A stretch of DNA of 55,491 nt from Catajapyx aquilonaris (lineage: Eukaryota), in contig KZ538023.1 of assembly GCA_000934665.2 (NCBI GenBank), forward strand, positions 124,001 through 179,491, given 5' to 3'. The notes beneath the pieces were generated by a model. It was not told where the DNA came from, searched no databases, and worked only from the letters and a program-made list of their open reading frames with translations. The translations under genes and the position numbers were made by a program. Positions 1 through 55,491 of the stretch are shown here, piece after piece. The number at the start of each line of letters is the position of its first letter. Position 1 is the stretch's first letter.

Positions 1-11
1 ACGGAGCTTAC

Positions 12-2287
12 CTGATGATGGCAGTTTCCGTGAAGACAAAAGGAAGGCGAACATCTCCGCTCCAGTATCTCAACCACTTCCAGTCCCAACGTCGATTCCA
101 TTTCAGGTATCTTCTCCATGAGTGTTGCTCTGACCGCATCGGCTCCGTGGTAGCCGCTAGCTCCGTTTGCACTGACTCCGCTCTTTCTTACGGCTAATAA
201 TACATCGAGGTTTTGTGTTGCACGTGCGGACCGGTTACCACGTCCGATACGTCCAAAAGACGGCTGCACGCTGAGGATCACAATGTCCTTCAGACGAACA
301 TTCAGTGCATTGCGTACAGCACGTACGAATGACTTCTGATGAGTGAGTATGAATACTTCTGGAGTGATGTCGGCTAGTCGTACAGTAACGCTGTGCTGGA
401 CCATATCTTCAGTAATTAGCTCGACAGCGACTCTTATTGTCTCGTAGGCAGTGTACTTTCCGTCGCTCACCGAAATATTTACAGAGTAACGTCCGACATC
501 TAAGCCGGGTAGTGCGATTATCGTTCCGTCTTCCGGGTCGACTTCAAATAAAGGTATAGCTGGCTCGTCAAGAACCGGTACGACCAGAGAGTACGTCAAG
601 GTGTCATATGCATCCTGATCTGTTGCACGTACTCGTCCAATTATTCCACCTGGGAATTCATCTAGGAAGGCGTTTATAGTCACGTCTAGCGGAGTGACAA
701 TTGGCGGGTACTGCGACTCTTCAATCACACGTACTGTTACATGCGTGTCTGAGGAGAGCGGAGGTGTTCCGTTGTCAAATACCCGTATGTGCAGGTTGTA
801 CTGTTCACGCTGCTTGTGGTTAAACTTTGCGGCCGTCCGGAGCGTTCCGTCTTGCGCGATGCGAAACCATCTTCCTTCATTCCCGTTTACAATATCATAT
901 GTAAATGGCGATGCATTTGGCGGCGCATCGGAATCGCTCACTTGGAATTTCAGTATTGAAAAGCCCAGTGGCTTGTCTTCTTGAACGACAGCGGTGTGGT
1001 TGACTTGAGAGAACATTGGCGCATTGTCGTTAGCGTCGCTAACTTCAACGTTGACAAGCACGGAGCTTGAAAGTGACGGTGTGCCATGATCGTGGGCGTA
1101 CACTTCTAGTACGTAGCTTGAAACCATCTCACGGTCCAGCTGACTAGCAACAGACAGGTAGCCAGTCTCGCTGTCAACTGCAAACTGCGAGTGACGATCG
1201 CCTCGTACCAAAGTGTACGACACCCTTGAGCTGTCGCCTGAATCCACATCGCTCGCCATTACTTGCAGAATCCGGTCGCCAACTTGTGCATCCTCACGCA
1301 CAACCGCGCTGTACGTTGGCTGAGCGAACACTGGCGGGTTGTCATTCGCATCGGTCACTGTGATATTCACAGTCGCATGGTTACTCAATGGCGGTACTCC
1401 CCCGTCCGTAGCCTGCACAGTCAAAAAGTAACTGCGGACCCGCTCGTAATCCAACTGCTTCGCTACCAGAACCACACCGGTCCGCTTGTCAACATCAAAG
1501 TGGCGATGCTCATTTCCGCCAACGATAGAGTACGACACCTCCGCATTGACGCCAGTGTCCTTCGATGTTGCCAGCACCCTTGCGACCTCGCTTCCGACGC
1601 CTGCCAGTTCGGAAACCGTTGCATAGTAATACTTGGAGGCAAACTCCGGAGGATTGTCGTTCACGTCCAGTACAACCACTGTCAATTGTACTGTAGCTGC
1701 CATCTGCGGTGATCCCTGATCTGTCGCTTGCACCGTGAGGTTGTAACTTGCCTGTCGTTCCCTATCCAACGGACGTCCCAGTATGACCACTCCGCTTTCA
1801 GTATCAATTATGAAGTGGTCGTCAGCCGAATCCAGGAAAGCGTACCGGACCTTCCGATTGATCCCGATGTCACGATCATTCGCATGAACCTTTGCGACCA
1901 ACGTCTTGACCTCCCCGTCTTCAGGTATGGCCACGCTGTATCCGCTCGCTGGTGCCACAAACTGCGGTGCGTTGTCATTCACATCCGACACCAGCAGCTC
2001 TATTTCGCACTGACACTCCCATTCCGGCTTCTCTCTGTCTTGCACGTGCGCCACTAGCCGGTACCTATGTCGGTCCTCACGGTCTAACAACCGAGCGGTC
2101 TTCAGGTAGCCCTCGTTCTTGTCCAGCCAGAAGTGATCGGAGCCGGCACCAGTCAGGAAAAACCGCAGACGAGCATTGGGGCCCTCGTCACGATCCGTTG
2201 CTTCGATTGTCGTCACGTATGTTCCGGGATGTGTCGCTTCGGACAGAATGCCTCTGTAGCGTTGCTTCAGGCAATACGGAGGATTGT
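12..2287 (-). CDS. kug: Fat-like cadherin exon (2276 nt): last cadherin repeats, linker and start of Cys-rich region (D)[10 protein letters not shown]...[20 protein letters not shown]
   Basis: Acceptor cttttccag at 2288-2290, donor gtaag at 7-11. Phase 1 to 0. Absent from the ORF track, probably because the frame has no stop before the window edge. Confidence 0.93.
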
Positions 2288-5200
2288 CTGGAAAAGCGTG
2301 AACGTTAGTAATCGGCTCAATAGCAACATGAATAGGTCCTACCGTTAGCGTCCAGAATGTCGATTGTAACGCCGGTTCTCGTAACGAACGTCCCGTCCGT
2401 GGCTGTGACCTCCAAGTCGTAACTGGCCGTGCTTTCTCTGTCCAGATCCCCAGCGACGTAGATCTCTCCAGTCTGCCTGATTTGAAACTGTCCCTGAGGA
2501 TCTCCCTCGGTGATGTGGAAGGAAACGGTGGAAGGCATATCCACATCCTCATCCGTGGTGCTCAGTTGGACCACGACAGTACCAGGCAGAGCATCCTCGT
2601 TCACCGCAGCCACGTAGTGACCATGAGAAAACCGAGTGGGGCTGTCATTGTAGTCGGCAACAGTCACTATAACGGTAGTGGTGGCGGACATCTTGGGAGT
2701 TCCATTGTCGGTGGCCACAACCTCCAGTTCGTACCTACAGAACACATCAGATTAACGGTTTCATTCTAACAATTTTCAATGGCCTTGGGAAGTGGCTTAC
2801 CTGAAGGTCTTCTCACGATCGAGCGGCACGAGAAGGCTGATCCAACCCATGTATGTGTCAATGCTGAACACATTAGCCAGCGTCCCAATTGACTGTCCGA
2901 ATGAGTACCTCACATCACCGTTACTACCTTGGTCCGCATCAGTCGCTACGACTCGCAAAATGGACGTCCCTTCATCTGAATTTTCCGCTACCGTCACCCT
3001 ACAAAGGACATGTGTTAAGTACTTGTCAGTGCGACGTAACGAGCCTAATTACCTGTAGGGATTGCTGTGAAATTGCGGCCGGTTATCGTTTTCATCCAGG
3101 ACTTGCACCCAGACTTCGGCTAATGTGGTCAGCGGTGGGCTTGAATCCGTCTGAGCCGACACAGCAAGAAGGTAGGAGTCGCGGGATTCTCGGTCCAGCC
3201 GTTTCGAGAGGGTCAGTTCGCCGGTTGAGTCCACGCTAAATTGCGGATCCTCTTCGTCATGATCTCGTGAGACGATCCGGTACTTCAAGCTGGCGTTGGA
3301 CTGGTGCCATCCGATCGTGCGGAGCCGTGTTACTACAGTGCCTGGAGGAGATCGTTCCGAGATGAAAAACTTGGCGTCCTTTCGCTCAAACACTGGCGGC
3401 CTGTCCTGCGGTCCCATTATGTACACATGCACCGGTACGTCCGAGTGCAATGACGGGCTTCCCTTATCCTGAGCTCGCACGAAGAACTGGAACACTTGGT
3501 TGCCTGCAAATTAAAACACATGTTTATACGTTGCAATATTGACACTTACGCAGCGGTTACTCACTGAATTCTAATGCAGTTCGGTTTAAGAAAAGCTCTC
3601 CAGTCTTTTTGTTGACGTTAAACAGGTCGATTCTTCTGCTCACATTGCCCTCGTAGATTGTGTACTCGATTTGTGCCGCTTTGTCCGTGTCCGCATCAGT
3701 CGCTTTCAACTGCAAAACATAATTTTCGTCACTCGTGAATCGCTAACGATCACAACCGACATACCTTGAGAAATGTGGTTCCGACAGTGACGTTCCCGTA
3801 AATGTTGGCCCTGTACTCCTTCAGCTGGAATATCGGAGTGTTGTCATTCATGTCGGCCACTTTCACCTGGACAGCCGTGAACCCTAGCCTCCCGCCTGAA
3901 TCTGCTGCAACAACAGGAACCTCGTACATCCTTCTTGCCTCCCTGTCGAGGCTTTTCCTCAGCATCAACTCTCCGCTGGTCGCATTAATCACAAACAACC
4001 GCTTCATGGCCTCGGATGGGATTGAATACGTCACATGCCCATAGTCTCCTCGGTCGTGATCGGTGGCCGTCACTTTCGTAATCCGAGTGCCTGGCGGAGC
4101 ATTTTCAGGACACGCAACCTCGAACAGAGCACGTGGAAATTGCGGCGAGTGCCTGTTGGCGCTTGTGACTTCGACACGTGCCCATGTGAAGCTGGTGTAC
4201 ACTCCGTCAGTCACCGAGAGGTTCAGCGTGTGAGAAGGAGCTTCGCCAAACTTGTGCAGGTTCACAAGACGGATAGTACCAGTCCGTGGCTCTATGGAGA
4301 ATGTTTGCTGGTCGTTTCCGCCAACTATGGTGTACGTAAGCTGCGGTTGGTCCTCCTCATCTGGGTCGGAAGCCCGCACCACTGTGACAAACTGATCTCG
4401 TATGGCACTCTCGGACAGGACGCAAGAGTAGGAAGGCTGCTCGAACTTTGGCGGGTTATCATTTGTGTCCAACACTGCAAAGTAGGTTTTAAAATGAGCA
4501 CAATTAAAGCAATTATGGTCGAATTACTCACCTTCAATCCAGACGTGAGCAGTACTGGACAAGGATGGAATGCCTAAATCTGCCGCCACCACCGTAAAAT
4601 GATGGGTCTTCTGATGCTCGTGGTCTAACGACCGCTTCAGAAATATCACGCCTTCGGACGCATCGATATGGAAATATTCCGACGCATTGCTTGAATCCAT
4701 CTGGATCATGTATCGGAATTCTCGGTTGATCCCTGAAATGCATACTAGTTATGCCAGCTCCTGATATTGGTGTGATCATACTTCCTAATGCCAATCGATC
4801 TAACCTGTGTCGTTGTCCGCAGCTTCAACCCGCAAGACCGAAGTGCCGAATGGAGTTGCTTCAGAGACTGACGCATTGTACGCATCCTGGGTGAACTCCG
4901 GAGGGCTGTCGTTAACGTCCTCGACGACAATGCTGACCATGACTTCAGCCGAAGCTCCAGTAACCGAATCCATCGCCTGGATGTTAAGCTGGTAGTGGTT
5001 CTTCAGCTCGTAGTCCAGGTTGTCCACCACGTTGATAACGCCTCGAATAATTTGGTACAGGGTACAGGTGACAGGCGGATTTGGGGTGGAAGTTTGCGCA
5101 GTTTGGAAAGGTTTTAAAAAAGCAGGAGAAGCAGTGGAGACGCTTCCCACACTACTCACCTACTCACGTAAAAATATGTACAAAAAAAACGCCTGGTTTC

Positions 5201-8200
5201 AACAGGCAAACGAAAAATAAAGGAACGGCTGGCCTGGGGAAATGGAGCATGCAAGCCAAGTCAGACCGGACAGACTGCTCAGTCTTAATAGTCCGCAAGT
5301 AACGCCAATCCGATACTTACAGAGGCGGAAAATATTTTTGAACAAATTGCGACAGAGTTGCCGTGATCATTAACATGAAGAATTTCGCATCGTACGTTCT
5401 CCTGCGTCAGACACGTTTCATTACCATTAAGTTCCCTTACATAATATCCACCTTTATATAAGTGTGACAGAGTGTACGACTGAGCAATCCTGCCTTGCAG
5501 AGCGTAAGTCACAACAAAACTGGGTGCAAATACTTCACTTCTCCACACGCAAAAATTTCAAAAACAAAGTGTGGAAAGAAAGTAGGCCAAATCAACACAA
5601 AATTTTTTTTTAAAAAAAGCAACACAAGGTGCGATAAATGTGCACTTTTTTTTTTCTGTACAATGGCGAATGCAATTTAGTCACACAATTTCTGTGTAGG
5701 CAGAGAGACCTTATGTGGGATCGAAAAAGATCAAGCGTGCAAATAAGCAGTGTTAAAGAGAGAGAGCGATAGTTAAAAACGCATGCGACTTGTCTAATCA
5801 AACATGTTAGATGAGCCAGGGGCAGAGTGAAGAGCAGCAGCGGATTTTTATACATTTCCCTTTTATATTTTTTACGTAAAAACCCAATAATTAAAATGTC
5901 CAGATTTTTTTTTTTTTACATATTGTAAGCGACACCATAATAATAAAGAAGAAAAAAAGTGATGCTAGGAAAATACTCACAAGGACCATTGTTACTGTCA
6001 GGGGCTGTTGCGTCAGAAAAAAGAACCGGAGTTTGGAGGGGGGGGGGAAAAAGGGATAGAGAAAAATACATTTGTAAAAATTTGTGAATTTCGGTTCGGG
6101 TGGGGAAAAAGAGGCCTACGAGTTTGCTCAACAAAGACAAAGAGAAAAAATTATATTTACAGCTGGAAAAATGCAACACAGGGCCGTTGACATATTTATT
6201 TTTAAAAAATATATGAAAAAAAAGCCTCCAGCTGCGTAATTTTTCGCTTTGACTTTTTTCTTTTCTTTTTTTTGAACAAACTTCATGCATATTTCCTATT
6301 TTTGCGCCCTGACTAAATCTTTGAGGAAATTCGGAGGGGGGGAGGGCAGAACGAGCAGGAGAGATTGGTATAAAAGTCCACTTGCACCTTCTAAATTAGT
6401 TCCGCTGCTTTTTGTTAATCCACCATCTGCCATTAGTTTATATGTATAAAAAAATAAAAGGGATGGGTAATATATAAAAAAGAATAATCAGGGAAGCAGC
6501 ATCTCACAGTCTGGTCTCATTCTCTTTCCTGTCTAAAAATAACATGTCTGCCAACAATTACTTTTTTTTTCAATAAAGCAGCTGGAGGCAAGCGGCCCTG
6601 CTGTGGGTGTTTTAGAATATGCCACTTTCCTCCTATTCTATCTAAAACAGGCCGTTTTTTTTTTTTGGTCACATAAAAAAACTGTCACACAAAAATCATG
6701 CGTGACTATCGAGATGGCTCACCAGTGTTGAAGTCGACTGCGAACTCTTCATACTCATTTCCGTGCACGATGCTGTAAATCAGCTTCCGTCCGAGTGGCG
6801 ACTGGGCCTCGATTGTTATAATTGGCGTGTACGAAGGAACGTTTTCGGGTACGGACGCCGAATAGAACTGCTTGTCGAAAGTGGGCATCGAACGGTCAAT
6901 TACTTTCACCTTTACGGTCACTTCCGTTGAGCACGGCGTTACACCTGGAAACAAAATTTTGGATGTACAGACACTTACACATTAGTTACGTACTGACACA
7001 TACGCATTAGTTACGTACTGATGCTTACACATTAGTTACATACACATACACTAATGGCAGGTTTCACCAAGCAGCATTTACATGTAAGCGATTTGATCGG
7101 AAAATCCAAACGATCCAAACTTTTGATTGTTGTCAACAATGGTTGCTATAGCAATTCTTGTTAAAACCGAGGTTGTTGAACCCACGTTGAACCCGACCTA
7201 AATCAATCAGATTACTAACCTCCGTCATAGGCAGCAACTATGAGCTCGTAATCCTTGTGGTGTCCTTCCAGACTCTGCTTAAGCGAGACCTCGCCGGTCT
7301 TGCGGCTGACTTTGAATAGCTCACCGTTGCCTCGGACCAACTCGTATCTGACCTCCCCGTTCTCGTCTTTATCCAGGTCGATTGCGTGAACTTTGGCAAC
7401 GACCTCTCCTTTTCTGGCTCCCACTGAGACCACGGCGTAGTAGGGCAGGTTGACGAAACTGGGGCAGTTGTCGTTGATGTCCGTTACCGATACTTCCACA
7501 ACGACGTGGGCCAGCCTCGGTTTCTCCTGTCCACCTTCCAAGCTCCTGGCCTCGACGACTAGCTCGTACTTTGATTGCGCCTCACGATCAAACCGCTTCC
7601 CTGTTGTCTTAAGAACACCTGAGGTGCGTCCCATCTGGAACTTGTCAGTCGGGTTTAGTACGGAGAAGTGGACATGTTCGTTGAGGGAGCTTCCCAACAC
7701 GTTAACCACCGTTACAGGTACGATCTTGGTTGAGTTTTCCAGTACACTTGCAAAGTAACGGTCTACCGGAAAGGTCAGACCTGAGTTGCTCGTCTTCTCC
7801 ACGCTGATCCGTACTCGCGCTGAGCCAGAATGCTTTCCATCAGTCGCCTGAACCTGCAGAATGTACACTGCCTCCAGCCCATCAGCTTCAGACACTGTGA
7901 CTATCCCGGAGCGAGAATCAACTCCGAATCTGCCCTCAGGGTCACCACCCATGACCTGGTATTCGATGGTGCTGCCCGAATCTGGATCAGTTGCCTCCAC
8001 TTGAATAACCTCAACTCCCTTGAAAGTCGGCAGGTAAAGAGTTGCATTGTATTCGTTCATTGTGAATTTCGGAGGGCAGTCATTGACATCCAAGACCTCA
8101 ATCCTGACCCGTGCTGTAGTTTCGGATGATAGCCTGGGCTTCCCTGAGTCGGAAACTCGTACGCTGAACTCGTACCTCGGCTGCTTCTCGTGATCTAACG

Positions 8201-11200
8201 GCATAACGCTACGGATAGCACCAGTGTTGGAGTCGATGTGAAAGAATCGCCTTGGTGTCACCTCCACAATGTGATAGCTGAGAAGCGAGTTGAGCTCTGC
8301 GTCGTGATCTTCCGCCTTGATCACCAGTGGCCTTGATGTGCTGGTCATCACTAGAGATCCGATGGAGGCAGACTCGCTGATGGTTCCATTGTACACCTCT
8401 TGAAGGAAGCGAGGAGCATTGTCGTTCTGATCCAAAACGTGGACCACCACATTGCAAGATGCCTTCGCACCAGCCTGTAAAAAAGATGTGTTACATTGCG
8501 AATCACTACGGAACGGCATAATTTGTCCTCACCATGTTGCTAGCTTGTAGCGTAAGGTTGTAGAGCTTATGTGCCTCGTAGTCCAGAGGACACTTGGTGG
8601 TAATAACTCCAGTGGACGGATTGGCGAAGAAGGCATCGTGGTCATTACCTCCAACCACTTCATAATGGAGTGATGATGTTGCTCTGGCTTCAACATGCGC
8701 CACAAATGCACCCAGCGGGCGGTTCTCGTAGATCTCCGTGGCGTACTCCTTCCTGGCGAATCTCGGTGGTGCGTCGTCTGCCATCATCACCTGAACATGA
8801 ACTGGGATGCTTGCAGTACGAGCCACCTGCCCATGATCGCTTGCTCTTACAGTCAGCGTGTACTCGGGTGCAGCCCCCATGTCCAATTCACGAGCCACGC
8901 GAACCGTGCCCAAAGCCGAGTCGATCGAGAATGCATTACCCACATTGCCTGACACAATTGTGTATGTCACACGTCCATTTTCACCGCGGTCACGGTCAAC
9001 AGCAAACACACGCGCGACCGCAGTTCCAATGGCAGCACTCTCATGTACCCGTGCTTGAATGACCTCCGATGTGAATCTCGGTGCATGATCATTGTGATCT
9101 TGAACGCTAACCAACAACCGGGCATAGCTCCGTTGCGGCGGCGTCCCTTCGTCTTTAGCCATTATGGTCAAAACATGTTCTCTCAAGGTCTCCCGATCCA
9201 ATCTTTGCGCCAATCGCACTATTCCCTCACTCTGGTCCACCGAGAAGGCAGTCATTGACGAGGGACTGCGGGACGCATGGATGGAATAAAAGACCCGCTT
9301 GTCATGGTCACGGTCGGTGGCCCACACACGAGAAACCTCAGTGCCGACCTCCGCTTCCTCGCTCACTTCCGCATAGTACATGGACTCTGTAAACTCCGGA
9401 CGATGGTCGTTCATATCCAGCACATCAATCAGCAACTGTCGGACAAAAGGAAATCAATTGAACGTAACAGTATCGCAACAAAACAACATGGAAACTGGGT
9501 CATGTACATGCAAATTGAGATATACACCAAAAGCTGCCAATATATATTTTCCCCCTGGCGAACTTCACCATGTACGGCCTTATCACCTGGACACATCGAT
9601 ATTCAATTTTGTTTATCAGGCCAGTAAGGAGCTGCTCTCATTTCCTACCGAACCCCCAACCAGTTTGAAAGATAACCTGTGCAGCTTCTCTCCCAACGAA
9701 CGTCTATTGGTTTCCCATCAGGACAGGACTTTTCGATTATGTAGGCCAAGTACGCTCATTTTTATCTCTAGGGGACACCCCGGGTAATCTTACGGCAAGG
9801 GGCTGGCAATTAGGACGGCTGCTTACCCTGCTTCCAAATGAGCCCCATTAACCTCTCACTCGTCCTCTTTTACTCCACCCTCCTTGTCACTTTTTTTTTT
9901 CCACTTCTTTTGACCCCCACGGAAAAATGTGAGGGATGAAGAAGCTTCATTTGCATCTCTCCACCCCCTTCTCATCATTTGCAGGGAAAAAAGGGGGGAA
10001 CGAGAAAAAGAAGGAAAGAAAGAATGCAGCTCGTAGTTAATGCGGCCCAAGCTGAGGCGTACTTCTCACTTGCAAATAATTATTATCAGCATTAGACCCT
10101 AATGGCCGCACATCCTAATCAAGCCGTCTGGAACATCAGTGGGAAGTTTTCTTGGGTAGGACCTAAGGGGGGAGGGGGAGGCTACTGTAGGCTCATTAGT
10201 GGGCCTCCTACTTCACCGAACCTTCACCAACACTTGGATCAAACTACTAAAACCATAAATCTCGGGCTTAAAAGGCCGCCGCATTAGCCGGCCTCCCCCC
10301 GAAAAAGACGAGGCCTTTTTTTTTTTTTAAAGGTTCTCTCCCCCTCCCCTGCTCATCAAGCTGTCTTGCCCACGCAATTAAACGTATCCCCCTCTCCCCT
10401 AATGATTATGTAACAGGAAGAAAACTACATGGCAATTTGCTGGAAAAGCTTGTGCACATGGAAACTTCATTAATAAAATCCGCTGTCTGACAATATTTCA
10501 CCGCAGAATATATGGGTACACACTTTTCCCTGCCGCTTTTAAAGCACTAATCTGCGAAGATGTAGCAGCCATTTCCATTTTACAGTTGCAGGTGCCATGC
10601 GTTTTAAAAGCGTGTGAAATAATTAAACGCAGGGGCATTGTGCAAATAATAATAGATTTTCATGCCCAATTATGAAGCGTGATTTTTGGCTGTTAGTTTT
10701 ATGCAACCAGATTATAATCCACTTTTGTCGATATTTTGAGTGCCAATACGTAGAGCAGTGACAACTGAACGAAATAACAGCAATTAATGTATGACATATG
10801 ACAGTATATAATTATTATGGAGTATTAATAATGACCAGTTACGCTGACATTCTTCCGCACAAATAAATTGCATTGTGTATAAAATTACAACCAAATGTTG
10901 GAACGATGCGGTCAGTTTAGGTTAATTAAAACGCAATGCTCTGGTTTGCCCCAAAGCCTTAATTGTTCTAACTATATTACAACTGTCGGTTTAGGCTTGT
11001 AAAATGTGATGCTTTTGACGAGCTAAGCGAGTTACATACAATGTTCCCAGACAGAAAGTGGCGTTCCAGGTGGCATGAATACAGAATGCAAAAAGAAAAA
11101 AAAAAAAACTTCCCTTATTATATTACGCTCGTAAGAGCAGAGGAACTTTAGGAAGGAAGGTTCCCTGGGTCTAGTGTCGCACATGTAGGGAGTGCAAAGG

Positions 11201-14200
11201 CTTTTATGGCTGGTCGTTTGGTGGTGGGGGATGCTGGGGAGGCAAAATATGGGCAGCTGTAATGAGTATCGGTGTTTATAGTACCTGCATGCGGGCTTGG
11301 TGGGGTCCATCCGTGGCAGCCAGGGTTAGGTTGTAGCTCGGGCAAGTTTCCCAGTCCAGCTTTCTAGCCAGGTACAAGCTGCCCGTGTCCCTCCGCATCG
11401 CAAACACTGATCCCTCATTACCTCCTGCAAAGGGAAAGAAGGTGTTAATCACATTGGTAACTCTCAATATTTGTCAAGCGCCTATCGTATTGACGGTGGT
11501 ATGCAATATTATAATTAATAATTATGTCCTGATGTTAACTAGTATTCTGGTAATGACCCAACATTCTAGTGTAGTATTAGGGTGTCATTCACATGGGTGT
11601 CAGCCTAAACAGTGTCATTACCAGCGATGTAACTGATGCTTGATTGATGTCGTTCAGCGGTGGGTGGAGTGTAGTTAAATGCCATTTAATGGTAAGCTGT
11701 CATTGCCATTCAAACGTGTGTAATAACACTACTGATAATGTTACTTGACCGCTCCTAAAATTGCACTTTAACCAAATAAGTGCACTTACATGCTGTCTAA
11801 TTCAGTCGTTTTGGTTGTTACAATTTTAATTAGTCATATAGTATGTTTTAATAAATTACTAAAGAGCGGACTCACCGATGATGTCGTACCACAGCATGTC
11901 ATCGTCATCATCCGTTGCTTGGACCAAAAGCACAAAGTGACCCACAGGGTCATTCTCAGTGACATCCAATCGACGAGAAGTCTCCTTGAAGTACGGAGGC
12001 CTGTTGGAGCTATCCTCCGGGACACCTTTAATCTCCAGAGCAATTCTGGCCGTGGAGTTTCTTGGAGGCTGGCCTTTGTCCTTAGCCATCACCTACAAGA
12101 AAAAAAAACCACCAAAATAATAGACTTGATAAATCCAATCTATAGTCACAAGGTGCTGGAAAAAAAAAACATCCACCCTAAATTTTCCCCCCTCTCCAGC
12201 AGCATCCGGTTATTATTTTCTTACAAACGACTTTCTTGGGGGAAGATGCTGCGGAAGATGCAAAAAATAACAATTCCTCCGGGTAGTATTTCCCAGCCTC
12301 GTCCGCATGACAAGCTAACAGCATTTTCCTGGAGAAATACGTCTCTCTCTCGGAGTAAGAATGCCCAAAATTATGATCCGCCCCCCTATTTCTTCCTCAG
12401 TATGACAACACACAAAACCAAGAAAGCGAAAGAAACTTGGAAGAAAAAACATCCGAATGATTTTCACCTGTATAGAACTTACCTGCAGTTCAAATTCCTT
12501 TCCAGCTCGTAGTGTCCTATGGCAATAAATTTCTCCAGTTCTTGGCTGAATCTTGAATGGACTTCGACCCTTCAGACTGCTCAGGCTGTACTCAATCTCA
12601 CCATTGGGACCGCTGTCCAGGTCAAATGCCACCACCTGTGACAATCTCACATTTTAATCATCAAGAAGAAATCATACCGCAATTAATTTTTTTGATGGGT
12701 ACAAAAAAATATCAGCAACTCAGGTTTTCACCTCGACAAAATGGCGATGTTTTTTTTCGTTGCGAATTCACAAGAGGATTGCAAAAAAAAAATCGACGGT
12801 TCGATTAACGAGGATGTAATTTGAAAGGGAAGGCCCTCAGGTCATTAACGAAGGCTGCCGAATTGCAGAACAGAACCTTGTACACATCGGACAGTCGCCA
12901 AAAAAAAAAATCCTTGCATAATCAACTCGATGCAGAAATATACACACAGAAAAAAATATGAAAAAAGGGGTACAATTTTTTTGGGAGGGTCCAACAGATT
13001 CCGGTGCCTGCAATTTGGAAGCGAATGCGTAATTAATTAATAGGAGGAGCCACCCACGGGAATTATTGCGAGCCAAAACGGGGATTTTGCAGACTTTTCC
13101 AGCTACAAAATACATAATGTCCTTTCGCGTACCCGTCCCCCCCAAAAAAATTTCAAACGCTTTTTATTTTCTGTGCAATTTGTCAAGAGTTATTTACATG
13201 AACTTGATTGCTCCAAGAGTTTTTTTTCCCCATATCAAATAAGGTGGGCTTGAATGACAGAAAAGAAAGAAGCTTTGTGTGGAAAAAAGCTGAGCTGCAG
13301 TGCTTTGTCTGCTTTTCCTACTATATAAAAAAATTTACATACAACACACTCCCCCCCACACATAGGACAAGTAAATCGTGCACCAAAACAAGTAGCAAAC
13401 TGCAACTAAACAAATCACATGCACTCGGACTAACAAACGTACAACAAGGGCATGCTAACTACAAAACACACACACACACACACAAAAAAAAGCAAGGAAC
13501 AGTGGGTGTAGGGTAGGTTCCACTAAAAAAAAGTTGCTGTTCACCATCACATAACACACACAGAAAACACCCAAACTGGAGGACCAAACACAACAACCAA
13601 AAGACACGCTTTTTTTTTGGGGGGGGGGGATGGGGGATTCTATCCGAAGCGTATTAAAAAACCACCAAAAAAAAGGGAAGTTTAGACTAAAATCTAGTTG
13701 GTGGCAAGACCAAGAAGATTTTTTAAAAAACTCTTCTTTTCCAGAGTCTTGTCGCCCTGAACTTTGCTTTCAACAAAGCTGATGAGCAAAGGGGTGCAAG
13801 TGAAGGGTTGGCCATAGTCTATATAACTTATGTACAGAGAATAAGCAAATCGGTGAACGAAACTAAAGGCAGATGGACCGCTCGAAAAAAGTGAAAAATT
13901 CTGCTCAAAATATGGAGTGACATTTTCTGATATACCGTAACATTGAAACCGAAGAAAATGAAAATAGCTCACTTATGAAATCATATGCTCTATTTACACA
14001 TATTTACAGATATTTCTGTAGGGGGGGTATATAAAATGGGCTATAAAATTAACAATGATGAGCTAACAAATAATTTTTGCATCTATGTGCAAATTCTCTA
14101 GGAGTTAAGAAACATTTTGTGAAACCAAACAATGCATAATATTATGCAGTAATTCAAACAAAATAATGTTGGTTCGTAAAAAGTTTGTTTAAATGAACAA

Positions 14201-17200
14201 TATTTGTCACGTTGTATCGACTTTTCGCTGTAATGACACGTTCGTAGCTCCAACTTAAAAAAATTGTTCACAAAACTAAAAAGTTACATGCTAGATGGAG
14301 GGGAAAATTGATTCGCATGCAGCATAATTACTTTTTTGTCTGATTGCAGCGAATATCACTCAAATTGAGCCGAAATGTCACTTCAGGAGCACATGTGCAG
14401 ATCAATTCGCTCCAAATCTTTTACAATTGCTAATTGCGGATTAAATACACGCACTGATGGGCTCACACTAGTTCGCTAACGAAATTAATTCATCAGTTAG
14501 CTCAATTATTCAAATTTGTGCGCACCTCTTTGCTATTTAAAAAAATGTAGGTGAAACTAAGAATTTAATTAAAAGTGGAACTTTTGCGTATATTTTGGGT
14601 CATAATATGGTGGGTTATTAAATCGTTATGAAATATAAATTAAATCCAAATTTAAATTACTTCAACATTTAAAAAATCACATATTAATTACAAAATTTAA
14701 ATATTACATATCATTACAAAACGAAAAACGCCTGATATTTAAATTATGCGAAAATGTGTTACTTTTTATATTTTGTAATTCACTTGGAATAATTTAAACG
14801 TAAATATTCCAAATTAATTACAAAATGTAAATAGTGACACATTTTCACATAATTTAAATATCAGGCTACTAATTTATTTACTAAATGTAAATATTGCAAA
14901 AAAAATTATTTTACAAAAATGGACAAATTACATTATTACTCAAAATTTAGCTCATTTGTTCAACATAATGTGTGCTCTTTATCATGTGCGGTACTGTATA
15001 TATTTGCAGAAACAGAGCCTTTAGTTTCGTTTATCCGACTTTTTGAGCTCAAACACGGCCAACCCTTGGTGCAAAAAAGACTACGCAAAATGCGTGATCT
15101 GGCCGAACAAAGCGTGCTGCTCCACAAAACAAAATTTTTCCCCCATTTTCATTAATCTCCTCCCCCATAATAAGACATGTTATTGTCACAATTATCTTCA
15201 CCATCCCATCCTTCTTGGTATTGCCCCCATGGTATTTTTTTATATGATGTCCTCCAGTTTTTTGTGATGTGTTTCCTGTCACCGTGCGACTTTGATTTTC
15301 CGTCAATTTTTGGCTTACCCTGAGAAGCGGGTCCCCAGTCACCGCAGAATCCGGGTCTAGAGATTCCCAGAGCGTGCTGCCACTGGGAATATTCTCTAGG
15401 GGGGACTCTAGATCTAGCTCCTCCGTCTCATTCTATAAAAAGGGGGAGCCAAGAGATAGAAAGAAAAAAATATATAAAAAAATATAAATACAAAAAAAAG
15501 AGACGCAATAATTGGTCACTGCCAATTATTCTCTGAACAATTTTGTGTATTGCTCAAATTTAAAAAGCCCCCTCACCAACATACACCACATAAAAGCGTA
15601 TAGCAAAGCACAAGGATTTGTTAATGTAAACCTGTGACAGTTTGTGCGAAGGTTGCCCCGTTATATTGAACAGGGCATGCAAATTGTTTACTCCCAAGAA
15701 AGAAAAAGAACCATCAAGGGACTGACAGTGGTCTCGGTTTTTTCGAAAACCACAAAAACCTGCACCAGTTTTACAGCTTAAGTGCAAATTAGTGGGACAT
15801 TTTCCCTTGCTCTTTATTTTTTGTTGCAAAAAAAAGAGGGTAGATGGTTAATGTATGAGTGTGCGCATGTTGTGAGAGACGTGGAAAAACTGAGAGAGGG
15901 TATAGTATTTTCCCTCCAGTACCTCCCACGCCAGAAAAACTTATAAACTCAAAGCTTCACACGCGACATATGCCAGGTGCTTCTGACAGACTGGGCCAAA
16001 CTAACCCCTAAACGCAGCTATTTATACCTATTTTTTTTTTTTTAAAGAAGCTTACATTTTGTATATATACACTGCCCTTTTTTGACTCACCCGCCACCAT
16101 TGATTTCCTTTTTAACTCATTTGTTTACATCCTTCTTCCTCTAAATGTGCTGAGTTGTAGACTAGTCAAAAAACATGATTGGCTCGCGTGATTCGAGTAT
16201 ACTTTTTCTCATTGGGCAGGGGGAAATGAGGCTGACAAACACGATACGACACGACACGATTCTAGTAACATTGTACAACAACGACATTGATTGGCCGGTC
16301 GTGTCGTGTCGTGTCGTGTCGTGTCGTGTCGTGTCGTATATGGTAGACACAGACATTTTTTCCCCGATGAGAAAAGGTCTAAAATGAGTATTGATCTGAA
16401 GAATTTTGCTCTCAACTTGGATTAGTCCATCTCCGATAAATCGATGGCCAGGCGATTAAGTGTCCTCCATTACATATTCAAACAACGGGTCGTAAGTGCC
16501 TGGCCCCTGTATACACACTATATCTTCCGGCACCTAATTGGACCTGGGTTTTTTTTCCCCCACAGCAACATGTAACCTCCGCGGAAATAAATCTTCGGGT
16601 GTGAATATCAGGTTTTGCAGCATCCAACATTACAACATTGGAACGATAATCTGGGCGCATCCAAACAACCCCCCAAAAAAAACCATTGATTCATTGCGAA
16701 TTAATGGCGACTGGTCTAGGGGGGCTGTAGACTAGCCTCTGTGTTAATGAGCCTGTTTCCGCCTCGTCACTCAACCTGTCTGATATACGAGCCACGTAAA
16801 TTACGTAACATTATCGCCCCCCCCAAAAAAAACACAAGTACGTATACGAAAATCCGTTTGTTACATTTGCAAGGCAGCAATTTATTTAAACATGGTAGGA
16901 CATCGGATGTGACGTCGCCTCAAAAGGAAACCAGAAGCCTCCCAAGGTATCCGCAGACTAAAACCGCGAAATGCTTCATATAGACACTCAGGAATTTCAG
17001 GACATCCTATATACCTTTAAAAACATCGAAAGACATCCATTGTTAAACCCGTGCATCGGAAACCGCCCCCCCAGGTAATGAGGATGTGGTAATGTTGATG
17101 CGGGCCTTAAACGTGAAGATCGATTTGGAGGTTTTTCCTCTGCAGCCATCCTCTGCACCAGAAAAAGAAAAAAAGGAAAAAAAAGAAGGAACCACCCTCC

Positions 17201-20200
17201 AAAAAAATGGGCGAAAAACACTCTTCCTTTTTCCCATGGCCCCATTACGATGACCCACCTTTTTTTCTGCCAAAGTCGGGGCCATTTTTATTTCATTTCT
17301 TCGTTTGAAAAATCCTCCCGTTGAATATCACGCCATACACACAAGGACACAATGGACCGGTTCACAATAAACGTAGATCTTTTCGCGTGCATTTCGGAAA
17401 AAATTTGGCGAATATTCGGACCTCTAAAGGTTTGGGTCGTTATACGTCACGCTATGTGACGGAACGTTACACAGCACGTCACTTTTAAAATCCAAATAAT
17501 GAGGAAATAAGCTTATTAATATTAATATTATTTACAGCAATTAATATTTACACAGTGAAACACTGTTGCATCCTCCTCCCACCCACCAGAGGCGCTGCCT
17601 ACATCCACTCCGCATGCGCAGAATATGGGCCAATAAGAAGCGTCGCGGTAACAATATGCGGCGGTCCAAACATGCCAGCTACGATTTTAATATTAAATAT
17701 TGTGCGATTAGTAAGTTCTTGGCGCCGATTTATGTCTACCCACTTTTTTCACCCTTCAAAAAGCTAAGTGTCAGTGTGAGAAATGACCTCAGAATTCATC
17801 CTGTCGAGAAGAAGAAAAAAAACACCCCTTCCCTCGTTTCTTAATTAAGCAAACGGGTAGACCGTTTATTAATTAATAGCCCTCAACTGATAATCCAACG
17901 GGAATCCTCCGAGTTTAGGGTATGGAGGCAGCAGCAGCAGCACCAACTAATCGGAAAATTAATTATCGCCGTTTTATCTACCTCCCCAACGTTTCCGGCT
18001 TCTTCCGATCGATGGATGGCCCCAGAGGTGAGCTTCTCCCCACTTTATATAGCCCCCAGAAACTCCTTTAAGAAACACTTTACCCTCATGAATTAGTTTC
18101 AATTGCACTTGCCTCCGCTTGCAACTGGAATCAAATATTTAATCACGGATTAAGACTAATAGAGCGCATCGTTTCGCACTTACCGCGGTCTTACTGCAGA
18201 TATAATCCAAATGGTGCCGCAGTCTCTCTCTCTTTTTTTATTCGAAAGAGGAGGGGGGGCCATCTGTCACTAATTAAGCCTCCCCAAAATGCAGTTAATT
18301 AATTTGGTGGCACCTCCCTCTGATTAGCGTCATCTCTGGACTTCGCCCGGCTCACAATTAGCCTAATCAGAACCCTCAGGACCCCCCTCTCAGTAAAGGT
18401 CATCAAACCTAGGTGGGCATATGATGATTACTTCTCTGACAATCCCAACTAATGTTCCGGACGCTTCAGACGTCCACAGGCTGTCAAGTCTACTAATAGA
18501 CCTTCGCTTTTTTTTCTACCGAAACTTGCACGGAAGAAACTGGCCACAAACAGTGCTACCTTCCCAAAGTTTTTTTCTTCTTCTCGTCTTCTCCTTGATT
18601 ACTTCGTTCCAGCTCGACCCATGCTCCCTACCGTAATTGGGTGCCACCAATGACCTTTTCAACACTAAGCTACAGTACGTATAATCAGTATGACAGTGAC
18701 AATCAAACAACTTTAATGAGATTGCCCGCCGATTTACCACCTAGTACGATTTTTCACGTATAGATGGCGCATATTCCCTCTGCATACTCCTGCCATCATG
18801 TGAGAGATCGCGGTACTATCAGGTCGGACAAACATCAGACGGAGAGAATAAGCACATTAGGTAACTAAGCTGTGTGACGTCAACGCGGACATATCCGCGT
18901 CGTTCAAAACTGCATTAAAAATGGCCGCCACCAGCATCGCAATTTTGGTTAATATCCCCCTGCCAATATTATGAATGTGTTATCTGACCTGATACACAGG
19001 GTGGTCCATCCCTTTCCTGGATGTTTGGGGCAGCCTCAGCTTATAGAAGTGTTCCAGGAAGAGCGGGCTGTGGTCATTCACGTCGTCCACTATAACCACA
19101 ACTCGGCTGCTGGAGCTCAGTGGCGGGTTGCCCTCGTCGCTCACAGTCACCTGCACATAGAAAAAAGACACACACACTCAGAAAAAAAAATTCAGGACTA
19201 AATGTATTCTTTGGTCAATATTGGAAAATCCGGTCGGTTTGCCGCTAAGCCGGATTCCAGATCAGTGCTGGTGACATCAAGTTTTTTTTTGCCACTGCCC
19301 CATTGTGGGTGGGGTGATAGGTTGTAGAAATTATCCCATGGGATTCATCAAAAAGCCGGCCCGCAATGTGCATTAATAAGCCGAGAATCCGGGCGTCCGG
19401 GAATGAAGTAGTAGCCTCCAATAATTTACACACACAAAAAAAGCAGCAAAATGAAATGCTGGGGGCTGCCAATGTAATTTGTACGAAGATGCACTTTCAT
19501 CACACGTTTCTCTTTGAAGACAGAAAAAAAAATGCGGGACAAAGGTAAGGTGACATTTTCCACGTTGTTTGCCCCTCTGGAATGTCAATAGGAAAATGTC
19601 ATTCATAGAAAAAGGAAGCTTTCTTGCGGCCTTTTGCGTCGACGCACCTTCACAAAAAAAAAACAACAAGGGGGGGCTTAAATATCAATGAAGGTACTTT
19701 CACCTTTGGCCTTTCCACCACCTATAAATAATTCACGTCCAACCCTTACACACACACACACACNNNNNNNNNNNNNNNNNNNNNNNNNNNNNNNNNNNNN
19801 NNNNNNNNNNNNNNNNNNNNNNNNNNNNNNNNNNNNNNNNNNNNNNNNNNNNNNNNCCCCCCCCCCCCCCCCCCGACCAGTTTTTCCTACATATCCGCGG
19901 AGTTCCTCGAGAAACTTTCGCAGGTAATATGCATCAGAGTCCCCGGCTATCATTCCCGCCTTGTTTTCGTTCCCCGAAAATTAAATTACTTGCAATCCCT
20001 CTCTGCATACAAACTCTCTGGACTTTATTACAGCTGGTCTACGGTTAATTTACCCGGCATACACACAGCTAGAGAGAGAGAACCTGGTATCTAATCAATA
20101 CCGCTAAAAGACCGGATTTTGCACTGCTCGTTTGCGAAATGGACATATCGACTTGATATATTTCGGCTTATCTAATGCAACATTGCGAGGGAAAAAAGGT

Positions 20201-23200
20201 GACGACATTGGATTTGGACATGGAAAAAGGTCTTCTTTTGCATTTTTCTTTTTTTTCCAGGGAAGGGCACTGCGGAACACACACAAAAAAATAACGTTTT
20301 CTTCCGGGCTTGGAAAGCGTGTGATGAGGCGAGAAAGGCCTTTATGGAGCACAAGTGGAGGCCTTCTTTTTTTCAGGGTTCTTCGTCTTGAAATTCTTCG
20401 GACGAGAGCCACTCAATCCTACCCACCCACCACCCACATTTTTTTCTTCTTCTCCTCTCTTCACCTTCGAAGCCTCCAAACATCCGATGCGAAATTCGAT
20501 GCCCGGCACCCTTGGCTAGCCCCGGATCCCATTCCCCAAAATTGGCCATTTTCGGAAAGGGCTCTCTGAAGGAAGTGAAACAGAATCGCATCGGAATTGG
20601 CGAGCAATACACAGGAGGAGGAGAAGAAGAAAAAAAATGCGATATCCTTCCTTTCTGATGTGTTGTACCATTTATGACACACCTTGTATCTTGCTCATTT
20701 ATTTCAGCTCCTTGTCGAGGACGATTGATTCCTGAGTAGGTCCGGATGAGATGTTGCAAGTGACAGCTGACTCCGAAGCACTTCCACTTCCACATCTTAA
20801 TGACGTGTCAAAGCGACTGGCTGCACCTGGAGATAGCTGGCTGCAGATGACACCCGGATCAAAAGGAAACGGGGCAGAAGCCCCTTTTGACATGTTCCTT
20901 GCACTATCCTGCCAGAATTATTACTCCGGAATTTGACATGCTGAAGCCCCAAGGTGTGTCTATCGAGCATTAGATGTTGATTCGTCAGTTTTAAAGACAC
21001 TTGAACCCTGCTTTAAGCAGTGTATGTTACGCTGAGGTCGACTCTGCTCCCCAAAAAAATATGAATACACAACGGCATGAGAAGGATATAAAAGGGGCGG
21101 GCGTCCAATATATCCCCTGGAGGCGTCTTTTAGAGAGAGAATAAGGGAAGGAAGGAAGAAGGGAATCCAGCCTTGATGGACTCAATCTTCTTCTTCTTTT
21201 CCAACCCTCTTCCTCTCTTTTTTTTTCCAACCCCCCCAGTTTGGGAAGCAGCTTTTTCCCTCGGAATACCAACTCAGCCCACCCAAACTTTCATTGCATC
21301 TCGATAAACTTCCTCGGTCCGTACTGCTTCACTCACTCAGTTTACTCCTCTTCCAACTTTCGTGGGAGGCTGGTTCACACCATGGTGCACACCAGCTGTT
21401 TGCTTTTACTTGCTCGAGCACAGCACCAACTTTTAACAGCTAAAAAACTCCTCAGACGCCAATCTATCTGTAACTATTGAACGTGCGTGTCGGTTGTTGT
21501 TTTTTGGATAGTTCGTGACGGAATATGTGACCTATCCCAATATTTTAACGCATGCAGGACACACCTTTAGTAAACGGGGCCATTCACCTTGCCAACATTG
21601 CCCGCGGGACTGTCCTCATAGTACCACATCTCGTGGATAGATGGCGGCCACTCTCTCTGCACACTGCTGCCACTCAGGTGCAGTGGTACTACATGCACGT
21701 TGGTGATAAGTTACCGCGAGGCGGTTTTATAAACGACCTGTGGTGCTGTAATTGAGTCGACGTGCGTAAACAGTTCAGTGAGTGATCAACTGGATTGGGT
21801 GACTTATCGCTGGCTGAAGGGTTGAGCCAATGAATAAGGGTGATGGTGAGAGGTTCCGTTTAGAGAGAGAGGGGGGGGGGCGGTAATTGGTAGGTGCGGT
21901 TGCATGTCATTACTCGCGATGCAATTACCCATTCACTTGTGTTGTCATGTCACGGAAAAAGAGTCGGTACCTCGTGCAGTATACGACACGTGTGTGTGCT
22001 TAGTGGTTTAAAATCAGACCCATGCAAATAATTTTCGTCCTTCCTTCCTGCCGGTTCGGGATGGTGGGGCCATTAAGAAAATGGCGGGTGTCATTACTCA
22101 CCTTAATACGTGACAATCTTGCGGTGCCATCGCTCTCTGATACCAATCTGAGTTCACATGCACGGAAGAACTTCCGAAGTCTTTGTGCACACATATACCC
22201 CACCCACGGTACCAGTATTTGCAAATCAGATAACAATGTTTCCACCCGGATGATCCCCTTGCCTGATGATCCATGCTCTTTTTTTTTTTTGCAGTTTTCT
22301 CCAGGAGTGAATTTGCGACGTGGCACACACACCCCTCCAAAAAAAAAAAAAAAAATCGCAGACATTCTCCGGTTCCTTCCTTGAAGCAGCCATCAAGAAA
22401 ATGGCGGGCGTGTGCTCTCGTGGGAGAGATTTGACAAAGGCGCGCCGGAAAGACACCCGGATCCGGGGATTTCGCACAGGACGTTATTACCAACCAACCT
22501 CCCCTGGCCAACTTCCACTCCGGAAAATATGGCTGGAGGAAGAAGGAGAGGTTGAGGGGGGGGGGGGGGTTTCCTCCCTTTTGCTTTTACGATTATAGTT
22601 ATTGTTCATTGCGGGCGCCACGCTTGGAGATTTTCGGATGGAGGGGGGCCATGGATTGCGTGTGGTGGTCATACGTATGCTATTACCCACAGAATACTAG
22701 TGCATTACATTTCGAGGCGGCTTGGGGGATTTTCGGAGGGGGAAAAGAGGGCCACGCATCATATTCAATGGGTTGGATTTATAAACGACGTGAGCCCATG
22801 GAAATGTGTGCATTATGGGATTTTTTATTATTTTTTCAAGTACGATTGTACGAAGATCTGACCTAATCGACACATTACGGTTGGCTCTATTGGTCCAGTG
22901 CTTGACCGATATTGACTATCACCCTGCTCCTCTCACTCGGGTCCAGAATCCGATTACAGCTGGGGAAAAGTGGCCAAAATAGCACGTGAATGGGCCATCA
23001 GACTGTCCTGAAGTAGATTTGATCCGACTGCCACCGACATCTCCAGGCCATTCACTCAAAACACTTGCCATCTGCCGGAAAGGTCCTGGTAGCTTCACAT
23101 AGCGTATTAAGAGGCCAGAAAATTATTAATTAAATTTATCACACAATTAAAGAGGCAAAACCGCTCAAATAAGACTGAAAGGCCAATTCCAACAATAAGA

Positions 23201-26200
23201 GCTATGCATGATTTATCTTACATAATAAAGAAGAAAGTTTGTATGTCCGCGGGCTACCTAACTCACTTTCAGACTACTGAGAGTTCTGAAACTTGGCACA
23301 CTGATGGCTGATTGAGGTACAAGTCACAAAATCGAACTATTATAGTCCTAATGCCCAAAGGATTTGATATAGTGTTAGCATATTATAATTATGTGCAACT
23401 AATTTCCTGCACATGAATATTTTAATTGCACATTTGCTATCGGGAAATTCGGCTCTTTGGCATGTGCCAGTGTATACTTTCATTCCATATATTACCTTCG
23501 ATTCGTCCCTGCTATCCAATTACGCGGAAGTACAAACCTATAGAATCAACATGCCGACAAAGCGACGTTTGTCTCATTATGAAGCGCCATTTCCTTGATA
23601 TGAAAACCGCTCCTTGTTTGTGCCCAGTGTATCAACAACCCATTATCCCTTTGTAACTTATCTGCAGGCAAATATTGTAATAAGGAAAATCAACCTAGTT
23701 ATTATACTCATCTATTGAAACAGCCCTCCTATCGAATATGATAAAAAGGTCCTACACATTTAATCCACCCTGAGTACAAGATGTGCTCCCAATATTTGAA
23801 TCCATGCAAAAAAAAACAACAACAGCCTGTGACAATCTTTTTCGTTGAAAAATCTCTCGGTAGGAAGGGGGGGTTGAATATGGTAACGAACCCGCCCCCA
23901 CCCACAGCACACAAGCCGCCCCGGGGCCTGCATCCGTCCGGGGGACGTTTATTGGATTGGGGCCTGAGTCTGCTGATTTGTTTTGGCAACGGGAAATGGG
24001 GAGGAAAAGTCAAGCTTGCAAACTAGGTTATGCCTTTCCGCTCACAGGCACAAATCAAAAGCCCTGGTCCTACCCACCCTAAAATTTCCTAAAAACTTGC
24101 ACCCTCCAGACGTATACACGTGTGTCCACAAGTGGCTCTTCACATACGGATTTTTCCCACCACCAAAGTGGCGCCTTCATTTTTTTGTACCAAGCTTTCT
24201 ATCCTTAGAAGCTGCCACCAACCTTATCCACAACAGACGCGCCTTTTCCCTAGGGGCAGCCCCTGGGCCAACCCCACCTTCTCCCAAAATCTCCACCAAA
24301 TTCAATCTCAACATCCGGATTTTTTTTCCCCCTCATCTCTTTTTCTTTCTTCCCCCTTCCAGCTTCTGCCACGTACCAGAGACATTCAAAGCCACTTTGA
24401 TCAAATCTGGCTTATAAGAGAGGAATGTCCTATACCTCCGGATTCATCTTACGGATTCCCCCAAAAAAAGGACGCATATATCCGGAAGTACCCGTCTTTT
24501 GATCTCCTTGAAAAATTGGTTGTCCTAAATGTCAGCTCCCCCACGTGTATTGACGACTGGCTAAAATAGACCGCACGACAAGGCCGCCTGCCTTATCTCG
24601 AATCATACTTTTTATACCTTAAAAACCTCCCGGACAAAAAAAATAACAAAAAGTAGGGAGGTTCTATATAAGGACTAATGAGTCCGGGCGTTTCCAAAAC
24701 GACACTCGTAAATGATGTAAGGTAGGTAAAATGTGCGCACGAGCCGAGGCTTTACCTTCCGAGATATTCCGTCAAATGGGCCCTAAATGACAAGAAGCCT
24801 GCATAATGTAGACGTATGCCTTTTTTCCTGCACTAGGCTGCCCCCCCCCCCCCCCCAAAAAAAAAACCTTCTCGCTTTTTATATATAAATTTTTTTCGGA
24901 GAAAAGGAAAAGGAAAAAGGCCGCTATGTGTAGTAAAAGTGGTGGGATTAGGGTTCCGAGCAGAGAAACACCGATACCAGATGCTAATGCCTGGCCTTAA
25001 TGCAGCCTTCCATATGCAAACGCCAGACTCGGTGTCTCCGAGAAAAGATGGGGCTCTGAACACTCTGCTAACAGTAGCAACAAAAAAAAAATGGGTATTG
25101 ATTTGGGTAGAACATTTAAAAAAAAAAAAAAAGTAAAGAGGAAAAAGTTTACCTCGAGGATGTGCTCCGGTTGCGCTTCTCGGTCCAGCTTCCGATTGGT
25201 GGTGCTGATAAGACCTGGGGAAAGAAATTGGATCGTAAGTCAAGCTAGTGTAGAAAAAAACAGGCAGCTCCGACTTACGTAGATCCGGACTTACGTATAA
25301 AAATGCGTAAGTCGATTTTTACGTAACTCGGAGCGATCTATAATATTAAAATTCATCTATAGACTGTAAATTCTGCACATTTCTTCGCTTGTGTTGTATA
25401 GAGTTGCTAAACTTAAGCAAGTTGAGATCAGCCAATCAGAACGAGCTTGCAGTTGCTTCAGCCAATACACGTTTGAGATTCGGATCCACCAATCAGAGAC
25501 CCAACAGGTTCTCCCCGCCAATATTTTTTTTAATAAAGCGACTCGTCATACAAAAATGCTTTCTATTTATGAGGCTCTACATTTTCCGTTTTTGGGGTAG
25601 GTTTTATGAGGGATCCGGAGCTGGAATGTCCGTCGCATGAGAGACTCGAGCAATCAGCGTGGAAATGCTCACTGGCTAGAAAATTGCTGCTGCTTCTGCC
25701 CCCCCAACCCCTGTTCCTAATTCTAGCCCACCCCACTTCCAACTCTATCGCTATGCCAGGCCACGAGGGACTTTCAAGAAACGATTATGCCTCCCTTTTA
25801 ATAGCCTGCCCTAAATCCGAGCCCCGCAAATATTGGCCACGTCGCAACTTTTTTTTTGTTGCATAAAAACCCAATTAAAATATGCAGAGTGCTTCTTTTT
25901 TTTACTTAAAAAAAACAACATTGGAGATTCTTCCTCTTTTTTCTTGTTTCTTTGAAGAAATTTTTCTAACGTGGCTTAGATAGGTGTGAGCGAGGCTCCA
26001 AAATTTCTCTGGGCCTCATAATTGTAAATTCCACGCCTCCCCCAGCCTGCAAAGCTTCGAGCCCCAGCAAGAAGTCGTAAAAATGATTCAGGACCTTCGG
26101 GCGAAGAGCTTGGGACGAAAAAACGACGTATCTGCACCGAGACGATGGAGGGGGAAAAAAAGTACACGTACAAAAACTGTGAGAGTGTGCTGCTCACGTA

Positions 26201-29200
26201 CTCTTTTTTTTTCTTCTTCTTCTCACACCTCCAATACAAACTCCAGCCCAGTAAAGCCCACAGCTCCTAACGCCAATTATCACATCTAAACCAATAATTC
26301 CGCAGAAGCAATACCGCGGCTTGGGTTATACGTATATATATTTTTTGTCCCCCAGTTTTTCGCCAAGTTTGCCAAACGCCATTTCCACAACTCCTCGAAA
26401 AAAAAATGTTCAAGCACATAGCTATACGATTGGCTAGTGCAAGCTAAACCACAATCAGCAAGTAATTGTTTAAATGTCAATTATCCTGGATATTCAGACA
26501 AAGAACTGAAGAGTACGACAATAATTTAAACACGCTTTAGAGATATCATGCAATATTGTCTTTTCTTTCAGCTATTTAAATAAAAAAATTTATTCAAGCA
26601 TTTTACTGCAGTAACATCCTTTTTAGTTGTGATGCAACAAATTGTACATTTACAGGAAATACTAAATTACTACAATAAGTTTACATTATTTACGAGAATG
26701 TTACTGCAGTAAAATGCTTGCAGAATTTTATATTAAAATAGCTGAAAGAAACTATATCATTCATTATTATGATCATGTAGTATTTTCTTGCAGCTTTATT
26801 TCGTGTAAATGCAAATTCATTGTAATATTTCAGCAATTCCTGTAAATGTACAATTTATTACAGAATTTTATTCATTCGTGCCATTTTACGATTTTTGTCT
26901 TTTTTTTTGCAAGTTTACAATTTATTTCAGCATTTTCCGCATTCGAATAATTTAACAGACATTATCAATATTCATCAGCACCAGTGGTTTTTTAACATGT
27001 TATTGCATACAATTTCAACAATTTAATTTTACACGACAGGAACTTGCCCTCACAACAATGTATCGCAGGAAATTCTTGCCAGCAACTAACTCGAATCCCA
27101 TCGAAGCAACTGGGTCATTCCCTCCCAAAGTTTGGCAATCGTTCCCTACTGTGCTGTCATTCAAACTCTCACGCATTTTCAACCCTCCCTGAAAAAAAAA
27201 AAACTATTTCCAAAATGGCCGCCAGGGAAACATATAGCCCTGAGCAGTGATTGGGAAGAGTGCAGATGGGAATCAGGGAAATGATTACAGCCCTCACAAT
27301 TAGCAATGAAGCGATGGGGGGGTGCTCTTTTTTTGTGTGTGTATGTCCCCCCACCCCCCTTTAACCTCTCTAAACGCTCCCATGAGTTGAGTGAAATATA
27401 CTTTCGCGCCCATCTGGCACGAAACTACATCTTTGAATAATTTCCTGGCTGTCGACGCCCCCACTCCGATCATCGATTTTACTCAACCTGCCAAAAGCAT
27501 GATAGCCTCCATATTTCAAACTATCCCTCCAAATTTTTTTATATTATTATTCCTTGAGAGAGGCGGAGTTACGATTCAATGCCTACAATTTCCCTCGATC
27601 GGTCTGGAACAAATGATATCGCGTTTTTTTTTACTCCTTGGGAAATATAAGAACCGATTTTTTCTCTCTCTTCTCTCTCTCTCCATCAGCTGTGAGCAAT
27701 ATGAGTGAAAACAAGGAAGCAAAGGTTTCCTTTTAGTTGTCACGACCTCTCTGGAAGCAAACACAAGATGGAGGAAATTACATCTCTCTGCTAACAGGAG
27801 ACTATTTTCTTGGCTGCTGGGCCGGAGAGCAAAATCCGCCCTGGCGCGTCTCTCTAATTACATGCTCCAAAGTCTGTTTTTCGGCAAGAGAGGTGCAATT
27901 TTTTGAGGGGTCCCCCCCCCTCAAAAAAAGCAAGTTCTGGCCTATTGATTGCATCCTTGAATAAAATGGCATCATTTAAAAATCCGGGTCAATAAATTCC
28001 GGGGGAGTTGCCATCATGGGTTTGGGCGATTAATTTTGGTGCCCCCCCCCCTCTATAGTCGATGGATGCCTTCTTTGGCAACCAACAAGTGCTCTTAATG
28101 AGATTCCTCATCCCTGAGTTTTTCCTGCCGCTTCAGGGGGCTTCTACTGTTTTTTCTTTTAATGAGCAAAATTGGTGGGTCCAAAGTTGCAGCCGGTTGG
28201 ATTCTTATTGTTTTTTGGGGAGCCCTCCCCGAATCGGCACTTGTGCGGTTTTTATGACCCTCTTCAACAGGTACGACCACCGACTTTTATCATCTCCCCA
28301 GCAGACACTCCGGAGACACTTAGTCATTACCTTATCTATAAAAAATAGAGGCTTTCTTTTAACTTTGTATCGAGTACACCAACTTATCTAAGCAACAAGT
28401 ACAAACCACTAACTACTTTGAATGCCACTCAAGGCAGGACAGGCATCTATCAATTTAATTCCGGCACAAAACCGCAATTGCAAAGTGTTCAAACAATGCA
28501 TCCTATTAAGAGAAACGGGTGTGGGCGAATTAGACGCATTAGTTGTGATTATCCGCATTCCGCTTTCCCGGAACAATTGTTTCCATTTGGGGATGTGCGA
28601 GTCGTGATTACCCAGGGTTTTCTCTATTCAATTGTCCCTCTTAAGCCTTCCGAAAACTAGGCCTGGGGACGCTTAATTTTTAATCGGCCATGTCCGCTGT
28701 GTACCGCACAAAAGAGGCTTCAAACCTCTGGCAGCACTTGAATAAAAATCCGGGGAGCTGGGGAACCCGGAATTAACACTGGCCGCGTTCCGTCGGATGA
28801 CCGAGGGATTATGCCATGTTGTTGTTGTTTAAGCTCCTTAGAAATGTGTGTTGCTGCTGGGCAGAGTTTAGTTTTAAAAAATACCTGTTCTGGAGTCCAT
28901 GGAGAAGAGAGACTGCGGGTTTCCAGCGGTTATCCTGAAGCTCAGTCTCTGGTTCGGATCCCGGTCGCCGTCCTTGGCTTGTACCTGTAGTACCGGCGTG
29001 TTCGGTGCGGAGTTCTCCGGTACATGTCGGTAGTACGCTGGCTCCAGTGTCAGTGGCACGTTGTCGTTCTCGTCCGACACTTCGATGTACACCTGGAAAA
29101 GATTGTCATTTTTTTACTAACGTACACAAAGCGACAAAACTTGGCTCCACCCACTAAAGTTTGGCACATGCGCATCCCCCCTCTGAAAGTTCTGCGCATG

Positions 29201-32200
29201 TGCAGGTTTTCGAGAAGGGGGATGCGCATGCGCCAAACTTGTGGCGTCAGGTTGTCTCAGATTGGCTGGAGTATTAGTGGACTGTTTACGTGCCCAATGG
29301 AGGCCGCCATCTTGTGTTGCTATGGAAATAGTGGCCGGCTCTGACGTCACGGTCGACTCCGATTGGCTGGAGCCAGAAGGCCTGTACTATTCCAGCCAAT
29401 CAGAGACCAGCTGACGTCACAAGTTGGCGACTCTCTTCTTACAGTCTCTCTAATTCGCTCAAACTTGTCAGAGGCTGACATCTGGCGGATCTTATTGTTT
29501 ATGCGCATGCGCATGCGCATAAACGGATCCGCTAGATGGTAGCATCTGACAACCTGGCATCTATCGGCAACACAGCAACAACACTGTTTCGAACGGTGTA
29601 AACTGCCAATTAATATTTCGCCCCAAATAAACAAGCCCCCCTTTTGTACACGTAAATGGCAGTTGTACATGTCTGACATGATTCCCCTGCGGTGAAATCA
29701 AACTGTGTGATCGAATAAACGACCCACATTTGGAGGGAGGTCCATATATGCCAATTATTCACCAGAAAGTGTTGCAAACTGAGACCACTCCCTTCAATTT
29801 TCACTGTTGTTCGGGGAAGGGGGGCGGGGGAGGACTTAATTAAGCTGGGAGACAGGTATGTGCACGGTGCATGCGTGCAAAACCTCGGGGGGAAATATGG
29901 CAACGGCGTCGGTTGCAAATGGACAATTTGCCGTCAAAGCGACCGTTTCCTGTATACCGCCAGGCACAGCGGACACGAGGTTTTGTGCTCTATTTGAATA
30001 AAGCTTCAACGCTCGTCTATCACGCCAACAAGCTCTCTCGCTTGGAAAAGACATCAAGAAAGTGACCTTTTGCAACAATGCATTATCACGCTTCCTATAT
30101 GAAATACCGCATTTTATTAAAGCGCATGCGTGGTGACCTCTTTTGGGTCAACTATCACCAATGAAGTCAAACCCAATTTTTTTTGTCGGACCATCGTGCA
30201 TGTTATTTGAAAAGACTATTACCCGCTGAATAATTATTACTCTACTGGAAAATGATTCGCAAAGTAAACATAATTACCCGTAAATTAACATCGATGCTTC
30301 GAATATCCTCTCTCTTTTTGGATCCGCCATTATCCCCCCCCCCCCTCACTTTCTATAATCAGTTAGATGTGATTAACTTTCAAAAAAGGGGGCTTTTTAA
30401 AAACTGCCCCACTTTTTCCGGGAAAATAAATGCGGCCGCTAAATGTCATTAAAATCCCTGGGAAAACGAGCTGGATCCCTATACCCTGTTATGCTTGGCC
30501 ACTTCATACATGTAATACTCCCCGCCACAACAATAATTAGACATATTTTATGATTTGCATAATTATCCGGCCAGCGCATTTTAACGCCCGTGTTTACCTA
30601 CACGTGGCTCGACCCTATTTTCTAGCCACGACCTCACATAGTTCCGGACACACGTTACATTATTTTCAAAAGCATGGCCTGTGGACCCATATTATACTGA
30701 TAACGCTGCGTTACCCTGCACACGATGCGGCCAAAAAAAATATTTAAAAAAATATCAAATAATAATCATCTAAAAATCAAAACAGCATCCATGAATTTAA
30801 AAAGCCAAAAAATAAACAAAAATCACCAATAAAACAAATAACTTATTAATCATCAAAAATTTAACAATAACATAAGTAAAGATATAACAATAATCATCGA
30901 TAAATCAAAAATCTTAAATGGATTTTGCCATCACTTGCTCCAGGTTTATTTCCCTCAGGCCATGGGTCCCTTTTTAAAGCGCCTGTCTAGTATGCTTCCC
31001 ACCTTGCAATTGAGCCACAATGGTTGCTCTCGACACCCAGGATAAAAACATCCAACCAAGGTCATTACAACGCTGCGTGGTCCCAAATCCCCACCTCCAA
31101 AAAAAAGCCCAGCTATGTGCAAAGACGCCTTACACACAAAAAAAAAAAAAAACTAGAGAGAAACCCCCTGGTGTTGTTGGCTACGGATTGGGCTTCTGCT
31201 GTGCCGACACGGGTTTGCGTTTTCCTTAAAAGCGTTTTCGGACAGGAGATTGAATCGTGGGTGGTATAGGAGAGGGGGGGGGGGCTAACAGGGGAGAAAA
31301 CAAGTACAACACCCCCCACCCTCCTCTTTCTATAGAAACTTTGCCAACGCTCGATAGTCCAAGGGGTTCAAGGGGAAAAAAAGGCGTCAAAGGCAATGCT
31401 TGGCAGGAACGTTGGACACGGTCATCACATTGGACGCCCTCGAATTTGCAAGCAAAAATTTTCGACCCAGACGTTTTTCGGTAGGTTCAACACATAAGTG
31501 GCCCCCGATAGCCATCACAGCAGCCGCACACAAAAAAAGAGGAAACGGAGGGGCTAAATTTTTGGTCAGCAGGGGACCAGTTTTACACGCAACCGCCCCC
31601 TGGTTTTTATGTTGAAAGCAGAGATCGCCTGCCAAATGACCGCTTGTCCGCTCTATCTCCTTCCGCTAGATTTGCACCCAGTATAACCCGATACGGCCAG
31701 ATGGACCAAAACAGCAAGCTGGGGGGGAACAATACAAGGGGCATGGAGGCCCACTCTTATCTTGTAATCTTTCGATCACGGACCAGCTGCACTACTGCGG
31801 TTTCCTAAGGTCGATAACACTTTTTTTTACCTCCTTGGAGAGAAAGACTTCTTGCAAGTGTTTGTTGACAGTGGACTCTGTTGATTTTTATCGATAGCTG
31901 CACACAAAAGAATGGTTATAGTTGAGGCGATGGAAACAACAATCCGCGATGTGTCTAGCCAGCAATAATGTGTCAACCCACAAAAAATGCCAACATTGAG
32001 CCAAGCACATACCTAAAGGATCGTACTTCATACGGTTAAAATCAAGCTGGCGAAATCTGCATACTTTGCCATAAAGGGTTCTCAAAACTGTTCTCATGTG
32101 GGTTGACACATTATTGCACAACACAGTCTAATTTCACCCCCATTCGAACTGGTTGCTGGAGTCACCAGCTGACCAAATTTAAAAAGGGGAGGGCCATAAG

Positions 32201-34624
32201 AGGCGACTAGACCTAATTTGTATTTCTGTGTGCAAGCTACTGTCATTAAATTGAATCAGTTTCGGTTCCGCGCACTGAGCCGGCCACATCCGTGTGTGTA
32301 ATAAAAAGTCAGGAATTAAACCTGGCCAAAAAAAGCTGATTACTGCCGCAAAAATAAACCGGCATAAAATACACAGTTTGCATCGCGCTACGACGCCCCT
32401 GGGACGAATCATACATGGATGCACTTTTTTTGTTGTTGTTATCTTCGCGGGCAATATAACCGCAATTACATTCCTAATCTTCCGTTTTTAATTACTGACT
32501 GCTCCACCGCGAGTCCTTTGTCTTAAGAAAAAGAAAATGCTAAGATTCTCACTGAAGTCATTATAGGTTAACAGCAGGTCACATCATAAACTTGGTTGGC
32601 ACATCAGGCGGGGGTGGTATACTCCGCAGAATAATTCCTAACGTGCGTTTACCGTCCAAAATGCTTGGAACATTTTGCACTATCATCGCCACTATTTAGG
32701 GCACGCGACCACCGACTAAACATCAAAAAATACGACCATCCACAAAACAATAGTTGTAATCCTGCGAATTCACGCATGCTCGGCGCAGACGCTTCCGAAA
32801 ATTCGCCAAAAAAAAGAACAAATGACTGCGGCGAAGGCATAATGGCGACTAATCATCATTCCGGCACTGTCATGCGTCATGAGCATCCGGCTATCTGAAC
32901 TGGGGGCTACAAAAGCACCATAACTCAACGGGCAGGGCAGCTGCCACCACCGCTTCACTACAACACCCGCAATTCAATTTTACAGACTATACACCATACC
33001 CTGCTGCCGAAAAAAAAACACAACATCATGAGCTGGTGGGTGGTAAGTGATTGGTTGGGTTGGGTCAAAGTGGGTTGCAGATGCAATCTGAATCTCCCAT
33101 GTTGCGAATTATTTGTGTGCCTCCCGATAAACTAACGCCCATTATGAAAATAGACTCCTGTGGGTTCGTTTTCTGGGGAAGCCTCTCCCAATTAATAACC
33201 GCGGGAGTTTCATATTTTCAGAGCAAGAGGTGGTGCATTGCCCCTGCCTGTAATTCAACACAGTGCATCACCATGTACTATAGGAAAAACAAGGGCTTTA
33301 GAAATTTGCTAATTCCTTTCCAAGCATCTTCCGCAGACAGCCTGAAACAACATCGATTTAAATTCGATTACTCGCTGAATTAATGCCCTCTCCCGAGAGA
33401 GAGCAAAATGTCAACAAATAGGGGGGGCGTGACAAATCGCGACTTTTATGAACTGGGAAACTCCCTCTGAAACATCTGTAGGCTTTCAATAATACCGGGA
33501 GTTGTTGCGTCCAAAATATCCGAACCAGGTTTATGCGCGTAACTGACAAATGGGGAGCTCAATTCTGTGCCTGTCATGTATGATGCGCAATATGAGGGGT
33601 CGGAAAAGTCGGTTATGCCAACCGCTTATAAAACTGTGCACTGACTGGTTTACATGATGACATTAATTGCACACCAACGACAGTGGAAATCAAGCGCTCA
33701 TATACGACGCGTAATAAACGCATCAAATTTTTTTTAACAAAGCCGAAGAAAATTTGGGCCGATTTTTCGTCGCCTGGTGCAACTTTTAATTTTTGTTTTA
33801 AATACGATAAAACTCATATGGATGCCAGCAATAATATAATCGTATTCCACCTCAATGCTCAACACACGTTTTAGGGCCTCAGATACATTTTTCAAAAAAA
33901 TACTGCTCAACATATCAGGGAAAAAAAGCAATGCAAAAATAGAGAGAGGAATGTTGCAGTAACCTAGTTGCACTCTGGTGTGTGCCTCTCTTCTTTCTCA
34001 TGGGTTCAATTCATAGCTTCATAAACCACAAAAGCCAGGCGCTACTTGGCCTGCGGGACTTTCCATCGGGCCATTATCGCCTTCATTACCAAGTTCAGCA
34101 GCACTAACACCCTCAACTCACTCAAAACCCTTTCCCACGCTTTAATGCACACTTTTTTTTTTATACAGAACGCAAGTACCGCAAATAATTAGCCACGTCT
34201 TATTAAGGCGACATTTAGTATACACTTAAAGAAATTGTCAAGGATTTCACAGGTTGCACATTCAAATCAGTTTGATCCAACCGGAATTGGATCGTTATGA
34301 CCAATCAACCGGACCATGGCAAACATAATTTAATCGCAAGTTCGTGAATTAGGGTTTGTAAATGCATGGCCTGAGGGGCTGGGCAGCCACGTGGTGGCAC
34401 AGCTATTAAGAGAGATGCTCTCCAGGCACCCCAACTTGGGAGGCATGAATAATATTTGGGAGAGATGCAAGGATATAGGCGAGGGAAGAGAATAAGGAAG
34501 ACTAATGATGTCCTTACCTCCAGTCGAGCCGAGAGGGGCACTGCACCGTGATCTTGGGCGTATATAGTCAGCCAGTAGTATGACTTTGTCTCACGATCCA
34601 GTACAGCCAGCGTCTCGATGTTGC
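12..34624 (-). CDS. kug: Fat-like atypical cadherin (kugelei/fat2, FAT1-3 type), partial spliced CDS: join of 34518-34624, 28885-29092, 25153-25214, 18989-19150, [15319-15432], 12483-12635, 11876-12092, 11285-11424, 8533-9435, 7220-8474, 6723-6944, [6508-6528], [5981-6004], 4805-5041, 4532-4732, 3765-4474, 3565-3709, 3053-3503, 2801-2998, 2343-2734, 12-2287; N- and C-termini lie outside the window
   Basis: Repeated cadherin motifs (DxNDNxP, LDRE/LDYE, AxDxD). The last repeat [24 protein letters not shown] followed by a non-cadherin linker and a Cys-rich segment is typical of FAT1-3/Fat-like proteins. All junctions are GT-AG with consistent phases. Confidence 0.93.
2343..2734 (-). CDS. kug: Fat-like cadherin exon (R)[11 protein letters not shown]...IDILDAN
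   Basis: Acceptor ttctgtag at 2735, donor gtagga at 2342; phase 2 to 1; DYNDSP and LDRE motifs. Confidence 0.95.
2801..2998 (-). CDS. kug: Fat-like cadherin exon (R)VTVAENS...LDREKTF(R)
   Basis: Acceptor tttgtag at 2999, donor gtaagc at 2800; phase 2 to 2. Confidence 0.95.
3053..3503 (-). CDS. kug: Fat-like cadherin exon (S)[14 protein letters not shown]...[14 protein letters not shown](R)
   Basis: Acceptor tttgcag at 3504, donor gtaatt at 3052; phase 1 to 2. Confidence 0.95.
3565..3709 (-). CDS. kug: Fat-like cadherin exon [16 protein letters not shown]...[13 protein letters not shown] (not in ORF track)
   Basis: Acceptor ttttgcag at 3710, donor gtgagt at 3564; phase 0 to 1; ATDAD motif. 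Confidence 0.93.
3765..4474 (-). CDS. kug: Fat-like cadherin exon (V)LDTNDNPP...GTTFLK
   Basis: Acceptor tttgcag at 4475, donor gtatgt at 3764; phase 1 to 0. Confidence 0.95.
4532..4732 (-). CDS. kug: Fat-like cadherin exon (G)INREFRY...LDHEHQK...AHVWIE
   Basis: Acceptor atttcag at 4733, donor gtgagt at 4531; phase 1 to 1. Confidence 0.94.
4805..5041 (-). CDS. kug: Fat-like cadherin exon (G/C)[11 protein letters not shown]...EAADNDT, preceded by a rare GAG acceptor
   Basis: Donor gttaga at 4804. The only nearby AG is attcgag (5042-5044), and it restores [16 protein letters not shown] in phase 1. Confidence 0.88.
5981..6004 (-). CDS. kug: 24-nt cassette microexon of the Fat-like cadherin, (A)PDSNNGP(C)
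   Basis: Acceptor ttcttttttctgacgcaacag, donor gtgagt. Symmetric phase 1-1, no stop; gives [19 protein letters not shown]. Confidence 0.8.
6508..6528 (-). CDS. kug: 21-nt cassette microexon candidate of the Fat-like cadherin, (G)KRMRPD(C)
   Basis: Acceptor gttatttttagacag, donor gtgaga. Symmetric phase 1-1, purine-rich, ends in T like the 24-nt exon; gives [18 protein letters not shown]. Confidence 0.6.
6723..6944 (-). CDS. kug: Fat-like cadherin exon (G)VTPCSTEV...EEFAVDFNT
   Basis: Acceptor tgtttccag at 6945, donor gtgagc at 6722; phase 1 to 1. Confidence 0.95.
6974..7042. repeat. Short tandem repeat, 25-bp unit (cttacacattagttacgtactgaca), about 2.7 copies
   Basis: Copies begin at 6974, 6999 and 7024. 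Confidence 0.8.
7220..8474 (-). CDS. kug: Fat-like cadherin exon [21 protein letters not shown]...LIVAAYDG
   Basis: Acceptor ttttttacag at 8475, donor gttagt at 7219; four cadherin repeats; phase 0 to 1. Confidence 0.96.
8533..9435 (-). CDS. kug: Fat-like cadherin exon [13 protein letters not shown]...[10 protein letters not shown]
   Basis: Acceptor ttttgtccgacag at 9436, donor gtgagg at 8532; phase 0 to 0. Confidence 0.96.
11285..11424 (-). CDS. kug: Fat-like cadherin exon (G)GNEGSVF...LDWE...HQARMQ
   Basis: Acceptor ttccctttgcag at 11425, donor gtacta at 11284; phase 1 to 0. Confidence 0.93.
11876..12092 (-). CDS. kug: Fat-like cadherin exon [10 protein letters not shown]...[15 protein letters not shown]
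   Basis: Acceptor ttttttcttgtag at 12093, donor gtgagt at 11875; phase 0 to 1. Confidence 0.94.
12483..12635 (-). CDS. kug: Fat-like cadherin exon [16 protein letters not shown]...GKEFELQ
   Basis: Acceptor ttgtcacag at 12636, donor gtaagt at 12482; phase 0 to 0. Confidence 0.94.
15319..15432 (-). CDS. kug: 114-nt cassette exon [38 protein letters not shown]
   Basis: Acceptor ctccccctttttatag, donor AGG|gtaagc. 38 codons with no stop; symmetric phase 0-0 matching the host intron; GC-richer island in an AT-rich intron. Confidence 0.82.
16198..16381. mobile_element. MITE-like fold-back element with an internal (GTGTC)7 microsatellite and inverted (GACAC)n
   Basis: Imperfect terminal inverted repeats tatactttttctcattggg / ccccgatgagaaaaggtcta, TA at both ends; gtgtc x7 at 16301-16335 mirrored by acgacacgacacga. 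Confidence 0.6.
17573..17735 (+). repeat. Dispersed repeat family A, copy 1
   Basis: Aligns by eye with 46495-46660 (cccaccagaggcgctgc...ggccaata.gaagcgtcgcggtaacaata...ctacgat.ttaatatta...ggcgcc). Confidence 0.8.
18742..18818. mobile_element. Short palindromic MITE-like element (TAGTAC...GTACTA) family B, copy 1
   Basis: Inverted termini, internal tagatggcgc...tgccatc; similar to 21619-21691. Confidence 0.6.
18989..19150 (-). CDS. kug: Fat-like cadherin exon [13 protein letters not shown]...DVNDHSP...DHPVYQ
   Basis: Acceptor ttttttctatgtgcag at 19151, donor gtcaga at 18988; phase 0 to 0. Confidence 0.94.
19764..19856. other. Assembly gap (N run) flanked by (CA)n and poly-C
   Basis: N bases. 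Confidence 0.99.
21619..21691. mobile_element. Short palindromic MITE-like element family B, copy 2
   Basis: tagtacca...tagatggcggcca...ctctgcacactgctgccac...tggtacta. Confidence 0.6.
25153..25214 (-). CDS. kug: Fat-like cadherin 62-nt exon (G)[20 protein letters not shown] (not in ORF track)
   Basis: Acceptor tttctttccccag at 25215, donor gtaaac at 25152; LDRE motif; phase 1 to 0 exactly bridges the neighbouring exons. Confidence 0.93.
26562..26751. repeat. AT-rich inverted repeat (arms about 55 bp), fold-back element remnant
   Basis: tttctttcagctattt...caagcattttactgcagtaacat pairs with atgttactgcagtaaaatgcttg...aaatagctgaaagaaa. Confidence 0.8.
28885..29092 (-). CDS. kug: Fat-like cadherin exon [13 protein letters not shown]...FSMDSRT
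   Basis: Acceptor tcttttccag at 29093, donor gtattt at 28884; phase 0 to 1. Confidence 0.95.
29157..29240. repeat. 84-bp imperfect palindrome
   Basis: aagtttggcacatgcgcatccccc ... gggggatgcgcatgcgccaaactt. Confidence 0.8.
29231..29435. mobile_element. MITE family C, copy 1 (about 45-bp TIRs, CCAAT-rich)
   Basis: TIRs cgccaaacttgtggcgtcag...gattggctggagta / tattccagccaatcagagac...caagttggcgactctc; interior is the reverse complement of the 46132-46426 interior. Confidence 0.8.
29465..29552. repeat. 88-bp imperfect palindrome with a perfect core gtttatgcgcatgcgcatgcgcataaac
   Basis: ttgtcagaggctgacatctggcggatc ... gatccgctagatggtagcatctgacaa. Confidence 0.8.
31962..32117. mobile_element. MITE family D, copy 1 (perfect 21-bp TIR gcaataatgtgtcaacccaca)
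   Basis: TIRs visible; interior shared with 43074-43286 and 40381-40450. Confidence 0.8.
34518..34624 (-). CDS. kug: Fat-like cadherin exon (G)[35 protein letters not shown]; most 5' exon found in the window
   Basis: Acceptor tgtctttccag at 34625, donor gtaagg at 34517; LDRE and AQDHG motifs; phase 1 to 0. Confidence 0.94.
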
Positions 34625-37600
34625 CTGGAAAGACAATGATGGGTCATGTTAGAGTCTCGCAATATGCGTCAGGATTATTCATATGGGCACAAAAACAGGT
34701 GTGGATATAGCCCAACTCGTGGGAAAATGTTCATGCTGGCAGTCCACTCTCTGGAAGGTGACTACTGCTGGTGTTTGGCCCCGGGGCCGCCCCTACTGCA
34801 ACCTAGTCTCGCGTGCTAATGCTGCACTAGGCACAACTCACTTGATGGTTTTTTCATGTCGATGGAAACGGCAACACAGACGGATGGGGACGGGGTTGGG
34901 GGGGAAAAAAAAGTTTCAACAAAATGTACTGTACGTGTACGGGGAGGCCCAACTGCAGTGAATCCTGCTCAAACTGATAAAATACATTTAAGCGGCTGTA
35001 CAGTACGTACAGTCATACAGATTTGACCCAATTCCATGAAGTAAGCGGTTTTGAAACGTTGTTACTGACCGATGGGAAGCGATAGTCGAGCCATATAAAC
35101 ACCAAACTAAAAATGAATGACTGTCAGGCGGTTAGGTTTTTGACATTTTAAAATCTGACCTAGTTTTTCATTTTAAAAATTATGTCCATGTACAATATAT
35201 TCTGGAAGCATCTCAATGGCCAGAATATTTACACACTGACATTCTCTCAGTGTTTGACTCAAATTCGTGGCTAATTAACTCATAACTGCTCCTTTACTGG
35301 GGCCGACCTCCGCCAAGGTGGGCCACCATTCAACACCGCAAGTAAAAAAACTGAGCAGTAATTGCAAGTTCCTATGTAAACAAGCGCATTCAACCGAACA
35401 AGAATCATCTGTTTCCCGTTGATTAAAAAAAAAGGTAATTACTGCGCCAATGCCCATGCAGGCCAGATAGGCTTGAATGGACTCCCAGCATCCCCTCCAG
35501 GTCATGCACAAGTGAAACCTGGTGGCCTGAGGGACTGCATTCATGGGGCCATGGAAGAGCTAGGGAATTATCTGCATGAAGTGACACAGCGTGGCCAAAA
35601 ACCCTCCCCTGTTTTTTTGGAGGGGGTATAGACAGAGGTAGATGGGGAGGGGGTAACTGTTTCCACAAATTTCCCGGCGGGTAAAATGTCTGTCTCCCCA
35701 TCTCTCCAGCTCTCATACAACCCGCACCCAGCACATACACGCAAAACCACACTGTCCGCGAAAAAAAACCCATAAAATTAAATTTCAAAGCTCGTTTCTC
35801 TCCCCTACTTAACCTCACTTGATTAACCCATTTAGGGGCTTGGAGAGCCAAGTTTCTTCGTGGGAAACACTGGGCAAATACTGAACTAAACTATAACAGT
35901 ACCCACAGCATAACTTCTCAAAAAAGTGACTATAGGCAACCTCTTCGTCTCCACTCCATACAGACACCCAAACCGATCTGATTGGTGGATCAGAGGCGTC
36001 TGCTGCACCAATCAAATCGGTGGGTACAGTGCGGTACAAAAGAAATGCTCTTTTGAAACTCTACTCTCACTGAAGCTAGAAATTCTCCAACATATCTTGA
36101 AAAACTGCTAAAACTTTAAAAAAGGAACAATTAGATCGTAAATTGCAAAAAAAATTATTTTTAATCCGATTTCCACATTTCCGCCAACTTAAATCGAGAG
36201 CATCCAACATGTCTGCTCCGAAAGCCTTCCAAACTAGCATCATCCGCTTGCCATATAACCCCTTCATCCTCCTTTTCCCTCACATCCCAGACTCCTAATA
36301 AAAATAATCTGTCTAATCCTGGATGTTCCCCCCCCCCCCCTCGTCCCCTCAGCCTCCTCTGAAGAGATGACATCAATCTGTGTAAACGCGACGAGTGGTT
36401 GTGAATGGCTGGGCCCCAATTGCGTTCCCGAGCTCATAAAGGAAGCTGCCCATCCACAATGCCCCATCATAAAGTCCAAAAAGTTTGCCCAACTATATTG
36501 GACGACGTTACACGCCGTTCCGAGCTTGTATTAATACATTTTTCGGTGCAAGGGAAGGGGTTGGACCCCCTACCAATATGAGGCGCCATATCCTCTGGCA
36601 ATGGGCCCTTTCTAGGCATGTACAAAATTGGGGAGGCGAAAACAAAAGGAGGGGGGATATGACTATAGACAATATGCAAAGGTGGTCGAACCTATTATTA
36701 TCTAGGCCACCACTGCGTTTTTCTTTCCCTTATTTTTTTTTCTCTCCCGCTCCAAGGCGTCATTTCGAGGTCTTGGTTGGGAAGTCTCTTGGACGGATGA
36801 CGCTTCCCATTAATGATGCATGGCTAGAGAAAGAGGTAAGGAACGGAAAAGGGGGAACGGGAGGAAGAGGAATTATTATTCCATGTCATGAAATCGATTT
36901 CCTTCCTTCATCTTTGCTGCTTCAGCCCTTCCTCTCCATTTGGCCTCAAACTGGAGCCGACTCTTTGTAAGTAGGAACACTACCGGAATGTGTCTCCTTA
37001 CATTATTATTACATGGTAGTAAACCCCCATAAGGAAAAAAATAAAATCTGGTCAACAAAGAACAATAAAATTACGATTCGTACACTGCCTGTTTGCGAAC
37101 CATTTTAACTGATAGAAAATATTTTAAGACTAGTCTTTTGAGGGTTGCTTGAAAGAAATGGGGTTAGCGAAGGTTCCAAGAAAACATTTAATAATGGAAG
37201 GAAAAGGAGCAGTGAAAAAATAGCGGCCTGGGGACTTTTTAAGCAGGAAGAGGTCCCCCCCCCCCACTCCCCCCTTTTGGCAGAGTGTCTTGCTTTATAA
37301 TGGCGGCAGGTAATGTCCCTGTGCGGCCTCCATTACACGGTAAGAAATGGGAGCGGTTGCGACCCGGATAAAAAAAAAGTCAGGGAGTTGCAGATAGAGA
37401 AAAAAAACTGAGTTCGTAACTAAAAGATCGAGCATTGGGAATCGACTTGCGAAGTTTGTTAATTGTCCCTAGGTACGTCGCCATTTTTTTTTTGCCAATT
37501 GCGTTCATTTTAAATTATTCGAAACCAATATTTCTCTGAATACATTTAAATTTTTTTGTCACGTTTAAGTCAGACAACATTGAGTTTCGTCCTAAGAGCC

Positions 37601-38824
37601 CGGAAGCTCCCTGAAATTGAATCCCACCCCCCAAAATTCGTTTAAAAAAATAGGATCGGAATATGGAAGTGGCGGTTTTTTGAAATCTTTGCCTTTTTTT
37701 CTTCCTCGAAGGTTGATTTGATATGGCAGCAAAAATGGCAGAAGAGCATGGAGAGAGGAACTGAAGAACGGAGGCGCCCATTAGTTTCTACATGCCCTGG
37801 CTAATGGGCTGGAATTGCGTTTGGACTCTTCAGGAAAAAGAGGAGGGGTGGATCGAGAGCCCACTTCTGCTTCCTTCCTTTCCAGTGTTTCCTACAACTA
37901 GCAGCATCCTCTTCTGGAAAAAAATCGTTAAGCCTCCAGAAAAATTTAACATGGAGGCTAATCGTCATGTGTGTGTGTGTGTGTGTTTTTTAACAGCAAA
38001 GAGGAAAAATAGTATTCTCTTTTCTCCTAAGGTGCGTCTCGTGGGCCCAGCAAGGCGAACCCAAAGTGCCCTTTTAACAGTTTTGCAGGAATTTCACGCT
38101 ATGAGGCTCGCCTTGAATGCGGCCCTGTTTCACGCCAGGCTCCCAAAACGATGATTATATGGGCAGACGGAAAGCCGCAGAGCTGCATGGGAATAATCTG
38201 GAAAGGGTAGAGGCTTCTCATCTCTTCGGTCTAAAAAGACGCAGTTGCAAGTTTTAATCGCACAGCCTCGTAATCTGGGGAGCCTTCAGATCATTTACAT
38301 AGTCTTAGCACTGGGGGGTGACTGGAGGAAGAAAAAAAAATTGCATCAAGTGCTGGGCAATACCATGTCGATTTCGTGTTCATCCTGCATGTTTCATGGA
38401 TAATTTAATTTCCAGACATACCGGTTCTTCACATCATTAAGATCTATCACTCATGTTGCATTGGGGACTTTAAGCTTGCAACCTACAGGTATGATGTAAA
38501 TAGGCTCGAATTAAGCCTCAATTACACCCAGCGTTCTGTATAAGTGGGAGTGACACAATGCGATTAGTCCCAAACACAAGCTTATAGGAATAAGAATCGG
38601 AGTCCAAAGTGAGCAATCCGAATGGTGACAGTATTCATCGATCCTAACATGCCTTCGATGCATTCCCCGGGTTTTATTTTACCCCAAGCTCCCTTTGCTA
38701 GGCGACCTTTCAGGGTAGATTAGGGGGAAAATTTCTTCAGTTTCATGTCATGAAAGGAAAGTTATGCAAATTGCAGTTTAAGGGGAGATGAATCAAGGGC
38801 TGTCAGACTGAGGGGGGGGGGGGG

Positions 38825-39107
38825 NNNNNNNNNNNNNNNNNNNNNNNNNNNNNNNNNNNNNNNNNNNNNNNNNNNNNNNNNNNNNNNNNNNNNNNNNNNN
38901 NNNNNNNNNNNNNNNNNNNNNNNNNNNNNNNNNNNNNNNNNNNNNNNNNNNNNNNNNNNNNNNNNNNNNNNNNNNNNNNNNNNNNNNNNNNNNNNNNNNN
39001 NNNNNNNNNNNNNNNNNNNNNNNNNNNNNNNNNNNNNNNNNNNNNNNNNNNNNNNNNNNNNNNNNNNNNNNNNNNNNNNNNNNNNNNNNNNNNNNNNNNN
39101 NNNNNNN
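38825..39107. other. Assembly gap (N run) flanked by poly-G
   Basis: N bases. Confidence 0.99.
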
Positions 39108-40380
39108 GGGGGGGGGGTTCACAGACTGTGACATGTTGGGTATAAGGTGTTCTAAAAAAAATCATTCTGAACCAGCAGGTTTTTCCCAACCTTCATTAGT
39201 TGCTCCCAAAATGAACACGTCTAAGTGGTCCCAGTTTTTCACCTGCATAATTGGTGAGGACCGTCTGACTCCTCTAAACGCCCATTTGTTGGGAAGGCCT
39301 CCCTTACCGGAAATTACCCCCCCTAACCTCCAAATTGGAAAACGATTAATATTCCAGCATGTAACCCTTTTCCTCTTGGCAAGTCCCTGACAGTTTTAAT
39401 CTTCCCGCCAGGGGCACCTTTCGCCCCCCGGAAAACACGTCACTCCAACAAAACGTCACCTCTCCTAGGAAATCAAGCTAAAGCGCTGACAACTTCTGGG
39501 TGGGTTCACCCATCGGATGTGACGTGTTGCAATAAAAACACACACAACACACCCTGTATATAGGCTATACCAAAAAAGTCAGCTGGCTCCAGATGCTACT
39601 ACTTTTCTGCGGGCTGGTTTGTAGCAACACCACTTAAACTTGTCGTTAAGGTGAGGGTGGAAAAAAAAAGTTGTGGGCAAAACCCTACGTGCAATGAACA
39701 AGCAAAAAGTCCGCAGGGGTGAAGCCCTGGAGCCAAAACTTTTACATAGCCCCCCCCCTTCCAACCAGCCCCCCCACTTCCCCAAAACTCGAATCCAAAC
39801 AGATTTACGAGCAGACTTTTTCCAGAGCAGCTCAGTCCAGTCTGGTNGTTCTTCCCTTTCCCCCCCCCCCCCGCAACTAAAACGTGTCTCGGAGGCCATT
39901 CTTTCATCTCAAGAAAACTCCCAGGGTGGCCAACTTCCGGCACACCCACACACCCACACACACTAAATCACTTTCAGAGCTGGGCATCATCAGGTACAGT
40001 ATCCCCTGCCTGTATTAATCAGAGTCTATGTGTTGAGCCGGAGAGCCCCAAAATTAATTAAGTGTGCTGCTAAATTAGTCAGCGACGGATTTGTACTGCA
40101 ATGCAGAGATTGAAAATCCCCTGCTTTATTAGTTTCGTTACGTTCGGGCTGTATGAACATGCAGTGCAGCAATTGTGGGTAAAGTGCACTGTAAAATATT
40201 TTGTGTACAAAGTTTTTTTTTTCTTTTTAAGAAAAAAGCAGGCCAACCGATTATTCAAACAGTAAGACGGCTTGTTTACACAAACGAACTTTCTTTCATA
40301 AATAAGCAAACATTAAATTAATTATATCTCACTATTTAAGACAATAATTGCACACCATTTGTCGATTAACTTTTCGATCA

Positions 40381-40450
40381 TTTACGGCAGATGTATACGT
40401 ATGCAGATTTCGCCAGCTTGATTTTAACTGAATGAAGTACGATACTTTGG
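40381..40450 (-). mobile_element. MITE family D internal fragment, reverse orientation
   Basis: gtatgcagatttcgccagcttgattttaactgaatgaagtacgat is the reverse complement of the family D interior. Confidence 0.7.
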
Positions 40451-43073
40451 GTATATAGTCATTGTTACTGTAATGCTGTCGACTTCTGTAACAAAAATTC
40501 CAATACCTACTGCAACACTAACCTGTATATGAGTACTCAGGTTGAATCAACCGACCTGCGAGGCTTTTGTCCTCTGGCCATGCTCATATTACAACAAAAT
40601 CGTATCATTTCCTCCGAAGCCAGCCACTAAAAAAAAATCGGTGCCATCGGATCCTCTTAGAAAAGTATGAACTGCAGATAAAAATTGTACGCACAGGATG
40701 TCTTTAAAAAAATTGCTTAACTACGTTGTTCAATTTTTCTTTCTATCTTTTCCCTTGACTTTTAAAGGGATTGGGGGAATTTTTGATCCGGTGGAGAGTT
40801 GGCGCGGAAAAAGTGGCGAATCCGTCCCAGAATAAATTCCGTAAGTTTGGACTGCTCGCATCTGGTATTCAAATCAAGCGCACCCCCTCCGGATTTTATG
40901 GTGTCTGCAGCCAGACGTGGCCAACACTTGCAACTACCCCCCACTCTTCCCCACCTCCTCTATAGCTCTATTCATATTTTTACATAGTCACGCGCCCACA
41001 ATTTGAAGGAAAAAAAAAAACCCAACAGGACGGAAGAGCTAAATACCAGAACACTATTTCACTAACTTCAGAGATTATCTTAACAATTCGCGGACCACAG
41101 AAGCCTCAACTTTGCCATTTTTTGGCATCATGCCCTCCGGCATCTTTAAGGGTTTCCTGCCGGTTTCTTGCGCACCCCTCTAAAAAAAAAAGAGTCGTTT
41201 TCCGAAAAGTTACTCGTCATACTTTTGTCTAGACTTTTTGCGACACAAAAAAAGTTGAAAGAAATACTGCCTTGGGAACAACTCGAGTGGTGTGTTTCAA
41301 CTACGGGTTTTATTATTTTTAAAGCCCCGCGCTGTGCTTTTGCGTCTAAACCACACGTTCTAATCTTTACTGGGGTCTGATGAGTCCCACATTCCTGGGA
41401 TGCCATTGCATACACCCTACAGAAACCCTCCTCTTTAAAAAAAAAAGTCTCTAGGAAGAGCTGGATGAAAGGCAATTCAGGGAGTCAGTCCCCAACCAAG
41501 TGGAGGTCCACTTGTAGCCAATTAAATCGCGCCTAATCGAATGTACTGCGGAATGGGAGCATCAGTGATAGTGAAGATCACACGTGTGTGACCCATCCCT
41601 AGCAGCCTCCTCCTGGAGCTAAAGAACATGGAAAAAGAGCATGATGAATGAGATTCCATCCACAAAGGGGCTTCCTGTGTGTGCCAGGCAGGAGCATGGC
41701 GTGAAATTAAAATAAATAAGAACCGGGGAAATTCCCAGCNCCCCCCCCCCCAAAAAAAAAGGCTCAGGTACTACCAGACATTTTTTCGGCTCTCTAAGGC
41801 TTCAGTCCTCCGGGAAGTGAAGTGGCGTGAAATGAAATTTTGGAGACTTCCAACTCTGCGATGTTATCAGGACCACGACTTGCTGCATCAAATCCAACTC
41901 TGCACGACATTTTCTTCGCTTTCAATCCTCGCTTCCCTTCCACCCTCCCCACCCAAAAAATGCGGCGGTTTCATTTGTTTCGCATCCCGAAATTTCTTTT
42001 TTTCTGCGACTACGAATAGATGCAGAGCAGATCCTATACGAAGGAAGCTTGTCAACCCCTCCGCTCCTTTTGTGCCAATCGGATTGTCCCAATCGCAGCC
42101 TTCGGGGGCCAAATAAGGCGGCTTTAATTCAGGCGCTTCCATAATTCATGGCACTTTCTCCGCCAAACCCCGACATTTCCTAAATCCTAGTTCCACGACC
42201 TTTCACTCAATATGTGGCAAAGGCGACCTCCCCAAAAAAATTCCTCTTGCATATTATGCTGCCTGCATATTCCCACGGATCGATTGTTTGACCACCTCGA
42301 CGACAGAACTGATGGCATGTCCCCCCCCTTTCCGTAATAATCCGGTAGAAAAGCCTGTGATGAAGGTGCATACCCATCATCTCTGTGAGGGAAAGGGGAA
42401 GGAAGGAAGGAAAAAAAAAATCTGGAAGCATCTCGTGGCGAGATGAATCTGCTGCCAGCATCCCAGCCCAATCTTGGTTCCATTTCCCTGCTGCAGATGA
42501 AATAGGCTTAGACTAAGCCTATCTTGGGGGGATGGGAGGGCCTCGAGATGAAAAAGGTTGGGAGGTTTTTTTAGGGGGGGGGGGGGAGGAGACCCGTTGG
42601 GGAAAAACCAGAGGTTCCGCACTAAAGCAAAAAGGAAAATAAATCGCGTCCACTTTAGCTCTCTAGTCCACTACATGTGGTTTATGATTTAGTTGGACGC
42701 CTGCTGAATAGGCCAATTTCCGCCCCAAAAAATCGCGGTGTACAAATTTATGTGTTTATCATTCAACGCAGTGTTCAAACAATGGCACGTCCGCACAAAT
42801 AAAGCCGTGTGAATAATGTTTTAATTGGCCTGATTTTTTTGACGTTTTCCCTTGGGAAGTTGGGAAGGAAAATAGGAGAATATGACTGTTGAAAAATTGC
42901 TATTTTCCTCCCAAGTGAAAGTTTGCTACTTTGAGAGAAAATATTTGGAACGACTATGGTTGAATTTCCAGTAAAAGGATTTCAAGCCATAAGGTATAAC
43001 TGAAGGCACAGTTAAAAATTGTCTCTTTAAAAAACGGAAAGTAAGCAACTGCGTTATACCAATTATAACTGGA

Positions 43074-43286
43074 CGGTGATATGCAATAATGTGTCAACCC
43101 ACAAAAAAAAGTCGAAATTGAGTCACGTCAGTGATCGTAATTCATTCAGTTAAAATCAATCTGGCGAAATTTGCATATTTCTGCCATAAATGACCCAAAA
43201 TGACACTGAAATAATTTCACAGGTGTGACATACATTTTTCTCAAAACTGTTCTCGTGTAGGTTGACTCATTACTGCATTTTCACCG
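43074..43286. mobile_element. MITE family D, copy 2 (about 30-bp TIRs starting CGGTG; Tc1/mariner-like ends)
   Basis: cggtgatatgcaataatgtgtcaacccaca / tgtaggttgactcattactgcattttcaccg followed by TA. Confidence 0.75.
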
Positions 43287-46122
43287 TACAATTATGCATA
43301 CAATAATAGAATATATGCAACAAGTCTTTTTTGGGCGATATAAAACGCTCTAATGCAAGAATGAAAAAGGATATGATATCTCGCAACTTCTTTTTGTCCG
43401 TACGATTTATGTTTCGGGCGTGAAAAGAACGGGCGTCTTTTATCTATACCTCGAGCACACAAAAAACGGATATAAAAGTCACTTTTTTAAAGATAAAAAG
43501 TGCGACAAAATGTCTCGAAACTGAAAAATTCACGAGGATTTTTAAAAAGGCACTTTTGATTGCTGATTGCTAATTTCTAATATCCATTTGGCCCCGACCG
43601 GCTGCTGTGAAAGTAACTCGGTCACTGTGTGTTCACGTCCAGTACATGCCACGGTACGGTTACTTTTATAACCATGTTAGCTCTAATTACTAGGCTAACT
43701 GTGAGTGCTAAAATTAATATGCCTTCAAGAACAATTCGCACAGACACAATGGGCTCCCGAAATTTTCACAGCCCCAGCTCCTATTACGCTCTGCATGCTC
43801 ACATTTCCAGCTAATAATGTAATTCCCTTATCGTTCTCTTTTTTTTTCGGCGCTAATTCCCATGCCAATTAAGTCAACAGCGTGACTTCTACTAGATGAG
43901 GATTCTGCTGCCAGCAGCCAAAATCATACTTCTATATAGAAGCTTGGGGGGAGAAAAAAATGGAGCAGTCGAGAGAAAACTTGAAATTGGTGCAGAAGAG
44001 GGACGTCTTGTCGGAACGAAATAACTAGTCCTCGAAAATCCTGAAAGTGCCTACACCAATCCCCATCCAACAACCTGCACAAACAATTATTAGCTCCGAC
44101 AGAATAATTTGGGAAGGGAAGCCTCTAGTATCGATCACTAAAACGGCAGTGCGAGAAAAGTCCTTCGCTTCTCTCTAGGATCTCTTGTCTAGAACCCCCC
44201 CCCCCCTCCAAAAAAATGTCTCCCCCGTTCCCAAAATGTCGGGCCACCATTTTTCCTCGATTAATTAAGGCACAAAAGCGGCGTTGGAATCGCCGGCGTG
44301 AGAAATGGAGGCAAAAAGCTCCGTCGTTTGGATGGGCAGCAAAAACATAAGGCTCTATGCTAATGCAGGATCCGGATCTGCCATTCTAATGAGAACTAGG
44401 GGGGGAAGGAGTATAGGAAGGGAGTGGCCCTTAGTTCCTCCCCATCCTAAAATTTATGCCCCCCCACCCCACCCATAGAAGAAAAACAAGATAAGGGCGG
44501 GATACCACATACTGCATGTAAGTATAGCACATGAGCCGCATAAGTTGGCTCACATGAGCTGCATAAGTTGTGTGAAAAAAGTGGGGAAAGTCGTATCCTC
44601 ATTATATAACACACACAAAAAAAAATAACAGGGGGAAAAAAAAATCCGGAAGGAAGGCGGTGGGGCCAGGGGCTGAAAAATACGGGCGGCCTCTGGTCCC
44701 CGGAACGACCCCATAAGGCCTGCCAAGCCTGGCCCGAATTTACGGGCCCTCTCCGGTCATTTTCTGAGGGGGGGAAACGACATGTCCTTGCAAGGCTGCC
44801 ACGAGAAACGAGGCTCAGGAAGGAAAGAAAAAAAAGGAAAATGGATAGGTCCTGACCCCAAAAAAATATGCAGCCATTTGCATCCAAGCTCTGCCCATCA
44901 AATCAAAATAAAAATAGCAACCCAAATCATTTCGTCACAGTTTGTCGAAAGGTTTGACATATTAAGTCAGTGTGTCATCAAGTTTTGGTCGGACAGCTGA
45001 CCCATGCTCCACTAGCTCTGACAGTGTCATTTGTTTACTCGTCGTTGTTGTCAACATGTACACACTGCTTTATTCGTGTCAATGTTTTGAACACGTTTGG
45101 AGGTGATGTCCCTTTGTCGGCTTCCCATGTTTGGAAAACTGGTTTCCAACCCATGCTGATATAATATTGTAGGCAACCTAAAACCGTATAAGGCACGTTT
45201 TTGCGTGTGAAAGCAGGTCATCTCAGGTCACTCCAAAACCAATTTCCTGGACCCGGGGCTGACAAAATAGCATTTTGCTGTCCTCACTGATTGGCTACAT
45301 TATATTCCCCCATATCGTCCCTCCCCAAAAAATGCCGCGGAGCCGTTTTGCACTCCAAAAAGCACACTCCTTGTCAAATTTCCTCCTTCAAGGCTTCTTC
45401 TTCCCAAGTTTTGAGAAGGAGGGAGAGAGTCGACTGCCTTCTTCTTTTGTGGAAGGTCCCTGCGGTGCCCAAGCCTGTCAAAAGTCTTGGCAGAATCCCT
45501 CCTTATAAGAGGGGGTCTTCTTTTCCTTCCGCTGAAAAATCCTCCCAGAAGCCCAACTGATGGATGACTTCTAGGAAAATCCATCTTGGCAAGTCAGGAA
45601 TCACCTTGGCAGTAGCGCCTCATCCGTTTCCTCAGAAAACATTATGAGGCTTAGCTCTTGCCTCGGCTCGTATACGTATATAAGAGTTTGCTTCAAACAA
45701 CGCGGGATGGAAATTGCGGGTAGCACGCATCACCCTAAAATTGCGTGGGTCACGTAAAAAAAAATGGCCCGTTATTTTAGCTACGGCTTCCTTACAAGGA
45801 GTAATCAGCGAAGACGGATTCTGGCGAAGTCAAAAATAACTCGTCATCTGCTTTGCATGGTACGGCAGACAGTATGGAAGCCATCCAGTCAGAATCCGCC
45901 TTTAAATATAAACTAGGAAATCACTCTATGGCGCAGGAGTAGAAAGCCGCTTCGCTCGGTTTTTTCTAGACCTGCGGCCTACGGTGGCTTTGATCTTCGA
46001 ACAGCCCGGTTATCATAACACTTTCCTGAAAGTATCAAGAATGAACTGTTTACTGACTGTCAACCATGCACCTGACAGTTGCGCCAACTGGACAACAATA
46101 CAGGGATGGGTGTATGGAGAAC

Positions 46123-46435
46123 CTCGAGTCAGAGAGTCGCCAACTTCTGACTCTTCACGTCGTCTCTGATTGGCTGGAGTAAACCTGCACTACTCCAGCC
46201 AATCGCAGTCGACCATGACGTCAGAGCCGGACACAATTTCCATAGCAACGCAAGATGGCGGCCTCCATATGACACAAAAACAGTTCAAAATTACTCCAGC
46301 CAATCGGAGTCGACTGTGACGTCCGAGCCAGCAACGCAAGATGGCTGCCTCCATATGACACGTAGGCAGTCCAAAAATTACGCCAGCCAATCATAGACGA
46401 TGTGAAGTCAGAAGTTGGCGACCCTCTTCCTCGAG
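46123..46435. mobile_element. MITE family C, copy 2 with an internal duplication
   Basis: TIRs gagagtcgccaacttctgact...gattggctggagta / tacgccagccaatcatagacgatgtgaagtcagaagttggcgaccctc, extended by ctcgag on both sides; the block ccagccaatc...gcaacgcaagatggc.gcctccatatgacac occurs twice. Confidence 0.82.
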
Positions 46436-46494
46436 CCTCAGGTGGAAAGGGAGCGAAGTTGACTCTCCGGCAGTCAGAGTTCGAATTGATAGTT

Positions 46495-46660
46495 CCCCCT
46501 TCCACCCACCAGAGGCGCTGCTTCCACCCGCTGCGCATGAGTCGAACGCGGGCCAATAGGAAGCGTCGCGGTAACAATACGCGGCCGACCAATCAAAGGG
46601 ATTGTACAAACTACGATATTAATATTATTGGATCAGTAATGTGTGGCGCCATCTATGTGA
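46495..46660 (+). repeat. Dispersed repeat family A, copy 2
   Basis: Similar to 17573-17735. Confidence 0.8.
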
Positions 46661-47383
46661 GACATAAGGTACTGGCGCAATGCTCATTTCCCTGCTAGTT
46701 GCTCGAATTACATTAAAAATTGACAACAGTCCAAAGACCAAAAAGGGCCGTCCAATTACTGGCCAAAAAACCACACGAGCGCCATGTTTACTCAGGGCGA
46801 ATAATGCAGGGATGTGGATAATTAGAAGAAGTGTATTTGACGTGCGACGTGGCGGGGAACGGCCCCCTAATGGCGTCGCTCATCACACTTGACTCTCTCC
46901 TCTTTTTTTTTTTTGTAGTTCAGGCTTTAGCCGGGGATGAAGCAATTTTTTGGTCCAATCGCCCGGTTGGTGTGAGGTTAGAAAAACAGGACAAATGGCG
47001 GCTTGAGCGTAGAGAGGTTGCAGAGAGCGATGTGTTTACAGGAGGCCAGACCATTGTTAGCAAGCGGAGTTTCTTCCTTCGTGTGTGTGTCTCCCGCAAC
47101 ACTTGAGCACCATCCAAAAAAACACACAGAATCGATCATTCTTCTTTGGAAGTTCGCTGTACCAAGCAAGTTACAGCCGAGCTAGCTTAATCCTTCGGAT
47201 TATCCAAAGACGTCATCCGCAACAATCAGAGTGGGATGAAAGAGTGTCTGTTCCGGAATCAGGCGAGCGGGTGTGAAGAGCACGGGTGTAATTTGCCCTT
47301 CGCCGGAATAAGCCGAGCTAGAATCCCCGGAATTAACCCTATGGGAATCGGGGAGGACGGGGAACTCCTAATCCTCCGGAGAA

Positions 47384-47386
<3 letters not shown>

Positions 47387-47420
<34 letters not shown>
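47387..47420. repeat. (AG)17 microsatellite
   Basis: Direct reading. Confidence 0.95.
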
Positions 47421-47425
<5 letters not shown>

Positions 47426-50400
47426 AAGGTTTCTTCAGGTACTACCCAGATTTTTCTTCCGTAAAAAAATATATATATGCATCGATGTGCACTAAACATG
47501 ACCGGACAGGTTGACACATTTCTTGTCCCCCGGATCGAAAATCCGGTGTGTATTAAACCTGACGGTCGGAAACCAACGTCAGCGGGATTCGCAAATGGAC
47601 CTGCCAGATTTGCTCGATTTTGACGAGAGGCTTAAAAAAATATATGGCAGATACCAAAAAAAAAAAGCTACAAATTTGATCGCAACAATTAGCGCAAGTT
47701 GTGCTTTCGCAGCGTGCCTATAATCAGGCGAGAATGTGTGGGGAAATTGGGCGCAAACATTTGCACCACAGTAGGCTCTAATTTTTTTTTTTTACTCCCG
47801 AGTTTTTACAGAGAGTAGAGTACACAAATATAGGCAGCATAGAGTTTGCCCTTCCATTAGAGTGTAACAACATGCGCCATTAAAAGCGTGTGCCTCTCTC
47901 TCTGTAGAGAGTATATACCTGCTGCCCCCTCCATCGCTTTAAAAATCAGAGCTCCAGGCACGTCCAGAAGGAATCTACTCGGCTTCATCCCAAGCCATAA
48001 AAGTGGAATAACAACTCTTCTTCGGCCCTCTCTTTCGAAACAAGCTCTCATAACGCCTGCCTTGCAACTGGGGAATTATGATGAGCTTGTCGCTCTTTCA
48101 ACCCCCTTACTCCTTGGGTAAACTAAGTTTTCACTTTTCATTGAAGGTGTCGCCACTTTCAGAGGAAGTTGAGTTGCGAAATGTACAGATGGCGCTAGTG
48201 ATAACCAGCCACCTAGCGGATGGCCTTGGAAATTTCTGTAGTGACACATTTAGCCTCTTAGTACACATATAGTCAAAATAAATGTTTGAAATGCACCCTG
48301 TACGTATACTTCATGAGTTTACAGTTCCGTGCACATCAAAATTGGAACAATTCCCAAGTGTATCAAACCGTGTTAAGGGTCAGATTATGCTAACCGGCTC
48401 TTCGGGAGATAGCATCAAAAAAATAGACTTGAAAGGAGCTATTTATATAGCAACACGAGGTTTTGTTTTTGGTACACGTGTATATGTATAACTGTATATA
48501 TATGAGCTACAGGTTTTGGCTCCACTCGCTGGCTATGAATGAGCTATTTTCCACTCGATATGCCTTCAATGTGGTACATGTCAGCGAAAATCATTCAATG
48601 GGAGGCGAAATTGTGCGAATTACTCTATTCAAAACACGCACTTTGCAGCAAACCTAATTGAAGCCGCGTCGCAGTTACAAATAATGCGCTATACATGGAG
48701 ATGAAAGTGATATTTTCCTGCGTTTATTACTGCTCATGAAACATTCCTGCCCCCCCCCCCCCCACNCCCCCAGTTGTCCTCCTTTTTGCACGGCTCCAAA
48801 ACATGCGTAACTTGTGAGTTATTCTGGCATGAAACCACACAGAATGAGAATGTTTTTTTTTTTAACATACAAGAGTGCAATTTTGGTATTATTAAATCTC
48901 AGCTATAATATACTGCTGTTAGAAATACAGTATGACTTTTTTTTGCCTCTCAATATTCTTTTTAAGTGTTAATTTTGACAATATGTATGAACAGCTCATT
49001 GCACCTTGCAAAAATAATTTCATTGGCTTTCATTTTTTGCATGTGAATACATTATTAGCTGCGAACTCCATTCCAATTATTCCAGAAACATGCACATTTT
49101 TTTTTCGTGCCAGAATTTGCAGGATTTTCGATCCAAATGTGAATAGATTAGCAAACAGCGCCTAGTAAATTTTTTACTCGGCAACATTTTCGCCTCATAA
49201 AGAGTGTATAGGCTCCCAAGTTAACTTTGAAAATGCACTGTCAACGTCTTCCATCCGCAATTCGCTCCAGTCATAATCCAGCGTTCCCTGAGCCGAAAAA
49301 AAAATCTAATGAAGCGCTGTCCCTGCCACCAATTATTGTTTGGGGAAAGCTACTGCTGGCAATTAAACCCTTTTGTTAGGTACATGGCTGCACATTGATG
49401 AACATTTCGCGCTCCACTGCCCTTTATTGATTTCACCAACGTAAATGAATTAATTATCATCTCAGCAACAAGTAGCGCACTTGTTTTTTTTTATAAAACT
49501 CACAAACATGGCACAATGTACTGAAGTTGCTCGATAGCACGTTTATTACAATCATATCCTTTTTTCGTGTGTGTATGCTGCACGAGAAGTGAACTGTTTC
49601 CCAGCAGATAATCTTGGACTTCTCCTGTCCACACCCTATTCACTTGGCCTTATCAGCTTCAAAAAATGCGAGCTCATTCTGGAATGGCCTGCCTCACTAA
49701 TTCTACTCGAGCCAAATCCGGTCCCATGGAAAAGAATGCAGTGTCTTGCTATAGGGGGGGTTTCCTTGAAGAAGAAAAAAAAACCTCTCCTTCATTCCTT
49801 CCGTCTTGAGGAGAAGGAAGCAAAAAGAAAATGGCACGCAGTGAGGAGGTTTGGGTCGGCTGACAAATGGGCCTCTAAATTACTGGGCGACACCCCTAAT
49901 CTCGACCACTGAATCCCATGCCCCACTTCAAGTGCAGGGAAAGAAGCCAAAGAGATGGAGGCCTTTGCGCAGAACTTCGCTTCCATTTTTAACCTCTTTT
50001 CCTGGCGTATATGCAACCATCAAGACTCACTTGCTTCAAGCCGTTACATACACGGCAGGATAATTTCGACATTATGTGGAATTGGGGACAATTAATTATT
50101 TTAGTGTGAAATGTAATTCAAAATTTTTCGACATACATGTACTGAAATGTCTATGAAATTATGGAAATAATTAATTATTTTCGTGTCAATTGTAATTCAA
50201 AATATATGTATATTACAACCAACAGTTTTAACAATATTGCAAATCCGAGTATGCAAAATGACATTAGGCAGCACGACCTAATTTCGGCAAAAAAAAATAA
50301 TGCCCACTTTCTCGTTTTCAAACCTTCAATTAGGACCACCCAAAATAGAGCTCGTCATTGTCTTCTCAACAAATGACTTCCGTTGTGGAACACATCAGCA

Positions 50401-52204
50401 CAAAAACTAGGATTTTTCTGCCCCTTTCTCCCCCCCAAAAAAAACTTTGTGGACACTAATTAAAAACTTTCCTTCCTTTTCATCACTTGACGTGCAGTTG
50501 GCACGCGTTATAAGTCACATTATTCCATTTTTTGCATATTCTAAAAAGAAAAGATTTTTTTTTGTCTGGCTCAAACCCACCTCGTTTGAAAGCGCGGTAT
50601 CCATCTGAACAATACCGAATCGTAGAGAACTACCATTCCAAAAAAAGGCCCATTATTGTAGCACACATGCAGAAGGGAACAATCGACCACACACGGATGA
50701 AAATCCGCAGCTAATGTCTCTCTAAAAAAAACTGCAATTCATGCCAAATTTTTGGGTCCACGACCGAAAAAGTCCGCGATCATTCGTACTAAGCGGTAGG
50801 GTCATATCATGTCGCGTTTAGCAGCGAAACTACTTGAATAGAAATCGCGCGCACTTCTTTTTTTTCCCCCCCCCTCAACCATTACCATAATTAAAGGCGG
50901 CTTAGCTCGAGCATCGTGGGAGACAATCGATGCAAAGCTATATGCAAACTGGGTTCTTTTGTTGCTCGGGATACTACCAAGAGAGGCAGCCCTTCTCTAA
51001 AAAACGGTTCCTCTTTGTTAATCATACCCTAAACTGATGCCGGGGCTAATTGGACCCCCACCCCCTTTTTTTCTCTCTAAAAAAGTTCAGATTCGCTCAA
51101 AAGCTCCGCCACTCACCACCATATTCTTCCACAAACCAACATCCCTGGCCTTCCAATAAAAAAAATCGCTTTTGTTCATACCTGCTCTTGAACCCTGTAC
51201 AAGTGAGGTCTCCCCCTTTTTTTGTACCCCCCTTAATGAACTGGGTTGAATAAAAAAGGAGAATGTGATCAATGGAAAATAATGAGCCACCGAACTGGAG
51301 AACTGTCATTACACAATAGTTCATTTTCCACCAGCATTATTGAATTCGAGCGTGCACCGGCGGTAAGACCTCATCTTAAAAAGAGTTGGAAGGGAAAGTA
51401 AATACGCCCTATGATTGCTTCGGGTTCATTACGGCCAGGAATTGTTTAGGTAGTTTACGTTTAAAAGCAAAGCCTGGAGCCAGCAAGAACAAGGAAATTG
51501 CAGTGACTTCAAGTCCCTTCGGGCAGACGCAATGAGATGAATGACAAGAGCAGGGGCTTCTCTGCCAGGCGCCATTTATACTGTGCAACTAACAAAAGGG
51601 ACTGGTTTCCTTTCTCTAGCCAGGGCCTCTTTATGCCTACTTGTCTACACTGCGGACTATTCATCGGCACAACCCCCCGCAGTCGATATCGCACCACCCA
51701 CACCTTAGCACCTCTCTTCAGCAAGTCGAATCCGTCAGCAACAAAAGGGGACGGGCTCCAGGAAAAAGAGAGAAAGTAAAATTTTGCAAATAAATTTCTG
51801 GGCAGTTAAGCTCGTGGAGTCCGGGAATATTCGCAGGAGATGACCTCTCGGGACGGCGGTTTAAAAGCAGTAGTGCGGAAGGCAATTGGACGAATAGTTT
51901 TACGGAGAGTGCGGAAGAGGGGGATTCCAAATGTAAGCGCTGAGTCAGGGCCAGCTAGTGACCCCTGACCGGAACGGCACGCCATAAATCCCACCCTTCT
52001 TTTGCCCCCCCACTCCGGAAAACGGTCGGCCCCATTTCCCCGCACTCACATACATAAAAAAAAAGTGCCCGAAACTACTAATCAACCAGGCGGATGATAC
52101 CGCATAACTACTGCATACTGCATAATGTGGCGCGAATGGTGTGGAATTACTAAAAATTAGGTCATTGCGCGTTCATATACACCCCCATATATGGCAACAT
52201 CGCA

Positions 52205-52800
52205 CCATATGTGGCAACACCGCACGCTTTCAACCAATCGGAGCGTCTGCGCCTCTGATTGGTTAAAAGAGGACCAATCAGATGCTAGAAGCCATATGTG
52301 GCAATGTCGCACGCTTTCAACCAATCGGAGTGTCTGCGCCTCTGATTGGTTAAAAGAGGACCAATTAGATGCTAGAAGCCATATGTGGCAACATCGCACG
52401 CTTTCAACCAATCGGAGCGTCTGCGCCTCTGATTGGTTCAAAGAGGACCAATCAGATGCTAGAAGCCATATGTGGCAACGTCGCACGCTTTCAACCAATC
52501 GGAGCGTCTGCGCCTCTGATTGGTTCAAAGAGGACCAATCAGATGCTAGAAGCCATATGTGGCAACGTCGCACGCTTTCAACCAATCGGAGCGTCTGCGC
52601 CTCTGATTGGTTCAAAGGGGACAAATCAGATGCTACAAGCCATATGTGGCAACATCGCACGCTTTCAACCAATCGGAGCGTCTGCGCCTCTGATTGGTTC
52701 AAAGGGGACCAATCAGATGCTACAAGCCATATGTGGCAACGTCGCACGCTTTCAACCAATCTGAGCGTCTGCGCCTCTGATTGGTTCAAAGGGGACCAAT
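52205..52800. repeat. Tandem array of an 87-bp CCAAT-rich unit, about 6.9 copies, followed by degenerate CCAAT-rich sequence to about 53070
   Basis: Units start at 52205, 52292, 52379, 52466, 52553, 52640 and 52727 (ccatatgtggcaacatcgcacgctttcaaccaatcggagcgtctgcgcctctgattggttcaaagaggaccaatcagatgctagaag). Confidence 0.97.
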
Positions 52801-53954
52801 AAGAAGCGAGAAGTGCAGTGATTGGTTAAGCGCCTCGTACTGACCTCCGATTGGTTTAAAGGCTCTTTTAGCACTTTCCGGCTGCCTGTGGTTGGTTGAA
52901 AAGTTGCATCATTTCCCAATCGGAAGCTAGATTGGTTAAACGCCACGTACTGACCTCCCATTGGTTTAAATGCTTTTTCCAGCACTTTCTGGCCGCCTTC
53001 TGATTGGTTGAAAGACTGCTGCATCGTCCAATCAGAAAACTGGATAGTTCCCGCGATTGATTAAAAGCTCGGCCCGTGTTGCCAGCCAGATTTTCCGCGT
53101 CGTGAAGTAGAATCAGCATGATGAGTCGCCCAACAGTAAACTTGACTCAACGATGAGGAAAAGAGTCACTAATAGCCCCCTACTAAAAATTACGACACAT
53201 CACACACCCTGTCCAAGTCCGGAGTCGTAAATGTCGCTTTAATGCACAAAGGCCCTGGACTGAATTTTTGCGACCACAGAGGTACTGAGGGGGTGGGAGG
53301 AGGAGGCGGAAATAATCATAAAAATTTCCATCTCCGCCTGATGAAACCAAACGTGCTCGCATTAGCACAATTAAGCTTTTCTAGTTTTTTTTTTGCGCCC
53401 GAAAAAAACCGAGCGCAGTCCATGAGCAAGTCTCTCCTAAATAGGTTTATTAAATAGTCTCTCTAGGTCTATACCACCTGTTTCAAAGAGCAGAAAACTT
53501 GTCCATTAGCATATCAGGCTGAATAAAGCAGCTGATTTCTTTACTTACAGGGCGCTTCGTACAGCTTAATACAGGGTGCTTCGTATAGTAAGGATACTTC
53601 TTGTAATATACACTATAGTTCAAGTAACTGCTGATTTTCGTCCTATTATCTAAATGCTTCTCACATTGTCAGTCCCATGGGTATCAGCCACAATTCCTCA
53701 AAAAAAATATTTTCGAAGAGAATGTGACATTCAAAAGCACTCCGATGTGATCCTGATCCTTCCGCATTTCAACGCAGAGGTCGTGCCCCCTTCCTGGTTA
53801 CTATCCACACCGGATTAGCTCCTCATATCCGGACAAATCCCTCCGCAAATCCGACACTCCGCGACCAATTCCCAATTGTGCCATGCGCTGCACGAATAGC
53901 TTTGCACACGGGGAGGTAGAAAGCAAAAGCATTTCAAACCACCCCCCCCCCCCC

Positions 53955-54052
53955 NNNNNNNNNNNNNNNNNNNNNNNNNNNNNNNNNNNNNNNNNNNNNN
54001 NNNNNNNNNNNNNNNNNNNNNNNNNNNNNNNNNNNNNNNNNNNNNNNNNNNN
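53955..54052. other. Assembly gap (N run) between poly-C and poly-G
   Basis: N bases. Confidence 0.99.
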
Positions 54053-54935
54053 GGGGGGGGGGGGGGGGGGGTGCTTTCCTCACACGCAGCAGCCTCCCAA
54101 AGTCTTCACCGATATTTCTCCCTCCAAAAAACATCGCATTGAATCCCGACCTAATACAGTCTCCTTTTCTAAGGCAAAGAGGATCATTTACTCATTAAGG
54201 CTTCATAAGATTCCCGCCACACTTCGACTCCAAAAGATTCTTTTCTCCCTCTCTTCCCTTCATGTTAATTTAATGCCCTCGACTTTGACGTCGGACTTTC
54301 TAATTGGAATTCTTGCTCAATCTTCCTTCTTTTCCAACGATTTCCAATTATGCACACGACAACGGAAAACAGGGGAGAATAAGAAGACCCCCCCTCCCCT
54401 CCCGAAAAAAAGAAGGAATACCAGAGGAGAGAGAGAAAAAAAAGTATAGACGTTGAGAACATGAGCTGCAATCCTCTAATGAAGTCTGGCCTAGCGGCAC
54501 CTGCTATATCACCATTTTTTTTCCTGTTATTAAAGAGATCGTTGCTTCAAAAAATGGAAAACTGGCTAGTCATTTCCACCGTGTTCGCACTGGTGTGTCT
54601 GAAAAAGTCCCAATAACACTGCGAAAATCTGCTCGATAAAAAGTTGTGCAAAACTAGTGTCAAACTTCATTTCCTTCGTTTAAAAAGCCCAAGAACAGAA
54701 AGAGGCCAAAAAGCTTATAATCGCATTTTAGACTGTATGGCCTCAAGTCTGAAATATTTTGAGCGAAATATTAGTTTAAGGTCGGTTCTTCTTTAATAAG
54801 CTGTGCCAGAAGAAAATTATTTAAAAATTATACATGCTCCTCTTTAATACACCGGATAAGTCATTATAGCATATACAGGGTGGTCCAAGTTCAAGTGTCG
54901 TTTTATAACGGCGATTAATAGCAGTGATTTTGCGA

Positions 54936-55012
54936 TGACGTAGCAGCGACGCGTAAAATGTCCCACTTCGGCGCAATCGAAGTGGGCAATTTTACACGTC
55001 GCTGCTACGTCA
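54936..55012. repeat. Near-perfect hairpin: 35-bp arms (32/35 match), 7-nt loop
   Basis: tgacgtagcagcgacgcgtaaaatgtcccacttcg-gcgcaat-cgaagtgggcaattttacacgtcgctgctacgtca. Confidence 0.9.
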
Positions 55013-55194
55013 AAGACCGTATATGTTAAGACACGCAACTGTCCCTTGAAACGTGAAAGTGGTTTGTCAGTGCCATCTAGTGAGTGCGGAGTTGACCCCC
55101 ACTCCACCAGCGTTGGGCCACCAGGTTGGGCGGCCTGGTCTGGCCTGCTGCTTCCCTACCCCGTCTCTGCCCTTGGTCCTTGCTTGGTCTCTGC

Positions 55195-55491
55195 TTTTTT
55201 TTCACAAATGGAGCGAAAGGCAGGACTCTGAAGAAGCTAGTCTTAGAAGCTTGTGAGAAAATACGTGCCACTGGTTTCATTCCTAAATTGATTGTATGTG
55301 ACCAAGGACCGCATAACCAGGTTTTGAAACGGCTGCTAGGGGTTAAAAATGACCAGCCTTTTTTCACACTGCCCACAGATCCTTCTGAAGAAAATTTTTT
55401 TTTCATGTATGATATACCCCACCTGATGAAGTGTGTAAGAAACATGCTGATGAAATATAACATTAGATTTGGATCTGGCTCTGTAGCCAAG
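55195..55491 (+). mobile_element. P-element/THAP9-type DNA transposase fragment, 5'-truncated and continuing beyond the window
   Basis: Frame +1 reads FFFTNGAKGRTLKKLVLEACEKIRATGFIPKLIVCDQGPHNQVLKRLLGV...FMYDIPHLMKCVRNMLMKY. The CDQGxxN and DxPHLxKxxRN motifs are characteristic of P-superfamily transposases. Confidence 0.88.

Follow-up and report, generated by a model that had tools for sequence, protein, structure and literature searches.

In the window, by which we mean the whole stretch of 55,491 nucleotides analysed here (Catajapyx aquilonaris assembly GCA_000934665.2, contig KZ538023.1, positions 124,001 to 179,491), the gene of a Fat-like/Kugelei atypical cadherin carries a 24-nt microexon that is almost certainly real and in frame, and that is very probably optional in Catajapyx aquilonaris, as it is in its relatives. 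This old, optional exon would give the Fat-like/Kugelei ectodomain two forms, and its inclusion is predicted to lengthen the D-E loop of cadherin repeat 21 and to swap a Gly for a Cys. Tissue-regulated inclusion would most likely alter how the ectodomain bends, or what surface it offers for binding, at a calcium-free hinge, a reading to which, taken as a whole, we assign a probability of about 60%.

The microexon, its host gene and its splice signals

The features of the window on which the argument rests are as follows.

1..34625, minus strand: Fat-like/Kugelei atypical cadherin gene (FAT1/2/3-type), with exons corresponding to about residues 1153-3874 of the locust protein P0292
6723..6944, minus strand: upstream coding exon, ending in phase 1 with the donor GTGAGC; it encodes the end of repeat 20, the non-canonical linker IDRSMP and repeat 21 as far as DFNT, its first half
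6005..6115, minus strand: 3′ splice site region of the microexon, with CAG, pyrimidine tracts, a 109-nt AG exclusion zone and yUnAy words at -12, -74 and -84
6004->5981, minus strand: cassette microexon of 24 nt, phase 1/1, which completes an Ala codon and then encodes PDSNNGP and the first base of a Cys codon
5975..5980, minus strand: 5′ splice site GTGAGT, with T at -1
5725..5974, minus strand: downstream intron, whose 250 nt here contain 8 YGCY words, a weak post-hoc lead to a Muscleblind-type regulator
4803..5041, minus strand: downstream coding exon, encoding the second half of repeat 21 and the start of repeat 22

The tblastn alignment revealed that the host gene is collinear with residues 1153-4624 of P0292, its remaining 3′ end lying past the window start (L023). 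The exons neighbouring the microexon encode cadherin repeats. With a best identity of 61% to locust, the host protein groups with arthropod Fat-like proteins in a tree that left out Fat4/Ft. In this tree (FastTree, 32 sequences, 1,836 columns), which also left out any myriapod, remipede, malacostracan or wingless hexapod, the window sequence branches outside the winged insects included (support 0.998), closer to them than Daphnia does (0.893). When the repeats were counted with a home-made HMM, the microexon came to lie in repeat 21 out of 34 in the locust protein, and the count gave the same position in octopus and in a FAT1-type protein of a vertebrate; one locust repeat is split there by another alternative exon.

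Read from the minus strand, the acceptor side of the microexon is ...TTTTTTCTGACGCAACAG (CAG) and the donor side is GTGAGT; the surrounding introns measure 718 nt upstream and 939 nt downstream. At 24 nt, the exon lies under the ceiling of 27-30 nt that defines a microexon. Translation of both joins showed that inclusion and skipping are each in frame and stop-free, the skip join giving AVDFNTGVINVVD, that is, AVDFNT-G-VINVVD. The preliminary description of this DNA had proposed an in-frame 24-nt microexon without a stop, and the two translations, together with the conservation of peptide and DNA described below, bear it out. The 109-nt AG-free zone before the exon is the longest among the 10 acceptors examined, the 9 others, all of this gene, ranging from 10 to 99 nt. 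The upper end of this range belongs to the downstream exon, whose acceptor (5042-5044, minus strand) is an unusual GAG with a poor pyrimidine tract adjoining and a 99-nt AG-free zone; its counterpart in the metagenome locus L011 is TAG.

These splice signals had been called textbook, which goes too far: the last exon base is a T where the consensus before a donor is G; a G at -1 would make a stronger donor. The CTGAC word, put forward earlier as a branch-like motif, is probably not the branch point, as its A lies only 9 nt from the exon and branch points usually lie further away; the yUnAy words at -74 and -84 are better candidates. In a scan for a loose YAG-3n(9-51 nt)-GTRAG pattern, 39,343 nt of intron DNA from elsewhere in the gene gave 10 occurrences, and the microexon's own 1,681-nt intron gave 4. 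The splice-signal pattern by itself is thus modest and not far over chance, and what lifts the microexon above chance is its conservation in both peptide and DNA. The remaining three occurrences in that intron (starts 6528, 5479 and 5192) were rejected as exons: two contain a stop in phase 1, and none matches a homologue insert.

The window holds several further features. At 15432-15319 (minus strand) lies a 114-nt phase-0 exon encoding 38 acidic residues, with a TAG acceptor after an 84-nt AG-free zone and the donor GTAAGC; an optional acidic insert like it is found in repeat 12 of Schistocerca, Tribolium, Aedes and Bombus isoforms, and the exon gave no Pfam match. Three copies of a 25-nt unit (6965-7044) occupy the intron upstream of the exon preceding the microexon, and seven tandem copies of an 87-nt unit, with 95% matches, span 52205-52813. 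An 86-nt unit is present in two copies (46244-46409 and about 28990-29390), and the frames 46151-46396 and 29117-29386 have one 14-residue word in common, which suggests a dispersed repeat. At 55096-55491 (plus strand) an open frame runs out of the window; it encodes an N-terminal RNase H domain of transposase type (PF21787), which scores over the cut-off.

Conservation of the peptide and of the exon bases

The homologue set comprised 557 proteins, 329 of them spanning the junction. The junction peptide, for which a search of arthropod proteomes had been suggested at the outset as a check, has letter-for-letter matches in insect homologues. The insert APDSNNGPC is identical in 45 of the 329, and related inserts occur in 79 more. 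Altogether 124 proteins have a 7-9-residue insert, 191 have G only, 9 have GA or GAI and 5 are irregular models; the sample is redundant and biased, so that the counts cannot be read as frequencies, and the 191 G-only rows may include other cadherin repeats. Of the 120 top-ranking matches, out of 704 of full length, 53 have 9 residues between the exons, 3 have 8 and 64 have G only, in a survey biased by a search seeded with the inclusion form and with clusters for expansion picked by hand. Annelids, brachiopods, priapulids, onychophorans and myriapods are unsampled in the set, and a Tubulanus-seeded search added only 2 proteins.

The exact junction peptide is present in bees, sawflies, beetles, whitefly, damselfly, stick insect and locusts. 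The chelicerate inserts read DPGHNNGPC, DPAHSNGPC and EQRLNAEPC, that of Daphnia AHNSENGPC, those of cephalopods DMEVLGPC and DMNVLGPC, and those of nemerteans DMTKFGPC and DMGKLGPC. The spiralian and arthropod inserts have no more in common than their position, their phase and the GPC end. Pairs of models with and without the insert occur within single species, namely Aedes aegypti, Schistocerca gregaria, Tribolium madens and Bombus fervidus among insects, Tachypleus, Ornithodoros, Oedothorax and Limulus among chelicerates, and Octopus sinensis and Lineus longissimus (10 with, 2 without) among spiralians. Assembled proteins of 4,000 residues also exist in both forms (P0295 with the insert, P0128 and P0296 without). 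The microexon is present in RefSeq isoform models of relatives, which are products of automatic annotation, and RefSeq isoforms generally rest on RNA reads. Two hemipteran gene models run through the exon into the donor (GPCEY), as does the window's own frame. Optional inserts are also seen in repeat 33, where 5 residues (KNSLV) in Octopus and 10 residues in the spider Oedothorax follow ...AVQ/IVQ at the same place (P0261/P0260 and P0316/P0315); repeat 33 is a possible second deep or recurrent microexon site.

No insert was found in the deuterostome models examined, which covered vertebrates, hagfish, lamprey, one amphioxus, Antedon (0 of 6) and Glandiceps (0 of 5). Also without the insert are the Lepeophtheirus models (8), those of a stink-bug cluster (7), Lottia and Argopecten X4, where the absence may be a loss or an annotation gap. 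In Drosophila erecta an isoform retaining the intron gains only 20 residues (60 nt); since a 60-nt intron is too short for the exon and two introns, the microexon seems to have been lost there.

We searched metagenome DNA with the exon as pattern, degenerate at silent positions, and found 14 loci, every one of which has CAG before the exon and GTGAGTAT after it. The exon is identical to that of the window at 24 of 24 positions in two loci (L002 and L011) and at 23 of 24 in the other 12; judged by their flanks, the 14 loci represent 5 distinct sequences, which fall into 2 types. Against these 23-24 identities in 24, bins of the flanking intron match the window at only 2-14 of 20 positions, and conservation of the flanking intron, which the preliminary description had named as a check, did not appear: the introns are unalignable between window and metagenome loci. 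L011 holds both neighbouring exons, at 65% and 68% amino-acid identity (about 65% as DNA), L002 holds the upstream one, and the other 12 loci have neither exon within the available DNA. In the neighbouring exons, L011 and the window use the same codon at only 13 of the 50 four-fold sites and at 21 of the 45 two-fold ones; the chance of all 8 microexon codons being identical is accordingly about 2e-4 for this one pair, with codons treated as independent. The identity at silent positions points to a constraint on the bases themselves, most simply splicing signals, and this one pair thus suggests that the exon's own bases act as such signals.

Given that the loose signal pattern recurs about once per 4 kb in the host-gene introns, the exon might be a chance splice-like sequence; this is extremely improbable, and to judge from the peptide, identical in many insects, and the DNA, 23-24 of 24 identical amid unalignable introns, conservation has already refuted it. 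It is also unlikely that this species includes the exon constitutively, or that a tolerant loop gained its exon independently in arthropods and in spiralians. Skipping preserves the frame and restores the ancestral Gly, and both forms are modelled in each major clade with several isoforms, which argues against constitutive inclusion. Separate origins would account for the lengths of 24 and 21 nt and for the first five residues, which differ between the clades, but position, phase and GPC end are identical, and a 3-nt length difference falls within the criterion for one ancestral exon used in the 2026 preprint 10.64898/2026.09.05.749416. We therefore favour a single origin: the 24-nt exon of arthropods and the 21-nt exon of cephalopods and nemerteans probably descend from one exon of the protostome ancestor, and losses such as that in Drosophila would have followed.

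The loop, the cysteine, the linker and the proposed switch

Structure prediction with AlphaFold2 was performed on locust repeats 20-22 from shallow alignments (19 and 24 rows; pTM 0.69 and 0.65). The cadherin fold is kept in both the inclusion model (pLDDT 89.3) and the skip model (90.5). In the inclusion model, strand D comprises residues 153-156 and strand E residues 168-172, the latter beginning at the Cys, and the loop block has a pLDDT of about 75. Inclusion thus makes the modelled D-E loop 8 residues longer and puts a Cys where a conserved Gly stands at the start of strand E; for the hinge angle the locust models are unreliable. A fold search with the inclusion model returned generic cadherin tandem repeats, the best being human CELSR1 EC4-7 (E 9.4e-32), and no solved Fat-like repeat 20-22 was among the matches listed.

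By cadherin topology, the D-E loop should sit at the end of the repeat that faces the preceding linker, so inclusion would most likely affect the bend or the surface of the hinge. An alignment of 24 proteins, from FAT1/2/3 to octopus, revealed that the junction of repeats 20 and 21 has none of the DxNDN, DxD, PE and LDRE motifs, of which DxNDN and DxD bind calcium; the linker variants read IDRSMP, MNKAMP and ITKATP, with the loop QAESP. The calcium-free linkers of DN-/DE-cadherin, Fat4 and Dachsous bend, as reviewed in PMC8325961, where Jin 2012 and Tsukasaki 2014 are cited, and the 20-21 linker is like them in its lack of calcium motifs. No report of a microexon beside a calcium-free cadherin hinge was found in the literature searched.

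The point of the exon might instead be the Cys itself, an unpaired extracellular residue that would form a disulfide-linked cis-dimer of the Fat-like protein or a link to a partner. The last residue is Cys in 23 of the 26 distinct inserts, Ser in the other 3 (Adelges, Cylas and P0390) and Gly in none, even though a G at -1 would preserve the Gly and strengthen the donor, and repeat 21 in the window has no Cys besides that of the insert. The variants are related, so these are not 26 independent events, and the T at -1 could be kept as a weak donor instead of for the Cys. The three Ser-ending variants speak against the disulfide, as does the model, in which the Cys begins strand E and may be partly buried. 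Moreover, many insects have additional Cys residues, both in repeat 20 and between repeats 21 and 22, in the linker, so the free-thiol count is not constant among them. We consider a disulfide doubtful, and a fuller version, in which a protostome-ancestral, tissue-switched microexon would set ectodomain shape or covalent pairing through the loop and the free Cys at the hinge, rather unlikely.

As to how the switch would be thrown, a neural programme is the prior for microexons, and we regard it as evenly balanced for this one. The eMIC domain of Srrm234 may switch the exon on in neurons, as it does fly and mammalian neural microexons. The genome encodes this domain above the Pfam cut-off (31.1 bits against 27):

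G000:C584:80185-81808: eMIC/SRRM_C domain of Srrm234, split over two exons (L016 and L017)

The size and frame of the exon fit such control, and fly kug has a different eMIC exon. According to PMC8797185 (section 10), eMIC targets are marked by an extended AG-free zone, by UGC close to the acceptor and by a CUAAY branch point. The AG exclusion zone of the window agrees with the first, but those of the insect-type loci reach just 24-39 nt. UGC was not found near the acceptor, the nearest being at -171 in the window and at -49 or -55 in the other loci, which leaves none within 170 nt upstream in the window or within 45 nt in the insect-type loci. CUAAY is missing from the 250 nt upstream in the window and occurs once in one of the five other loci scanned. 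Furthermore, the exon is included in 10 of 12 Lineus and 14 of 15 Octopus cluster models, so its inclusion may be broad. Control by eMIC is therefore a tentative possibility. Binding of a Muscleblind-type protein downstream, which would promote inclusion in muscle and nerve independently of eMIC, seems improbable to us. YGCY words within 250 nt are commoner downstream than upstream in 6 of 6 sequences (8 against 0 in the window, 5 against 2 in L011 and 6-7 against 1-2 in the L003-type), and at least 8 are reached by 1.7% of 705 real intron windows of the host gene. This excess is post hoc (one of 9 motifs, on 2 sides), its p values against dinucleotide shuffles are 0.05-0.45, L011 against its own introns gives 0.16, and two other donors of the host gene have 5 YGCY each. 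The Rbfox word UGCAUG is absent within 250 nt on either side in 6 of 6 sequences. The disulfide, eMIC and Muscleblind proposals are not mutually exclusive, and each may be a rival or an add-on to the reading that we prefer, a regulated cassette acting on the calcium-free hinge.

Known systems and significance

The exon is not unknown to databases, as it stands in automatic RefSeq models of many relatives; what makes it notable is its depth, its silent-site identity, the Gly-to-Cys swap and its apparent loss in the fly. The closest systems are RefSeq pairs of insects, named "fat-like cadherin-related tumor suppressor homolog" or "FAT atypical cadherin kugelei". Examples are Schistocerca gregaria XP_049837413.1 (X1) and XP_049837416.1 (X3), and Aedes aegypti XP_021704617.1 and XP_021704619.1; they are like the window in gene, position and phase and give forms with and without an identical or near-identical peptide. 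These pairs are database models only, whereas the window adds a genome that branches outside the sampled winged insects; no functional or regulatory study of them was found in the literature searched. Searches on microexons, Fat2, kugelei and protocadherin Fat, thin on subscription journals, found no paper on this exon.

In spiralians, Protocadherin Fat 1 of Octopus sinensis (XP_036364306.1, X1, against XP_036364308.1, X4) and of Lineus longissimus (XP_064636193.1, X1, against XP_064636204.1, X11) has an optional insert that lies at the same site in repeat 21, replaces the Gly and has the GPC end. Known from protein models, these inserts differ from that of the window in adding 7 residues rather than 8 and in reading DMEVL or DMGKL in place of APDSNN.

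The fly kug gene has a 30-nt exon, DmeEX0008375, that is eMIC-dependent and pan-neuronal according to Table S2 of PMC8797185. It is like the exon of the window in being a short, frame-keeping exon of the same gene, and it was rejected as its homologue: the primers given in the paper flank residue ~4600 of D. erecta Kug, in the cytoplasmic tail, and since they translate to words around a 10-residue tail insert, DmeEX0008375 is another exon. The window's gene has no break at the matching site. The D. erecta tail insert itself (P0511, residues 4616-4626) follows xxNT, replaces a Gly and ends in Cys, as the exon of the window does.

The importance of the exon is tempered by its automatic annotation in many relatives and by conserved arthropod microexons being common; a point against the reading that we prefer is that flies and vertebrates manage without the exon. 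On the other side, an 8-residue switch that occurs in nature and has been retained over such a time next to a calcium-free linker would mark an ectodomain site that matters. For fly Fat2, PMC11269957 describes ligands as not identified and the ectodomain as difficult to dissect.

The 2026 preprint infers only two neural microexons to be ancestral to bilaterians, those of APBB1/2/3 (6 nt) and MADD (9 nt) (10.64898/2026.09.05.749416, section 9). The main text of that work does not mention kug, and its supplementary datasets may include this exon with the gains of insects or arthropods. The APBB1/2/3 and MADD microexons are like the exon of the window in being very short, in frame and kept across phyla; they differ in being shown to be neural and in occurring in deuterostomes, from whose examined models the window-type exon is absent. 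With only two such exons inferred, a microexon common to arthropods, cephalopods and nemerteans would be a rare deep case. If the proposed history is true, it would be among the oldest conserved cassette microexons known, as an extracellular one that was overlooked because Drosophila and vertebrates lack it.
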